Of a stretch of 64,000 bases of DNA, positions 1 through 64,000 are shown piece by piece (positions within the stretch are counted from its first letter, which is position 1; every line of letters begins with the position of its first letter). The notes under the pieces were generated by a model. It ran no database searches, was not told where the DNA came from, and saw nothing but the letters and a program-made list of their open reading frames with translations. Source of the stretch: an uncultured delta proteobacterium (lineage in GTDB: Bacteria; Myxococcota_A; UBA9160; SMWR01); assembly GCA_963832165.1 (NCBI GenBank), contig CAWHTE010000005.1:36850-100849 (forward strand), in the 5' to 3' direction. A program made the translations under genes and the position numbers.

Positions 1-168
1 CACGAGGTCGGTCACGATCACGTCGAACACGGCGTGATCGAGCAGGCGCAGTGCTTCCTCGCCGCTCGCGCAGGTCTGCACCTCGAAACCCTCTTCGACG
101 AGCAGGCCCTCGATCAGCTCGCGGAAGTAGCGCTGATCGTCGACCGCGAGAATCCGGCCCCTGGGCAT
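1..168 (-). CDS. Response regulator receiver-domain protein, N-terminal part (runs off window start)
   Basis: Own translation from ATG 168: MPRGRILAVDDQRYFRELIEGLLVEEGFEVQTCASGEEALRLLDHAVFDVIVTDLV; acidic pair DD and phosphoacceptor Asp; GGGGGAGG RBS upstream. Confidence 0.88.
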   Translation of the reverse strand, partial: MPRGRILAVDDQRYFRELIEGLLVEEGFEVQTCASGEEALRLLDHAVFDVIVTDLV

Positions 169-197
169 GCCTCCCCCATCGCTCAGGGGGCGTCCCC

Positions 198-1607
198 TCA
201 GAGCTGAGCGCTGCGCCTCTCTACATCGGCGGAGAACCCGAGCTTCTTCACCGGGATCCCGACCGGTTCGCCGATCAGCGAGTGCGGCGTCGCCTCGACC
301 ACGTGCACGCGCACGATCGAGCCGGGTTCCACTGCGGCTGCGAGATTTACCACGCGGTGGTAGGGGTCGCGGCCCGACGACTGATCTCCGCGCCGACTGG
401 TGCCCTCGATCAGCACCTCGGTCTCGCTGCCCACGCGGCGCCGGTGCGCCTCGAGCGTGAGGTCGTGCTGGAGGTTCTGGAGCTCGAGGAGGCGCTCCTG
501 CGCGACGCCGGGGTCGACCGGATCGGCGTACCCGGCCGCGGGCGTGCCGGGCCGGGCCGAGTACTTGAACGTGTACGCGTCCACGAAGCCCACGTCGCGG
601 AACAGCGCGAGCGTGGCGCGGAAGTCGGCGTCGGTCTCGCCCGGGAAGCCCACGATCAGGTCGGTGGTGATCGCGACGTCGGGGCGCGCCTGGCGCAGCT
701 GCTCGCACAGCGCGCGGTACGCGTCCGCGGTGTAGGGCCGGCGCATGCGCTCGAGCACCGCGTCCGAGCCGCTCTGCGCGGGCAGATGGACGTGCGGGCA
801 CAGCGCAGCGAGCTCGCCGTGGGCGCGCACGAGGTCGTCGTCGAAGAAGGCCGGGTGCGGGCTCGTGTATCGGATCCGCTCGATCCCGGGCACGTCCGCG
901 AGCCGCCGCAACAGCGCCGCGAAGCTCTCGGTGCCCGCGGCGGCCGCGCGCCCGCGCCGTACGTCGTGGCGGCCGTACGCGTTGACGGTCTGTCCGAGCA
1001 GCGTGATCTCGCATACGCCCGCGTCCGCGAGCTCGCGCACCTCGGCTGCGATCGCTTCCGCGGACCGGCTGATCTCGCGACCGCGCGTGTTCGGGACCAC
1101 GCAGAAGGTGCAGAACATGTCGCAGCCTTCCATCACGGTGACGAACGCGCGCCCGGGCGTCTCGCTCGGCAGGTCGGGGTGGTGCTGCGGCAGATCGAAG
1201 CGCTCGAGCGAGCGATTCTCGTCGGTGCGCAGCCCGCGCACTCCGCGTTCCGCGGACGCGACCAGCGCCGGCACGAAGCGCAGGTTGTGGGTGCCGTAGA
1301 CGAAGTCGACCGCAGCGAAGCGGCGCAGGATCGCGTCGCCCTCCTGCTGCGCCACGCAGCCCGCGACGCCGATCACGCGACCGGGCCGGCTCTCCTTCCA
1401 CTCGCGCAGTCGACCGAGGTCGGAGTAGAGGCGCTGCTCCGCCTTGTCGCGAATCGAGCACGTGTTGATGATCAGGAGATCCGCGTCTTCGAGCTCTGCG
1501 GTCGCGCGATAGCCCTCACCCGACAACAGCGCCGCGACTTTCTGCGAGTCGAGCGCGTTCATCTGACAGCCGTAGGTGCGGATGTGGAAGCGTCGGAGCG
1601 CCGCCAA
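198..1607 (-). CDS. miaB: tRNA-2-methylthio-N6-dimethylallyladenosine synthase (radical SAM methylthiotransferase)
   Basis: TYGCQMN, NTCSIR, GCVAQ, EGCDMFCTFC (CX3CX2C), SPHP, C-terminal TRAM domain. Confidence 0.96.
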   Translation of the reverse strand: MAALRRFHIRTYGCQMNALDSQKVAALLSGEGYRATAELEDADLLIINTCSIRDKAEQRLYSDLGRLREWKESRPGRVIGVAGCVAQQEGDAILRRFAAVDFVYGTHNLRFVPALVASAERGVRGLRTDENRSLERFDLPQHHPDLPSETPGRAFVTVMEGCDMFCTFCVVPNTRGREISRSAEAIAAEVRELADAGVCEITLLGQTVNAYGRHDVRRGRAAAAGTESFAALLRRLADVPGIERIRYTSPHPAFFDDDLVRAHGELAALCPHVHLPAQSGSDAVLERMRRPYTADAYRALCEQLRQARPDVAITTDLIVGFPGETDADFRATLALFRDVGFVDAYTFKYSARPGTPAAGYADPVDPGVAQERLLELQNLQHDLTLEAHRRRVGSETEVLIEGTSRRGDQSSGRDPYHRVVNLAAAVEPGSIVRVHVVEATPHSLIGEPVGIPVKKLGFSADVERRSAQL

Positions 1608-1813
1608 GGAGACCTCTGGAACGGGGGTCGGAAACGGACCCGCGGAACCTACCCGAAGGCGGCCGACATGGCCCCGCGCCCCGGCTCCAACCCGGATCGA
1701 GCAAATTCTGTGTGAGAGAGCCTAATCCTCGGTTTTAGCTCCTGTTTTTCCGCGTCAGCCCCGCGCCACCCCCGGCCCGTCCCGCCCCTGTCAGCGAGAA
1801 TGCGAAATAGCGT

Positions 1814-1842
1814 TTGACAAGCTTCGCGGGGCCGCTCACAAT
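1814..1842 (+). promoter_or_regulatory. Sigma70-type promoter, TTGACA-N17-CACAAT
   Basis: TTGACA 1814-1819, 17-bp spacer, CACAAT 1837-1842, in an AT-enriched intergenic stretch; no credible plus-strand CDS follows. Confidence 0.7.
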
Positions 1843-1848
1843 GCGTCA

Positions 1849-1985
1849 CAGATCCCGTTTGTGTGGAGCGGCGGTGGATCTGGCATTTCTAATCGAAATG
1901 TCCAACCTCTCACCCCCCATCATCCATCCACCGCCCTCCCCCCTTTGAACAAACGCCCCGTCGAGAAATCGGCGGGGCGTTTTGT
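1849..1985 (+). ncRNA. Candidate small structured RNA of unknown family
   Basis: Lies between a consensus promoter and an intrinsic terminator; stem 1865-1879/1926-1939, inner hairpin 1882-1902, C-rich unpaired segments. Confidence 0.6.
1951..1985. terminator. Intrinsic terminator, probably bidirectional
   Basis: AAACGCCCCGTCGA-GAAA-TCGGCGGGGCGTTT hairpin with T-rich tails on both strands. Confidence 0.8.
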
Positions 1986-2084
1986 CTTCGAGCCCTGCTA
2001 GGCGCGGATCGGCGGACCGTACGGATGCGGGGCGGATGGCTTGCTGCCGAGAAGTAGAGCGCAGCCGGCCACGGGCCGTGACAA

Positions 2085-3509
2085 CTACAGAAGCAGTCCG
2101 TCGACCACCCGCGAGAGCTGGCGGAGGTTCCGGCACTCCTCGGCGACATCCGTGTACGGCAGATACTTGTCCATCACGCTGTCGCCGAAGCCCCAGGCGC
2201 TCGGGTTCTCGGGGTTGAGCCACACCACGTTCTTGGCCTTGTTGTGGATCTCGCGCAGACACCACGCGCGCGGGTCGTTGTAGTTGTTGCGCGCGTCGCC
2301 GAGGATCAGCACCGTCGTCTTGTTGTCGATCGCGGACAGGAAGTTCTGCCAGAAGTGGTGGAACGCGAAGCCGAAGTTCGAGCGCGTGTAGACGTTGATC
2401 ACGTCCCCGCCCTCGAGCGCCTCCTCGATCGCGTCGTTGATGTCCTTCTCCTGGAACAGCGGCGTCACCTCGCCGAGCTCGGCCACGAACACGAACGCGC
2501 GGATCTTCGTGAACGCCTCCTGGAGCGTGTAGACGAACTGGAGCATGAAGCGCGACACGTTCGCGACCGAGGACGAAACGTCCGTGAGGATCACGAGCTT
2601 GGGCCGATCCTTCTTGCGCTGCTTGAAGATCAGCTCGAACGGGATCCCGCCGTGCGGCATGTTGCGGCGCAGCGTCTGGTGCAGGTCGAGCTTGCCGCGC
2701 TTGAGCCGCCGGCGGCGGATCGAGAGCACGTTCTTGATCCGCTGGGCGAGGCGCTCGACCACCTCGCGCATCTTGCGGATCTCCTCCTCGGTGAGGTGGT
2801 AGAAGCTCTTCTCGAGCAGCGTCTCGCGCCGGAACTTCTCCATGTAGTCGTGGTTGTGCTTCTGGAGCTCGCGCTCGGTGAACGAGCGCACGCTGCGGCG
2901 CAGCGCCTCCATGAGCCCCTCGATCAGCCGGCGCAGCGCGGCGATCTGCTCGGGCGACATGCCGGCCGCCTCGAGCCGCGCCGCAAGCTCTTCGAGCTGC
3001 TCCCCCGCGCCTTCCATGCCGAGCTGCTCGAGCGTGCGGCGGCTGAAGAAGCCGACCTGCAGGAAGTTCTCGATCCGGTCGATCCCGGCCTGCTCGGCGG
3101 CCTGGCGGATCAGGTTCTCGAGCTGGGTGAGGTCCTGGGTCAGCAGCGCGCGCGCGAGCTCGGAGAGATCCCCCGAGCTCTCTCCTTCCATGCCCTGGAG
3201 CATCTGCATGATCTGCTGGAGCAGCTGCTCGAAGTCGGCGCCCATCTCGGCCAGGCCCCCGGTGGCCTGGCCGAACGACTCGCGCAGGCTGTCGTAGAAG
3301 CCCGACCAGAACAGGTCGAAGAGCTGGTCGTAGGTGGGGACCTCTTCGCCGCGCTTCACCATCGTGGAGCGCATCGCGTCCTTGAAGATCTCCCGGTCAT
3401 CGAGCGCGAGCTCGTCGAGCGCCGTGAAGGCGTCGATCGCCTCGGCCGTGGAGACGCGGATCCCGCTCTTGCGCAGGATGTTGGTGAACTCGAGGATCTT
3501 CTTCTGCAA
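2085..3509 (-). CDS. VWA-domain protein, CoxE-like
   Basis: N-terminal FTNILRKSGIRVS, LDLHQTLRRN, MIDAS-like DVSSS, LILGDARNN, WLNPE. Confidence 0.9.
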   Translation of the reverse strand: MQKKILEFTNILRKSGIRVSTAEAIDAFTALDELALDDREIFKDAMRSTMVKRGEEVPTYDQLFDLFWSGFYDSLRESFGQATGGLAEMGADFEQLLQQIMQMLQGMEGESSGDLSELARALLTQDLTQLENLIRQAAEQAGIDRIENFLQVGFFSRRTLEQLGMEGAGEQLEELAARLEAAGMSPEQIAALRRLIEGLMEALRRSVRSFTERELQKHNHDYMEKFRRETLLEKSFYHLTEEEIRKMREVVERLAQRIKNVLSIRRRRLKRGKLDLHQTLRRNMPHGGIPFELIFKQRKKDRPKLVILTDVSSSVANVSRFMLQFVYTLQEAFTKIRAFVFVAELGEVTPLFQEKDINDAIEEALEGGDVINVYTRSNFGFAFHHFWQNFLSAIDNKTTVLILGDARNNYNDPRAWCLREIHNKAKNVVWLNPENPSAWGFGDSVMDKYLPYTDVAEECRNLRQLSRVVDGLLL

Positions 3510-3545
3510 GGGGCCACTCTAGGTCGGGCGGATCCGTTGAAGCGC

Positions 3546-3866
3546 CTACTCGCCGGGCGGGGTAGTGCAATCGCCTTCGGAGGTGGCGCACTCGGTCTGG
3601 CAGGCCACCAGGTACTCGTTTCGCGCCGCGGGGGTCATGTCGCTCTGCGACTCGGCGAGACTTTCGCACTCCGCGGCGCACTCGTTGGCGGTGCTCTTGC
3701 AGCACTCCGCCCGATCCGCCGGTGCCTTTTCGAGGCAGGCCTGGAAGGTCTCGTCGTAGTCCGCCGGAAGTCCGAGCGCGGGCGCGGCGACCAGTGTCGC
3801 GAGCGCCAGTCCTCGGGTCAGATGGCCGACACGGCTCCGGCTTCGGAATCGGACATGCTGGATCAC
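3546..3866 (-). CDS. Small secreted cysteine-rich hypothetical protein
   Basis: Signal-peptide-like LALATLVAAPALG, then 8 Cys in about 65 aa; fills the gap between co-oriented MoxR and VWA genes. Confidence 0.65.
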   Translation of the reverse strand: MIQHVRFRSRSRVGHLTRGLALATLVAAPALGLPADYDETFQACLEKAPADRAECCKSTANECAAECESLAESQSDMTPAARNEYLVACQTECATSEGDCTTPPGE

Positions 3867-3879
3867 GTTCGTCCTCCTG

Positions 3880-4869
3880 CTAGTGCAGTGCGCCCTTCTT
3901 CGTGGCTGCAGGCGCCGGCTCGGGCGCCGCGGCCGGCTTGGCGGCGCGCGCCTCGCCGGTCTTCTTCTGGAGCAGCTTGTCGAGCTCCGCTTGCGCCTTG
4001 CGGACGTCGCCCTCGTACTTGAGGATCACGTTGAAGGTCTGGTTCACGAGCTCCGCGTCGAGCTCCTGGGCGTTGAGCGCGAGCAGTGCGCGCGCCCAGT
4101 CGAGCGTCTCGCTGATCGACGGCGTCTTCTTCAGGTCGAGCTGGCGCAGCCGATGCATCATGCCCACGAGATCGTCGACCAGCCCCGCGGCCACGCCGGG
4201 CACCTTCGTCTCGAGGATGCGCTTCTCGAGCTCCTCGTTCGGGAAGTCGATGTAGAGGTGGAGACAGCGGCGCTTGAGCGCGTCGCTCATCTCGCGCGCG
4301 TTGTTCGAGGTCAGGAACACGAGCGGCTTGCGCTTGGCTTCGATCGTGCCGAGCTCGGGCACCGTCACCTGGAAGTCCGAGAGCACCTCGAGCAGGAACG
4401 CCTCGAACTCGGGGTCCGACTTGTCGACCTCGTCGATCAGCAGCAGCACCGGCTCGTCCGAGGTGATCGCGGTGAGCAGCGGGCGCGGCACGATGAAGTG
4501 GTCGGAGAAGAAGACGCTGTCCTCCTTGCCGACGCGCTCGGCGGCCTCGCGCAGCGTAGAGGCCCCGGCCATCGCCTCGGTGAACCTCTCCTTGAGGATC
4601 TGCGTGTAGAGCAGCTGCTTCGAGTACTCCCACTCGTAGAGCGCCTTGGCCTCGTCGAGACCCTCGTAGCACTGCAGGCGGATCAGCTTCCGGCCGGTGG
4701 CCTTCGCGACCACCTTCGCGAGCTCGGTCTTGCCGACGCCGGCCGGCCCCTCCACGAGCACGGGCTTCTCGAGCTTGGCGGCCAGGAACACGACGGTCCC
4801 GATCTTCTTGTCACCGATGTAGTCCTGCGCCGTGAGCTGCTCGAGGACGTCGTCAATCGAATCGAACAT
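3880..4869 (-). CDS. MoxR-family AAA+ ATPase, CoxD-like
   Basis: Walker A GPAGVGKT, RLQCYEGLD, Walker B LLIDEVDK, DALKRRC. Confidence 0.93.
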   Translation of the reverse strand: MFDSIDDVLEQLTAQDYIGDKKIGTVVFLAAKLEKPVLVEGPAGVGKTELAKVVAKATGRKLIRLQCYEGLDEAKALYEWEYSKQLLYTQILKERFTEAMAGASTLREAAERVGKEDSVFFSDHFIVPRPLLTAITSDEPVLLLIDEVDKSDPEFEAFLLEVLSDFQVTVPELGTIEAKRKPLVFLTSNNAREMSDALKRRCLHLYIDFPNEELEKRILETKVPGVAAGLVDDLVGMMHRLRQLDLKKTPSISETLDWARALLALNAQELDAELVNQTFNVILKYEGDVRKAQAELDKLLQKKTGEARAAKPAAAPEPAPAATKKGALH

Positions 4870-4896
4870 GAAGTCTCCGTAGGGCTGGGAAACGCC

Positions 4897-6165
4897 TCAA
4901 CTCATCAGATGAAGGACGTGACCGAGCTTTTCTTTCTTGGTGCGCAGATACTCGAGATTCTTCTCGTTCGGTGCGATCTCGAGCGGCACGCGGTCGACGA
5001 TCGTGAGGCCGTAGCCCTCGATGCCCGCGCGCTTGCCCGGGTTGTTCGTGATCATGCGCATCTGGCGCACCCCGAGGTCCACGAGGATCTGGGCGCCGAC
5101 GCCGTAGTCGCGCAGGTCGGCCGGGAAGCCGAGCCGCTCGTTCGCCTGGACCGTGTCGAGGCCCTCGTCGTCCTGCAGCCCGTAGGCGCGGATCTTGTTC
5201 TTGAGCCCGATCCCGCGCCCTTCCTGGCGCATGTAGAGCAGCACGCCCTGCCCCTCGCTCTCGATCAGCTTCATCGCGGCCTCGAGCTGCTCGCCGCAGT
5301 CGCAGCGCATCGACCCGAACGCGTCGCCGGTCAGGCACTCGCTGTGCACGCGCACGAGCACCGCGTCGTCGGGGCCGATCTCGCCCTTCACGAGCGCCAT
5401 GTGATCGATGTGGTCGATGTCGTTCTCGTAGACGATGCACTTGAACTCGCCGCCCGCGTGCGTGGGCATCATCGCGACCGCGGCGCGCCGCACGAGCTTC
5501 TCCTTGCGCAGCCGGTACTGGATCAGGTCCGCGATGCTGACGATCTTCACGCCGTGCTGGCGCGAGAACTCGATCAGATCGGGCATGCGCGCCATCGTGC
5601 CGTCGTCGTTCATGATCTCGCAGATCACGCCCGCGGGCGTGAGCTCGGCGAGCCGCGCGAGATCGACCGAGCCCTCGGTCTGCCCCGCGCGCCGCAGCAC
5701 GCCGCCCGGGCGCGCGCGCAGCGGGAACACGTGGCCCGGCCGCGCGATGTCGGTCGGCTTCGCGTCGGGAGCGATCGCGGTGAGGATCGTCGTGGCGCGG
5801 TCGGCCGCGGAGATGCCCGTGGTCACCCCGCGCCGCGCCTCGATCGACACCGTGAACGCGGTGCCGAAGCCCGAGGTGTTCTCCCAGTCGGGCACCATCA
5901 TGCCGAGGTTGAGCTTGTCGAGCTGCTCCTCGGTCATCGACAGGCAGATCAGGCCGCGCCCGTAGCGGGCCATGAAGTTGATCGTCTCGGGCGTGACCTT
6001 CTCGGCGGCGACGCAGAGGTCGCCCTCGTTCTCGCGGTCGGCGTCGTCGACCAGGATCACGAGCTTGCCGGCGCGGATGTCGGCGACGGCCGCTTCGACA
6101 GAAGCGATCGCAGCCCGGATCTGCTCCGGGTTCTGCGCGAGCTGAAGCTTGGGCTTTTGGGTCAT
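4897..6165 (-). CDS. ribBA: Bifunctional 3,4-dihydroxy-2-butanone-4-phosphate synthase / GTP cyclohydrolase II
   Basis: [51 protein letters not shown]. Confidence 0.97.
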
Positions 6166-6255
6166 AGGGGGCAGGCCACCATCCGTCAGTCCAGACCCCG
6201 TGTTCCGAAAGCGGGGTTCCGGCGGGCGCGCGGGGTGTACCTGGGCGGGTTCCGC

Positions 6256-6284
6256 ACCGTATCAATGGCGGAATTCGGTGTCAA
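6256..6284 (-). promoter_or_regulatory. Sigma70-type promoter of the ribBA operon
   Basis: Minus strand TTGACA (6284-6279)-N17-TACGGT (6261-6256) with extended TGn. Confidence 0.6.
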
Positions 6285-6459
6285 ACCTGCGCATTGTTTG
6301 GGCATTTGTGCAATCGCAGCGCCCGCGTAGCCGCAGCCCCTGCCCTCACACGGCCATCGGCCACCGTTGCTTTCATGTCAGAGTTCCCTTCGCGCTGCAG
6401 CTTCTACAAGCGAGAGCTGGTCTCGGCGCGCTGTGCAGCTCCCGCCGGATTCCCCTCCC

Positions 6460-6475
6460 CGGCATATCGATTGCA
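6460..6475 (+). promoter_or_regulatory. Putative sigma54 (-24/-12) promoter
   Basis: CGGCATATCGATTGCA = GG-N10-GC with TTGCA, 35 bp upstream of the CBS gene ATG. Confidence 0.6.
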
Positions 6476-6509
6476 CGCGTTGCGTTTCATCGAAACCGAG
6501 GAGGGAGTC

Positions 6510-6954
6510 ATGCTCGTACAGGAGATTATGACGAGTGATCCCGTGTGCTGTATGCGGGATCTTCCGCTGAAGGACGTCGCGCGCCTCATGGTCGAGAACG
6601 ACTGCGGTGGCATCCCGGTCGTCGACGACTTCGAGAGCGTCCGGCCGATCGGCATGATCACCGACCGCGACATCGCGTGTCGCGTGGTGGCCAAAGACCA
6701 GAATCCGCTCGAGCTCACGGTGGGCGACTGCATGACCGAGCCCTGCGTCACGCTCGAGCAAAACGCGAGCGTCGAGAGCGTGCTGCGAGGCTTTCGAAGA
6801 GAATCAGATCCGGCGCGTCGCGATCGTCGATCACGCCGGGCGGTGCTGCGGCATCGTCGCGCAGGCCGACCTCGCCGAGTGGGCACCCGATCCTCAGGTG
6901 GCCGAGGTGGTGCGCTCCGTTTCGGAGCCGACCGATACGCCGTCCAACCTCTGA
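6510..6954 (+). CDS. CBS-pair domain protein (one frameshift near 6780)
   Basis: RBS GAGGAGGGAG; MLVQEIMT...VARLMVENDCGGIPVVD...GMITDRDI; second frame ENQIRRVAIVD..GRCCGIVAQADLA ending TGA 6954. Confidence 0.85.
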
Positions 6955-6964
6955 TCGGGTCGGA

Positions 6965-7453
6965 CGAACGCAGCCGGACGCGTTCTCCAGGTTCGAAGAG
7001 CGCCGTCCAGTTGTCGCTCGGGCCGTGCCGTTGATGAGGAACGTATACGTGGAACCCGTGACGTCGGAAACGTCGGTGGGGTCCATGCGCATCTGCGCCC
7101 AGTGGAAGCGGTCCGCGAGCGGCTGGTCCTCGCGCGCGACAGGCTCGCAAGCGTCTGCTTCTGTCGATTGAAGTAGCCCGGTTGCGCCTTGAGCTTCCGG
7201 AAGATCGTGTGCGGGTGCAGGAAGCTCCAATCGACAGCACGACCACGTATTCGCGGTCCGACGCCACGGGATCGCGTCAGCCGGTCGATCACGATCGGGC
7301 CGTAATGGCCCATCTGTTCTGGAGGTCGGAGTGGCTGTGATACCAGTAGGTGCGGATTGCCGACGTCGTTTCGTAGACGAAGGTCGTGCGCGGCTTGATC
7401 CCCGGAAGCTCCGCCGGGAACGCCGTCCATCTGGAACGGCAGGATCACGCCGG
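6965..7453 (-). pseudogene. Internal fragment of a CopA/PcoA-type multicopper oxidase with many indels
   Basis: Across frames: GVILPFQMDGVPG, TYWYHSHS, EQMGHYGPIVID, DREYVVVLSDW, MRMDPTDVSDVTGSTYTFLING, NWTALFEPGERVRLR; no start or end. Confidence 0.85.
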
Positions 7454-10400
7454 GAAGCGACCGCCGCTTCCAGAGCGCGAACAGCGCGGGATAGACCAGC
7501 AGTTCGAGCGCGAACGAGCTCGCGAGCCCGCCGACCATCGGCGCCGCGATCCGCTTCATCACGTCCGCGCCGCTGCCGCTGCTCCACAGGAGCGGGAGGA
7601 GGCCCGCCGTCATCGCGACCACGGTCATGAGCTTGGGCCGGATCCGGCGCGCCGCGCCCTCGACGATCGCGTCCTCGAGGTCGCGCTCGCTGCGCAGCTC
7701 GCCGCGCGCGGCGCGCTCGCCGTGCGCGAGCGTCAGGTAGAGCAGCATCACGACGCCGGTCTGCGCGTCGAGCCCCGCGAGCGCGATGATCCCGACCCAG
7801 ACGCCGACGCTCAGGTTGTAGCCGAGCGCCCAGAGCAGCCAGAACGCGCCGATCAGCGAGAACGGCACCGCGAGCAGCACGATGCCCGTCTCCACGAGCG
7901 AGCCCGTGTTCAGGAACAAGAGCAATGCCACGAGCGCGATCGTGAGCGGCACGACGAGCAGCAGCCGATCCTTCGCGCGCTCGTAGTGCTCGAACTGGCC
8001 CGCCCACGCGATCCGCGTGCCCGCGGGCAGCGAGACCTGCTCCGCCACGGCGCGGCGCGCCTCGTTCACGTAGTCGACGATCGGGCGCTCGCCTGATGTC
8101 CACGGCGACGTAGCCGACCAGGCGCCCCGACTCGCTGCGCACGAAATCGGGGCCCATCGCGAACGAGAAGTCGGCCACCTGCGCGAGCGGGACCTGCGCT
8201 CCGCCCGGCGTCGCCACGAGCACACGGCGCAGCGCGTCGAGGTCTTCGCGGTAATCGCGCGCGTAGCGCACGTTGATCGGGTAGCGCTCGCGGCCCTCGA
8301 TCGTCTGCGACACGTTGCGCCCGCCGATCGCGGTCTCGACCACCTCGTTCACGTCGCTCGCGCGCACGCCGTAGCGCGCGGCGTCCTCGCGCCGGATCGA
8401 GACGTCGAGGAAGAAGCCGCCCGAGAGCCGCTCGGCCAAGGCGCTGCGCGTGCCCGGGATCTGCGCGAGCACGGCCTCGATCTCGCGCCCGGCGCGGTCG
8501 ATCGCGGCGAGGTCGGGCCCGAACACCTTGACGGCGAGCTGGCTGCGCACGCCGGTCGCGAGCATCTCGGTGCGCGTCTGGATCGGCATCCAGAAGATGT
8601 TCGGCATGCCCGGGTAGCGCAGCGTCTGGTCCATCTCCGACACGAGCCGCTGCCAGGTCATGCCCTCGCGCCACTGCTCGCGCGGCTTGAGCGTGATCAC
8701 GGTCTCGACCATCGAGAGCGCCGGCCGGATCGGAAGACGTCTCGGCGCGCCCGATCTTGCCGAACACGCGCGCGACCTCGGGGAACTGCATGAGCTCCTG
8801 GTCCATGCGCTGCAGCACGTCCGCGGCCTCGGTGATCGACATGCCCGGCGGCGCGGTCGGCATGTACAGGATCGTGCCCTCGTTGAGCGGCGGCATGAAC
8901 TCGCTGCCGAGCGCAAATACCACGGGTACCGTCGTCGCGAAGAGCAGCAGCGCCCCCGCGATCACGGTGCCGCGCCGCCGCACCACCCAGCGCACGACCG
9001 GCGCGTAGGCGCGCACGAGCGCGCGGTTGATCGGATGCTCGTCCTCGCTGCGGATCCGGCCGCGGATGAACAGCGCCGCGAGCGCGGGCGTGAGCGTCAC
9101 CGAGAGCACGGCCGCGAAGCCCATCGCGTAGGTCTTCGTGTAGGCGAGCGGCTTGAACAGGCGCCCCGCGGTCGCCTCGAGCGTGAAGATCGGCAGGAAC
9201 GAGACCGTGATCACGAGCAGCGCGAAGAAGACGGCTCGGGCCGACCTCCTGCATCGCGCGCAGGATCACCGCGTCGCGTGGCCCGGGCCGGCCCGCGTGC
9301 TCCCAGCCCTCGAGGCGCTTGTGCACGTTCTCGACCAGGATGATCGAGGCGTCGACCATCGCGCCGATCGCCACGGCGATCCCGCCCAGCGACATGATGT
9401 TCGCGGTGAGTCCCTGCTGGACCATCGGGATGAACGCGAGCACGACCCCGACCGGGATCGTGAGGATCGGGATCAGCGCGCTGCGAACATGCAGGAGAAA
9501 CACGAAGATCACGAGCGAAACGATCGCCAGCTCTTCGAAAAGCGTGCGGCGCAGCGTGGCGATCGAGCCCTCGATCAGCTCCGAGCGGTCGTAGGTGGTC
9601 ACGACCTCGACGCCCTCGGGCAGCCCGGCCTGGAGCTCGGCCAGGCGCTCCTTCACCGCGTCGATCACGCGCAGCGCGTTCTCGCCGTAGCGCATCACCA
9701 CGATCCCGCCGACCGCCTCGCCCTCGCCGTCGAGCTCCACGAGGCCCCGGCGCATCTCGGGACCGAACGACACGGTCGCCACGTCTTCGAGGTAGACCGG
9801 CGTGCCCCCGTCGCTCGCGCCCAGCGGGATGCGGCGCAGGTCTTCGAGCGCGTGCACGCGCCCGCGCCCGCGCACCGCGTACTCGTGTCCCGCGAACTCG
9901 ACGACCTGCCCGCCGGCGTCCTCGTTCGACTCGCGCACGGCGCGGATCACGTCCTGGATCGGCAGGTCGCGCGCGAGCAGCTTGTTCGGGTCGACCTGCA
10001 CCTGGTACTGGCGCACGAAGCCGCCCACCGACGCCACCTCGGCGACGCCGGGCACGCTCGCGAGCGCATAGCGCAGGTTCCAGTCCTGGAGGCTGCGCAG
10101 CTCTGCGAGGTCGTGGCGACCCGTGCGGTCGATGAGCGCGTACTCGAACACCCAGCCGACGCCGGTCGCGTCGGGACCGATCACGGGCACGACGCCGCTC
10201 GGAAGCTGGCCCTGGACGCCCGAGAGGTACTCGAGCACGCGGCTGCGCGCCCAGTAGATGTCGGTCCCGTCCTCGAAGATCGCGTACACGAACGAGAGTC
10301 CGAAGAACGACTGGCCGCGCACGAAGCGGACGTTGGGCGCCGAGAGCAGACGCGCCGAGATGGGATAGGTGATCTGGTCCTCGACGAGGTTGGGGCTCTG

Positions 10401-10565
10401 GCCCGGCCACTCGGTGAACACGATCACCTGGACGTCGGAGAGATCGGGAATCGCGTCGAGCGCCGTGCCGCGCAGCGACGCGACACCCCACGCGGTGGCT
10501 GCGACCACGGTCAGGATCGCGAGCGCGCGATTGCGCGCGCACCACTCGATCAGGCGCGCGATCAC
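7454..10565 (-). CDS. cusA: CusA/CzcA-family heavy-metal RND efflux permease (frameshifts near 9235, 8720, 8095; no own stop codon)
   Basis: LDAIPDLSDVQVIV, GPDATGVGWV, NIMSLGGIAVAIGAMVDAS, EFMPPLNEG, PIQTRTEMLATG, RIRPKLMT, MKRIAAPMVGG; start overlaps the adaptor stop (GTGA). Confidence 0.9.
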
Positions 10566-12016
10566 CACTGCTCCAATGCGGCGCGCAGCCGACTCTCGGA
10601 CGCGATCAGGAACGTGGCCGAGGTGACGATCGGATCGCCGGCCTCGAGTCCCGCGAGGATCTCGACGTCCTCGCCGCTGCGCAGCCCGACCTCCACGCGC
10701 TGCGGGCGGAATCGCCCGTCGCCGAGCGAGCGGAACACGAAGCTGCGCTCGCCCGCGTAGAGCACGGCGGACTGCGGCACGACCAGCCGCTCGCCGCGGT
10801 CGGCCTCGATCCGCACGTTCGCGTACATGTCGGGCCGCAGCGCGAGGTCGGGATTGGGCAGCGCGAGGCGGAGCCGCGCCGTGCGCGTCTTCGGGTCGAG
10901 CGTGGGATAGACGTAGGCGACGGTCGCCTCGAAGGTGTGCCCGGGCTGATAGGGCAGCGTCACGCTCGCGTGTTGCCCCTCGCGCACGAGCGACAGCTCC
11001 GACTCGTACACCTCCGCCTCGATCCACACTCGCGCGAGCGACGCGATCCGGTACAGGCGCTGTCCGGCCTCGAACGCACTGCCCTCGACGAGATTCTTCT
11101 CGACCACGTAGCCGGTCACGGGCGAGCGGATCGGCAGGTGCTCGAGCGGCTCACCGCTTTTCGCGAGCCGCTCGAGGTCGGCATCCGCGATGTCCCAGAG
11201 CCGCAGCCGGTTGCGCGCGGCGCGCACGAGATAGTCGGAGCGGTCGGGCGCGTTCGTGGCGCTCGCGCGCTCCTGGCTGCGCAGCGCCGTGAGGAATTCC
11301 TGCTGCGCCGCGTGGAGCTCCGGGCTGTAGACGCCGAACAGCACGTCCCCCTTCTTCACGGGCGCGCCGATCGCATTGGCGTGGACCGCTCCGGCCCAGC
11401 CGTTCATCTTGAGCGCGACGTCCGCGAGCGTGGTCTCCTCGGACGTGACCCGGCCGACCGCGCGCACCGCGGACACGAGCGCGCGGCGCTCGGCGGGCGC
11501 GATCTTCACGCCGATCCGCTGCAGGCGCCCGGGCTCGATCGCGAACTCGGGCGCCCCCTCGCCCTGCGGCGCCGGAGCGGCCTCCGCCGCGGCGCCCTGG
11601 AGACGCACGCCGGACGTGCCGACCGCGAGCGATCCCTGCGCGCGCGCGACCGGCCCGCCGGCCGGCTGCGCGGCGATCGCGACGTTCCAGCTGCCGGCCA
11701 TGTCGAGCGCGAACTCCGCGCGGTAGCGGCCCTCTCCTTCTTCCGTCACGTGCGCGGGCCCGCCCATCGCGGGCATCGCGCCCATCGCGTGCATGACCAC
11801 CTCGACGTCGACGTCGGCGCCCGCAACCGGCTTCCCCGACGCGTCGCGGAGTTCGACCCAGAGCGTGTTCTGGCCCACGCGCAGCTCGGCGGGCTCCACC
11901 GCCACCTCGATCTCGAGGCCCTGCGCGCGCACGGTCACCGGCTCGGAGCGCGATCCGCAGGCGAGGAGTCCGAGCCACACGGCACCGAGCGAGAGCCATC
12001 GAATCAGCGCGCTCAC
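10562..12016 (-). CDS. CusB-like RND periplasmic adaptor with N-terminal lipobox and YtkA-like Met-rich domain
   Basis: LLACG lipobox, MHAMGAMPAM, YSPELHAAQQE, IRSPVTG, YPTLDPKTRT, LRPDMYA, FLIASESRL. Confidence 0.88.
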   Translation of the reverse strand: MSALIRWLSLGAVWLGLLACGSRSEPVTVRAQGLEIEVAVEPAELRVGQNTLWVELRDASGKPVAGADVDVEVVMHAMGAMPAMGGPAHVTEEGEGRYRAEFALDMAGSWNVAIAAQPAGGPVARAQGSLAVGTSGVRLQGAAAEAAPAPQGEGAPEFAIEPGRLQRIGVKIAPAERRALVSAVRAVGRVTSEETTLADVALKMNGWAGAVHANAIGAPVKKGDVLFGVYSPELHAAQQEFLTALRSQERASATNAPDRSDYLVRAARNRLRLWDIADADLERLAKSGEPLEHLPIRSPVTGYVVEKNLVEGSAFEAGQRLYRIASLARVWIEAEVYESELSLVREGQHASVTLPYQPGHTFEATVAYVYPTLDPKTRTARLRLALPNPDLALRPDMYANVRIEADRGERLVVPQSAVLYAGERSFVFRSLGDGRFRPQRVEVGLRSGEDVEILAGLEAGDPIVTSATFLIASESRLRAALEQW

Positions 12017-13347
12017 CACGCCACCCCCGGAATCTCGCCGATCGCGCGGTCGAGCTCGGCGCGGCGGCGCGAGACGTCCGCGAGCGCCTGCTGGTATGCG
12101 AGCTCGACGCTGCGCAGGTTGCGCTGCGCATCGATCAGCGCGAGGAAGCTGTTGCGCCCGCTCTCGAACCCCGTGCGCGCCGCGTCGACCTGGTCGCGCG
12201 ATGCGGGAAGCTGGCGGTCTCCGATCAGGTGCAGCACGTGGTGCGCCTCCGCATAGCGCGCAGCGCCGCGCTCGACGTCGAGCCGCACCTCGTCCTCGAG
12301 CGCAGCGCGCTCGCTGCGCATCTGCTCGAGGCGCGCATCGGCCTCCTCGACCGCCGCGCTGCGCCGCGGCAGCTGCAGCGGCACGTTCATCGCGAGCCCG
12401 ACCGAGGGCCGCAGCTCGCTCTCTTCCCAGAAGCGGTCGTAGCCGCCCGACACCGTGAAGTCGGGCCAGTACTCGCGCCGCGCGAGGTCCGCGCGCGCCT
12501 GCCCGGCATTCACGCGCGCTGCGGCGGCCGCGAGCTCGGGGCGCCGCTCGAACGCCTGCGCCACGAGCGGATCCAGCGCGCGCTCGTCCGCGGTCGGCAG
12601 CGCCGCGTGCGCGGGCGGGGGCGGCAGCGGCGCGCGCGAGCTGCGGTGCAGCAGTGCGTTGATCTGCTCGGCCACGATCCGGCGCTGCGCCTCGAGCACG
12701 ACGCGGTCGTGCAGCGCATGGGTCAGCTCCACCTCGGCCTGGATCGGATCCTGCTGCGCGGCCTGACCGGCCTCGTAGCGCGTCGTCGCGATCTGCTGGA
12801 ACGACTCGAGCAGCTCGATGTGCTGGGTGTTCACTTCGAGCGAGCGCGCGGCCACGTAGTAGTCGTCGTAGAGCAGCGAGGTCATCAGCGCGAGCCGCAG
12901 ACGCACCGCCGAGAAGTCGCGCTGGGCGGCCTCCGCCTCGCCGAGCGCAGCCTGTCCGCGCAGCGCGAGCTTGCCCGGGAACGGCAGCGCCTGGGAGAGC
13001 TCGAGCGTGTAGGCCTCGTCCACGCGGTGCGTCCCGAACGAGCGCGGTGCGAGCGAGCCGCCGAGCATCGGGTCGTCGAGCGCGGTGACCTGCGGATAGA
13101 GCGCCAGCGCCGCGCGCCAGGCATAGCGCGCAGCGCGCAGGCTCGGGTTGCGCTCGAGCACCTGCTGCACGAGCACGCCTCGCGGAAGCTCGACCATGCC
13201 TGAAAAGAGCTCGTCGCCCGCGTCGGCGGAGGGCGCGCTGGGCGCCGTCCGCTCCCAGTCTTCGCGGAGCGTCCGGTAACGACTCGATGAAGCGACTGCA
13301 CAGCCGCACAGGGCGATGGCCAGCAGAGGCGCGATGGTCGCGCGCAT
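12013..13347 (-). CDS. TolC-family outer-membrane efflux protein
   Basis: Lipoprotein-like signal, NPSLRAAR, SQALPFPGKL, RYEAG, helical repeats; first gene of a tripartite efflux operon. Confidence 0.9.
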   Translation of the reverse strand: MRATIAPLLAIALCGCAVASSSRYRTLREDWERTAPSAPSADAGDELFSGMVELPRGVLVQQVLERNPSLRAARYAWRAALALYPQVTALDDPMLGGSLAPRSFGTHRVDEAYTLELSQALPFPGKLALRGQAALGEAEAAQRDFSAVRLRLALMTSLLYDDYYVAARSLEVNTQHIELLESFQQIATTRYEAGQAAQQDPIQAEVELTHALHDRVVLEAQRRIVAEQINALLHRSSRAPLPPPPAHAALPTADERALDPLVAQAFERRPELAAAAARVNAGQARADLARREYWPDFTVSGGYDRFWEESELRPSVGLAMNVPLQLPRRSAAVEEADARLEQMRSERAALEDEVRLDVERGAARYAEAHHVLHLIGDRQLPASRDQVDAARTGFESGRNSFLALIDAQRNLRSVELAYQQALADVSRRRAELDRAIGEIPGVAW

Positions 13348-13369
13348 GAATTCCTCGCGTTCGACGTGT

Positions 13370-13456
13370 GATGGGGCGGATCCGGCCGAAGGCCGGGCTC
13401 CGCCGATTCCGGGCGCAGAAATGGCGGATTACGCCCTTTGGGCTAATCCGCCCTAC
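13370..13456. repeat. Inverted pair of REP-like palindromes
   Basis: 13423-13456 reads GTAGGGCGGATTAGCCCAAAGGGCGTAATCCGCC on minus (GTAG foot plus palindrome); degenerate opposite copy GGCGGATCCGGCCGAAGGCCGGGCTCCGCC at 13375-13404. Confidence 0.7.
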
Positions 13457-13475
13457 TGATGCCGAGCCGCGCGGA

Positions 13476-13820
13476 TCAGAGTCGTCGAACGACCGAGAGC
13501 TGCAGCGCGGAGGCGCGAGACGCGAATTCGCGCGCACGGAGAGGCGCGAGATGGCTGGCGGGAATCGGCTCCGCGGGCCGCGGCGCCAGCGAGAGGGCCG
13601 GCGTCACGGGCTTCGCCTTCACGGGCTCGGGCGCCGCAGGCGCAGCCGGTACGAGCTCACAGCAGTCGGAGCTCTCGATTTCACAGGCCGGATCCGCCGC
13701 GGCGGAGCGCTCGGGGCAGCACGGCGCGCACATCGCGTTCGCGAACGCGCGCACGCCAGGCAGCGCGGCGAGCGCCAGGGTCAGGGCCAGCAGCGCGGGA
13801 AGGCGCGATCTCATCGCCAT
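13476..13820 (-). CDS. Small exported Cys/Pro-rich protein upstream of the metal efflux operon
   Basis: Signal peptide, CAPCC...C...DCC, Pro/Ala-rich linker, C-terminal LSVVRRL. Confidence 0.7.
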   Translation of the reverse strand: MAMRSRLPALLALTLALAALPGVRAFANAMCAPCCPERSAAADPACEIESSDCCELVPAAPAAPEPVKAKPVTPALSLAPRPAEPIPASHLAPLRAREFASRASALQLSVVRRL

Positions 13821-13897
13821 GGAGCGGTAACAAGCCTCCGGAGCCGCGTCAATCCAGCACAGCGCTCTTCGGAGTGCGGCCGGCGCGGGTTGAGGCC

Positions 13898-16200
13898 TCA
13901 CAGCGGCGCCCGCCGCAGCCGCAGCGCGTTGGCGATCACGGAGACCGAGCTCGCGCTCATCGCGGCCGCGGCGATCATCGGATCGAGCAGCAGCCCCGAC
14001 CACGGGTAGAGCACGCCCGCCGCGATCGGAACCCCCGCCGCGTTGTACACGAACGCGAAGAAGAGGTTCTGCCGGATGTTGCGTCATCGTGCGCGTGCGA
14101 CAGCTCGCGCGCGCGCGCGATTCCGCGCAGGTCGCCCTTCACGAGCGTGACCCCCGCGCTCTCCATCGCCACGTCGGTGCCCGTGCCCATCGCGATGCCC
14201 ACGTGTGCCTGCGCGAGCGCGGGCGCGTCGTTGATGCCGTCCCCGGCCATCGCGACGATGCGACCCTCGCGCTGCAGGCGCTTCACGACCTCGGCCTTCT
14301 GGTCGGGCAGCACCTCCGCGATCACTTCGTCGATCCCGAGCCGGCGCGCCACGGACTCCGCCGTGGTGCGGCTGTCTCCGGAGAGCATCACCACGCGCAC
14401 GCGCTCGGCGTGCAGCGCGCGGATCGCCGTCGGGCGTGGTCTCCTTGATCGGGTCTGCGATCGCGAGCAGGCCCGCCACGGCGCCGTCCACCGCGGCGAA
14501 CATCACGGTCTGACCCTCGGCGCGCAGCGCTTCCGCACGTTCGGCGAGCGGGCCCGCAGCGATGCCGAGCTCGTCCAGCAGCGCGCGATTGCCGAGCGCG
14601 ACGTCGCGCCCCTCGACCCTGCCGCGCACGCCCTTGCCCGTGATCGATTCGAACTGCGAGGCGTCCGCGAGCTGCACGCCGCGCTCCGCGGCGCCCTTCC
14701 CGATCGCACTCGCGATCGGATGCTCGCTGCCGCGCTCGAGGCTCGCCGCGAGCCGCACGAGATCGTCTTCTGCGAAGCCGGGCGCAGGAACGACCGACAC
14801 CAATCGGGGTCGCCCCTCGGTCAGCGTTCCGGTCTTGTCCACGACCAGCGTGTCGACCTTGCGCATCACCTCGATCGCTTCGGCGTTGCGGAACAGGATG
14901 CCCCCCGTGGCGCCGCGGCCCGTCGCGACCATGATCGACATGGGCGTGGCCAGGCCGAGCGCGCACGGGCAGGCGATGATCAGCACCGCGATCGCATTGA
15001 GCAGCGCGTAGGCCAGCCGCGGCTCGGGGCCGGCGATCGCCCAGACCGCGAAGGTCGCCACCGCGATCGCGATCACGCACGGCACGAACCACGCCGCTAC
15101 CGCGTCGGCGAGCTTCTGCACCGGCGCGCGGCTGCGCTGCGCCTCGGCGACCAGCTGCACGATCCGCGCGAGCAGCGTGTCCGCACCCACGCGCTCGGCG
15201 CGGATCACGAGCGCGCCGGTCCCGTTGATCGTGGCGCCGATCACGCGATCGCCCGCTTCCACGGACACCGGGACGGGCTCGCCCGTGACCATCGACTGGT
15301 CGACGTGGCTGCGGCCCTCGAACACCACGCCGTCCACGGGCACCTTCTCCCCGGGCCGCACGCGCAGGCGGTCGCCCACCTGTACGGCGTCGAGCGCCAC
15401 GTCCTCTTCGCGGCCGTCCGGAGCGATCCGGCGCGCGGTCTTGGGCGTGAGCCCGAGCAGCTGCCGGATCGCGGCGCCCGTTCGCGAGCGCGCGCGCAGC
15501 TCGAGCACCTGGCCCAGCAGCACGAGCGTCACGATCACGGCCGCGGATTCGAAGTACACGGGCACCGCGCCACCGTGAGTCGCGGAACGAGTCCGGAAAC
15601 CATCCGGGCGCGAGCGCAGCCGCGGCGCTCGCGATCCACGCCGCGCCGGTCCCGAGCGCGATCAACGTGAACATGTTGAGGCGCCGCGTGCGCAGGGAGG
15701 TCCAGCCGCGCACGAAGAACGGCCAGCCGCCCCAGAACACGACGGGCGTCGCGAGCGCGAGCTGGATCCAGGTCCGCGCTGGCGAGCCCGAGTGCCCCGA
15801 GAAGCCCGGCACCATCTCCGCCATCGCGATCGCGAACACGGGCACCGTGAGCACGAGGCTCACCCAGAACCGCCGCGTCATGTCGTCGAGCTCGGGATTG
15901 CGCTCGTCAGCGGTCGCGCGGAGCGGCTCGAGCGCCATGCCGCAGATCGGACACGCGCCCGGCGCGCTGACGCCGAACCTCGGGATGCATCGGGCACGTG
16001 TATTCGCTTCCGGGCGGTGTCGCCGCCACCACCGCCATGGGCGCGAGGTACCGCTCCGGCTCCGCGCGGAACTTCTCGAGACAGCGCGCCGAGCAGAATC
16101 CGTACGTCCGACCCGCGTGCACGTACCGATGCGGGCCGTCCGGCGGGACGCTCATCCCGCACACGGGATCCTTCAGCGGTTCCACGCCACCCATGATCAT
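13898..16200 (-). CDS. copA: Copper-translocating P1B-type ATPase with N-terminal YHS and heavy-metal-binding domains (frameshifts near 15970, 15575, 14430, 14090)
   Basis: [68 protein letters not shown]. Confidence 0.92.
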
Positions 16201-16248
16201 CGGGCACTGGATCCAAATCCAGTCGATGTCCGGGAAAGACGCGCTGGA

Positions 16249-16896
16249 TCAGCCGAGGTTGCGGAACACGCCCTTGAGGAAGTCTTCCTCGGACACGCCG
16301 AACTTCGCGCCGAAGTTGTGGCGCTCGTCGATCGCGCGGTAGAGCTGGCGCAACAGCTCGCGGAACGTCTCGCGGACGCCCTCGCCCTTCGTGGCCACGG
16401 CGGGGAAGGTGGACACCGAGCCCCACGCCGCCTTGATCTCCTCGAGCGACTTCACGTCGGGCAGGTCGCGTTTATTGAACTGCACGACCTTCGGAATCTT
16501 GTCGAAGTCGATCCCGTTGCTCTTGAGATTCGCCTCCATGTCGCGCCACGAGTACGCGTTCGCGGAGGCGCTCGAGCGCTGCGAGTCGCACACGAACACG
16601 ACGGCGTCGGCGCCCGAGAGGACGACCTTGCGCGTCGACTTGTGCATCACCTGGCCCGGCACCGTGAACAGCTTCAGCTTCACGGAGAATCCGTTGGCGG
16701 TGCCGAACTCGATCGGCAGGAAGTCGAAGTAGAGCGTGCGGTCGCCCGTGGTATCGAGCGTCACCATCTTGCCGCGCGAGCCCGTGTCCACGAGCTGGTG
16801 GAGCATCTGCAGGTTGGTCGTCTTGCCGGACAGCGCGGGTCCGTAATAGACCACCTTCACGGTGATCTCGCGCTCCGACATGTTGATCTGGACCAT
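16249..16896 (-). CDS. MglA-family small Ras-like GTPase (no adjacent MglB)
   Basis: KVVYYGPALSGKTTNL, DRTLYFDFLP, TVPGQV, FNKRDL. Confidence 0.9.
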   Translation of the reverse strand: MVQINMSEREITVKVVYYGPALSGKTTNLQMLHQLVDTGSRGKMVTLDTTGDRTLYFDFLPIEFGTANGFSVKLKLFTVPGQVMHKSTRKVVLSGADAVVFVCDSQRSSASANAYSWRDMEANLKSNGIDFDKIPKVVQFNKRDLPDVKSLEEIKAAWGSVSTFPAVATKGEGVRETFRELLRQLYRAIDERHNFGAKFGVSEEDFLKGVFRNLG

Positions 16897-17004
16897 GCCC
16901 CTCGAGCCCCCGAACCGACACACCTGTACGGGGGGCTCATCGGCGAGTTGCGGGCCGATATGTAGGCAACTGCTCACACATTGCGGTGCCGCGGCCCGCG
17001 CGTT

Positions 17005-18003
17005 CTAGTCGGAGCGGAATGCTTCCAGCAGCGCGCGAGCCGCGCGCGCAGGAGTGGTCTGGAGCTCCTGGACTTCCCGCTCGAGCGCGGGAATCCGGTC
17101 GGCCACGATCGGGTGCGACCGGAACGAGCGGCGCAGTCCCTCGTCGACGAGGCTCCACATCCAGGCGCGGGTCTGCTCGCGGCGGCGCGCCGCACTCTCT
17201 CCACTCGCGCCGAGCGCATCGCGGTGCGCGAGCACCATCTGCCAGACCGCGTCGACTCCTTCGCCCGTCTGCCCGCTCGCGGACAACACGCGCGGCCGCC
17301 AGCTCGGCGAGAGCGGGCGCAACAGGGAGAGCGCGCGCTCGTAGTCCTGGCGCGCGCGCTCCGCGAGCGGGCGCACGTCGCCGTCGGCCTTGTTCACGAC
17401 GAGCCCGTCCGCGAGCTCGAGCACGCCCTTCTTGATCCCCTGCAGCTCGTCCCCCGAGCCCGGCTGCAACAGCACGAGGAAGAAGTCGACCATGCCCGCG
17501 ACCGTGATCTCGGACTGGCCGATCCCCACCGTCTCCACGATCGCGACGTCATATCCCCCCGCCTCGCAGACGAGCATCGCCTCGCGCGTGCGCGCGGCGA
17601 CTCCCCCCAGCGTGCCGCCGGACGGCGACGGGCGGATGAACGCCTCGTCGCGCTGCGCGAGCCGCTCCATGCGCGTCTTGTCGCCGAGGATGCTGCCGCG
17701 GGTGACGGGGCTGCTCGGGTCGACCGCGAGCACGGCCACGCGGTGCCCCGCGTCGAGCAGATAGAGACCGAGCGCCTCGATGAACGTGCTCTTGCCGACG
17801 CCGGGCGGGCCCGTGATGCCGACGCGCAGCGCGCCGCCCGTGTCCGACACGAGCGCGTCGAGGATCTCCTGGCCGCGCTCGGCGCGATCGGCGCGCGTGC
17901 TCTCGAGCAGCGTGATCGTGCGCGCGATCGCGCGGCGATCGCCCGCGCGGATCGCGGCGGGAACGTCGACCAGATCTTTCACCTTATCGACTTCGCTCGG
18001 CAC
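17005..18003 (-). CDS. meaB: Methylmalonyl-CoA mutase-associated GTPase
   Basis: GITGPPGVGKST, AVDPSS, ILGDKTRM, ETVGIGQSE, GDELQGIKKG, NKAD; start uncertain. Confidence 0.95.
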   Translation of the reverse strand: MPSEVDKVKDLVDVPAAIRAGDRRAIARTITLLESTRADRAERGQEILDALVSDTGGALRVGITGPPGVGKSTFIEALGLYLLDAGHRVAVLAVDPSSPVTRGSILGDKTRMERLAQRDEAFIRPSPSGGTLGGVAARTREAMLVCEAGGYDVAIVETVGIGQSEITVAGMVDFFLVLLQPGSGDELQGIKKGVLELADGLVVNKADGDVRPLAERARQDYERALSLLRPLSPSWRPRVLSASGQTGEGVDAVWQMVLAHRDALGASGESAARRREQTRAWMWSLVDEGLRRSFRSHPIVADRIPALEREVQELQTTPARAARALLEAFRSD

Positions 18004-18016
18004 GCCTCATGGCCTT

Positions 18017-18060
18017 CGCTCGCCTTCGGCTCGCTGCGCGAAACTTGCGGCTCGCTGCGC
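18017..18060. repeat. Short GC-rich dispersed repeat, one full and one partial copy
   Basis: CGCTCGCCTTCGGCTCGCTGCGCG (18017-18040) matches 39715-39738 at 23/24; 18046-18060 matches 39723-39737. Confidence 0.65.
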
Positions 18061-20217
<2,157 letters not shown>

Positions 20218-20333
20218 GTCAGCGGGGGCTCCTCGTACAGATGAAGCAAAAACGATAGCTGCCCCGCCAAGTTGCAGCACGGAGATCGCAGCGCGGTTCA
20301 TGATCGGCCGCCCGTGCGCCGATCGATGGGGGA

Positions 20334-21848
20334 ATGTCCCGCGCCCTGCTCGCCATACCGCTCGTCACGGCGCTGGTCGCGTGGGGCAGCGGCGTGTGCG
20401 GGCGCGCCTTCGACTACGACGAGGTGATGCAGGCCCACGCGATCTGGCAGATCACCGAGGGCCTCGTGCCGTTCCGCGACTTCTTCGAGGTCCACCCGCC
20501 CTTCCTCTGGTACCTGTTCGCGCCCGCGGTGTCGCTGCTGCCGGACGGGCCCGAGCTTCTGTTCGGGCTGCGCGCGCTCTCGGTGCTCGGCTGCGTGGCG
20601 TGGTTCGCCGCACTGCTCGCGGCCGCGCGTGCGGCGCGGCCCGCGCTGCGCGCGGAGTGGTGCATCGCCGCGGCGGCGGTCGCGGCCTGCCACCCGCTCG
20701 CGATCGACTTCGGCGTCCAGTTCCGGCCCGACGTCTGGGTCTGGGCGGCTGCGTTCGCCGTGCTCGCGCGCGCGATCCACGCGCGCGCGGGCTGGCGACG
20801 CGCGGCCGAGCTCGGAGTCGCCGGCACGCTCTGCACACTCGCGCTCCCGAAGCTCGCGCTCCTGTTCCCCGCGTTCGTCGCGATCGACTTCGTGCGCCGC
20901 GACGTGCGCGAGCCGCTCGCGCCCGATCTCGCGGGCTACGCGATCGGCATCGCCACGGGCCTCGCACTCGCCATGGGATTCCTGTTCGCGGTGGGGATCC
21001 AGCCGCTCGCGGCCTGGGACCTCGCGATCCGATATCACGGTTACGTCGCCACGCACGCGGGCTTCCCGCGCGATCTCTGGGACGAGGTGATCAGTGCGCG
21101 CGCTTCGCTCGCGGTGGCGCTCGCGGGCGTGCTCGCGTGGCTGGCGTGGCTGCGGGTCGAGAGCGAGATGCCCACCACGCTCGAGCTCGCCGTGCTCGTC
21201 GCGTGCGGGCTCCAGCTCTGGATCGTTCCGTTCCCGTACGTGCAGTACACGGCGCCCGTATTCGTGCTCGCGGCCATCCTCGTGCCGTACCTGGGCGGCC
21301 TGTCCGAAGCGCTCGGCCGGCGCTGGCGGCCGGCGCCCCGATTCGCGCTCGCCTGCACGTGTCTCGTCGCTGCAGGGCTCGCCGCGGTGCCGCTCGCGCG
21401 GAGCTGGAACAGCCTCGACGCGATCCGTTTCGCGCAGGTTCACGCGGCGGTGCGCGAGCTCGCACCCGAAGGCGAGCGGATCCTCGTGCCGCCGCCGTTC
21501 CACCCGATCGCGCGCCACGACGCGCTGTACGGGCTGATCCAGACCTGGATGCCGTCCGGCGTGACCACCGAGCAGACGGTGCGGCGCCTCGAGCTGCCGA
21601 GCCGCGATTGGCTCAGCGAAGCCAGCTACCGCCGCGAGCTCGAGGCCAACCGGCCCGCGGTGGTGCTGTTCACGGGCACGCGCGAGTTCTTCTACAGCCC
21701 CGAGCAGGCCGCCGCGATCGCGCGCTATCTCGGCGATCACGCGTCGGAGTACAGGCGCGTCGACGGGCTCGAGCCGGCGCTCTGGGTGCGCGCGGACCTC
21801 GTCGTGGCCCAGCAGCCGCGACTTCCGTCGGATACACGCACCCAGTAG
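20334..21848 (+). CDS. Polytopic membrane protein, GT-C/ArnT-like glycosyltransferase
   Basis: DYDE after the first [16 protein letters not shown], many hydrophobic segments, soluble C-terminal domain. Confidence 0.65.
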
Positions 21849-21861
21849 CATCCGGATCCTC

Positions 21862-23079
21862 GTGATCCGCCTGCAAGAGCACTATCGCCGTCCCGATTGG
21901 GTGCGCCGCATGAACTACATGGGCGACTCCGTGCTGGGCGCACACCATCTCGTGTCACTCGAGCCCGACGCGCTGGTCGAGCAGGCGCGCATCGCGGCGG
22001 GGCTCGAGGATTTCGGCGACTTCGACGGCGATTGGCGCGGCCGGCTCGAGCACCTCGTCGAGCAGATCGAGAGCACTGCGCGGCTCCACCTGGTCGGGCG
22101 GCTCATGACGCGACAGGAGATCCTGCGCGGCCTGATCACGCGCCTCCTGCTCACGCAGCGCCGCCGAGCGGAGCCCGCGATCGCGCGCGAGCCGATCGAG
22201 GCGCCGATCGTGATCGCGGGGCCCGCGCGCTCGGGCACCACGATCCTGCACGAGCTCCTGTGGCTCGACCCCGAGGCGCGCAGTCCGCTCGCCTACGAGG
22301 CGCTCCACCCCGCGCCGCCGGCCTCGCTCGCGGGCGAGCTGCGGGCACAGATCGCCGAGTGCGAGCAGGAGCTGTGGTCGGACGTGCAGCCCGAGTTCGC
22401 GGCGGTCCACGAGCTCGCGGCGCGGCTGCCGATGGAATGCATCGCGATCCGCCAGCCCTCGTTCGGCGGCTTCCACTGGCCGATGGCCGCCGACATCCCG
22501 GGCTTCGTGCCCGACTTCCCGAATGCGATGGCCTATCACCGCGCGGTGCTCCAGAGCCTCCAGTACGGCGCGCCGCGCCGCACCTGGGTGCTCAAGACGC
22601 CCGTCTACCTGATGATGCTCGACCTGCTCTTCGCGACCTATCCCGATGCGTCCGTGATCATGACCCATCGCGATCCGGTCAAGACGCTGCCCTCGGGCCT
22701 GTCCACGCTCGCCGCGGTGCGCTGGCTGCGCAGCGACCACGTCGATATCGAGAAGATGGATGGCTACGGCTCGGGGCTGCTCTTGTACGCGCTGACGGAG
22801 CGCGACCGCGCGGGCACACTGCCGGGCCGGCTCGTGAACGTCCAGTTCGCCGATCTGATGCGCGATCCGATCGACGCGATGGAGCGCCTGTATGCAGACC
22901 TCGGGCGGACGTTCCAGTCGACCCACGCCGACCGGATCCGCGACTACCTCGGCCACAAGCCGAAGGGCAAGTTCGGTGCGCACAAGTACACGCCCGAAGA
23001 CTGGGGACTCGACCCGGAGCGCATCCGCCGCGACCTCGCGCCGTACATGGAGCACTACCGGGTGCCGCGCGAGGACTAG
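21862..23079 (+). CDS. PAPS-dependent sulfotransferase family protein
   Basis: GPARSGTTILHELL (5'-PSB), WVLKTP, THRDPVKTLPS (3'-PB). Confidence 0.9.
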   Translation: MIRLQEHYRRPDWVRRMNYMGDSVLGAHHLVSLEPDALVEQARIAAGLEDFGDFDGDWRGRLEHLVEQIESTARLHLVGRLMTRQEILRGLITRLLLTQRRRAEPAIAREPIEAPIVIAGPARSGTTILHELLWLDPEARSPLAYEALHPAPPASLAGELRAQIAECEQELWSDVQPEFAAVHELAARLPMECIAIRQPSFGGFHWPMAADIPGFVPDFPNAMAYHRAVLQSLQYGAPRRTWVLKTPVYLMMLDLLFATYPDASVIMTHRDPVKTLPSGLSTLAAVRWLRSDHVDIEKMDGYGSGLLLYALTERDRAGTLPGRLVNVQFADLMRDPIDAMERLYADLGRTFQSTHADRIRDYLGHKPKGKFGAHKYTPEDWGLDPERIRRDLAPYMEHYRVPRED

Positions 23080-23110
23080 CGCCATCTCTGTGGCGTGTGA
23101 AAATTGCGGC

Positions 23111-24295
23111 GTGCGCCGATCACGCGGCTGGACCCGATTCGCTGCCTGGCTCGTATTGATGCTGGGCGCGTGTGCGAGCCCGCCCGAGCAGACCGCACCC
23201 GAGAGCGTCGGCGACGCGGTCGAACCTGCGCCGCTGATCCCGTCGACGACGCAGGGAAAGGCCTGGGGCGTCTACCGCTACGCGCGCACGCGGGCGTACG
23301 ACGAATCGAAAGGCGTCCGGCACAACCCGGCAACTGACGACTATCGGATCGAGCTTCGGGCGCGCGCGGCGCTGGCCGGGTTCTGGCGCGACGAGCGACC
23401 GCCCGATACCGGGCCCGATCCGTATCTCGACCTGCTCGTCGCACTCGACGACCAGGGGCGCCTCCCGGAGCACGTGCTGGCATCCCTGCTCGAGCCGGGC
23501 TGGACGATCCCGGCCGAAGAGCTCGCGCAGATCGATCTCGCGGCGCTCGCCGAACTCGCGCGCGAGCCGATCCAGGCGCCGACCTTCGCCGTGCCGGAAC
23601 CGCGCTCGGGAGAGGTCCGATCCGTCATCCCGGGCGAGCAGCTCCCGGACCCGCTGGCGCTCCATCCAGACCGCGTTCCGTGCGCGGAGTCGCTGCCGAC
23701 GCTGCGCACGGCGATCCGCGCCTGGGAGCAGGAACGGGATGGGCTCGACGGCGCGCCCGCGGCCGCGGAGAACCGCGCTGAGCTCCTCCAACTGCTCTCG
23801 CTCGGCCGAGGCGAGCCTCCCTTCGCCACGCGCGGCATGACCTGGGTATCCCCGAAGCCTCATTGGCTGCTCTTCGTGGCGGGCTTCTGCGCGATCGAGC
23901 ACGAGGACTACGACGAGGCCGAGCAGTGGCTCGAGAGCGCGGTCGCCATGGCGCCGCACCGCGAGACCGCGCGCCTGGAGCTCGTGCACGCACTCGTCTC
24001 CCAGCGCAAGCTCGATCGCGCGGATGCAGTCGTCGGGGTCACGCTCTCCCGATCGCAGGACCGCTGCGAGCTGGCTCGCGCCTGGCGCAAGCGCGGCTAC
24101 ATCCGTTTCGAGCAGCGCCGGCTCTCCGAGGCCGAGGACGCCTATCACCGCTCGCTCGACTTCGATCCCGAAAGCGGAATCGCGCACTCGGAGCTCGACC
24201 TGCTGCAACGCGAGATCGCGAAGAACGGCGGCACGCCGAAGTGGTACGTGCCGCCCGCTTCCCATTCGCACGTCACGAAATGCCCGCCGTCGTAG
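23111..24295 (+). CDS. Putative lipoprotein with C-terminal TPR repeats
   Basis: LGAC lipobox; [37 protein letters not shown]; start uncertain. Confidence 0.7.
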
Positions 24296-24314
24296 GACGG
24301 GCCGCAGTCCGCCG

Positions 24315-27300
24315 CTACATCGATCTCCGATAGCTTCCGCCCACCTCGAACAGCGCATACGTGATCTGCTCGAGGCTCGCGACCTTCACCGTCTCCATGA
24401 GCTCGGCGAATACGTTCGCCGCCGCTCTCTGCGACCTCCTGGAGCCGGCGCAGTGCGATCGGCGCCGCCTCGGCGTGCCGGCGCTGGAACGCGCGCAGGT
24501 TGTCGAGCTGAACGCGCTTCTCGCCCTCGTCCGAGCGCATCAGCTCGCGCGTACGCGGCGCCTCCGCGTGCGGGTTCTCGAACGTGTTCACGCCGATGAT
24601 CGGCAGCGCCCCCGAATCCTTCTGCGACTCGTAATGGAGGCTCTCCTCCTGGATCTTGCTGCGCTGGTAGAGCGTCTCCATCGCGCCGAGCACGCCGCCG
24701 CGCTGGGACAGGCGCTCGAACTCCTCCAGCACCGCGTTCTCGACGGCCTCGGTGAGATAGTCGATCGCGTAGGCGCCCTGGAGCGGGTTCTCGTTGCGCG
24801 CGATCCCGAGCTCGCGGTTGATGATCAGCTGGATCGCCACCGCGCGCCGCACGCTCTCTTCCGTGGGCGTCGTCACGGCCTCGTCGTAGGCGTTGGTGTG
24901 CAGGCTGTTGCACTGGTCCTCGATCGCCGTGAGCGCCTGGAGCGTCGTGCGGATGTCGTTGAACGCCATCTCCTGTGCGTGCAGAGACCGACCCGACGTT
25001 TGGATGTGATACTTGAGCTTCTGGCTGCGTTCGGTCGCGCCGTACCGCTCGCGCAACGCGATCGCCCAGATCCGCCGCGCGACGCGCCCGATCACGCTGT
25101 ACTCCGCGTCGAGCCCGTTGCTGAAGAAGAACGAGAAGTTCGGCGCGAAGTCGTCCACGCTCATCCCGCGCGCGCGGTAGTACTCGCAGTAGGTGAATCC
25201 GTTCGCGAGCGTGAACGCGAGCTGGGTGATCGGGTTCGCTCCGGCCTCGGCGATGTGGTAGCCCGAGATCGAGACCGAGTAGAAGTTGTCGATCTCGTTC
25301 TCGATGAAGTACTGCTGGACGTCGCCCATGACCTTCAGCGAGAAATCCGTGGAGAAGATGCAGGTGTTCTGCGCCTGGTCCTCCTTGAGGATGTCGGCCT
25401 GCACGGTGCCGCGCACGCGGTGCAGCACGTCGGCGCGGATGCGCGCGTAGGTCTCGGCGTCGATGACCTCGTCGCCCGACACCCCCAGTAGCGCGAGCCC
25501 GAGCCCGTCGTGGCCCTCCGGGAGCGGACCCGCATAGCGCGGGAGGTCGCGCGCTGCGAGCTCGGCGCGGACCGCGTCGAGCCGTCCCGTCTCGCGCAGG
25601 TGCTGCTCGACGCCCTGATCGATCGCCGCGTTCAGGAAGAACGCGAGCACCGTGGGCGCGGGCCCGTTGATCGTCATCGAGACGGACGTGCTCGGCGCTG
25701 CGAGGTCGAAGCCGGAGTAGAGCTTCTTCGCGTCGTCCACCGTGCACACCGAGACACCCGAGTTGCCGACCTTGCCGAAGATGTCGGGGCGCGGCGCGGG
25801 ATCGCGACCGTAGAGCGTCACGGAGTCGAACGCGGTCGAGAGCCGCGCGGCGGGCATGCCGCGCGAGACGAGATGGAAGCGGCGGTTCGTGCGCTCGGGC
25901 GTGCCCTCCCCTGCGAACATGCGCGTCGGATCCTCGTCTTCGCGTTTGAACGGAAACACGCCCGCCGTGAACGGGAAGCTCCCGGGCAGGTTCTCGCGGC
26001 GCAGGAAGCGCGCGAGCTCCGCCCAGTCGCGCGTGCGCGGCAGCGCGACCTTGGGCAGCCGCGTGCGCGAGAGCGTCTCGACGTGGTTCTCCACGTCGAT
26101 CGCGCGGCCGCGCACCTCGTAGGACTGGGTATCGGCCGCATAGCGCGCGCGCACCTCGGGCCACTCGCGCAGCGCGTCGGCGAGCTCGGGACCCAGGTCG
26201 GCGAGCGCCGCGTCGCGCGCGGCGCGCAGCGCCGGCGCCTCGGCGCTCTGCGCGTCGAGTGCGGAGATCGAGCGGTCGAGCGCGGCCGCGTCCGCGGCCC
26301 GCTCGGCGAGCCGTTCGGTCTCCGCGTGCCACGCGCGCACGGTCTCGGCGATCTCCGCGAGATACCGCCCGCGCGCGGCCGGAATCAGCGCGCCGGGCAG
26401 CATCCTCGGCGGTCCGCACGGTGTCGGGCGGCCGGTCCAGACCCAGGTGCGGCGCGAGCGCCGCGAACAGCCGGTCGACGCCCGCGTCGTTCCACTGCCG
26501 CGCGATCGTCGGGAAGACGGGCACGTCGGCGTCGGCCAACTCGAACTTTGCGCGGTTGCGCTTCCACTGCTTGCGCACGTCCCGCAGCGCGTCGAGCGCG
26601 CCCTGGCGGTCGCTCTTGTTGAGCACCACCACGTCGGCGAGATCGAGCATGTCGATCTTCTCGAGCTGCGACGGCGCACCGTACTCGGGCGTCATCACAT
26701 AGACCGACGTGTCGACGAGATCGACGACCTCCGAATCGCTCTGCCCGATCCCGGCCGTCTCGACGATCACGAGGTCGAAGTCCGCGGCCTGGAGCACGCG
26801 CAGCGCATCGCCCACGGTCCGCGAGAGCGCGAGGTGGGCCCGCCGCGTCGCGACGCTGCGCACGAAGATGTGCGGGCCGTGGATCGCGTTCATGCGGATC
26901 CGGTCGCCGAGGAGCGCCCCGCCGGTGCGACGCCGCGTCGGATCCACGAGCAGCAGCGCCACGGTCGCATCGGGCCGCGCGCGGCGCAGCCGCAGCACGA
27001 GCTCGTCCACGACGCTCGACTTGCCCGCGCCGCCCGTACCCGTGAAGCCGATCACGGGCGCCGCGGTGCGCGAGCGTCTCGCGGCGAGCGCCGTGCGCCA
27101 GGCCGCCGCCGCGGGGTCGTCCTCGCCCGCGGTCTCGATCTGCGTGATCCACTGCGCGACGACGCCAGGCGCGCCTGGCGAGAGCGCCGACACGTCCGGC
27201 AGTGCGCGCGGCGGCGCCGCGCGGCACTCGTCCAGGAGTGAGCGGATCATGCCCTCGAGCCCGAGCGAGCGGCCCTCGGCCGGACCGAAGACCCGCGCCA

Positions 27301-27670
27301 CACCGCGCGTCTCGAGCTCGCGCGCCTCCTCGGGCGTGATCGTTCCGCCGCCGCCGCCGTACACGCGGATGTGCTCGCCGCCGAGCTCGCGGAGCCGCTC
27401 GACGAGGTAGGCGAAGAACTCCATGTGGCCGCCCTGGTACGAGGACACGGCCACCGCGCGCGCGTCCTCCTGCACCGCGGCGACCGCGATCTCCTCGACC
27501 GAGCGGTCGTGGCCGAGGTGGATCACCTCGGCTCCCTGCGCCTGGAGCAGGCGCCGCATGATGTTGATCGCCGCGTCGTGGCCGTCGAACAGCGACGCGG
27601 CGGTCACCACCCGCACGCGGTCCGATTCGCGCAGCGGATGGAGCGGGACGACCGGGGCCGCGGGGCTCAT
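24315..27670 (-). CDS. icmF: Fused isobutyryl-CoA mutase / G-protein chaperone (frameshifts near 26400 and 24420)
   Basis: [69 protein letters not shown]-terminal [18 protein letters not shown]. Confidence 0.95.
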
Positions 27671-28146
27671 GCGCCCCCCCTCTGCCGCCTTCTCGCGCCG
27701 TTCGAGCCGGCCGCGCCGCCGATCCGATGTCCCACGCGCCCGCGATAGGCGTCGATCTCCTCGCGCAGCGCCACGAGCTCTGCGATCCGCGACTCCACGT
27801 CCGCGCGATGGCGCGCGAGCAGCTCGTCGAGTCGCGCGAGCATCGCGCGCGTCGAGCCCCCGATCGCATACACCGCGTTCAGCTCCTTGATCTCCGCGAG
27901 CGAGAGGCCGAGCGCCTTGAGCCGCGAGATGAAGCCCAGGCGCTCGATCTCGTCCGGCCCATACACACGCCGGCCCCCCGCGCGCCGCCGCACGCCCGGC
28001 AGGAGGCCCAGCTCTTCGTAGTAGCGCAGCGTCCGCGCGGAGATGCCCGCGCGCGAACGCACTTCCGCGATCGACAGGTCGTCGCGCCCGGACCCCGGAC
28101 GGGCCGCGCGCGGGGCCTCCTCGGCCGCATCTGTTTGCCAGCTCAC
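27667..28146 (-). CDS. MerR-family transcriptional regulator
   Basis: SIAEV..RAGISARTLRYYEELGLL..GGRRVY, LGLSLAEIKEL, coiled coil; stop overlaps icmF start. Confidence 0.92.
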   Translation of the reverse strand: MSWQTDAAEEAPRAARPGSGRDDLSIAEVRSRAGISARTLRYYEELGLLPGVRRRAGGRRVYGPDEIERLGFISRLKALGLSLAEIKELNAVYAIGGSTRAMLARLDELLARHRADVESRIAELVALREEIDAYRGRVGHRIGGAAGSNGARRRQRGGA

Positions 28147-28263
28147 GTCAACTGGCTAGCACAGGCCCCGGGCCGCCCGCCAGTCGGGCCGAACGAGTGC
28201 TTCCGGGGAGCCGCCGACGCTCGGGTGTTCCATCTCCAACAAATCCTTTAAGTTCGGAACGAG

Positions 28264-28938
28264 ATGCCTCCCGCGACCCGCGTCGTCACCTACTACGCGG
28301 TCCCCCGGAGCTCCGGCCCGGGCGCCTCCGACCGGCTCGCCGAGCTCTCGCGCACCACGGCCGCGTTCGCACGCACGCGCCGGCTCGTCGTGATCGAGCC
28401 CTTCGTCGAGGTCCAGCGGGGTCGTGAGCGTCCCGAGCTCACGCGCGCCCTGGCGCGCAGCCGCGAGGCGCGCGCGTCGCTGCTCGTGCCGAGCCTCGCC
28501 GCGCTCGGCGGTGACCTCGCGTTCCTCGAAGCGCTGCTCGCCGCGCGTGTCGCGCTGCTCGCGTCGGATCGCGGCGCCGTGCGACGCCCCACCCTGCAGC
28601 TCTTGTGCGACGTCGCACGCCACGCTCAGAACGCCGCCTCCGACCGCAGCCGCGACGCGCTTCACGCCGCGCGCCGGCGCGGCGTGAAGCTCGGCTCGCC
28701 GCGGCCCGAGATCGGCTCGCGCGCGGGCGTCGCGTCGCTGCGCGCGCGCGCGGATGCGCGCGCGCAGGCGCTCGCCCCGGCGCTGCGCGAGCTTCTCCTC
28801 TCGAATCCGTCGGCCTCGCTGCGCGACCTCGCCGCGCTGCTCGAGGAGCTCGCGCTACCGACGCCGCGCCGCGGCCGCTGGGGACCGAGCGCCGTGCGCA
28901 ACGCGCTGCGCCGCACGGGCCTTGCCTCGCCCGCGTAG
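28264..28938 (+). CDS. Resolvase/serine recombinase-like protein with degenerate active site
   Basis: FVEVQRGRERPELTRAL, GVKLGSPR, SLRDLAALL..PTPRRGRW...V; the YxRVS and DRL motifs read YYAVP and AALGG. Confidence 0.75.
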   Translation: MPPATRVVTYYAVPRSSGPGASDRLAELSRTTAAFARTRRLVVIEPFVEVQRGRERPELTRALARSREARASLLVPSLAALGGDLAFLEALLAARVALLASDRGAVRRPTLQLLCDVARHAQNAASDRSRDALHAARRRGVKLGSPRPEIGSRAGVASLRARADARAQALAPALRELLLSNPSASLRDLAALLEELALPTPRRGRWGPSAVRNALRRTGLASPA

Positions 28939-29871
28939 CGAAGCCCTGCGGCCGCGCGACTCCAGCACGAGGACTACGATCGCCGCGACGCCGAGCGGCA
29001 CGAGCAGGAAGATCGCTCGCCACGCGAAGATCATCGCGAGGATCGGTGCGGTCCCGACGCGGTCGCCAAAGACCGCGAGGAAGACGGCCTCGAGCACACC
29101 GAGCCCGGCCGGAACGCGCACGATGAGGCCACCCAGCGCGGCGAGGCCGTAGGTCGCCGCAATCTGCGTGTAGGTGATCGACGTCTCCAGCGGACGCAGC
29201 GCGTAGAGGATCAGCGGCACGAGCATCCAGTAGGCACTGCCGAGACCGATCTGCGCGAGCGCGAAGCGCGGCCCGGGCAACCGATAGTCGCTGCCGCGAA
29301 TCCGGATCGGTGCGCGCCGCACGCTCGCCGCAATCAGGTACCCGGCCACGGGTACCAGCGCGAGCAGCCCGAGACTGCGTCCGACCGCCGGCGAGAGATC
29401 CCACCCGAGCGCGAGCGCCGAGGGGTCGGTGAGCAGCATCGCGCCGAGTACGCTCAGACAACCGCACCAGTTGGTGGCGATCGAGCACACCGCGATCGCG
29501 GCGATCCGCTCCGCGTCGACGCCTTCCCGGGAATAGAGCCGGTAGCGGAACGCGAGTGCTCCCACCATCGCGCCGACATTGAAGTTGAAGGCATAGCTCA
29601 CGAACGGAATCGAGAAGCCGAGCACCGCGGGGAGCCGCACGCCCGCATAGCGCGCCGACAGCCGGTCGTAGCACGCGACCACCGCGTAGCCTGCGGCCGT
29701 GAGCGCGAATGCCGCCGCGAGGCGCGGCGCCGACAGCCGCTGCAGCGCGGCGAGGATCTCGTCCGGATCGACCTCGCGCAGCTCGTCGCTCACCATCCAG
29801 ACGACGACCCCGAAGAACGCGAGCGTCAGCGCCGCGCGCGCGAACCGCTTCGTCCGCTCGCTCACGTCCAT
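28855..29871 (-). CDS. YbhN/UPF0104 (lysylphosphatidylglycerol synthase TM-like) membrane protein
   Basis: YAVVACYD, SYAFNFNVG, FRYRLYS, VPAGLGVLEAVF; downstream of PLD and EEP genes. Confidence 0.85.
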   Translation of the reverse strand: MDVSERTKRFARAALTLAFFGVVVWMVSDELREVDPDEILAALQRLSAPRLAAAFALTAAGYAVVACYDRLSARYAGVRLPAVLGFSIPFVSYAFNFNVGAMVGALAFRYRLYSREGVDAERIAAIAVCSIATNWCGCLSVLGAMLLTDPSALALGWDLSPAVGRSLGLLALVPVAGYLIAASVRRAPIRIRGSDYRLPGPRFALAQIGLGSAYWMLVPLILYALRPLETSITYTQIAATYGLAALGGLIVRVPAGLGVLEAVFLAVFGDRVGTAPILAMIFAWRAIFLLVPLGVAAIVVLVLESRGRRASLRGRGKARAAQRVAHGARSPAAAARRR

Positions 29872-30590
29872 GCCTCCAGCACGCCGCGCACGGGAAGATG
29901 GTCCGACGCCCAGCTCGCGAGCCGGCTGCGATGCGCGCCCAGCTCGACCAGCGCGTGCTGCGGGTGCACCCAGATCCGATCGAGCGCGAGCACGGGCATC
30001 GGGGACGGGAAGCTGCGCACGGCGGGCGATCGACCGAACACCGCGTTCAGTCGCCGCAGCGTGTGGCCCATCGGCGCCCACTCGTTGAAGTCGCCGAGCA
30101 GGATCGTGCAGCCGTCGCCGTGGTGTCCGACCGTGCGCACGAGCATCTCGGTCTGCAGCCGACGCTCGGAATGCCGCAGGCCGAAGTGGGTGACCAGCAC
30201 GCGCACCGGCAGACCACCAACCTCTATGTCGGTATCCAGCAGCGCGCGCGGCTCGCGCCCGGGCACACCGATCTCGATGCGCCGCACCCCCTTCACGGGC
30301 CAGCGCGTCAGCACCGCGTTTCCATAGCTGCCGCTGTGGCGGACAAGCGCCGGCCCGTAGACGGCCGACATGCCGGTCGCGCTCGCGAGGTATTCCGCCT
30401 GGTCGTCGCCATCCTCGACGTGGTAGCGGGCATCGACCTCCTGAAGGGCGACGATGTCGGCATCGAGCTCCCGGATCACGGCCGCCACGCGATCGGCGTC
30501 GCGGCGCATATCGGCACCGATACAGCGATGGATGTTGTAGGTCGCCACGACGGCGAAATGCGGCTGCGCGCGCAGCGATCGGGAGCTCAT
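29862..30590 (-). CDS. Endonuclease/exonuclease/phosphatase family protein, YbhP-like
   Basis: TYNIH, DIVALQEV, GNAVL, GDFNEW, LDRI, SDHLP. Confidence 0.92.
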   Translation of the reverse strand: MSSRSLRAQPHFAVVATYNIHRCIGADMRRDADRVAAVIRELDADIVALQEVDARYHVEDGDDQAEYLASATGMSAVYGPALVRHSGSYGNAVLTRWPVKGVRRIEIGVPGREPRALLDTDIEVGGLPVRVLVTHFGLRHSERRLQTEMLVRTVGHHGDGCTILLGDFNEWAPMGHTLRRLNAVFGRSPAVRSFPSPMPVLALDRIWVHPQHALVELGAHRSRLASWASDHLPVRGVLEAWT

Positions 30591-32719
30591 CCCGGCGCGC
30601 CCTCGCGCGCCTGCGCTCGCACGCGGAGATGGCGCCGGATCCCGAGCATCGCGGCGATCATCGCAAACGCGATCGCGGTCGCTCCTGCGAGCATCGACGA
30701 GCCGTACGAGCCGATCGCCCGGGCGGCGCCGTGACCGAGCACCGCCATCACGAACAGCCCAGGCGCCAATGTGCAGACGGTTCCCAACAGGAACGGGCGC
30801 AGCGGGAAGTGCGTCGCGCCCGCGACCACGTTCACGGCCCCGAACGGCGCCAGCGGCAGCAGCCGTGCGGCGAACATCGCGCCCAGACCGCCGATCCGGA
30901 GCTGCCGGCTCACCCGGTCGACATAACGCCCGGCCAGCTGCCGGATCGTGTCGCGCCGCACGTAGACACCCATCGCATAGCCGGCGAGCGCGCCCACGAG
31001 CGCGCCGAGGAACGCCGCCGCGGACCCGATCCACGGCCCGAGCACGAATCCGCACAGCGCTCCGAGCAGGGTCACCGGGGCCATCGCGACACCACCGAGG
31101 GCGACCACCGCGCTCGCGAGCAGCGGTGCGATCGGGCTGTCGCGCCATGGCGCGAGCCATGCATCGATGCCGAACGTCGCCATGCGCGCCGGGAGCGGCG
31201 TCGCATACCAGATCGCGGCCACGCCCGCCGCTGCGGCCAGGATGATCGCGGCGTGCTCGAGCGGACCGCGCAGCGCCGCGACCGGGTCCTCCGGGGCCAG
31301 CTCCGCGATCAGGTCGCTCATGCCGACCGGATGCTCCGGATCGATCAGCGCGGAGTCGGGGACCACCGTGTCGATCCACGTGTCGCGGTCGACCGCGAGC
31401 GGAACGAGCGTGTGCCCACGCCCGCGCAGCGCCTCGATCGCGGCACCGATCGACCCGCGCTGTTGGATCTCCGCGTGGACCCGCGCCGGCGCGACGTCGA
31501 GGTGCTCACCGATCAGGCGATCGCGCAGCGCGACGATCGCCGTCTTCACGTCGCTGCGGCCGCGCGCCTCGATGAATACGTCGCACTCGCTGTCGAGCCC
31601 CATCGAGCGATTGTTCAGGTTGGCGGAGCCGATCCGCAGGATCTCGTCGTCGACGATCACCGCCTTGGCGTGGATCTTCACGTCGACGCCCTCGCCCGCA
31701 CACACGAAGTAGACGCGCAGGCGGTCGCAGCGGTCGGCCGCGCGCAGCCGCTCGAGCAGGCGCGCGCGCAGGACGCCCATCGTCGCCTCTTCGAGCCAGC
31801 CCGAGCTCGAGTGGGTGAGTACGATCACGATCTCGGGGCAGTCGTCGCGCGAGAGCCGCGCGACGAGCGCGTCGCCGACCGCAGCGCTGGTCAGGTACTG
31901 GTTCTCGATGTAGAGCGAGCGCCGCGCACCGCGGATCAGATCGATCCACGCGCTCGCCACCTCGGCGACCCGAGGACGGTCGGCATAGGCCGGCTCGGTG
32001 CGCGCGATCGCAAGGTCCACCCGCTCGACATCCGGCTTCACGCTCGCGGGCCACGGATCGCCCGCGGTCCGCACCGCTTTGCGCAGCCGTCCGCCCGCGC
32101 GGCGCCAGCGCTCTCGAGCGAGCGCTGCGAGCGCGGCCGCCGCCGCGCCATCGCAGACCATCATCAGATCATGATAAGGCGGATAGCGCCGCCCCCACGG
32201 ATCGACGCGCCGCGGGTCGTGCGGGAGATGTTCGCAGCTATCCCAGCGGCCGTGCGAGATGTCCATACCTCCCACGAACGCGATCTTGTCGTCGATCGCC
32301 ACGATCTTCTGATGCTGCGATCCGCCGATCGGGTGGAGCGAGTCGAGCCGGATGTGCACGCGGCGATGCGTGCGCCAGCCGAACTGCACCAGCGGCAGCA
32401 GCTCGCGGTCGAGCGCATAGAGCATCGGGAAGTCCCATTCGAGTACCCGCGCGTGGAGCCGCCGGCGCCGCGCGACGAGCGCATCGAGCATCGGACCGAG
32501 TTCGTGCGGCAGACCGAAGGGATTGTCGGGCTCGATCATCCGCGTCCGGCTGTTGACGTCCCAGCCCACGATGTAGATCGACCGCTCGGCGCGCGCGAAC
32601 GACTCGGCGACCGCGCGGTAGTAGTCCTCGCCGTCGATCAGGAACGCCACGCGCGACGCCGGCTCGACGCGCCAGCAGTTGTGGCCTGGCCGTGCGATCG
32701 GTGAAGTCGGCGTATTCAT
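30587..32719 (-). CDS. Phospholipase D / cardiolipin synthase-like protein fused to a C-terminal VTT (DedA/TVP38) domain
   Basis: HKD motifs HQKIVAID and HAKAVIVD, GSANLNNRS, ENQY; C-terminal RLLPLAPFGAVN. Confidence 0.92.
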   Translation of the reverse strand: MNTPTSPIARPGHNCWRVEPASRVAFLIDGEDYYRAVAESFARAERSIYIVGWDVNSRTRMIEPDNPFGLPHELGPMLDALVARRRRLHARVLEWDFPMLYALDRELLPLVQFGWRTHRRVHIRLDSLHPIGGSQHQKIVAIDDKIAFVGGMDISHGRWDSCEHLPHDPRRVDPWGRRYPPYHDLMMVCDGAAAAALAALARERWRRAGGRLRKAVRTAGDPWPASVKPDVERVDLAIARTEPAYADRPRVAEVASAWIDLIRGARRSLYIENQYLTSAAVGDALVARLSRDDCPEIVIVLTHSSSGWLEEATMGVLRARLLERLRAADRCDRLRVYFVCAGEGVDVKIHAKAVIVDDEILRIGSANLNNRSMGLDSECDVFIEARGRSDVKTAIVALRDRLIGEHLDVAPARVHAEIQQRGSIGAAIEALRGRGHTLVPLAVDRDTWIDTVVPDSALIDPEHPVGMSDLIAELAPEDPVAALRGPLEHAAIILAAAAGVAAIWYATPLPARMATFGIDAWLAPWRDSPIAPLLASAVVALGGVAMAPVTLLGALCGFVLGPWIGSAAAFLGALVGALAGYAMGVYVRRDTIRQLAGRYVDRVSRQLRIGGLGAMFAARLLPLAPFGAVNVVAGATHFPLRPFLLGTVCTLAPGLFVMAVLGHGAARAIGSYGSSMLAGATAIAFAMIAAMLGIRRHLRVRAQAREGAPG

Positions 32720-32751
32720 CGAGTGGGTCCCCGGGCAGCTCGCGCAGAATT

Positions 32752-32782
32752 ACATCCTGCAGGATGTGCAAGTTGCGTACCG
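32752..32782 (-). promoter_or_regulatory. Putative sigma54 promoter with adjacent perfect 16-bp palindrome
   Basis: Minus strand CGGTACGCAACTTGCA (32782-32767, GG-N10-GC); ACATCCTGCAGGATGT at 32752-32767. Confidence 0.55.
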
Positions 32783-32864
32783 ACGCGGTCGATTCTCGTG
32801 CGAGAAGGAGCGGGAGATGCCTTGCGGTTGAGTCAGTTGCGCGCGGCGCAGTAGGATCCGACCC

Positions 32865-33713
32865 ATGCCGCCCTCGCCCACCGTATCGCGCGCGCGACGG
32901 CGCTTCGGACCCCGGGAATGGGCTGCGGGCGCAGTCGCGGGCGCGCTGCTGGTCTGGATCGCCAGCTGCTCGCTGTGCAGCGACTCGGAGGAGCTCGCGA
33001 GTCCGCAGCCGCGGCCGGCGCGATCGCCCGGCCTCGCCGCATCGGGCTCGGACCAGGAGATCGTCGCGCTGCGGATGGCACTCGAACGTGAGATCGAGGA
33101 GCGCGAGCATCTGGCCGCCGAAGTGGCCTCGCTGCGTGAGCAGATCGAATCCGGAGCCACCGCCGCAGGCCCCGACGCGGCGAGCTCCGCGGCGACGCCG
33201 GACCGCGGCACACGGCGCTCCATGTTCGATGGGAACGCGTTGGTCACCGCGGGCACGGCGCCCGCAGATGCGCAGGAGTTGCGCAGTCGCTGGGAGAGCA
33301 CGGAGCTCGAGAAGATCCGGCTGATCGACCGCGCGACACGCGAGGGATGGCTCGGCACGGCGCAATACCAGGAGGAGCTGAACGCCCTCGAGAGCAATCT
33401 TCGCCGAGGCCTGAACGAGTCGGACTACGACCGCTACCTCTACGCGACGGGCCGGAACAACCGCGCACAGATCACCGATGTGCTCGCGAACTCGCCCGGC
33501 GAAGCTGCCGGATTCCGCCCCGGAGACACGATCCTCAGCTACGACGGCAAGCGCGTGTTCAGCATCGAGGAGCTGCGCGACCTGGCCACCCGAAGCCGGC
33601 CCGGGGACACGATCCGCGTCGAGGTCTTGCAGGACGGTAAGGTCGAGACCTTCTCCGTCCCGGGAGGGCCGATCGGGCTCATGCTGAAGCCCGGGCACCA
33701 GTCGCCGCGCTGA
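32865..33713 (+). CDS. Membrane-anchored protein with coiled coil and C-terminal PDZ domain
   Basis: N-terminal TM; VLANSPGEAAGFRPGDTILSYDG PDZ signature. Confidence 0.85.
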   Translation: MPPSPTVSRARRRFGPREWAAGAVAGALLVWIASCSLCSDSEELASPQPRPARSPGLAASGSDQEIVALRMALEREIEEREHLAAEVASLREQIESGATAAGPDAASSAATPDRGTRRSMFDGNALVTAGTAPADAQELRSRWESTELEKIRLIDRATREGWLGTAQYQEELNALESNLRRGLNESDYDRYLYATGRNNRAQITDVLANSPGEAAGFRPGDTILSYDGKRVFSIEELRDLATRSRPGDTIRVEVLQDGKVETFSVPGGPIGLMLKPGHQSPR

Positions 33714-33836
33714 CGCGCGCCGTCACGCGATGCGGCGCCGCGGCCACAATCTGCTTGCAAATGCCGTTCTAGAGCGAGTAATAATGCCCCCCAGCGCGCT
33801 AAACGCGGTGGATTCCACTCTATTCGGAGGCTCCAA

Positions 33837-34169
33837 ATGAAGGTCTGGACTGGTTATCAGAAAGGCTTGCTGCTGGTTGGGCTGATCGCGGGCGTTTCCG
33901 CCGGGTCGATCGTCTTCTCGACGTCGATGTCCCAGGCGGCTCCGCCCGACAAGGTCACGGTCTGCCATGCGGACGGTCAGGACGGCACGATCAAGTTCAG
34001 CGTGATCGTCGTTTCGCCGCAGGGCGCGGCGGCTCACCTCGATCCCGTCACCGGCACGCCGAAAGCGGGCCACGAGGATGACATCCTCGGCGCAGACGGC
34101 GTCTGCCCCGGCGGTCCGACCCCGACTCCGACCCCCACGCCGACTCCGACTCCCACTCCGGGAGTCTGA
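33837..34169 (+). CDS. Small secreted protein with KVTVCH...AHL...GH..D motif and Pro-Thr tail
   Basis: GGAGG RBS, signal peptide ending SQA-A, two Cys, three His, (PT)7P. Confidence 0.8.
   Translation: MKVWTGYQKGLLLVGLIAGVSAGSIVFSTSMSQAAPPDKVTVCHADGQDGTIKFSVIVVSPQGAAAHLDPVTGTPKAGHEDDILGADGVCPGGPTPTPTPTPTPTPTPGV
34116..34160 (+). repeat. Coding tandem repeat (CCN ACN)x7 giving a Pro-Thr tail
   Basis: ccgacc ccgact ccgacc cccacg ccgact ccgact cccact ccg. Confidence 0.9.
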
Positions 34170-34207
34170 GCCCGGGCGACTCGCCTAACAGCGAGCGTGT
34201 TTGATAG

Positions 34208-34240
34208 CGCGGGAGGGCCTCGGCCCTCCCGCGTTGCATT
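34208..34240. terminator. Hairpin terminator between convergent genes
   Basis: CGCGGGAGGGC-CTCG-GCCCTCCCGCG followed by TTGCATTT. Confidence 0.65.
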
Positions 34241-35593
34241 TCAGCGCCAACCCGGCACGGATGTATACACGGTGCGCTGATAGTCGGGCGCCTTCACGTA
34301 GCTCAGCGTGAACGGGCTGATCAGCGCGAAGCCGAGGACCAGCGCCGCGACCGTGAGCCACACGCTGCCGCGCTGCTCGCGCCAGCTTCCCGGCCGGGTC
34401 CACCAGCCACTGTGATCGAGCCAGAGCGCCACCGCGATCACGCCGAAGACGAGCGGCGTCAGGTAGTGGTAGAGGAAGAGCACGCGCGATACGCCCGAGA
34501 GCGGTGCGTAGGAGATCAACCACCCGCATACGGGAATCCACAACTGCGCGGGCCACGCGCGCTCGGGATCGCCGGGCGCCGGCTCCGTCAACGCGCGCAG
34601 CGGAAGCGCCGCGAGCACGAGCACCAGACCGACGGCGGTCCCCCACCACACGACCGGATTGCCCAGGAAGAAGAGATGACTGCCGCTCCCGCTCCAGTAG
34701 GAGACGGCGCGCAGCATCAGTGGCCAGCTCCACCACGGGCTCGCATAACCGTGGCTCGCGGGAAGACCCGTGTTGGCGCCCCACATCCGCACCTGCACGG
34801 TGAGCGTATCCGCGAGCCAGTCGCCGGTCGGCGCGCCCCACCGGTCGCCGGGCCCGGGCTCGGAGAGCAGCGCGAAGTGCAGCCACCAGCCCGCGGCGTA
34901 GACCGCGAGTGCCGCCGCCGTCACCGCGAACGCATCTCCCGCGAGCGTACGCAGCACCGAGAAGCGGCGATCGCGCAGCCAGGCGGCGATGCCGCACAGG
35001 CCGACCATCGCGAGCGCGGCGAGGCCGGTGAGCTTGGTGCCCACCGCGAGCCCCACGCACAGCCCGGACGCGAGCGTCCAGACCAGGCGCGGTGCGCCGC
35101 GCGCGTTCAGCGCGGCCAGGTAGCAGGACAGCGCGCCGAGTGTGGCGGCCACGAGCACGCCATCGAGCACGAGGATGCGCGTCTGGATCAGCAGCGCGTT
35201 GTCCAGCGCGATGGCGAGCGCTCCCAACAGCGCTCCCCAATCACTGGCTTGGAGTTGGATCAGAAGTGCGAAGACGAGCAGGGGGATCAGCGTGCCCGCC
35301 AGCGCCGGAACGAGGCGCAGCAGCGCGGGCGAGACCTTCGTGATCGGCCGATGGATCGCTCCGAACTCCTGGTCACCGCGGTACCCGCCCAGCGCCGCCG
35401 CGCCAGCCACGAGCAGCTTCGCGTGCGGCGGGTGGACGTCGAAGAAGTACGCCCCGGAGCTCACGTACGCGTTCACGAACTCGCCGAACCACGACTCGTC
35501 GAACACGACCGATCGCGGCTCCGAGAGCCGGAAGAAGTGCAGCGGCACCGTGACGGCGGCGACCGCGAGCAGATATCGCGTTCGTCGGCTCAA
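34241..35593 (-). CDS. Protein O-mannosyltransferase (PMT, GT39)
   Basis: VVFDE, FFDVHPPHAK, RILVLD, SPWWSWPL, LGNPVVWW, RVLFLYHYL; TTG start inferred. Confidence 0.88.
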   Translation of the reverse strand: MSRRTRYLLAVAAVTVPLHFFRLSEPRSVVFDESWFGEFVNAYVSSGAYFFDVHPPHAKLLVAGAAALGGYRGDQEFGAIHRPITKVSPALLRLVPALAGTLIPLLVFALLIQLQASDWGALLGALAIALDNALLIQTRILVLDGVLVAATLGALSCYLAALNARGAPRLVWTLASGLCVGLAVGTKLTGLAALAMVGLCGIAAWLRDRRFSVLRTLAGDAFAVTAAALAVYAAGWWLHFALLSEPGPGDRWGAPTGDWLADTLTVQVRMWGANTGLPASHGYASPWWSWPLMLRAVSYWSGSGSHLFFLGNPVVWWGTAVGLVLVLAALPLRALTEPAPGDPERAWPAQLWIPVCGWLISYAPLSGVSRVLFLYHYLTPLVFGVIAVALWLDHSGWWTRPGSWREQRGSVWLTVAALVLGFALISPFTLSYVKAPDYQRTVYTSVPGWR

Positions 35594-35595
35594 AC

Positions 35596-37125
35596 CTAGA
35601 CCGGCGTGATGTTCCGCCGCTTGGACGGCGCCGGATCGCGCCGGCCCCACGCGGCGCGCAGCCGCGCCGCGAGCTCGTTGCGCAGCTCGCGGTGCGGCAC
35701 CACCGCATCGACGGCGAGCTCGCTCGCGAGCCGCTCGATGTCGATGTCCTCGCGGAACTCGCCGCGCAGCCGCTCCTCCTCGACCGCGCGCTCCGCCTCG
35801 GGCAGCGCCTCGAGCTTGTTGAAGTACACCGCGTTCACGGCCGCCTCGGGGCCCATCACCGCGATCATGGCGCCCGGCAGCGCGAGCGTGGCCTCGGGCT
35901 CGAAGCCGGGTCCGCTCATCGCGTAGAGCCCGGCGCCGTAGGCCTTGCGCACGATGATCGAGAAGCGCGGCACGGTCGCCGACGACACCGCGGAGATCAT
36001 CTTCGCGCCCGCGCGGATGATCCCCTGGCGCTCCACCTGCACGCCGACCATGAAGCCGGGCACGTCGGCGAGGAACACGATCGGCAGTCCGAACGCGTCG
36101 CAGAGCCAGATGAAGCGCGCGGCCTTGTCGGCCGAGTCGACGAACAGCACGCCGCCCTTCGCCTTGGGCTGGTTCGCGACGATCCCGACCGGGTGGCCGT
36201 CGATGCGCGCGAACGCCGTGATCAGCTCCTTCGCGAACAGCCGCTTGATCTCGAACAGACTGTCCGCGTCGATCAAGCGCTCGATCACGCGCAGCATGTC
36301 GAACGTCTTGTTCTCCTGCGCGGGGATCTGCGCCTCGAGATCGTCGCAGCTCGCGATCGGCGCGACGGCCTCGGTGATCGGCGGCAGGGCGTCGCAGCTC
36401 GAGGGCAGATACGAGAGATAGGCGCGCGCGACCGCGATCGCCTCGGGCTCGGTCGCGACGAGAATGTCGCCGCAGCCCGAGGTGGTGCAGTGCATGCGCG
36501 CACCGCCCATCTCCTCGAGCGTGGTGTCCTGCGCGATCACCTTGGCCACCATGCGCGGCGAGCCCAGGTACATGCTCGCGTTGCCCTCGACCATCACCAC
36601 GATGTCACAGAACGCGGGGATGTAGGCGCCACCCGCGGCCGAGGGCCCGAACAAGAGACACACCTGCGGCACGCGCCCCGACATCCGCACCTGGTTGTGG
36701 AAGATGCGCCCCGCGCCGCGCCGGCCCGGGAACATGTCGATCTGGTCGGTGATGCGCGCGCCCGCGGAATCCACGAGGTACACGAGCGGAACACCGGCGC
36801 GCTCGGCGCGCTCCTGCACGCGCAGGATCTTCTCGACCGTGCGCTTGCCCCACGAGCCCGCCTTCACGGTCGAGTCGTTCGCCATCACGCACACGGGCCG
36901 GCCGTCGATCCGGCCCGCCCCCGTCACCACGCCGTCCGCGGGCAGATCCCCCGCGAGGCTGTTCGCGAACGCGGCGTCCTCGACGAAAGAGTCGGCGTCG
37001 AGCAGCAGTGCGAGCCGCTCGCGGCAGAACAGCTTGCCCTCGGCGCGCGCCTTCTCGTGATACTTCGCGTCGCCGCCCCGGCGGATCTTCTCGAGCCGCT
37101 CGACCGCATCCTGCTCGCGCTTCAT
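35596..37125 (-). CDS. Acyl-CoA carboxylase carboxyltransferase (beta) subunit, methylcrotonyl-CoA carboxylase-like
   Basis: ADGVVTG, VDSAGARI, SAAGGAY, DVPGFMVG, RKAYGAGLYAM; coupled to HMG-CoA lyase. Confidence 0.9.
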   Translation of the reverse strand: MKREQDAVERLEKIRRGGDAKYHEKARAEGKLFCRERLALLLDADSFVEDAAFANSLAGDLPADGVVTGAGRIDGRPVCVMANDSTVKAGSWGKRTVEKILRVQERAERAGVPLVYLVDSAGARITDQIDMFPGRRGAGRIFHNQVRMSGRVPQVCLLFGPSAAGGAYIPAFCDIVVMVEGNASMYLGSPRMVAKVIAQDTTLEEMGGARMHCTTSGCGDILVATEPEAIAVARAYLSYLPSSCDALPPITEAVAPIASCDDLEAQIPAQENKTFDMLRVIERLIDADSLFEIKRLFAKELITAFARIDGHPVGIVANQPKAKGGVLFVDSADKAARFIWLCDAFGLPIVFLADVPGFMVGVQVERQGIIRAGAKMISAVSSATVPRFSIIVRKAYGAGLYAMSGPGFEPEATLALPGAMIAVMGPEAAVNAVYFNKLEALPEAERAVEEERLRGEFREDIDIERLASELAVDAVVPHRELRNELAARLRAAWGRRDPAPSKRRNITPV

Positions 37126-38054
37126 CGGGCTGCCTCGCGCTCGCGCGCGCCGCGCAGGGCCCGGTACACGCGCCCCGGCAGCGGTCGCCTGAGCACCTGG
37201 TTCTCGAGCCACGCGCTCGTGTCGACGAGCGCATCGAGCGACACCCCCGTGGCGACGCCGCTCCTCTCGAACAGATCCACGACGTCCTCCGTGGCGACAT
37301 TGCCCGACGCGCCCGGCGCATACGGGCAGCCGCCGAGCCCACCGAGCGAGCTGTCGAACGTGCGCACGCCGGCCTCGTAGCCCGCGGCGACGTTCGCGAG
37401 CGCGCGCCCGTAGGTGTCGTGCAGGTGCAGCGCGACGCCGTCGAGCGGCGCCACGCCCGCCACCGCAGCGACGAGCGCGCGCACACCGCTCGGCACGCCC
37501 ACGCCGATCGTGTCGCCGAGCGAGATCTCCGCCACACCCAGCGCGCGCAGCTTCTCCACGAGCGCGGTCACCGCGCCGACCGCCACCGCACCCTCGTACG
37601 GGCAGCCGCACACGGTCGAGACGTAGGCGCGCAGCCCGATTCCGTCCGCGAGCGCGCGCTCCGCGACGGGCCGGATCCGCTCGAGCTGGTCCGCGACGCT
37701 GCAGTTCAGGTTCTTGCGGTTGTGGGTCTCGCTCGCGGAGATGAACACCGCCGCCGTTTCGACGCCACCCGCGGCCCGAAAACGCGCGTAGCCCTGCTCG
37801 TTGGGCACCAGCGCGCTGAAGCGCACACCCGGGATCTCGGGCAGCGCCGCCGCGAGCGCGTCGCTGTCGGCGAGCTGCGGGATCCACTTGGGCGACACGA
37901 AGGAGGTCACCTCGATCCGCGCGAGGCCCGCGGCCGCGAGCCGGCGCACCAGCTCGAGCTTCGCCTCGGTCGGCACGGTCTCGGGCTCGTTCTGGAGCCC
38001 GTCGCGGGGACCTACTTCGTAGATGCAGACGCCGGGCGCAGCCACGCGGCTCAA
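37122..38054 (-). CDS. Hydroxymethylglutaryl-CoA lyase
   Basis: EVGPRDGLQNE, SFVSPKWIPQ, GCPYEG, HLHDTYG, GLGGCPYAPGASGN. Confidence 0.95.
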   Translation of the reverse strand: MSRVAAPGVCIYEVGPRDGLQNEPETVPTEAKLELVRRLAAAGLARIEVTSFVSPKWIPQLADSDALAAALPEIPGVRFSALVPNEQGYARFRAAGGVETAAVFISASETHNRKNLNCSVADQLERIRPVAERALADGIGLRAYVSTVCGCPYEGAVAVGAVTALVEKLRALGVAEISLGDTIGVGVPSGVRALVAAVAGVAPLDGVALHLHDTYGRALANVAAGYEAGVRTFDSSLGGLGGCPYAPGASGNVATEDVVDLFERSGVATGVSLDALVDTSAWLENQVLRRPLPGRVYRALRGAREREAAR

Positions 38055-38917
38055 ACGTACCCGAGTGCCTTGATGCGCGCAGGCCGCTTCGACCAGCGCG
38101 GCTCCACCTTCACCCAGAGCTCCAGGTGGACCTGCGCATCGACCAGCTTCTCGATCTCGCGGCGCGCGCGGATGCCGATCTGCTTGATCCGTTGGCCGCC
38201 CTCCCCGATCACGATCCCCTTCTGGCTCGCGCGCTCGACGATCAGGTTCGCGCGAATCCGCACGAGATCGCTGCGCGACTCGTCGAACTGCTCGATCTCC
38301 ACCGCGAGCGAGTACGGTACCTCCTGATCCAGCGCATCGGTGGCGGCCTCGCGCACGAGCTCAGCCGCGAGGAAGCGCACCGGCCGATCGGAGAGATCGT
38401 CCTCGGGATAGAGCGGCGGCGACTCCGGCAGCCGCTCGCAGAGTGCGTCGAGCAGCGCATCGAGCCCCTCGCCCGAATGCGCGGAAACGCGGAACGCGCT
38501 CGGCGCATTCGGCGGCAACACCGCCTCGCGCGCGCCCGCGCGGTCGAGCTTGGTGCCCGCCACGACCACGGGCGTGCCGCGCTCGGCCAGATGTGCGAGC
38601 AGCGCCGCATGATCCTCGCCGAACCCGACCAGCAGATCGAACAGGACGAGCGCGACGTCGCAGTCGTCGGCGGCCTCGTGCGCCTGCCGGTTCAAGATCG
38701 CGTTGAACGTGCGCTCGCTGGTGTGGAGCCCGGGCGTGTCGAAGAAGAGCAGCTGCGCGTCCGGGCGGTTCTTGATGCCGAGGATCCGGCTGCGCGTGGT
38801 CTGCGGCTTCGCGCACACGATCGCGAGCTTCTCGCCCAGGACCGCATTGAGCAGCGACGACTTGCCCGCGTTCGGCCGTCCGAGGATCGCCACCGCACCC
38901 GCGCGATGCGCGGTCAC
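38051..38917 (-). CDS. era: GTPase Era
   Basis: GRPNAGKSS, PQTTR, DTPG, EVPY, KH domain SQKGIVIGEGG, LWVKV; follows rnc. Confidence 0.95.
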   Translation of the reverse strand: MTAHRAGAVAILGRPNAGKSSLLNAVLGEKLAIVCAKPQTTRSRILGIKNRPDAQLLFFDTPGLHTSERTFNAILNRQAHEAADDCDVALVLFDLLVGFGEDHAALLAHLAERGTPVVVAGTKLDRAGAREAVLPPNAPSAFRVSAHSGEGLDALLDALCERLPESPPLYPEDDLSDRPVRFLAAELVREAATDALDQEVPYSLAVEIEQFDESRSDLVRIRANLIVERASQKGIVIGEGGQRIKQIGIRARREIEKLVDAQVHLELWVKVEPRWSKRPARIKALGYV

Positions 38918-39663
38918 GGGCACTCCTGCGAATCTTCGGGCTCGCTCGTCGGCGTTTGCGGGCGGCGCGCGAGCGCGGCCGCGGCCGCCGCGCGCTCGGC
39001 GAGCCGCTTGCTGCGACCCGTGCCCGTGCCCCAGGGCTCGCCGGCCACGCGCACCTCCACGGTGAAGCGCACGATGTCGTCCTCGATCGCGCTGTCGGCC
39101 ACCGTGTGGTAGCTCGGCGTCGCGCGAAGCACGGCGTGCGCCCATTCCTGGAACGAGGTCTTTGCGTCGGCCACGAGCGAGCTCTGCGGGTCGCCTGTGA
39201 ACCAGGCCGTCACATAGGCCTGCACCGGCGCGAGCCCGCCGTCGAGATAGAGCGCGCCGATCACGGCTTCGAAGACGTTGGCGAGGATCGAATCCTTCTC
39301 CGCGCCGCCCGAGCGCAGCTCGGTGCGGCCGAGCTTCACGAGCGCGGGCAGCGCGAGCTCGCGCGCGCGTTCGGCGAGCGCATCGCCGCGCACGAGCGAC
39401 GCGCGCGCGCGCGTGAGCTGGCCCTCGTGCCACTCCGGATGCGCCGCGTACAGCGCCTCGCCCACCACGAGGTCGAGCACCGCGTCGCCGAGGAATTCGA
39501 GCCGCTCGTTGCCGCGGTCGCCGCGCATCTCGTGCGCATACGACGCGTGCGAGAGCGCCGTGAGCAGGGTATCTCGATCGCGGAACTCGTAGCCGAACGC
39601 GCGGGACAGCACGGCCACCGGATCGACCTCGGGTGCGGCGACCGGTTCCTGGCCCGAGCTCAT
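38914..39663 (-). CDS. rnc: Ribonuclease III
   Basis: NERLEFLGDAVL, FEAVIGALYLD, dsRBD DAKTSFQEW..GRSKRLAE. Confidence 0.96.
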   Translation of the reverse strand: MSSGQEPVAAPEVDPVAVLSRAFGYEFRDRDTLLTALSHASYAHEMRGDRGNERLEFLGDAVLDLVVGEALYAAHPEWHEGQLTRARASLVRGDALAERARELALPALVKLGRTELRSGGAEKDSILANVFEAVIGALYLDGGLAPVQAYVTAWFTGDPQSSLVADAKTSFQEWAHAVLRATPSYHTVADSAIEDDIVRFTVEVRVAGEPWGTGTGRSKRLAERAAAAAALARRPQTPTSEPEDSQECP

Positions 39664-40829
39664 TCTAGGCGGACCTTCGCGCTCGCTATCCGCTCGCGCT
39701 CGGGCTCCGCCCTACGCTCGCCTGCGGCTCGCTGCGCGTCGGCCGACTTTCGTCGGCCTCCTTGCTCCGCCCCCGCGATCCACCCCCCGCCGAGCACCAC
39801 GTCGCCGCAGTAGAACACCGCGGCCTGACCCGGCGCCACCGCGCGCACGGGCGCATCGAAGTGCACGAGCGTGGCGTCGGGGCCCGCCTCGAGCTGCGCG
39901 GGCGCACCCGCGTGCTGATGCCGGATGCGGACCTGCGCGCGCGTGCCCGCAGGCGGCGCCGCGCCCGCGATCCAGCGCACCTGCTCCACGCGTGCCACGG
40001 GCGCCTCGAGCTCGCGCTCCCCGCCCACGACGACGCGGTTGCGCGGCGCGTCGATCGCGGTCACGTAGCGGCGCTCGTCGGCCGCGATCCCGAGGCCGCG
40101 GCGCTGGCCAACCGTGTAGTGGTGGATCCCGCGGTGCCGTCCCAAGACGCGGCCCTCGCCGTCCACGATGTCGCCGTCGCCCGGCAGTGCGCCAGCGCCC
40201 GCGACGCGCTCCACCACGCGCGCATAGTCGCCGTCCGGCACGAAGCAGATCTCCTGACTCTCGGGCTTGTCCGCGGTCGCGAGCCCGAGCGACCGCGCGC
40301 GATCGCGCACCTCGGGCTTGGTCATCTCGCCGAGCGGAAACTCCACGGCTTCGAGCTGCGCCTGCGACAGCCCGAACAGGAAGTAGGTCTGGTCCTTGCT
40401 CGCGTCGACGGCGCGGCGCAGCCGGCGCAGGCCCGTGTCGGGGTCGCGGTCCACGCGTGCGTAGTGCCCCGACGCCACCGACTCCGCCCCGAACACACGC
40501 GCGCGCTCGAGCAGATACTCGAACTTGAAGCTCTGGTTGCACACGACGCACGGGATCGGCGTGCGGCCCGCGAGATAGGCATTGGCAAACTCGTCGATCA
40601 CCTCGCGCTGGAAGCGCTCGCGGTAGTTCGCGACGTAGAAGCGCATGCCGAGGCGATCCGCGACGCGGCGCGCATCGTCGGCGTCGTCGAGCGAGCAGCA
40701 GCGCGAGCTCGAGCCCGCGAGGTGCATCGTCACGCCGATCGCCTCGTCGCCGCGCTCCACCACGAGCGACGCCGCGACCGACGAATCGACGCCGCCCGAC
40801 ATCGCGACGACGACGCGGCGCGCGCTCAT
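39660..40829 (-). CDS. mnmA: tRNA-specific 2-thiouridylase
   Basis: AMSGGVDSSV, TPIPCVVCN, GHYA, KDQTYFL, ESQEICF, YTVGQRRGL, PGQAAVFY. Confidence 0.96.
   Translation of the reverse strand: MSARRVVVAMSGGVDSSVAASLVVERGDEAIGVTMHLAGSSSRCCSLDDADDARRVADRLGMRFYVANYRERFQREVIDEFANAYLAGRTPIPCVVCNQSFKFEYLLERARVFGAESVASGHYARVDRDPDTGLRRLRRAVDASKDQTYFLFGLSQAQLEAVEFPLGEMTKPEVRDRARSLGLATADKPESQEICFVPDGDYARVVERVAGAGALPGDGDIVDGEGRVLGRHRGIHHYTVGQRRGLGIAADERRYVTAIDAPRNRVVVGGERELEAPVARVEQVRWIAGAAPPAGTRAQVRIRHQHAGAPAQLEAGPDATLVHFDAPVRAVAPGQAAVFYCGDVVLGGGWIAGAEQGGRRKSADAQRAAGERRAEPERERIASAKVRLE
39668..39758. repeat. REP-like palindrome, GC repeat and hairpin embedded in the mnmA 3' end
   Basis: Minus strand GTAG-GGCGGA...TCCGCC (39715-39668); 24-mer repeat 39715-39738; GGCCGAC-TTTC-GTCGGCC 39741-39758. 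Confidence 0.65.
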
Positions 40830-41971
40830 GCCCGTGCCTCGCGCGCACGCGCCACGAGATCGGGCAGGCGCGCGAGCACGGAGTCGATCTGCGCCTCGTC
40901 GGTGCCGTGCCCGACGCTGAAGCGCAGCGTGCCGCGCGCCTCCGACTTGGACAGACCCATCGAGACCAGCACGTGCGAGGGCTCGACCGAGCCCGACGCG
41001 CACGCAGCGCCGGCCGACACCGCGATGCCCTCGACGTCGAGCGCCTGGAGCAGCAGCTCGCCGGGCGTGTCGAGGAACGCGAGATTGAGCGTGTTGGCGA
41101 GCACGTGCTCGAGATCGCCATTGCGCGACACGCCGGGCACCTTCGCCGCGATGCCTTCCCAGAGCCGATCGCGCAGAAGCGCACAACGCGCGACGCGCTC
41201 AGGCAGCTCTCGGCGCGCGAGTTCGCACGCGGCGCCGAGGCCCGCGATCCCGGCGAGGTTCTCGGTACCGCCGCGCCGGCCGCGCTCCTGCGGCCCGCCG
41301 CGCAGGAACGGCGGCAGCGCGATCCCGCCGCGCACGACGAGGCAACCGACGCCCTTCGGCCCGCCGAACTTGTGCGCCGAGAGCGAGAGCAGGTCGATCG
41401 GCAGCGCGCCGGGCGCGATCGCGTGCTTGCCCACGGCCTGGGTGGCGTCGCTGTGCATCCAGGCGCCACGCGCGCGCGCGAGTGCTGCGATCTCTTCGAT
41501 CGGCTGCAGCACGCCCGTCTCGTTGTTGGCCCAGATCGCGGTGACGAGCGCAGTGTCGTCGCGCAGCGCCGCGGCGACGTCGTCGACCGCGACGCGGCCG
41601 CTGCGGCCGACGCCCACGCGCGTCACGGGATGGCCCTGTGATTCGAGCCACGCGAGCGCGGCATCCACCGAGGGATGCTCGATTGCGGTGGCGACCACGT
41701 GCCGGCGCCCGTCGGGTCGCGCTGCGACCGCTGCGAGCGCGGTGTTGTTGGCCTCGGTCGCACCGGCCGTGAACACGATCTCCGCGGGCGCCACGCCGAG
41801 CAGCAGCGCCACGCGCTCGCGCGCGAGGTCGAGCTCTGCGCGCGCGGCTGCACCCTCGGCGTGGACGCTCGACGGGTTGCCCGGCACGTCGCGCAGCACG
41901 CGCAGCATGGCCGCGGCTACCTCCTCGCGCACGGGCGTGGTCGCGTTGTGATCGAGGTAGATTCGCATCAT
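40826..41971 (-). CDS. iscS: Cysteine desulfurase (IscS/NifS family)
   Basis: YLDHNATT, GNPSS, EHPSV, NNETG, SAHKFGGPKG, RGGTEN, GAACASG. Confidence 0.93.
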   Translation of the reverse strand: MMRIYLDHNATTPVREEVAAAMLRVLRDVPGNPSSVHAEGAAARAELDLARERVALLLGVAPAEIVFTAGATEANNTALAAVAARPDGRRHVVATAIEHPSVDAALAWLESQGHPVTRVGVGRSGRVAVDDVAAALRDDTALVTAIWANNETGVLQPIEEIAALARARGAWMHSDATQAVGKHAIAPGALPIDLLSLSAHKFGGPKGVGCLVVRGGIALPPFLRGGPQERGRRGGTENLAGIAGLGAACELARRELPERVARCALLRDRLWEGIAAKVPGVSRNGDLEHVLANTLNLAFLDTPGELLLQALDVEGIAVSAGAACASGSVEPSHVLVSMGLSKSEARGTLRFSVGHGTDEAQIDSVLARLPDLVARAREARA

Positions 41972-41986
41972 GGCCTTCGCTCCCGC

Positions 41987-42015
41987 ACCCTAACCGTGTG
42001 AGACGGGAGGGTCAA
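41987..42015 (-). promoter_or_regulatory. Putative sigma70 promoter of the iscS-mnmA-rnc-era operon
   Basis: TTGACC (42015-42010)-N17-TAGGGT (41992-41987). Confidence 0.45.
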
Positions 42016-43340
42016 TCGACCCCGGAGGGCCCAGCTCGCGCATCAGGTCCGCGAGCGTGCGGTCGCCTGCGCCCTTGCGGGCGGCGCCGTCGACCTCGTC
42101 GAGCAGGTCTTCCACGAACGCGCCCGTGCTGCGCCGATCTTCGGCCGGCTCGCGCGCGCCGCGCACCGCGGCCAGCGACGTCGCTCGCCGTGATCGCCTC
42201 CGCGGGGCGCCCGAGCTGGAAGCCCGGCTCCTGCCCCACCTCTGCGACGCGCGTCGAGAGGATGCCCGCGTCGATCAGCTGCATCGCCACCCTGCGGACC
42301 ATTCGCACGGGCACCTGGAGCTCGTCGGCGAGCTGGTCGGCCGCGGGCGCGGGCGCGCCCGCGCCGAAGCTGCGCGCGACGTCGAGCGCGATCTGGAGCG
42401 CGATCGCCTCGCACTGGGCCGGACTGGCCGGCTTGCCGTGCGTCTCCTGGCGATAGAGCGCGAAGTTCTGGTGCGCGAACGCGATCTCGGCGCCCAGCAG
42501 CACGATCGCCCAGAACACGTAGATCCATGCGAACAAGAGCGGCAGCAGCGCGAAGCCGCCGAAGAACACGTCCGCGCGCGCGACGCCCACGCTGAAGTTC
42601 ACGTAGACCGACTGCGCCACCGTGACCATCACGCCCGCGAACACGCCACCGATCGCCGCCGAGACCACGCGCACGGCGGCGTTGGGGAGGAACCAGTACA
42701 GGAACGTGAATGCGACCGTGAGCATCGCCGCGGGGATCCACGCGTTCATCGGGTCGGCGATGAACGGCATGGGCAGCTGCGACGCGGGCCAGTGTCGCTG
42801 CAGGGAGGCGCCCAGCGAGAGCGCGAGGCCGCCCAGCAGCGGCGCGACCACGAGCACCGCGAGATAGTCGGCGAAGCGGCGCGCGAAGCCGCGGCCGCTC
42901 GCCACGCCCCAGATGTCGTTGAGCGAGCTCTCGACGGTCCCGAGCCCGAGCACCGTGGTCACGAACAGCACCGCGCCGCCGAGCGTGCCGAAGCCCGTGA
43001 AGTCCACGCCCTCGATCAGCGCGCGGATCACGCCGGCCGCACCGGGCGCGCCCGCGGAGATCATCCCCACGAGCCAATCGATGAAGCTCGCGCTGCCGAT
43101 TCCGACCGCGCTCGCGATCGCCACCACGACCGCGAGCAGCGGCACGAGCGCGATCACCGTGAAGTAGGAGAGCGCACTCGCGCGCAGGAGCAGCTGGTCG
43201 CGAATGAAGCCCTCGCCGAGCATGATCGAGAACTGCAGCAGCCGGATCGCGGACAGGCGCGAGCGCTGCTCGGGCTCGATCTCCCAGATCTTGTGCGCGA
43301 AGAAGTCGCGGATCCGCGCGGGCCACTCCAGCACGCTCAC
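41990..43340 (-). CDS. YihY/BrkB-family membrane protein with C-terminal Rrf2-like winged helix (probable frameshift near 42175)
   Basis: ASALSYFT, ESSLNDIW, FLPNAAV, WAIVLLGAEI; C-terminal QLADELQVP..LIDAGIL..GFQLGRPAEAIT..DVL...TLADL once corrected. Confidence 0.82.
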
Positions 43341-43768
43341 GGCGCCTCCTGCCCTGATTCGGTGTCACCCGCGAGGCTATCGGCTTCGCGCGCGACGCGC
43401 GTCCCGAACTGGAGCCACGGCGCGGCGCGCCGCAGCGTCACGCGGCCGATCCCGTGCACGCGGCCGAGGTCCGCCAGCGACTGATAGGCGCCGTGGGCGC
43501 GCCCGGCCACGATCGCCTCGGCGCGCGCGGGCCCGACCCCCGGCAGCGCCTCGAGCGCGGCGGCATCCGCGGTATTCGGGTCGAGACCGAGCCCGAACAG
43601 CACGCGCGCCGGACCGCGCAGCGCAGCTCCGCCGGGCGCCTCACCGCACTGCACGCGCCGCGTGTGGCCGTCGATCGCCTCGAGCTCGCTCGGGTGCTCG
43701 CAGGCCTCCAGCCGATCGCCCGCGGGTGCGAGCGCGCCACGGCCGATCTCCAGCGCGAATAGCGCCAT
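43337..43768 (-). CDS. ComEA-like helix-hairpin-helix DNA-binding protein
   Basis: LDPNTADAAALEALPGVGPARAEAIV..LGRVHGIG; start uncertain, may extend to about 43816. Confidence 0.8.
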   Translation of the reverse strand: MALFALEIGRGALAPAGDRLEACEHPSELEAIDGHTRRVQCGEAPGGAALRGPARVLFGLGLDPNTADAAALEALPGVGPARAEAIVAGRAHGAYQSLADLGRVHGIGRVTLRRAAPWLQFGTRVAREADSLAGDTESGQEAP

Positions 43769-43812
43769 CGCCAGCCCCAGGCCGGCGTGGATCTCGCGCG
43801 ACTCGAGCCGTC

Positions 43813-45054
43813 TCAGCGTTCCGCCGCCGGCGCCGCCGCACCGGCCTCCACGAACGCGGCGTGCAGCGCGCGCACCGCGAGCTCGGTGTACTTCTCCTCG
43901 ATCACCACCGAGACCTTGATCTCGCTGGTCGAGATCAGCTGGATGTTGATGCCCTCGTCGGCGAGCACCTGGAACATGCGCGTCGCGACGCCCGCGTGGT
44001 CGCGCATGCCGAGACCCACGATCGACACCTTGGCGATCTCGGGGTCGCCGTCGACCGCCTGCGCGCCGATCTCGCGCCCGGTCTGGCGCGTGACCTCGAG
44101 CGAGCGCGCGTAGGAATCGCGCGGCACCGTGAAGGTCAGATCGGTGGCGCCGTCCTGCGAGAGGTTCTGGATGATCATGTCGACCACCACGCCGTCCTGC
44201 GCGAGCGGCGAGAACAGGCGCGCTGCGACGCCGGGCACGTCGCGCACCCCGCGCACGCGGATCTTGGCCTCGTTGCGGTTGTAGGTCACTCCGGAGACGA
44301 CCAGCTCTTCCATCACCTGCTCCTCCGGAACCACCCAGGTTCCCGTCGAATCGTTGAACGACGAGCGCACGTGCAGCGGCACGCCGAAGCGCATCGCGAA
44401 GCGCACCGAGCGGATCTGCAACACCTTCGCGCCCAGGCTCGCCATCTCCAGCATCTCGTCGTAGGAGATGCGCTCGAGCTTGCGCGCGCCCGGCACGATC
44501 CGCGGGTCGGCCGTGTACACGCCGTCGACGTCGGTGTAGATCTCGCACACGTCCGCGCGCAGAGCCGCTGCGACCGCCACGGCCGACGTGTCCGATCCGC
44601 CGCGCCCGAGCGTGGTGACGTTGCCGGCCTCGTCGATCCCCTGGAATCCCGCGAGCACGGCCACCTGGCCGCGCTCGAGCGCGTCGCGCAGCACGGCGGT
44701 GTCGATGCTCTCGATGCGCGCGCGCGTGTGGGCGGTATCGGTGCGCATGCCCATCTGGGCGCCCGTGAACGAGCGCGCGGGCTGGCCGAGGCGCTGGATC
44801 GCCATGGCCGTGAGCGCGATCGTCACCTGCTCGCCGGTCGAGACGATCTGGTCGTACTCGCGCGGGTCCGCGTCTTCGCCGCCGAGGTCGCGCGCGAGCG
44901 CCACGAGCCGGTCGGTCTGCCCGCTCATCGCCGACACCACGACGGCCACGCGGTTCCCGGCCTTCACGGTCTCCACGACGCGGCGCGCGACGTTCCGGAT
45001 CCGATCCGGGTCGCCGACGCTCGTGCCGCCGTACTTCTGGACGATCAGAGCCAC
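43813..45054 (-). CDS. lysC: Aspartate kinase
   Basis: [42 protein letters not shown] domains, STSEIKVS. Confidence 0.96.
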
Positions 45055-45198
45055 GGGATGACTCCCATGCGTGCCGGGACCGGTGTTTCGGGTGGAGGAG
45101 GCGACGCTCGAGCGGGGCCCGTAGGTTCGCGCAGGATCCCGAGCCAGGCCACACGCAGGGTGGGCAACGACGAGAGCTTTGCCCACCCTACCGCCCAG

Positions 45199-47298
45199 AT
45201 GACGCCCCGGATCTGGCAGAGCGCCCTGGGCCACGTCGCCGCCGCCGTCGCCGCAGCGCTGCTGCTAGTCGCCGTAGGCCAGCCCCTGTTCACGGACGAC
45301 GCGTGGTGGCACCTCGCACTGGGCCGTGCGTTTGGCGAGCACGGGCCGTGGCTTTCACAGGATCCGCTGCTGATCGCACCGCAGAGTCCGCCCTCGGCCT
45401 CGGCCTGGCTGTTCGATCTCGCGCTGCACGGAGCTCACGCGCTCGCGGGCTTTGCGGGACTGCGTGCACTGCACGCGGCGGCGGTGGCCGCCGTGCTCGG
45501 TCTGGTCTGGTCGCTCCTGCGGCGCGCGAGCGGATCGGCGCTCGCCGCGAGCGCGGGCACCGTGATCTTCATCGCGCTGTCGACCTATCGCCTGGCCCAG
45601 CTGCGCCCCGATCTGGTCACGATCGCCTTCTCCCTTGGGCTCTACCGGGCACTGATCGACACCGAGCGACCGCCGTCACTCGCGCGCATCGCTTCGTGCG
45701 CCGCGTTGTTCGCGCTGTGGGCGAACGCGCACGCGGCGTTTCCGGTCGGCCTGCTCTTGCTGGGCGCCGCCGCGTTCGCCGCGGGCGTCAGCGCGATCGC
45801 AACGGGCGAGGAGTCCGAGAAGGCTCGCGCGCGCCGGCTCGGCGCGGCCTGGTTGGCCGGGCTCGCGGCGACGCTGTGCAACCCGATCGGCGTCCGCGCC
45901 TATGCGGCCTGGTTCGCGGCCGGGACGAGCACGCCATCGCTCACACGAGTGCTCGACGAGTGGTCCCCCGTGAATCCGTTGGCGTGGCCCCAGCCGACGC
46001 TCCCGCCCACCCCCGTCGCGTGGTTCCTCGTCTGGGGTCTGCTCGTGGGTACCGCGCTGCTCGTGCCGCGCGCGATCGCATCGCTGCGCGCAGGAGCGCG
46101 CGCGGATCGCATCGACCCGGCCGCCGTGGGTGCGGCCGCGATCTCGCTCGCGCTGATGCTCGCCGCGTCGCGCTTCCTCTGGCTCGGCGTGTTCCCGCTG
46201 CTGCTCCTCGCACGCGCGCTGCGCGGCACCGCGCGCGGAAACTGGGTACTCGCGCTCGCGCCCGCGCTGTGTACGGCGCTCTTCCTGCGCTGGGGCGACT
46301 GGCCGCTCGTAACCCGCGCGCTGCCGCGAACCCTCGAGGGTTATGCAGCGCCCTACGCGGCCGGAAAGTACTACCCGGAGGCGGTCTGGCTCGCGCGCGA
46401 TGCGGGTCTCGAGGGCGGACTCTATTGCGACTACTTCCAGGCCGGCTTCGCGGGCTACTGGCTCGCGCCGCGCATCCGCACGCTCACCAACGGCACGCTC
46501 AACGTCCCCACCGCGACCTTGAGCGCAGCCGCCGCGATCGGAATCCGCCGCGGCGTCGAGCCCGGCGAGACCTTCGCTGCGCTGCTCGATCGCTCCGGCA
46601 TCGATCTGTTCCTGGGCATCCGTCTGCCCGAGACCGGCAATCCCTACCGGCCCTGGGTATCCACCACGGCGCACCTCGAGGACACGCCGGGCTGGATCCC
46701 CGTGTTCCGGAACCTCGGCGCCGCGCTCTATCTGCGCAGCAATGAGCGCAACCGCGAGAACCTCGCCCGCATCGCGCAGTACTACGCCTCGCAGTACGTG
46801 CCGTTCGATCCCGCGCGCGGCTTCGAGCCGCTCGCGGCGATCCGCGCCGCCCCGGACTGGGCGCGCGACCACGGTCTCATGCCCGAGGGCTTCGGTGCCC
46901 TCGATCACGTCGCGCGCACGGGAGCGGGTGAGAGCGCTGCGCTCGCGCGCGATCGCATCGCCGCGATCTACGCCTCGCTCGGAGCCTATGCCGAGGCATC
47001 GGCGCTCGACCGCGAGATCCTGCGCGAGCGGCCGCAGGCCGTGCGCGCGCGTCGCCGCCTCGCGTGGAACCTGCTCCATCTGGAGCGCTACGCCGAAGCC
47101 CAGGAAGCGGCGGCGGGCCTAGCGGATCGCCCCAAGGACGATGCGCTCTCGCACGCGATCGCGCGCGCGGCGCACAACCTCGGCGCGTTCGAGCCCGACG
47201 AGGCGCGTGCGCGGCTGGCGCTCCTGCCCGCGTTCGAACGCTCGGAGGTGCCGTGGCTCCTCGCGGGCGTGCCGCCCGCGCAGGCGCGCACGCGATAG
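45199..47298 (+). CDS. Polytopic membrane protein (GT-C-like) with C-terminal TPR-like region
   Basis: [35 protein letters not shown]; many TM segments. Confidence 0.65.
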
Positions 47299-47340
47299 CG
47301 GCGGGCCACCTGCGTCGGGCCCGCGTGATAGGATGAGTCC

Positions 47341-48093
47341 GTGACCGACACCCGCGTGCAATTACGCGCTGGGATCGTGGGCCGCGCCGCGCTGCTGGCC
47401 GCCGCGATCGCGCTGATCTCCGGATGCGCCGCCCCGCGCAACCACCTGTACCGCAGGAGCGCCGCGGACTTCGAGCGCGCGATCGTGCTGCCGCTGAACC
47501 TCGTGTCGAAGATGCCCGGCGAGCTGATCGACTCGGCCCGGTACGTCGACCGGGCGCTGCTCGACTACCTCGCCCAGCACGGAAAGGCCGTCGAGGCGAT
47601 CGGATTCTCCGACGCGAGCGCCGCCTGGCGCGCGAGCGAGGCGGAGTGCCGCTCGCAGGGCAAGAAGGACTGCAATCGCTTCGCGGGCGTCGCGCGCTTC
47701 ATGGCACAGCATCTGCGCCGCGATCGCGACTTTCAGATCCTGATCATTCCCTATCTATTCGTGCGCAGCTCGCGGATGGCATCGGGCCTCTCGCGCTGGC
47801 ACGGCGTCGAGCGAACCGTCGAGCGCGTGGGCAAGGGTTATGCCGCCGACACACCTCCGCGGCAGCTGCGCGGCGACATCCGCGCGGCCTCGCTCAAGGT
47901 GTTCGCGTTCTCCGCCGAGGGCGAGCGCGTGTTCGAAGGCGTCGGCGGGCTCGAGCTCGTCGACCGCCTGTACGCGCCCGAGGGCTACACGGACTACGAC
48001 GTCGAGCTCCGCGACGACCTGTTCCAGCACCCCGAGCCGCTCCGCGAGGGCGTCGCTCTCGCGCTCGAACATCTCGTGCCCCAGGGCTCGTAG
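47341..48093 (+). CDS. Hypothetical lipoprotein
   Basis: ISGC lipobox after a hydrophobic stretch; typical codon usage. Confidence 0.65.
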   Translation: MTDTRVQLRAGIVGRAALLAAAIALISGCAAPRNHLYRRSAADFERAIVLPLNLVSKMPGELIDSARYVDRALLDYLAQHGKAVEAIGFSDASAAWRASEAECRSQGKKDCNRFAGVARFMAQHLRRDRDFQILIIPYLFVRSSRMASGLSRWHGVERTVERVGKGYAADTPPRQLRGDIRAASLKVFAFSAEGERVFEGVGGLELVDRLYAPEGYTDYDVELRDDLFQHPEPLREGVALALEHLVPQGS

Positions 48094-48097
48094 CGGC

Positions 48098-48589
48098 TCA
48101 CCCCTCGACCATCGGTTGAAGCTCCGCGCGCCACCGCGCGAGCAGTGCGGCGGCGTTCGGTCCGCGCGCTTCCATCTCGAGCTCGCGTTCACTCTCCGCG
48201 CCGCCGCGCGCGAGGCGGATCTCGAGCCGATCGGCCGGCCACGCGCCCGGCGCGCGCTCGGGCCATTCCGCCACCACGAGCGCACCCGGCGCGAGCCAGT
48301 CCAGAAGGCCCGCCGACTCGAGCTCGGCCTCGCTCCCGATCCGGTAGCAGTCGACGTGCACGAGTGCGCGGCCGCTCGCGAGCGGGATCTCCTGAGCCAG
48401 CACGAAGGTCGGGCTCTGCACCCGATCCGGATCGATACCGAGCCCGGACGCGAGCCCCTTCACGAAGCGCGTCTTGCCGGCGCCGAGCGGACCCGAGAGC
48501 AACACGATCGCGCCCGCCGCGTCGATCGCGCGCGCGAGCGCGGCCGCGAGCCGCTCTGTGGCCTCAGGGCTCGGGGAATGCAGCTGCAA
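48098..48589 (-). CDS. tsaE: tRNA threonylcarbamoyladenosine biosynthesis ATPase
   Basis: GPLGAGKT, SPTF, HVDCYR, EWPE; follows nnr. Confidence 0.93.
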   Translation of the reverse strand: MQLHSPSPEATERLAAALARAIDAAGAIVLLSGPLGAGKTRFVKGLASGLGIDPDRVQSPTFVLAQEIPLASGRALVHVDCYRIGSEAELESAGLLDWLAPGALVVAEWPERAPGAWPADRLEIRLARGGAESERELEMEARGPNAAALLARWRAELQPMVEG

Positions 48590-50159
48590 GCTCGCGCTCG
48601 AACGGCGCGGGTACGGGCGTGTCGCGCAGCGCCGTGATCACGGCGGGCAGCGCGGTCAGGAGCTCGTGGGCGAGCAGACCCGTGTCGCCACGGCGCGCCG
48701 CGATGCGATCGCCCGCGGCACCGTGCAGGAACGCGCCGAGCGCACCCGCGCGCAGCGCGTCGACACCCTGCGCGAGCAGCCCCGTGATGATGCCGAGCAA
48801 CACGTCGCCGGTGCCGCCGCTCGCGAGCGCGGGACCGCCGGTCGGGTTCACGATCAGCTCGCCGTCGGGCGACGCCACCGCGGTGCCTGCCCCCTTGAGC
48901 ACGACCACGGCACCGCTGCGCGCGGCCAGCTCACGCGCGGCGCTCGCGCGATCCGCGTTCACCTGGCCCGCCTTCACGCCGAGCACCACGGCCGCTTCTC
49001 CCGGATGCGGCGTGAGCACGGTCGGCGCGCGCCGGCTGCGCAGCAGATCGAGCTCGCCCGCGAAAGCCACGACGCCGTCGGCATCCACCGCGAGCGGCAG
49101 ATCGAGCCGCTTCGCGAGCGCACGCACGAGACCCGTGGTTTCGCGCGCGCGGCCGATCCCGGGTCCGAGACCCACCGCATCGCGCGTGGCCGCGAGCGCG
49201 ACGATCCCCTCCTCGGCGGCCGCCGCGAAGCAACGCGCGCCGGTGTCGGGCAGCGGCGCGGTCATCGCCTCGGTGACCTTCGCCTCGAGGATGTCGTTGA
49301 GCCCGGCCGGACACGCGAGCGTCACGAGGCCCGCGCCGACGCGCCCCGCCCCTTCCGCGCACAGCGCCGCCGCACCGGTCTTGCCCTCGGAGCCGGCGAC
49401 GAGCAGCGCGTGGCCGAAGGTTCCCTTGTGCGCGTCCGCGGGTCGCGCGGGCAGCGCCGCAGCCGCGCCCGCGCGCGTCCACAGCGTCGCGTCGAGCCGC
49501 AGGTCGGGGGCCGCATCGGCAATGCCGATCCGCGCCACGAAGATGCGTCCCGCGAGTCCGCGCCCCGGCTCGAACGCGAGGCCGAGCTTGGGCAGCCCGA
49601 TCGTCACCGTGACGTCTGCGGCCACGGCGGCGCCTAGCACCTGTCCCGTATCCGCGGACAGCCCGCTCGGCAGATCCACCGCGACCACGCGGATCGCATC
49701 CGGCCGCGCACTGCGCGCCGCGTTGATCCGCTGCACGCTCGCGCGCGCGTCGCCCGAGAGCGCGCGCGCCAGACCCGTGCCGAACAGCGCGTCGACGATC
49801 ACGCCCGCTGCCGGGGCGCGCCAGCGCTTGCCTTCGAGCGGTACGCCCGCCGCACGCGCGCGCGCGAGCTGCGGGGCGGCGTCGCCGGACAGACGCTCGC
49901 TGAGCAACGCCGCGCGCACGGGCACACCGAGCGCGTGCAGGTGGCGCGCCACGACGAGTCCATCGCCGCCGTTGTTCCCGGGCCCGCACACGACACACAC
50001 GCTTTCGCCGGGCGAGAGGCGCGCGAGCACGGCCTGCACCACGGCGCGCCCCGCGCTCTCCATGAGCACGTCACCGGGTACGCCGAGCTCGTCGATCGTG
50101 TGCCGGTCGAGCGCCCGCATCTGTGCGGCGCTGACGAGCGGCCACACAGCACGCGTCAC
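48564..50159 (-). CDS. nnr: Bifunctional NAD(P)H-hydrate epimerase/dehydratase
   Basis: LMESAG, GPGNNGGDG, DALFGTG, DLPSG, HKGTFG, LTPHPGE, GGTGDVL. Confidence 0.95.
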   Translation of the reverse strand: MTRAVWPLVSAAQMRALDRHTIDELGVPGDVLMESAGRAVVQAVLARLSPGESVCVVCGPGNNGGDGLVVARHLHALGVPVRAALLSERLSGDAAPQLARARAAGVPLEGKRWRAPAAGVIVDALFGTGLARALSGDARASVQRINAARSARPDAIRVVAVDLPSGLSADTGQVLGAAVAADVTVTIGLPKLGLAFEPGRGLAGRIFVARIGIADAAPDLRLDATLWTRAGAAAALPARPADAHKGTFGHALLVAGSEGKTGAAALCAEGAGRVGAGLVTLACPAGLNDILEAKVTEAMTAPLPDTGARCFAAAAEEGIVALAATRDAVGLGPGIGRARETTGLVRALAKRLDLPLAVDADGVVAFAGELDLLRSRRAPTVLTPHPGEAAVVLGVKAGQVNADRASAARELAARSGAVVVLKGAGTAVASPDGELIVNPTGGPALASGGTGDVLLGIITGLLAQGVDALRAGALGAFLHGAAGDRIAARRGDTGLLAHELLTALPAVITALRDTPVPAPFERELAAAFPEP

Positions 50160-50866
50160 AGGAGCAGCTCGCGCAGATCGCGCAGCGCGCGGTCGAGCCC
50201 GACCAGGAGCGAGCGCGTGACTGCGGCGCGGCCCACCGCGACCCGCTCCGCGGCGGGCGCCGCCTGGATCACCTCGGAGAGCGTGCGGTAGCCGAGCCCC
50301 CCTGCGAGCCCGAGCCCGATCTGGAGCTTCGAGGCGAGCCGCGCGGCGTCGCCGAGCTGCTTGAGCGCGGCACGTCGCTCCACGGGCGGCAGATCCACGA
50401 TCCCGCCCGTGTAGAGCTCGATCTGGTTGAACCCGTGCGCGTGTGCCGTCTTCACCGCGTCGAGCGTAGGCGATACGAGCGCGGCCACGGCGATTCCCGC
50501 ATCCGCGAACGTGCGCAGCATGCTCCCGAGCCCGCCGGCTCCGGTGCGGAAGTCGAGCGGGGTCGAGGCGCTGCGCCCCTCGCGCCGATCGGAGGCCAGG
50601 AGCACCGAGTTGGGCCGCACGTCGAGCGCCACGCGCATGAGCGAGTCGAGCGGCGGCATGCGCAGCTCGAGCCTGCGCGCCGCGCGCCGCGTGTCGTGCA
50701 GGTCCTCCTCGCGCACGGGCTTGAGGTCCGGGTTCACGCCGAGCCTTATGGCGTCGACCCCCGCGAGCTCCGCGAGCGTCGATGCCGCGGGCAGGTCGAC
50801 ATCGGTTGCGGCCATCGCATCGCGCAGGCTCGGCAGTGCGTCGAGCTCGAGCGTGAGACTGCGCAT
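50156..50866 (-). CDS. Pyridoxine 5'-phosphate synthase (PdxJ) homolog with degenerate active site
   Basis: 236 aa; LAELAGVDAI, AGIAV, IELYTG, ALLVGLDRAL-type C-terminus (SLLVGLDRALRD); conserved position between glmM and nnr; catalytic motifs replaced. Confidence 0.8.
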   Translation of the reverse strand: MRSLTLELDALPSLRDAMAATDVDLPAASTLAELAGVDAIRLGVNPDLKPVREEDLHDTRRAARRLELRMPPLDSLMRVALDVRPNSVLLASDRREGRSASTPLDFRTGAGGLGSMLRTFADAGIAVAALVSPTLDAVKTAHAHGFNQIELYTGGIVDLPPVERRAALKQLGDAARLASKLQIGLGLAGGLGYRTLSEVIQAAPAAERVAVGRAAVTRSLLVGLDRALRDLRELLL

Positions 50867-52233
50867 CAGGCCGATCCCGCGAGGCTGCGTTGGAGCGCCG
50901 CGGCGAGCTCCGCCGCATACCCGCGCACGCGCGTCTCGTCGTCGCCCTCCACCATCACGCGCGCCTTGGGCTCGGTGCCGCTGTAGCGCACGAGCACGCG
51001 ACCATCGGTGCCGAGCTCCTGCTCCACCGCGCGCAGCCGCTTCTGGAACTCGGGCAGCTCCTCGACCGGGCGCTTGTGCGCGACGGTCACGTTCACGAGC
51101 ACCTGCGGCACGCGCTCGAAGCCGGCCGCGAGCTGGGAGAGCGGCTGTCCGGTGCGGCGCATGATCGCGAGCACCTGGAGCGCCGTGAGCAGGCCGTCGC
51201 CCGTCGTGTTGTGATCGAGCAGGACGACGTGGCCGGACTGCTCGCCGCCCAGGTTGTACCCACCCGCGCGCATCGCCTCCACCACGTAGCGATCGCCGAC
51301 CGCCGTGCGGACGAGGCCGACTCCCTCGCGCGCAAGCGCGCGCTCGAGGCCGAGGTTGCTCATCACGGTCGACACCACCGATCCACCGCGCAGCACACCG
51401 CGCGCACGCGCGTCGCGCGCGAGCAGCGCGAGCAGCGCGTCGCCGTCCACGGTCTGTCCGCGCTCGTCGAGCATCACGCAGCGGTCGGCGTCGCCGTCGA
51501 CCGCGACGCCGACGTCGCCGCGCACCTCGTGCAGCTTCGCGCTCGTCCGCTCCGGGAACAGCGCGCCGCACGCATCGTTGATGTTGCGCCCGTTCGGATC
51601 GACGCCGATCGCGACCACCTCTGCACCGAGCTCGCGAAACACGGTCGGCCCGACCTTGTAGGACGCGCCGTGCGCGCAATCGAGCACGATCCGCACGCCC
51701 TCGAGCGACAGCTCGCGCGGAAAGCTCTTCTTGAGGAAGACGACGTAACGCCCGGCGACGTCGTCGATTCTTCGCGCAGCCCCGATCGCGTCGGCGTCTG
51801 CGCGGTGCTTTGCGAGCGCGCCCGAGTGGATCAGCTGCTCCATGTGCAGCTCGAGCTCGTCGGGCAGCTTGAACCCGTCGCGCGAGAAGAACTTGATGCC
51901 GTTGTCCTGGTAGCTGTTGTGGCTCGCGGAGATCATCACGCCCGCGTCGCAGCGCATGTCCGCGGTCAGGAACGCCATGCCCGGCGTGGGCATCGGGCCC
52001 ACCTGGAGCACGTCGACGCCCATCGAGCAGATTCCGGCCGCCATCGCGTCTTCGAACAGGTAGCCCGAAAGGCGCGTGTCCTTGCCGATGATGATCTGGG
52101 TGCGTTCGCTGCGCCGGGTCGCGAGCACGTGCGCCACGGCCTGGCCGAGCGCCAGCGCCATTTCCGCCGTCATCGGGTGCACGTTCGCGCGCCCGCGCAC
52201 GCCATCCGTGCCGAACAGCCGCTCCTTGCTCAT
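50866..52233 (-). CDS. glmM: Phosphoglucosamine mutase
   Basis: LFGTDGVRG, GKDTRLSG, ISASHN, DGDADR, GGEQSGH, RYSGTEP. Confidence 0.97.
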   Translation of the reverse strand: MSKERLFGTDGVRGRANVHPMTAEMALALGQAVAHVLATRRSERTQIIIGKDTRLSGYLFEDAMAAGICSMGVDVLQVGPMPTPGMAFLTADMRCDAGVMISASHNSYQDNGIKFFSRDGFKLPDELELHMEQLIHSGALAKHRADADAIGAARRIDDVAGRYVVFLKKSFPRELSLEGVRIVLDCAHGASYKVGPTVFRELGAEVVAIGVDPNGRNINDACGALFPERTSAKLHEVRGDVGVAVDGDADRCVMLDERGQTVDGDALLALLARDARARGVLRGGSVVSTVMSNLGLERALAREGVGLVRTAVGDRYVVEAMRAGGYNLGGEQSGHVVLLDHNTTGDGLLTALQVLAIMRRTGQPLSQLAAGFERVPQVLVNVTVAHKRPVEELPEFQKRLRAVEQELGTDGRVLVRYSGTEPKARVMVEGDDETRVRGYAAELAAALQRSLAGSA

Positions 52234-52892
52234 CGCTGGCCCCGCTTTCCCCGTGCGGGGATCTCATCGACCTGCACGCGCACCTTCACGGGCCGTGCCT
52301 CGTCCATCCACACGTGATCGGGCAGCGCGAGCCGCACCTCCCGATCGAGTGACTCCCGGACGCCCCGGATCTCGAGCGGCTCCGTGATCGCCTCGCGCAT
52401 CGACGTCACCTCGCGCCGGTCACCCGTGAGCCAGACGTAGGGCGGGTCTACTTCCACCCAGGCCACGTTGTACCCCTCTGCGGGGTCCCCAACGATATCG
52501 GCCCGCACGCGGATCGACTTGCGCCCTCGCGGCGCGAACTTGATCTCGATGCTCGCGGGCGAGCGGGACACGATCCGGGCCCCGTTGGGCAGCTGCTCCT
52601 CGATCCGCCCCTGATCGATCTCGTAGACCGCCTCGCCGCGCTGCGCGCCCGACACGTCGATCCGGTACTCCATCTTCCCGGGCCCCACGTCGCGCAGCGC
52701 CGCGCGGCTCCCGAGCACGCGGATGTTCACGGCGCGCGCGCTCTGGTCTACGAGCACGAGGTCTTCGGACACGCCATCGAACACGATCGGAATGTCGACG
52801 CCGCGCTCGATGTCCGAGCTGCCGTGGGCCATGCCCCAGAGCACCATCGCGATCGCCCACGCGAGCAGGAGCGTTCCGATGCGCAGCGGCAT
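52230..52892 (-). CDS. CdaR/YbbR-like diadenylate cyclase regulator
   Basis: N-terminal TM and two beta-rich YbbR-like repeats; between cdaA and glmM. Confidence 0.8.
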   Translation of the reverse strand: MPLRIGTLLLAWAIAMVLWGMAHGSSDIERGVDIPIVFDGVSEDLVLVDQSARAVNIRVLGSRAALRDVGPGKMEYRIDVSGAQRGEAVYEIDQGRIEEQLPNGARIVSRSPASIEIKFAPRGRKSIRVRADIVGDPAEGYNVAWVEVDPPYVWLTGDRREVTSMREAITEPLEIRGVRESLDREVRLALPDHVWMDEARPVKVRVQVDEIPARGKRGQR

Positions 52893-52902
52893 GGCGCCTG
52901 AC

Positions 52903-53805
52903 CTAACCCGCCGCCCGCAGCGAAGAGTCCTGCGCGGGCGGCGCCGCCTCGTCCGTCACGGCCGGCAGCGGCTCGATCGCGAGCTCGGTGTCGGGGATGT
53001 CGCGCAGATCGCGGCGCTCGCCGCTCAGGATGTCGCGCAGCACGGCGCGCAGGCGCGGCGCGTCGAGCCCCTGGACGAGCGCGCCGGTGAGCGCCACCGA
53101 CATGCCGCCCGTCTCCTCGGACACGACCACCACGACCGCGTCGGTCTCCTCCGAGAGCCCGACCGCCGCGCGATGGCGCGTGCCGACGCCGTCCGGCAGA
53201 TCCTCGCGCATCGTGAGCGGCAGGATGCAGCCCGCGTACGACACGCGGCCGTTCTGGAGCAACACGGCGCCGTCGTGCAGCGGCGAGTACGGAATGAATA
53301 CCGAGATGAGCAGGTCCTTGCTGACCGCCGCGTCGAGCTGCGTGCCCGTCTCGATCTGGTCGACGAGCTGGATCTCGCGCTCGAGCACGATCAGCGCGCC
53401 GACCCGCTTGCGCGACAGCTCCTGACACGCGCGCACGACCTCCTCGAGCATCTGTGTCTCGCGCTGCAGCACCGCGGACGGGAAGAAGCCACGTCCCACG
53501 CGCGCGAGCGCGCGGCGGATGTCGTGCTGGAACAGCACGATCACGATCAACACGCCGTACTGCACGAAGTTCTCGAGCACGGTGCGCAGCGTGACGAGCT
53601 GGAAGATCTCGGAGGCCACGCTCGCCGCGTACAGCACGAGCAGGCCCAGCAGGATCTGGAACGCGCGCGTGCCGCGGATCAGGAGCAGGAGCCAGTAGAT
53701 CCCGATCGTGACCAGCAGAATGTCGATCACGTCGCGCACGGGATCGAAGTTCGCGCCGAAGTACTCGAGCAGGTTGCGCAGCAGGTTCCAGACCGTCTCG
53801 ATCAT
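52903..53805 (-). CDS. cdaA: Membrane diadenylate cyclase
   Basis: Three TM, GALIVLER, PLHDGAV, GTRHRAAVGLSE, VVSEETG. Confidence 0.95.
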   Translation of the reverse strand: MIETVWNLLRNLLEYFGANFDPVRDVIDILLVTIGIYWLLLLIRGTRAFQILLGLLVLYAASVASEIFQLVTLRTVLENFVQYGVLIVIVLFQHDIRRALARVGRGFFPSAVLQRETQMLEEVVRACQELSRKRVGALIVLEREIQLVDQIETGTQLDAAVSKDLLISVFIPYSPLHDGAVLLQNGRVSYAGCILPLTMREDLPDGVGTRHRAAVGLSEETDAVVVVVSEETGGMSVALTGALVQGLDAPRLRAVLRDILSGERRDLRDIPDTELAIEPLPAVTDEAAPPAQDSSLRAAG

Positions 53806-54672
53806 GCGGCGTCTCCGCGCCCAGCCTCATGGACTTGCCGGAGCGCGCGCGCGACCGCGCACGCGCGCACGGCGCCCGCGACGTCGTGCACTCGCACCGC
53901 GTCGGCACCCTCGTAGACCGCGATCGCACACGCGGCGTGGCTCGCGGTGTCGCGCGCCGCGGCCACGTCCCCCGTGATCCGGCCCAGGAACGACTTGCGC
54001 GACGGTCCCACCAGCACCGGCAGGTCGCCGCCCACCGCAGCGCGCAGTGCGCCGATTCCGACCAGGAGTGCGAGGTTGTCCTCGGGCCGCTTGGCGAAGC
54101 CGATGCCGGGGTCGATCACGAGCGCGCGGTCGGCGACTCCGGCCGCGCGCGCGACCGCGAGCGATTCGCGCAGCTCGGCCGCGACCTCGTCGATCACCGC
54201 GTCGTAATGGGGTGCCGCCTGCATCGTCTCGGGCGTGCCGCGCGAATGGCCGACCACGAGCGTCGCGCCCGCGCGCGCCACCACGCCCGCGATCGCCGGA
54301 TCGAAGCGCAATCCCGACACGTCGTTGACGATGTGCGCGCCAGCCGCGACCGCGTCCTCTGCAACGCGCGCCTTGCGCGTGTCGATCGAGAGCGGCACCG
54401 CGAAGCGCTTCGCGAACGCCTCGATCAGCGGCACCGTGCGCGCGCACTCGAGTTCCGCGGGCACCTCGGCCGCGCCCGGGCCGCGTCGATTCGCCGCCCA
54501 CGTCGAGCACGTCCGCACCGTCGCGGATCAGCGCCGCGGCCAGATCGATCGCGCGCGGGAGATCGAGCTCGCCCGCGCTGGCTACGAATCGGCCGCCGTC
54601 CGAGAACGAGTCCGGCGTGGCGTTCAGTACGCCGATCACCACCGTTCTCGCGCGGCGGAAGATCGCCGACAT
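53802..54672 (-). CDS. folP: Dihydropteroate synthase (frameshift near 54482)
   Basis: GVLNATPDSFSDGG, DVGGESTRPG, SIDT, NDVSG, DPGIGFAK, SRKSF, RVHDV. Confidence 0.94.
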
Positions 54673-54684
54673 GCGGCGCCCTCC

Positions 54685-56607
<1,923 letters not shown>

Positions 56608-56671
56608 ATAGCTCTCCGTGGCGCGGGCGAAAAAACCGAGTGGTGAATGCAGCTTAGCAGACGAATTCGCC

Positions 56672-57706
56672 CTATGTCCGCGGGGTCGGGGAATCTCCAC
56701 CCGTGGGCCCGAGCCGGAACCCCGCGCGATCGCAGCGAAGTTCGAGCCCGCCGGGCAGCTCGATGTGCCGCCCCGGCGATGCATCGCGCAGGAAGCGCTC
56801 GATCCGCTCGAGGTGTACCCGCTCGACGTGCCGTGCGGAGCCCGCGCGTGCAAGCGCCTCGCGGGCCAGCCGCCTCGACAGCGCCTCGGGCAGCGCACCC
56901 CAGTCCTTCGCGTCGATCCGCAGCCACGCTCCCTCGCTCGTGAAGCGCGCGCCCGCCTCCCGCTCGACCCACGCGCGGATCCACTCCGTATCCCTGCGTT
57001 GCGCTTCGGCAAGATCTGCAATCGCCCTGAGCCATTGCGGGTTCAAATCGCGCGCGAACGAGGGCAGCCAGCTGCGCAGCCGATTGCGCGCGTAATCGGG
57101 CGAGGCATTCGAGCGATCCTCGCGCCACGCGAGGCGCCGGGCCGCCGCATAGTGCTCGAGCTCGGCGCGCGAGAGGCGCAGGAGCGGCCGCACGATCCGG
57201 CCGTCGGGCGAGCGATCGGGGATTCCGCCGAGCCCATCCGGCCCCGTGCCGCGGAACAGGCGCAGCAGCACGGTCTCGGCCTGGTCGTCCGCGTGGTGTG
57301 CCGTCGCGATCCGCTGTGCGCCGATCTGCGCCGCCATGCGCTCGAGCGCGGCGTAGCGCAGCGTGCGCGCGGCCTCCTGGAGCGTCGGTCGGTTCCGACT
57401 CGAGACTCCCTCTCGCAACGCGCCCGGCACCACCCGCTCGACCGCAAACGGCGCGCCCAACTCTTGCGCGAGCGCCGCGACCGCCGCCTCGTCGGCGTCC
57501 GCGTCCGCGCCGCGCAAACCGTGGTGCACGTGAGCGATCGCGAGCGCGAACCCGCCCCGCGCCGCGATCGTTGCGAGCGCGCACGCCAACACGGTCGAGT
57601 CGAGTCCGCCCGACACCGCTGCGAGCACCGTGTGGCCGCGCAGATCGAGGCGCACCGCCGCCCGCTCGAGCTCGCGCTCGACACGGCGCACGGGGTCTCG
57701 CCTCAC
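56672..57706 (-). CDS. tilS: tRNA(Ile)-lysidine synthetase
   Basis: [42 protein letters not shown]. Confidence 0.95.
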
Positions 57707-57713
57707 ACCGCCC

Positions 57714-58574
57714 CTACTTGAGTGCGCTCGCGTCGCCCGCGAGGATGCGCGTGCCGTCGGTCTTGTCCAGCCACACTTCGCAGTGCACGCGCGTGCGCGT
57801 GCCCTCTGCCTGCTCGTCTTTGATCCGGCCGTGCACGTTCACGGTCTCGTCGACCCAGAGCACGTTGGTGAGCTTCACCGACATGCGCCCGCCGCGCAGC
57901 CAACCCTCGCCGAAGTGATCCTGCATGAGCTGCGACACGAAGCAGGTCGACATCATTCCCTGCACCACGATCGTCGGGAAGCCGAGCTTCTTCGCCTGCT
58001 CGCGATCGGTGTGATAGTTGCGGCCCGGACCCGAGAACATCCAGCAGCGGCGCTCGTCGACGGTCTTCTCCAGCGGCGCGAGATCGGGGCCCGTGGCGGT
58101 CGGGAACGGCGGCGGCGGCGCCTTCTTCTGCGCGGTCTTCTCGTCGACGACGAAGCCGCCCTCGCCCTGGTCCTTCTTGGGCGGCAGGAAGGACTGGTGT
58201 GTGTGGCCGCGCACGAGCAGCTCGCCCGTCGCGTCCAGCAATACGTCGGTCTCGTTCACGATCCACTCGCGCCCGCGGCGCTGGTAGCGCTCGATGATCG
58301 TCGAGCGCGTGCGCACGCGCGCTCCGAGCGGGATCGGCGCGAACAGGAACCAGTCCTGGCGGCCGTGCAGGTTCCCGAACAGGTTCTTCAGGTACCACTC
58401 GCCGACGAACTTGTAGCACTCGGAGTGGTAGAGCAGCGGTGGCGCATACTGCGCCTGCAGCGGATGGTGATCGCCGAGCGCGTCGGCGTAGAAGTCCACC
58501 ACCCCCTTCTCCGCCTCGTAGACGTTCGATCCGCAGTGGCGGCCCACGTACGCGGGTTGTCCGAGCAGGTTCAC
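57714..58574 (-). CDS. Double hot-dog fold MaoC-family dehydratase
   Basis: FYADALGD, LHGRQDW, NYHTDREQAKKLGFPTIVVQGMM. Confidence 0.8.
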   Translation of the reverse strand: MNLLGQPAYVGRHCGSNVYEAEKGVVDFYADALGDHHPLQAQYAPPLLYHSECYKFVGEWYLKNLFGNLHGRQDWFLFAPIPLGARVRTRSTIIERYQRRGREWIVNETDVLLDATGELLVRGHTHQSFLPPKKDQGEGGFVVDEKTAQKKAPPPPFPTATGPDLAPLEKTVDERRCWMFSGPGRNYHTDREQAKKLGFPTIVVQGMMSTCFVSQLMQDHFGEGWLRGGRMSVKLTNVLWVDETVNVHGRIKDEQAEGTRTRVHCEVWLDKTDGTRILAGDASALK

Positions 58575-58605
58575 GGCCGCCTCCTCTCTGCTATTTCACC
58601 GTCCG

Positions 58606-60135
58606 ATGAGCTCGCCGCTGCACAACGTCGGTGCGTGGACGCTGCGGAGGGCGCAGATCGGGCCGGATCACCTCGCGGTGGTCGACGCGGATCGTAGCCT
58701 CGATTACCGGGCCCTCCACGAGCGCACGGGCCGCTGCGCGGCGCTGCTCGCCGCGCGCGGGGTCCGCGCGGGCGACCGCGTGGCGCTCCTGCTCGGCAAC
58801 CGCAGCGCCTACCTCGAGCTCGTGTTCGCGGCCGCACGGATCGGCGCGATCGCGGTGCCGATCAACGCGCGGCTCACGGCACCCGAGGTGCGCGGATTGC
58901 TCGCGGACTGCACTCCCACGCTGCTCGTGCACGAGCACTCGCTCGACGCGCTCGCGGCCGACGTCGGCGCGCCGCAGCGCCTCGCCTGCCCCGACGCCTA
59001 CGAAGCCGAGCTCGCCGCGCACGCTCCGCACGAGGCGATCCTGCCCGTCGCGCCCGATCACCCGATGATCCTCATGTACACATCGGGCACCACGGGCCAG
59101 CCCAAGGGCGCGCTGCTGCCGCACCGCAAGACGCTCTACAACAGCCTCAACGCCGAGCTCTTCTTCGGACTGCGCCGCGAAGACCGCGTCCTCGTTGCGC
59201 TCCCGCTCTTCCACTCGTTCGGGCTCGCGATCCTCTCGCTGCCCGCGCTCTACGCGGGCGCGACGGTCTACCTCGAGCCGCGCTTCGACGCCGCGCGCAC
59301 GTGGCAGCGCGTGGCGTCCGAGCGGATCACGTTCCTGGGCGCCGTGCCCACGCAGCTCGCCGCGTTGCTCGCGGACCTCGAAGCGCGGGGCGACGCGACG
59401 CCGCCGCCTTCGCTGCGCTTCCTGTTCGGCGCGGGCGCTGCAGTGCCGGTCGAACAGATCCGGGGCTTCGAGGCACGCGGGATCGTGCTGAAGCAGGGCT
59501 TCGGCCAGACCGAGACCTCGATTCTCTGTTGTCTCGACGCGAGCGATGCGATCCGCAAAGCGGGCAGCGTCGGGCGGCCCGTGTTCCACGCCGAGCTGCG
59601 CGTGGTGAGTCAGGCCGCGATCGACGGACCCGTCGAGAGCTGGGTCGATTGCGCCGTGGGCGAGCCCGGCGAGATCGTCGTGCGCGGACCGATCACGATG
59701 CTCGGCTACTGGAACCGCCCCGACGAGACCGCCGCGACGCTGCGCGGCGAATGGCTGCGCACGGGCGACCTCGCCACACGCGACGACGAGGGCTTCCTCA
59801 CGCTCGTCGGACGCGCGCGCGACATGTACATCTCGGGCGGCGAGAACGTCTACCCCGCGGAGGTCGAGGCCGCCTACGCGCAGCACCCCGCGGTGCGCGA
59901 TATTGCGATCGTGGGCGTGCCCGACCCGCGCTGGGGCGAGGTCGGCCGCGCATTCGTCGTGCCACGCGACGGATGCGCAGTGGACGGCGAGGCGCTGCGC
60001 GCCTGGGGCGCCGAGCGCCTCGCCCGTTTCAAGCTGCCGCGCGACTTCGTCGCGCTCGACACCCTGCCCCGCACCGAGACCGGCAAGGTTCAGAAGCACC
60101 GACTCTCGCAGGACGGGTCGGGCCGAAGGCCCTGA
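58606..60135 (+). CDS. Acyl-CoA synthetase / AMP-binding enzyme
   Basis: YTSGTTGQPKG, PLFH, GFGQTE, TGD, GGENVYPAEVE, GKVQK. Confidence 0.94.
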   Translation: MSSPLHNVGAWTLRRAQIGPDHLAVVDADRSLDYRALHERTGRCAALLAARGVRAGDRVALLLGNRSAYLELVFAAARIGAIAVPINARLTAPEVRGLLADCTPTLLVHEHSLDALAADVGAPQRLACPDAYEAELAAHAPHEAILPVAPDHPMILMYTSGTTGQPKGALLPHRKTLYNSLNAELFFGLRREDRVLVALPLFHSFGLAILSLPALYAGATVYLEPRFDAARTWQRVASERITFLGAVPTQLAALLADLEARGDATPPPSLRFLFGAGAAVPVEQIRGFEARGIVLKQGFGQTETSILCCLDASDAIRKAGSVGRPVFHAELRVVSQAAIDGPVESWVDCAVGEPGEIVVRGPITMLGYWNRPDETAATLRGEWLRTGDLATRDDEGFLTLVGRARDMYISGGENVYPAEVEAAYAQHPAVRDIAIVGVPDPRWGEVGRAFVVPRDGCAVDGEALRAWGAERLARFKLPRDFVALDTLPRTETGKVQKHRLSQDGSGRRP

Positions 60136-60156
60136 CCCGCCGAAGCCGCGACCTCC

Positions 60157-60741
60157 TCAGAACCGGAAGCGCAGCCCGATCACTTCCCACGAGTAGTAGA
60201 ACGTGTCGTCGATCGGGTTGTCGTCGTGGATCCCCGCCGGGATCACGTTGAAGAGCATCTGGCTGCCCACCGCCACGGTCTCGTTGATGCGGAAGTCCAC
60301 ACCGAAGCCCGGGGAGAGCAGGAAGTGGGTGTCGTCGTCGTCGACGCCCTTGTAGACGTCTGCATCCCACCAGGAAAATCCGATTCCCAGATGAGCATAC
60401 GGCTCGATGAATGAGACATCGGGGTCGATCAACTCGCCGAGGTCGGGCCAGTAGCGGGCAAAGAGCTGGGGTGAGACGATCGTGATGTCGTCGTCGATTC
60501 CCACTTCAGTGAGCAGACCCACCGACAACGGCTCCGCGACGCGGTAGTCGCCCTCGAAACCGAGCAGCAGCGAGGTCGGACTCGAGGTGAAGCCGAGGCC
60601 CGGCTTCAGCGAGAATGTTCCCTCATCGCGATAGCCATAGTCGCTGTTCGGCGTTTCCGCCGCGTACGGATCGTCCTGCGCCAATGCAGGAGCGGCGAGC
60701 AGCAACGCGATCACGAGCACACGTGTGGGTGAAAACCCCAT
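60157..60741 (-). CDS. Small outer-membrane beta-barrel protein
   Basis: Signal peptide (ALA-Q), amphipathic strands, PYAHLGIG, C-terminal GLRFRF. Confidence 0.82.
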   Translation of the reverse strand: MGFSPTRVLVIALLLAAPALAQDDPYAAETPNSDYGYRDEGTFSLKPGLGFTSSPTSLLLGFEGDYRVAEPLSVGLLTEVGIDDDITIVSPQLFARYWPDLGELIDPDVSFIEPYAHLGIGFSWWDADVYKGVDDDDTHFLLSPGFGVDFRINETVAVGSQMLFNVIPAGIHDDNPIDDTFYYSWEVIGLRFRF

Positions 60742-60870
60742 TCGAACTTCCTCCTCTGTTCCCCGACGCTCGGGTAGGTAGCCACAGCGCGAGGCAGTCG
60801 CAACCCATGACGCACGATCGTGTCAGCCGTCACAAAACGGCGTTCTGTCGCGCCGACTCCGAAGGAGGAG

Positions 60871-60947
60871 TGGTAGCGGTGGTTGGACTCGAACCAACGA
60901 CCTACGGCTTATGAAGCCGCCGCTCTAACCGACTGAGCTACACCGCC
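60871..60947 (-). tRNA. tRNA-Met (CAT), elongator type, CCA encoded
   Basis: GGCGGTGTAGCTCAGTCGGTTAGAGCGGCGGCTTCATAAGCCGTAGGTCGTTGGTTCGAGTCCAACCACCGCTACCA; full cloverleaf; lacks initiator C1:A72 and GGG/CCC anticodon stem. Confidence 0.95.
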
Positions 60948-60976
60948 CGAAAACGCGGCCGGGACGATACAACACA

Positions 60977-61618
60977 CTACGACTCTGGCGGAGGTATGGC
61001 CCCCTGTGCGGCTGTGCTCTCGCCCGGGCCACCCTTGAACACGGCCTTCTCGAGCGCCTCGAGCCGCCGGATCAGATCGCGGATCACGTCGGGCGACGGT
61101 CCTGCACTCGGTGCTGCGGCACTCGCGGGCGCGCCCGGCGGACCCGCACCGCTTGCGACCTTCGTATAGACGGCGACGCGATCCACGATCTCGTCGAGCT
61201 TCGGGATGATGTCGCCCATCGTGCCGCTCTGGATGAAGATGCGCCGTGCGGCGGCCGCCTCGGCTTCGCTCTTCACATCGAGCGGCAGGCAGTGCACGTC
61301 GAGGCTCGCGCCATCGCCGAACTGCGTGAACGCGCCGAAGATCAGATAGTCGCCGCCGCGCGCCTGGCCCCAGTCGAGCGCCTTCTTGAGCACCGTGGTG
61401 GCCGCGCCGGGATCCTCCACGCGTTCCACCTGCACGCGCCCGGTCTGCTCGAGGCGCGAAGAGATCATGTCGGTGATGCCGCGGCTCACGTAGCCGGGAT
61501 TCGACGCCGCGGTGTGCACGACGATCGGCAGAATCACGATCCGCGTGCGATCGGCCGCCGACGCGCTTCCGCTGAGCAGCAGCGCTCCCATGAGAGCCAG
61601 AACCTGCGCGACCCGCAT
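60977..61618 (-). CDS. Secreted protein, TolB-N/CsgG-like alpha/beta domain
   Basis: Signal peptide (ASA-A), IVILP..GITDMISSRL..DYLIFGAFTQFG..SLD pattern. Confidence 0.65.
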   Translation of the reverse strand: MRVAQVLALMGALLLSGSASAADRTRIVILPIVVHTAASNPGYVSRGITDMISSRLEQTGRVQVERVEDPGAATTVLKKALDWGQARGGDYLIFGAFTQFGDGASLDVHCLPLDVKSEAEAAAARRIFIQSGTMGDIIPKLDEIVDRVAVYTKVASGAGPPGAPASAAAPSAGPSPDVIRDLIRRLEALEKAVFKGGPGESTAAQGAIPPPES

Positions 61619-61636
61619 CAGGCGCGCGATACTAGC

Positions 61637-63306
61637 TCACTCGGCGTTCGGCTCGCGGGCGTCGAGCGGCAGACGCACCAGGAACGCCGCCCCGCGCCCC
61701 TCGCGGCTCGTCACCTCGATCGTGCCGCGGTGATCGGTCGCGATCCGGTGGCACACCATCAGGCCGAGGCCCGTGCCGGCGTCGGGGCCCTTCGTGGTGA
61801 AGAATGGATCGAAAATCAGCTCGAGGTGCTCGGGCTTGATGCCCGGGCCCCGTGTCTCGCACCTCGATCTCCACGCCGTTGCCGTCCGGGGCCGGGCCCG
61901 TGCGCACGATCACCTCACCCTCGGGCGGCGTGACCGAGAGCGCATTCAGCACGAGATTCAGCACCACCTGGTGGATCTGATCGCGCGCTGCGACGATCTT
62001 GGGCGTCGCGGACTCCGCGCGCAGGATCAGGCCCACGCGGCCGAGTTCCGCCTCGCGGTGCAGCAGCGTCACGACTTCGCGCGCCACTTCGTCGGGCCCG
62101 AACGTCTCGTACGAGATCCCTCCAGCGCCGGCCTGCCCGAGCCGGCGCATCGTGCGCAGCAGCTCGCGGATGCGATCCACTTCCTTCACCGTCAGCGCGT
62201 GATACTCGCCCCAGAATTCGAGGTCGGCCTCGGCGCGCTTCGCGGGCGCCATCGCGAGGAACGTGTTGATCGCCACGAGCGGATTGTTGATCTCGTGCGC
62301 GAGACCCGCGGCGAGCATGCCGAGCGATCCGAGCCGGTCGGCCCGCCGGATCTGTTCGCGCGAGCGGCGCAGGTCTTCGACGAGGCGCGCGTTCTCCACC
62401 GCGATCGACGCCTGATTCGAGAGCCCCTCGATCAGCGTGATGTCGTCGGCAGTGAAGCGCCGGCCACCGCGGCGGTTGTCGACCGTGATCGCGCCCATCA
62501 GGCCGTCCTTGCCGAACAGCGGCGAGACGAGGATCTCGTCGGCCGCGACCTCCGATAGCCACTGCCGCACCACGTTCGAGTACTCGAGCAGGTGCTCGCC
62601 GCGCAGCGTGAGCGACATGCCGTCCTCGAGCCGCGAGACGAAGTCGTGCGCGTTCTCCACCGTGAACTTGAAGCGCTGCAGGCGCGAGGTCGATCTCGTC
62701 GGGCACCGAGGGAAGAACCCACTCGAGGGAGCGGTTCTTCGGGTTGCGCAGCAGGAGATTCGCGCCGTCGTAGCCGAGATCCCTGCGCATCGTGGCGAGG
62801 ATCAACGCGAGCAGCCGATCGAGCTCGAGCTCGCGGTTGAGCATTCCCGACACGCGGTTCAGCACCGTGAGCTCGTTCAAGAGCTGCGAGCGCTCGCGAT
62901 CGAGCGCGTAGGCCTCGATGCCGCGCAGCAGCGTGGCGCGCACGTCCTCGGGGTTCCACGGCTTCGGGATGAAGCGGTAGATCGACCCGTTGTTGATCGC
63001 GTCCTGGAGCGTTGCTGCATCGCCGTAGGCCGTGACCATGATCCGGATCGTCTTCGGATCGATCTGGGCCGCGCGCGCGAGGAACTCGGTGCCGGTCATG
63101 CCGGGCATCCGGTGGTCCGAGATCACCACCGCCACGGGCTGGGTGTTGATGATCTCGAGGCCCGCTTCGCCGCTCGTGGCGGTGACGATGGAGAACTCGC
63201 GCCGGAACGTGAGCTCGAAGATGCGCAGGTTCTCGGGCTCGTCGTCGACATAAAGGATCGGATACTCGCGCGGCTCGCGGAGCATCTCGGGGTTAGGCCG
63301 CATCAC
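61637..63306 (-). CDS. Hybrid sensor kinase REC-GAF-HisKA-HATPase (frameshifts near 62680 and 61840)
   Basis: LYVDDE, SDHRMPGMTG, KPW; ASIAVENARL; LAHEINNPL; NLVLNA, DTGPG, FDPFFTTK, GTGLGL. Confidence 0.9.
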
Positions 63307-64000
63307 GCCCCTCGCCGTTCGAGCCGGGGTGATCCGGCAGCGGGAAGCGCATCACCACGCGGGCGCCTTCGCCGTGGACCGAGCCGATATCGAGCGATCC
63401 GCCGTGCTCTTCCATGATCCGCCGGCTGATCGAGAGCCCGAGCCCTGAGCCCCGGCCGACCTTCGTGGTGACGAACGGCTCGAACAGCCGGTCGCGCACC
63501 TCGGGTGCCACGCCCGGACCGTCGTCCCGGATCTCCACGAGCACGGCGCCCTCCTCGGTGCGGGCCGTCACCCAGACGGATCCGGCCCCGCGCTCGGATT
63601 GTTCGAATGACTCGACCGCATTCTTGAGCAAGTTCAGGAAAACCTGGTTCAGGGCGCGCACATCGCCGCGGATCTGCGGGAGCCCCTCGGGGATATCCGC
63701 ATGGATCTGGACCCCAGCCGACGTCAGCGTGTGACCCATCAGGCGCAGCGTCGTGCGCAGTCCGCGCGCCAGGTCGACCGGCCCCCGGTCGCGGGACCCC
63801 GGTGCAGCGAAGTCGCGCAGGTCGCCCACGAGCGCCGCCGTGCGGTCGAGCCCCTCGGTGACGATGTCGGTGAGCTCGGTGAGCGTGGCCGCGCTCTCGT
63901 CGAAGCCGAGCTTCGTGCGCAGCGCCTCGAGTGCATCGATCTGGCGGCGCATCGCATCGGTGTCGCCCGGGTCGATCGCAGCCACCTGCTCGGCCACCTT
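63293..64000 (-). CDS. Sensor histidine kinase, C-terminal part (runs off window end)
   Basis: LNQVFLNLLKNA, DDGPG, FEPFVTTK, GSGLGL. Confidence 0.92.
   Translation of the reverse strand, partial: KVAEQVAAIDPGDTDAMRRQIDALEALRTKLGFDESAATLTELTDIVTEGLDRTAALVGDLRDFAAPGSRDRGPVDLARGLRTTLRLMGHTLTSAGVQIHADIPEGLPQIRGDVRALNQVFLNLLKNAVESFEQSERGAGSVWVTARTEEGAVLVEIRDDGPGVAPEVRDRLFEPFVTTKVGRGSGLGLSISRRIMEEHGGSLDIGSVHGEGARVVMRFPLPDHPGSNGEGRDAA

Follow-up and report, generated by a model that had tools for sequence, protein, structure and literature searches.

Small RNAs (sRNAs) with C-rich seeds, such as RsaE/RoxS of the Bacillales, the loops of RNAIII, the alphaproteobacterial 'cuckoo' RNAs and cyanobacterial Yfr1, expose a helix-flanked, unpaired C/U-rich motif that resembles the anti-Shine-Dalgarno sequence and is aimed at G-rich ribosome-binding sites. 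In the two reports drawn on here, sRNA control of the division gene ftsZ is documented only for DicF and DinR of enterobacteria (PMC10907235, PMC5069750). Regulation of ftsZ by DicF, an sRNA of the Qin prophage of E. coli, has been confirmed (PMC5069750), and DinR of Klebsiella pneumoniae, which derives from the 3' end of dinI, is Hfq-dependent and occupies the ftsZ ribosome-binding site, repressing translation and inhibiting division (PMC10907235). In Myxococcus, the Pxr sRNA controls fruiting-body development, with targets that are given there as unknown (PMC11928866).

Here, we analysed a 64,000-nt stretch of DNA (the window) from an uncultured member of the Myxococcota, which most likely carries an independently transcribed sRNA of ~135-140 nt on the plus strand, at ~1849-1988. 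This RNA would belong to the familiar kind of C-rich-seed translational repressors. We infer its transcription, pairing in vivo and repressive effect from genome comparison, and put the probability that it is a trans-acting, anti-Shine-Dalgarno-like repressor of the division genes ftsZ and ftsA at about 0.55.

Compared with DicF and DinR, the RNA shares the likely regulation of ftsZ, since it is predicted to pair over the ftsZ Shine-Dalgarno sequence and start codon; no relation in sequence or structure was seen in Rfam at E <= 10, a database from which DinR is perhaps absent. Whereas DicF is prophage-borne and DinR derived from a 3' end, the gene of this RNA has a promoter of its own and belongs, in single copy, to the core genome throughout the class, and the RNA is predicted to act also on ftsA and, in some lineages, on a MinD/ParA-like gene. 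DinR depends on Hfq, whereas no Hfq gene was found in this genome. The likeness to the C-rich-seed sRNAs lies in an open C/U-rich motif that is far more conserved than the helices around it, but here the motif is one long seed instead of repeated short CCC motifs, a 14-bp stem closes the asymmetric internal loop that contains it, and the RNA comes from a different phylum and matches no Rfam model. Pxr is likewise a regulatory sRNA of the same broad bacterial group; the present RNA was found in one uncultured class only among the genomes searched. Gene regulation is almost unexplored in this uncultured lineage, which is widespread in soil, sediment and marine habitats, and a single-copy sRNA with a class-wide invariant seed offers a strong handle on its biology.

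Locus and gene anatomy

The sRNA gene sits in the intergenic region 1608-2084 between two minus-strand genes: miaB (198-1607; TIGR01574, 453.5 bits against a cut-off of 355.3), which is divergent from it, and a VWA/CoxE-like gene (2085-3509), which is convergent with it and beyond which lie an AAA ATPase gene and ribBA. No gene follows downstream on the same strand, both flanking genes being on the other one, and the order miaB / sRNA / VWA gene is kept in nearly all of 47 loci. The features of the gene are as follows.

1814-1988, plus strand: sRNA gene from promoter to terminator (sequence, fold, homologues)
1814-1842, plus strand: sigma-70-type promoter, TTGACA (-35, 1814-1819), 17-nt spacer, CACAAT (-10, 1837-1842); 10 of 12 consensus matches
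1849-1864, plus strand: variable 5' leader, conserved within the genus only and differing in length between genera
1865-1879, plus strand: 5' strand of stem P1, GGAGCGGCGGTGGAT, pairing with 1926-1939
1882-1902, plus strand: hairpin P2, GGCATTTC, loop TAATC, GAAATGTC; 8 pairs
1903-1925, plus strand: unpaired C-rich seed strand of 23 nt, CAACCTCTCACCCCCCATCATCC; core AACCTCTCACCCCCCA at 1904-1919
1926-1939, plus strand: 3' strand of P1, ATCCACCGCCCTCC, pairing with 1865-1879
1940-1951, plus strand: C/U-rich linker, CCCCTTTGAACA, of only moderate conservation in the alignment
1952-1988 (end approximate), plus strand: intrinsic terminator, with a GC-rich stem (1952-1981; 12 stem pairs in the fold) and then a U-rich tail

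The promoter, already recognised in an earlier sequence-only reading of this DNA, is the sole promoter-like site in 1500-2200, where shuffled sequences would yield 0.1, and transcription would start at about 1849. Of 107 distinct homologous loci, 78 have the pattern TTGAC-N17-19-[CT]A[TC]A[AC]T in the 110 nt before P1, at a promoter-to-P1 spacing of 7-81 nt; the -10 box lies at differing distances from P1, so that the 5' leader varies in length, whereas the part from P1 through the terminator stays constant. A simple terminator scan called no terminator, because the tail TTTTGTCTT fails its T-count rule, but the fold shows the terminator stem clearly and so bears out the closing terminator of the sequence-only reading. 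The gene thus has its own promoter and intrinsic terminator, as trans-encoded base-pairing sRNAs do, and the view of it as a self-contained, structured, plus-strand small RNA gene is supported.

Fold and covariation

The plus-strand RNA 1848-1985 has a minimum free energy (MFE) of -60.6 kcal/mol (z = -6.75), with 0 of 200 shuffles as stable, and its MFE fold consists of exactly P1, P2, the open strand and the terminator; the fold of the minus strand is less exceptional (z = -3.3). The 14-bp stem P1 encloses the 8-bp hairpin P2, and the seed lies in a large asymmetric internal loop, flanked by P2 on one side and by the 3' strand of P1 on the other, with a mean unpaired probability of 0.94 over 1903-1925. 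Both helices had been proposed at these positions from the letters alone, and the predicted fold reproduces them. The accompanying description, C-rich anti-Shine-Dalgarno-like loops, holds in part: the exposed C-rich segment exists and is the most conserved part of the RNA, but it is an internal loop and not a hairpin loop.

Base pairs were counted over 87 distinct sequences fitted to a covariance model. Across 33 base pairs, 98.5% of cells were paired and compensatory changes occurred in 18 of the pairs, with 0 of 500 shuffles reaching any of these measures; because the alignment was fitted to the structure, it favours both the pairing and the covariation figures. Sliding the partners by 1-3 columns lowered pairing to 42-56% of cells, and an independent MAFFT/RNAalifold run on 30 sequences returned the same helices. 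Compensatory changes were seen in all 12 pairs of the terminator stem, in 2 of the 8 pairs of P2 and in 4 pairs of the 11-pair part of P1 (98.8% of cells paired). At several positions G-U alternates with A-U or G-C, one P2 pair being G-U 37 times and A-U 27 times; since a G-U pair would become a C-A mismatch in a minus-strand RNA, the plus strand is the one read. A conserved structure with covariation is thereby found together with a conserved unpaired seed.

Conservation and distribution

The sRNA gene is single-copy in its own genome. BLAST matched the core in 36 of 41 relatives, from window position 1864 (P1 through the terminator), which is also where the alignments outside the genus begin; a 37th match, in genome G032, covered the terminator only. 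Our phylum sample comprised 401 genomes, 78 of the class and 323 of other classes. Matches were found in 75 of the 78 class genomes (G000 plus 60 of 63 in the own order, and 14 of 14 in the sister order), and conservation in relatives, without which the sequence-only reading would have given up the sRNA, is thus extensive. In the other classes, 16 of 323 genomes gave weak BLAST matches, all terminator-like or pieces of at most 34 nt.

All 28 class genomes tested were matched by the covariance model, 26 with scores of 69-143 bits, as were 6 of 123 other genomes, with scores of 29-42 bits. Two candidates were rejected as homologues: the 32.8-bit model match in G032, which is a tRNA-like stretch plus terminator, and G103, a short hairpin and terminator without the seed. 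Additionally, a scan with an exact 21-nt motif across species returned at least 119 stretches, and 76 of 80 loci built from such stretches fitted the model at 66 bits or above; the four without a fit are labelled as one cyanobacterium, two Chloroflexi and one Phycisphaerales. The family is therefore restricted to one uncultured Myxococcota class in the genomes searched. This class is probably UBA9160, of which we know no cultured member. A 2026 preprint places metagenome-assembled genomes including UBA4427 and UBA6930 in class UBA9160, 'Vahlivitia'.

In all full-length homologues aligned, except a diverged copy in genome G040, the single strand AACCUCUCACCCCCCA (1904-1919) is invariant and the helices vary around it, which is the signature of a seed that needs to match something else.

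Contigs from three of four RNA libraries (soil, sediment) carry the relatives' core, 1862-1941, at a depth of 4-7; these contigs may derive from DNA, show neither ends, strand nor transcription and cover the VWA gene too, and their depth and gaps say nothing about expression level. Six RNA libraries among the 24 runs listed contain small shares of the stretch, all runs containing less than 0.3 of the sampled words.

Comparison with known families

At gathering thresholds, Rfam 15 found only a tRNA (60874-60947) in the whole window, and at E <= 10 the best match in region 1550-2150 was Spot 42 (RF00021), which scored 21.2 bits where the gathering score is 80. Spot 42 resembles our RNA in having a stem-loop followed by a terminator, but only the terminator and a generic stem align, 45 nt are skipped and the score lies far below 80, so we rejected this membership. 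No family emerged from the search, in agreement with the earlier remark that the RNA was not recognised as 6S, SRP, tmRNA, RNase P or a riboswitch. In the literature, we found no report on a Myxococcota small RNA with ftsZ, 13-mer strings of seed and target retrieved only an unrelated herpesvirus paper, and the best matches on myxobacterial sRNAs and cell division contained no mention of this RNA. The family is previously undescribed, and a ready candidate for Rfam.

Complementary sites in the own genome

The seed core 5'-AACCUCUCACCCCCCA-3' resembles the anti-Shine-Dalgarno tail of 16S rRNA. We searched for targets by exact complementarity to the seed, with the reversed sequence as control; a ranking of genome sites by duplex energy was dominated by long G-rich pairings and was replaced by counts of exact complements. 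At 12 nt or longer, the own genome holds five non-self sites, against 0 for the reversed control.

15-nt complement: covering both Shine-Dalgarno sequence and GTG start codon of a MinD/ParA-superfamily ATPase of 321 aa
14-nt complement: start of a small gene on contig C1
13-nt complement: ending 1 nt before the ftsZ ATG
13-nt complement: elsewhere on contig C7
12-nt complement: hairpin 43 nt after the nrdJ stop codon

As in the described ftsZ-repressing sRNAs, complementarity thus lies over the ftsZ ribosome-binding site. The nrdJ gene was called by NF005122 (1391.7 bits against a cut-off of 859), the MinD/ParA-like ATPase is below all NCBIfam cut-offs, and the chromosomal ParA/Soj gene has a 10-nt match at its start. 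At 10 nt or longer there are 48 non-self sites against 33 for the reversed control, so that matches of 8-9 nt are at chance level. This applies to both local targets ventured in the sequence-only reading, the ribosome-binding sites of the response-regulator gene (8 nt) and of ribBA (9 nt including one G-U pair), neither of which we retain. The own 16S rRNA ends ...GAUCACCUCCUUUCU, with a canonical tail, GGAUCACCUCCUUUCU, and the whole genome contains no more than 18 copies of GGGGGGTGA; the target motif is therefore not the general Shine-Dalgarno sequence of the lineage.

Complementary sites in relatives and controls

The seed complement GGGGGGUGAGAG is rare. Its 12-mer GGGGGGTGAGAG has 88 matches in 41 relatives, where the reversed control has 8; the sRNA gene itself accounts for 37 of the 88, and about 35 of the 51 non-self matches, whose contexts were assigned by eye, fall into four classes of site. 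These are the start regions of ftsZ (about 12), of ftsA (4) and of the MinD/ParA-like gene (6-7), and the nrdJ 3' hairpin (12); the rest of the 51 are miscellaneous. Exact complementarity at start regions was then counted as below, gene starts being called by simple rules and not by a gene finder; the ftsZ row of genome G011 was left out as spurious, its open frame running back to the ftsA start.

ftsZ start region: n = 40; at least 9 nt in 28, at least 11 nt in 18
ftsA start region: n = 38; at least 9 nt in 15, at least 11 nt in 10
MinD/ParA-like start region: n = 40; at least 9 nt in 11, at least 11 nt in 7
miaB start region (control): n = 43; at least 9 nt in 1, at least 11 nt in 0
VWA start region (control): n = 7; at least 9 nt in 0, at least 11 nt in 0

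Because orthologous sites have a common ancestry, these counts do not represent independent events. All ftsZ matches share one register, with their end 0-4 nt before the ATG, and across the order an unusual G-run Shine-Dalgarno region, GGGGGGUGAGAG(G), stands 0-4 nt before the ftsZ and ftsA starts. The contiguous complement at the ftsZ site is shorter than 9 bases in 12 of 40 relatives, and ftsA of the window's own genus shows no more than GGGGGGAGA; the MinD/ParA-like matches of at least 9 nt include 6 of 6 in that genus. In 20 outgroup genomes, from other classes and lacking the RNA, 0 of 20 ftsZ starts reach 9 nt, their best matches being scattered, and the 12-mer stays at background level (5 against 8 for the control). 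The placement of the complementary sites is non-random.

The G-run pairs perfectly with the C-run of the sRNA and with 16S rRNA only via two G-U pairs, and the GAGAG(G) extension matches the sRNA only. The conserved part of the target motif, GGGGGGUGA, could pair with the 16S tail too, via those two G-U pairs, so part of its conservation may reflect ribosome binding alone.

The sister order carries the same seed, and 9-10 of its 13 ftsZ leaders have the G-run and GAGA(G) before the ATG with an interruption of 1-3 nt; 1 of 14 ftsZ sites reaches 9 contiguous bases. Median ftsZ duplex energies are -26.3 kcal/mol in the own order, -21.8 in the sister order and -16.5 in the outgroup, with overlapping ranges. 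Of the 12 non-self perfect 12-mers in the sister order, 9 lie directly before the ATG of a small gene; these genes are of assorted kinds and include duplicated ones.

The diverged homologue in G040 keeps P1 and P2 and has a different seed (GGUUUCGCCCCCCGAAAU), and its ftsZ leader is changed too (CUUCGGAGGGGAAAAUGG). The cognate seed-leader duplex reaches -20.9 kcal/mol, a value attained by 2.9% of shuffled seeds, whereas the canonical seed on the same leader gives -12.6 kcal/mol, no better than shuffles. As a single case, this co-variation of seed and leader is only a hint.

Proposed mechanism and alternative explanations

The comparative target analysis favours the trans-acting translational repressor put forward in the sequence-only reading, and gives good support to the predicted regulon, with division genes at its core. 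In the mechanism that we propose, P1 and P2 would hold the 23-nt C-rich strand open, with its core perfectly complementary to the G-run Shine-Dalgarno sequence before the ftsZ and ftsA starts and, in the window's genus, to the same motif before the MinD/ParA-like ATPase gene. A GC-rich pairing of 12-15 bp would cover the Shine-Dalgarno sequence and the start codon, and the paired leader would shut out the 30S subunit, so that less division protein is made. An Hfq gene (PF17209) was not found in the own genome, which at 89% completeness does not prove its absence; together with the long, GC-rich duplexes (12-15 bp), this suggests that the sRNA probably acts without Hfq. If the regulon holds, it would amount to a core-genome, vertically inherited RNA control of the divisome, and the sRNA would neatly illustrate how an anti-Shine-Dalgarno mimic can be matched to a Shine-Dalgarno sequence with an unusual G-run.

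Three other accounts of the locus carry little weight. It could serve its neighbours in cis, either as a terminator that works in both directions and ends the minus-strand VWA operon or as a regulator of the divergent miaB, given that synteny with miaB and the VWA gene is conserved and that the terminator stem folds on the minus strand too, with a U-rich stretch after it there. The terminator indeed faces the 3' end of the convergent VWA gene and may also stop the VWA transcript. We nevertheless consider a purely cis role very improbable: the promoter is the RNA's own and points away from miaB, the miaB start region shows seed complementarity in just 1 of 43 cases, the G-U pairs of P1 and P2 would turn into C-A mismatches on the minus strand, and the ~90 nt upstream of the terminator are more conserved in the alignment than the terminator itself. 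The conservation of these ~90 nt and of the promoter also answers the reservation, made in the sequence-only reading, that the hairpin might merely end the minus-strand operon. Hardly better are the prospects of a diverged housekeeping RNA, such as a 6S-like RNA that binds RNA polymerase. At ~120 nt, with one 14-bp stem and an asymmetric loop, our RNA is without the ~180-nt rod and central bubble of 6S, it gives no 6S match at E <= 10 in the region, and gene starts offer specific sites complementary to its conserved single strand; a single copy, a strong promoter and class-wide conservation would all suit such an RNA, however, and the own genome (89% complete) yields no match to RF00013, a model that gives a match in only 5 of 14 control genomes. 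SRP RNA was found elsewhere in the same genome. Finally, there is next to no chance that the conserved product is a small protein. Single-base indels among the homologues break every reading frame in the alignment, the nucleotides themselves are conserved and show no third-position pattern, variation tracks base pairing and no Shine-Dalgarno sequence with an ATG start is present, against which stand two short ORFs that overlap the region (1814-1948, 44 aa, and 1861-2001, 46 aa); the earlier judgement that no credible ORF exists thus holds.

A further possibility, which we take seriously while thinking it less likely, is that the sRNA is conserved for another reason and that its match to ftsZ and ftsA merely reflects their G-rich Shine-Dalgarno sequences, its role being that of a decoy or sponge for a C/U-binding protein, or lying with other mRNA targets. 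The invariant stretch, GAAAUGUCCAACC..., extends over ~25 nt, more than the 9-15 nt used by any single predicted duplex, which could mean a protein partner or further targets. The pairing of GGGGGGUGA with the canonical 16S tail, the weak complementarity in the sister order with energies that overlap the outgroup, and the perfect 12-mers at starts of assorted small genes there point the same way. On the other hand, it is the sRNA, and not 16S rRNA, that accounts for the GAGAG(G) extension and for a run with G in place of A, the 12-mer is at background in outgroup genomes without the RNA, the four recurrent classes of site make up most of the non-self matches, and the control start regions of the same genomes are without the motif.

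A complementary hairpin downstream of nrdJ

The nrdJ gene encodes a B12-dependent ribonucleotide reductase, and a hairpin and terminator follow 27-59 nt after its stop codon. The hairpin carries GGGGGGU in its loop and GAGAG in the 3' arm of its stem, so that loop and 3' arm form the exact complement of the sRNA seed, making the element a candidate sponge or 3' target. It is rather doubtful, though conceivable, that the sRNA and this hairpin are a dedicated RNA-RNA pair in which the nrdJ 3' end sponges the sRNA or is its target. If true, dNTP supply and replication status would be tied to the translation of FtsZ, FtsA and partition-type ATPases, and an uncultured Myxococcota class would possess a cell-cycle checkpoint that is based on RNA and encoded in the core genome.

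The pattern GGCGUCUCGA(A/G)C(N0-3)GGGGGGUGAGAG(A/G)CGCC, then a terminator, is common to 12 relatives. It follows the NrdJ tail in 8 of the 12 loci by pattern and in 3 more by eye, where the short flank shows only the last residues (SGCS and the stop codon); one locus shows nothing. Three pairs of the hairpin have compensatory changes, in addition to G-U variants, and a looser pattern detects the element in 18 of 41 relatives against 1 control match.

A seed-complementary hairpin downstream of nrdJ

A conserved hairpin and terminator lie 27–59 nt downstream of the stop codon of nrdJ, which encodes the B12-dependent ribonucleotide reductase. The loop of this hairpin (GGGGGGU) and its 3' stem arm (GAGAG) are together perfectly complementary to the unpaired C-rich seed strand of the sRNA, and the pattern is present in 18 of the 41 related genomes searched, compared with a single match in the control.

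L236:603–732, minus strand (contig C1 of the window's own genome, G000, ~295,470–295,600, outside the window): hairpin and terminator after nrdJ
L205, L206, L209, L212, L215, L218, L221, L223, L227, L230 and L233: further loci with the nrdJ 3' hairpin

The perfect 12-mer, complementary to the seed core, also occurs in G226, a genome of the sister order, where it stands immediately 5' of the ATG of two small genes with no assigned function, each present in two identical copies (L360 and L376; L378 and L379). These may be mobile or phage genes sharing the same unusual ribosome-binding site.

Further copies and taxonomic distribution of the sRNA

A diverged homologue in genome G040 keeps the stem P1 and the hairpin P2 and differs in the seed, and alongside this the ftsZ leader of the same genome has changed too.

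L380:101–243, minus strand: diverged sRNA homologue of G040

Genome G037 carries two copies, one each on contigs C53 and C569; with 7% contamination in this MAG, a strain mixture is more likely than duplication. Among the matches listed, full sRNA matches also fall on contigs of MAGs assigned by name to Anaerolineales, Opitutales, Gemmatimonadales or Spirochaetales. The loci concerned are L088, L099 and L146, together with roughly twelve whose record titles read 'Spirochaetales' or 'Spirochaetaceae', and they are probably Myxococcota under a wrong label or in a wrong bin.

Genomic context

Neither 6S RNA (RF00013) nor Hfq (PF17209) was found in the whole G000 genome, which is 89% complete. SRP RNA was located on contig C11. 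A repeat of ~50 nt (GCTGCGGCTCATGGCTCGCCGGCCTGGGGGTGACGTTCTCTCTCGCCCGAA...), which may be a mobile-element end or a REP-like repeat, occurs at nine places in this genome.

G000 C11:122348–122447: SRP RNA
G000 contigs C3, C4, C8 and C11, outside the window: ~50-nt repeat

Within the window, the genes for ribBA, an AAA (MoxR/CoxD-like) ATPase and a VWA (CoxE/MadC-like) protein form a minus-strand run that ends at the sRNA terminator, and the sole Rfam match is a tRNA gene.

2085–6165, minus strand: ribBA, AAA ATPase and VWA run
60874–60947, minus strand: tRNA gene

Follow-up and report, generated by a model that had tools for sequence, protein, structure and literature searches.

The core operon of an uncultured clade of Myxococcota carries, in the slot of pdxJ, a gene whose product is homologous to PdxJ over its full length but has lost the active site of the enzyme. 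We call this gene pdxJL (PdxJ-like gene) and its product PdxJL. From the alignments and substitution rates described below, we are confident that PdxJL is not a pyridoxine 5'-phosphate (PNP) synthase and is under selection. The loss of the active site, together with selection in the same operon slot, points to a role other than making vitamin B6. On balance, we favor the view that pdxJL is the positional orthologue of pdxJ in this clade, that its PNP synthase site has been lost, and that it has been kept for another, non-enzymatic role in binding or regulation. Taken separately, a role in binding or regulation rather than in new catalysis has about an even chance.

The pdxJL gene in its operon

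The gene was analyzed in a 64-kb stretch of DNA, here called the window. Table 1 shows the genes of the operon. In the preliminary description of this DNA, pdxJL had been reported as an uninterrupted full-length open reading frame (ORF) that was joined to glmM by TGATG, and both statements were borne out: the translation of the entire pdxJL interval is free of stops, and the pdxJL ATG and the glmM stop codon have one base in common. As to the described coupling of nnr to pdxJL through GTGA, the GTG over the pdxJL TGA is a possible start of nnr, and a GTG 12 nt downstream, at 50147, is equally possible. Several genes in the window, for example folP and an AcrB-like gene, are broken in frame, so the assembly is imperfect. 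Despite these frame-broken genes, the pdxJL ORF is intact in the window and in the relatives.

Table 1. Genes of the conserved block in the window
Gene	Position	Strand	Product and evidence
tilS-like PP-loop gene	56672..57706	-	Pfam ATP_bind_3 and synteny; opens the conserved block
ftsH	54685..56607	-	Pfam
folP	53802..54672	-	Two frames: N-terminal part, ORF 53827-54672; remainder, ORF 53802-54518
cdaA	52903..53805	-	Diadenylate cyclase; Pfam DAC and CdaA_N
ybbR/cdaR-like gene	52230..52892	-	Pfam YbbR
glmM	50866..52233	-	Phosphoglucosamine mutase, 455 aa; four PGM/PMM domains (Pfam)
pdxJL	50156..50866	-	236 aa; PdxJ TIM barrel with His45>Gly43, Glu72>Arg69, His193>Gly189, His216>Arg213
nnr	48564..50159	-	NAD(P)HX epimerase/dehydratase (YjeF); Pfam YjeF_N and Carb_kinase
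tsaE	48098..48589	-	Pfam TsaE
lysC	43813..45054	-	Aspartokinase; Pfam AA_kinase and ACT, synteny; closes the conserved block in most relatives

The gene order tilS-ftsH-folP-cdaA-ybbR-glmM-X-(acpS)-nnr-tsaE-lysC, in which X is pdxJL, was common to 70 species-level genomes, almost all of them labelled Myxococcota or Deltaproteobacteria. This result goes beyond the preliminary description: pdxJL is a trait of a clade of at least 70 species-level genomes, not the peculiarity of one genome. Of 67 related loci, 64 had a gap of -4 to +17 nt between glmM and pdxJL, with the start codon picked as the one nearest the expected position, a choice that favors short gaps.

The genomic association typical of pdxJ was also found, as nnr abuts pdxJL and, in 23 related loci, acpS lies between the two in the order X-acpS-nnr. 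The same 23 relatives and the canonical Myxococcales locus, pdxJ-acpS-nnr-tsaE, agree with the earlier statement that pdxJL occupies the usual pdxJ slot. Since the canonical Myxococcales pdxJ is found in that arrangement, pdxJL is the positional orthologue of pdxJ. Clustering of pdxJ with yjeF is described in PMC5938422. The reported absence of acpS was likewise reproduced, as tblastn with five AcpS proteins from related loci (E <= 1e-3) gave no match in the 64-kb window, and Pfam found no AcpS domain in the called ORFs of the window. Using E. coli PdxA, PdxH and PdxY as queries, we found no match to pdxA, pdxH or pdxY in the window or within 10 kb around 78 loci.

Loss of the active site from a retained barrel

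PdxJL belongs to the PdxJ superfamily by its full-length profile match and its (beta/alpha)8 fold. Pfam PF03740 matched residues 4 to 234 with 123.4 bits (cutoff, 24.5), with an E value of 9.9e-36 over 231 of 236 residues. The AlphaFold model had a pLDDT of 90.7 and a pTM of 0.89 and was weak only at residues 95 to 110. In a Foldseek search with this model, the best matches were all PdxJ structures (twelve chains; TM, 0.88 to 0.92; identity, 22 to 26%), and an ESM Atlas search returned only PdxJ-domain clusters, most commonly from Myxococcota. Canonical PdxJ (E. coli b2564; PDB 1HO1, 1M5W, 3GK0, 3F4N and 6RG0) has the same (beta/alpha)8 fold and the same neighborhood, pdxJ-(acpS)-nnr. The E. 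coli protein is colinear with PdxJL over the full length at 25% identity (BLASTP), and equivalents of Asp11, Arg17, Glu153, Gly194 and Gly215 are kept. Unlike canonical PdxJ, PdxJL is translationally linked to GlmM.

Three alignments (BLASTP with E. coli PdxJ, phmmer with solved PdxJ structures, and MAFFT) each gave all the motif changes listed in the preliminary description. In PdxJL, LGVNIDH is replaced by LTLELDA, TVHLREDRRHI by RLGVNPDLKPV, NLEM by ELRM, LVPE..TTEGG by LASD..SASTP, AGHGL by LAGGL, and NIGH by AVGR; the IEIHTG of PdxJ reads IELYTG. The alignment also upheld the loss of His45, Glu72 and His193, which we take to be the PdxJ catalytic residues and which correspond to Gly43, Arg69 and Gly189 in PdxJL. 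Asn9, His12, Arg20, Arg47 and His52 are all replaced, as had been described, and so are Arg51, Thr102, Thr103, Gly106 and His216. Among the substrate- and phosphate-site residues, only the equivalents of Gly194 and Gly215 are kept.

These losses are a property of the clade. His45, Glu72 and His193 were present in 37 to 38 of 38 canonical representatives. Not one of these three residues was found in any of the 70 related loci, and 120 protein clusters (identity, at least 63%) showed the same pattern. Forty-four positions were at least 90% conserved in the 38 canonical representatives; PdxJL keeps 16 of them and changes 28. The positions of N9, H12, R20, R47, R51, T102 and T103, presumably the second-substrate site and the closing loop 4 of PdxJ, are variable within the clade. 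Loop 4 itself has low pLDDT in the PdxJL model and is deleted in three related loci (L066 to L068), with ORFs of 208 to 212 aa. A PdxJ loop at 95 to 105 is named in PMC6253932 and PMC10471632.

From this alignment, PdxJL is predicted to be unable to make PNP. That it is still a PNP synthase with migrated or alternative catalytic residues would accord with the retained fold, the equivalents of Asp11, Glu153, Gly194 and Gly215, and the name given to it in databases. We consider this very improbable, however, because the changed canonical positions include the three catalytic residues as well as invariant Arg, His and Thr, relatives have a variable loop 4 or none, and PdxJL falls far short of all six NCBIfam PdxJ equivalog models (TIGR00559 and NF003623 to NF003627). 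Their scores were 71.7 to 102.2 bits against cutoffs of 190 to 347, so that PdxJL reached about half of every cutoff.

Selection and the refixed pocket

We then analyzed selection by pairwise NG86 dN/dS (dS, 0.2 to 1.3; GC3-rich genes). For pdxJL, the median over 25 close pairs was 0.172 (range, 0.028 to 0.388), resembling the medians of the neighbor genes glmM (0.118), nnr (0.181), ybbR (0.185) and tsaE (0.247). The length of the ORF was 227 to 245 aa in 63 of 70 related loci. With relatives sharing the substitutions and a median near 0.17, the proposed preservation of the gene by purifying selection was confirmed. By the operational definition of a pseudoenzyme, with catalytic motifs lost and purifying selection kept, PdxJL would qualify across the 70 species-level genomes.

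A functionless, decaying relic that is read through inside an essential operon would explain the mean column identity of 61%, compared with 77% for GlmM in the same 60 genomes, and the shortened ORFs of the three loci without loop 4. The probability of such a relic appears close to negligible, because the ORF is intact and of constant length in 63 of 70 species, the median dN/dS is the same as that of nnr and below that of tsaE, 69 of the 70 loci agree on newly fixed residues, and the gene was never lost in a clade that reaches down to about 42% identity.

Counted over the 70 related loci, N70>E, H216>R and H193>G were each found in 69; T43>R was found in 64 loci, H52>P in 61, G106>P in 59, and E72>R in 58. 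In 60 orthologues, 68 positions were at least 85% conserved, 34 of them as in PdxJ, 8 with a switched residue and 26 in a family-specific way. The former pocket is refixed to new residues and not simply decayed, a point absent from the preliminary description. Eleven of the 70 loci have C, A, G, H, K or S in place of R69, which is therefore not essential to the role of the family. The charged residues of the catalytic face (R41, E67, R69, R213, D9 and E150) would fit equally a new enzyme, a binding site or an internal salt-bridge plug.

A neofunctionalized PdxJL would use this pocket (Arg41, Glu67, Arg69, Asp9, Glu150 and Arg213 with the phosphate cradle) for another reaction on a phosphorylated substrate, possibly one in the metabolism of amino sugars, B6 or NAD(P)HX. 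Eight positions of the former active site or barrel were fixed anew, and 69 of 70 loci have E67 and R213; G212 does not vary, and Asp9 and Glu150 have stayed as in PdxJ. In addition, of 86 representatives from outside the clade, 15 have E72>R/K, and 13 of these are also without His193; this recurrence suggests that the barrel may have a second stable configuration. On the other hand, the second-substrate and loop 4 positions are variable, loop 4 is deleted in L066 to L068, Arg69 is not universally kept, homology leaves no conserved Lys or His in the pocket, and the genomic context yields no candidate reaction. We therefore hold a new enzyme to be unlikely, though worth considering.

The strongest conservation in PdxJL was found in helices 171-181 and 221-232 and in the segment 31-41. 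The extra helices of PdxJ form octamer contacts. PdxJ is described as an octamer in PMC6253932 and PMC10471632. An inactive PdxJL subunit in a hetero-octamer with a canonical PdxJ encoded elsewhere, tuning B6 synthesis, would draw on this conservation, on the octameric state of PdxJ itself and on the C-terminal motif VGLDRAxRDL, which is common to PdxJL and a canonical Myxococcales PdxJ (L069). We regard such a subunit as improbable, since pdxJL fills the ancestral pdxJ slot rather than being an extra copy, and a local search found no second PdxJ-like match within 10 kb of any locus.

The non-enzymatic binding or regulatory barrel (a pseudoenzyme) that we favor would no longer condense DXP with aminoacetone phosphate. 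It would keep the Gly-rich beta7/beta8 phosphate cradle (G190 and G212) with the invariant Arg213, carry a new charged barrel core (R41-E67, R69, D9 and E150), and retain the strongly conserved helices. PdxJL is probably co-produced with GlmM, since the stop codon of the one gene and the start codon of the other overlap or nearly touch, and it would act on, or sense something for, the glmM/nnr part of the operon. Prediction of a GlmM-PdxJL complex with a 60-row alignment per chain scored 0.00 in two runs (mark, 0.32), an outcome that speaks neither way on binding.

Relatives outside the clade and annotation

Other Myxococcota have a canonical PdxJ. The proteins of L069 and L077 (both Myxococcales) and L078 (Polyangiaceae), from the same phylum as PdxJL, are canonical at 18 of 18 tabulated positions, group with canonical PdxJ in the tree, and are 53 to 57% identical to E. 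coli PdxJ and 31 to 33% identical to the window protein. Their genes are not adjacent to glmM. In L069, the downstream order acpS-nnr-tsaE is that of the pdxJL clade, and the protein has the C-terminal helix motif VGLDRAVRDL in common with PdxJL.

Similar non-canonical PdxJ-like proteins are encoded in other phyla, which is also new relative to the preliminary description. Such genes lie next to glmM in NC10/Methylomirabilota (L075 and L076) and in Acidobacteriota (L074), in the order ftsH-cdaA-glmM-X-(acpS-nnr-tsaE) that matches the pdxJL clade. The two NC10 proteins resemble PdxJL in carrying T43>R, H193>G and, within an LRMPP motif, E72>R; unlike the pdxJL clade, they keep His12 and His216 and are without E67, P50 and the D-L-P motif. 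Their genes are separated from glmM by 115 to 123 nt. The Acidobacteriota protein keeps His45, His193 and the Arg residues, and its site is changed only in part, for example by E72>V. In quick trees, the NC10 proteins and the Myxococcota clade were separate. In the AU test, a tree joining these proteins with that clade was not rejected (p-AU, 0.92) and lay 73 log-likelihood units above the free quick tree. Taken together, the trees speak for neither a single origin nor independent origins of the non-canonical lineages.

In the cluster records of ten non-canonical representatives, Zixibacteria was the one organism named. About 60% of the full-length representatives retrieved were non-canonical (70 of 108 rows, 55 of them without almost all key residues) in a sample biased towards the query, which suggests unexplored diversity in a family credited with one function only. 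Three apparent fusions, P0151 (a PdxJ fragment with YjeF_N and Carb_kinase) and P0197 and P0245 (each a GlmM fragment with a PdxJ fragment), carry partial domains only, so we read them as frameshift or gene-call artifacts across neighbors rather than functional fusions. In P0200 and P0262, YbeY is fused to a PdxJ domain that scores highly; these two have no bearing on the pdxJL clade.

Bacterial and eukaryotic pseudoenzymes in general (PMC5106787 and PMC10211241) resemble PdxJL in that they have an enzyme fold, have lost catalytic motifs and are evolutionarily retained; they differ in that the non-catalytic role of PdxJL is a candidate only. The literature listed for PdxJ paralogs, pseudoenzymes or glmM/cdaA linkage mentions no non-catalytic PdxJ.

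Every named member of the clade is labelled pyridoxine 5'-phosphate synthase in databases, and pdxJL is thus misnamed there. The DXP-dependent B6 pathway is recognized by pdxJ as its signature gene, and a 2023 survey (PMC9997740) calls pdxJ "well annotated". Because the named clade members are labelled PNP synthase, B6 prototrophy is probably over-predicted in these Myxococcota, and probably also in NC10 and in at least one Zixibacteria cluster.

It may be, although we consider it a long shot, that the glmM-linked non-canonical PdxJ-like proteins of Myxococcota, NC10 and perhaps more phyla form one old and so far unrecognized family, whose barrel is a phospho-metabolite sensor or regulatory subunit coupling GlmM/CdaA with Nnr. 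Such a family would link cell-wall precursor supply and c-di-AMP signalling with the B6-linked moonlighting of Nnr, the NAD(P)HX epimerase. In that case, a non-catalytic role might exist beside catalysis in canonical PdxJ too, and it would account for the persistence of the gene where B6 synthesis has been taken over by another route. For the PdxJ family, a pseudoenzyme with a TIM barrel that is fixed in the core operon of about 70 species would be a clean case for roles besides catalysis, and pdxJL may also offer an entry to why pdxJ, acpS and nnr stay together.

A PdxJ homologue in the glmM operon

On translation, the gene under study was an uninterrupted open reading frame of 236 codons. 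Its ATG has one base in common with the stop codon of glmM (TGATG), and a GTG overlapping its own TGA is a possible start of nnr, a GTG 12 nt downstream being equally good. Pfam assignments gave the minus-strand order tilS-like, ftsH, folP, cdaA, ybbR, glmM, the PdxJ-like ORF, nnr (YjeF_N and Carb_kinase) and tsaE, followed at some distance by lysC. The G+C content of the window is about 71%, and the codon-position G+C of the PdxJ-like ORF matched the pattern of real genes in the window.

The encoded protein is PdxJ by homology. Pfam PF03740 matched residues 4 to 234 with 123 bits, and phmmer matched eight distinct solved PdxJ sequences (E = 1e-19 to 3e-7). An AlphaFold model, for which 43 family sequences were used as input, reached a pLDDT of 90.7 and a pTM of 0.89 and was confident except in the loop at 95 to 110. 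The best Foldseek matches of the model were PdxJ structures exclusively (TM 0.88 to 0.92, 22 to 26% identity), while the runner-up fold class, the ribulose-phosphate epimerases, reached a TM of at most 0.66.

Coordinates of the PdxJ-like gene and of other features in the window
Feature	Coordinates	Strand	Observation
PdxJ-like gene	50156-50866	-	236 aa
folP	53802-54672	-	two frames, break near 54475-54485
folP, N-terminal part	53827-54672		through GGESTRPG
folP, remaining part	53802-54518		
AcrB/CusA-type efflux pump gene	6894-10568	-	split over three or more frames; three separate ORFs match Pfam ACR_tran at 7-432, 441-611 and 830-1019; adjoins HlyD/CusB-like and outer-membrane factor genes
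MeaB GTPase	17005-18003	-	
Methylmalonyl-CoA mutase-type gene	18061-20217	-	this gene or the other mutase-type gene carries a B12-binding domain
Methylmalonyl-CoA mutase-type gene	24145-26403	-	
Carboxyl transferase and HMGL-like gene	35596-38054		
ORF of 712 aa	45160-47298	+	well-scoring; between lysC and tsaE, opposite strand
ORF of 250 aa	47341-48093	+	well-scoring; between lysC and tsaE, opposite strand

FolP of L006, one of the 78 loci of the genome scan, matched both folP parts, each in another frame, and the break could reflect a true frameshift or else an indel made in assembly where the run is rich in G+C. Taken together, the folP and efflux pump breaks suggest assembly indel errors or several broken genes. 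The two plus-strand ORFs matched no significant Pfam family, the sole match being a sub-threshold TPR.

Replacement of the active-site residues

The window protein scored 72 to 102 bits across all six of the NCBIfam equivalog models of pyridoxine 5'-phosphate synthase, whose cut-offs are 190 to 347. Alignment to E. coli PdxJ (taken from NC_000913) reproduced every motif change listed in the preliminary description. His45, Glu72 and His193 of E. coli PdxJ correspond to Gly43, Arg69 and Gly189 in the window protein, and the further replacements were Asn9>Glu, His12>Ala, Arg20>Met, Arg47>Asn, Arg51>Lys, His52>Pro, Thr102>Ser, Thr103>Ala, Gly106>Pro and His216>Arg. According to PdxJ structure papers, these residues have catalytic and binding roles. 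In a test that does not depend on those roles, we used 38 canonical representatives from an exhaustive search; they share 44 positions at a conservation of 90% or more, and of these the window protein kept 16, chiefly Gly, Pro, Ala and Leu, together with Asp11, Arg17, Asp49, Asp57 and Glu153. By function, the protein is probably not PdxJ. No account of a non-catalytic PdxJ came up in our literature searches.

Conservation, selection and origin in the clade

A word-indexed search returned 120 clusters at 63 to 87% identity, each with the PdxJ domain; those with names were annotated "pyridoxine 5'-phosphate synthase" and came from MAGs of Myxococcota, Deltaproteobacteria or Myxococcales. His193>Gly, His52>Pro and His216>Arg occurred in all 120 clusters, Glu72>Arg in 119 and His45>Gly in 116.

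We then scanned one genome per GTDB species and found the window-type gene in 70 of the 78 loci returned. His45, Glu72 and His193 were each absent from all 70. The replacements Asn70>Glu, His216>Arg and His193>Gly were each present in 69, Thr43>Arg in 64, His52>Pro in 61, Gly106>Pro in 59 and Glu72>Arg in 58. By tblastn with the window's proteins, the order tilS-ftsH-folP-cdaA-ybbR-glmM-X-nnr-tsaE-lysC (X, the PdxJ-like gene) was the same wherever the contig was long enough. The genomes are mostly labelled Myxococcota, Myxococcales or Deltaproteobacteria, with one Gammaproteobacteria, one Proteobacteria and 12 Spirochaetales/Spirochaetaceae labels (L002, L004, L015, L024, L030, L031, L036, L044, L047, L050, L060 and L068). 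These last, given by depositors, look doubtful, since the operon and all its proteins are 50 to 90% identical to those of Myxococcota-labelled MAGs.

The ORF was 227 to 245 aa long in 63 of the 70 loci. The seven exceptions were L065 (contig end), L051, L070 and L072 (assemblies in which neighbour genes are fragmented too) and L066 to L068 (208 to 212 aa). The last three represent a naturally shortened subgroup form, in which the segments matching loops 2 and 4 of PdxJ are missing and the rest is conserved (dN/dS 0.09 for L066 versus L067).

In 25 close within-clade pairs (pairwise NG86), the dN/dS of the PdxJ-like gene ranged from 0.028 to 0.388 with a median of 0.172, in keeping with purifying selection. 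The neighbour medians were 0.118 for glmM, 0.115 for cdaA, 0.181 for nnr, 0.185 for ybbR and 0.247 for tsaE; the gene is thus under constraint comparable to that of its housekeeping neighbours, but changes faster than glmM (61% mean column identity against 77% for glmM in the same 60 genomes). The PdxJ-like gene is neither one-off nor decaying. The earlier observation is correct, and the core of its interpretation holds, namely that selection has kept a PdxJ that lacks the active site.

As previously noted, acpS was absent from its slot, and it was also absent from the whole 64-kb window. In 23 related loci (among L007 to L068) acpS is the next gene after the PdxJ-like one; in the others it is missing from that position, the window's subgroup of closest relatives among them, which indicates that acpS left the slot within the clade. 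L069, a Myxococcales MAG, encodes a fully canonical PdxJ (57% identical to E. coli PdxJ) in the order pdxJ-acpS-nnr-tsaE, and L078, a Polyangiaceae MAG, has pdxJ-acpS followed by nnr. One study (PMC5938422) describes clustering of pdxJ and acpS with yjeF/nnr in several phyla, and evidence for an unexplained link of the epimerase half of Nnr to vitamin B6. The PdxJ-like gene of the window is thus pdxJ's positional orthologue and did not arise as an additional copy inserted there.

The clade was recovered as a starred group (SH-aLRT 98 to 100) in the trees built from 108 and from 123 PdxJ-like proteins; it stood apart from the canonical proteins, and its stem was long (0.63 changes per site). 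At E <= 1e-3 the exhaustive search yielded 908 matches, and the 108-row alignment comprised 102 full-length representatives among the matches listed, five added close family members and E. coli PdxJ. Canonical residues were present in 38 rows, partly present in 15 and almost all lost in 55; these are not frequencies in nature, since the matches were listed in order of their resemblance to a query that is itself non-canonical. Outside the clade, Glu72>Arg/Lys occurred in 15 of 86 representatives, 13 of which lacked His193.

Outside Myxococcota, a PdxJ-like gene followed glmM in three loci. In L074, an Acidobacteriota MAG, the site is changed only in part. The two NC10/Methylomirabilota loci (L075 and L076) resemble the clade in Thr43>Arg, His193>Gly and the LRMPP motif, in which Glu72 is replaced by Arg; they retain His12 and His216. 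A quick tree placed the NC10 proteins apart from the Myxococcota clade, while a tree joining them was 73 log-likelihood units better and not rejected (p-AU 0.92), long branches being involved.

Constraint pattern and candidate role

We mapped 68 positions conserved at 85% or more in 60 orthologues. Half of them (34) are common to canonical PdxJ and form the scaffold; at 8, a residue conserved in PdxJ has given way to another conserved one (T43R, R50L, H52P, N70E, E72R, G106P, H193G and H216R); and 26 are conserved in this family only. Many of the family-specific positions are charged and lie in the loop D158-L159-P160, along the long helix at 161-180 (E163, R164, D173, R176 and K180) or, as D225, R226 and D230, in the C-terminal helix, whose motif is present in the canonical Myxococcales protein too.

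PdxJ is described in two papers as an octamer with a mobile loop at 95 to 105 (PMC10471632, PMC6253932). The positions that serve the second substrate and loop 4 closure in PdxJ are variable or deleted among the 70 loci, which argues that the condensation machinery is gone, yet part of the catalytic face is newly and strongly constrained. The Gly-rich ends of beta7 and beta8 are kept, with an Arg that never varies across the alignment of 60 genomes and occurs in 69 of the 70 loci. R41 and E67 form a constrained, oppositely charged pair on neighbouring strands, and Asp9 and Glu150 are kept from PdxJ. These residues would suit a site that binds a ligand of anionic and probably phosphorylated nature; they would suit equally well a subunit of purely structural role that fills itself with a network of salt bridges, or a new enzyme.

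A non-enzymatic binding or regulatory role is the most likely reading of this pattern, with roughly even chances of being correct. Next to it we would rank a new catalytic activity in the remodelled barrel, a distinctly less probable outcome to which we give about one chance in five. GlmM would be the first candidate to consider as a partner because of the tight, conserved junction, where 64 of the 67 loci have a gap between -4 and +17 nt; in Firmicutes, according to two reports, GlmM binds and inhibits CdaA (10.1101/2021.05.26.445777; PMC6368335).

As to the supply of B6, a survey of PLP pathways states that PdxS/T is present also in Acidobacteria and some delta-proteobacteria (PMC9997740), a distribution that would fit the idea of lineages that switched B6 route. 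The immediate practical consequence is for annotation of the B6 pathway.
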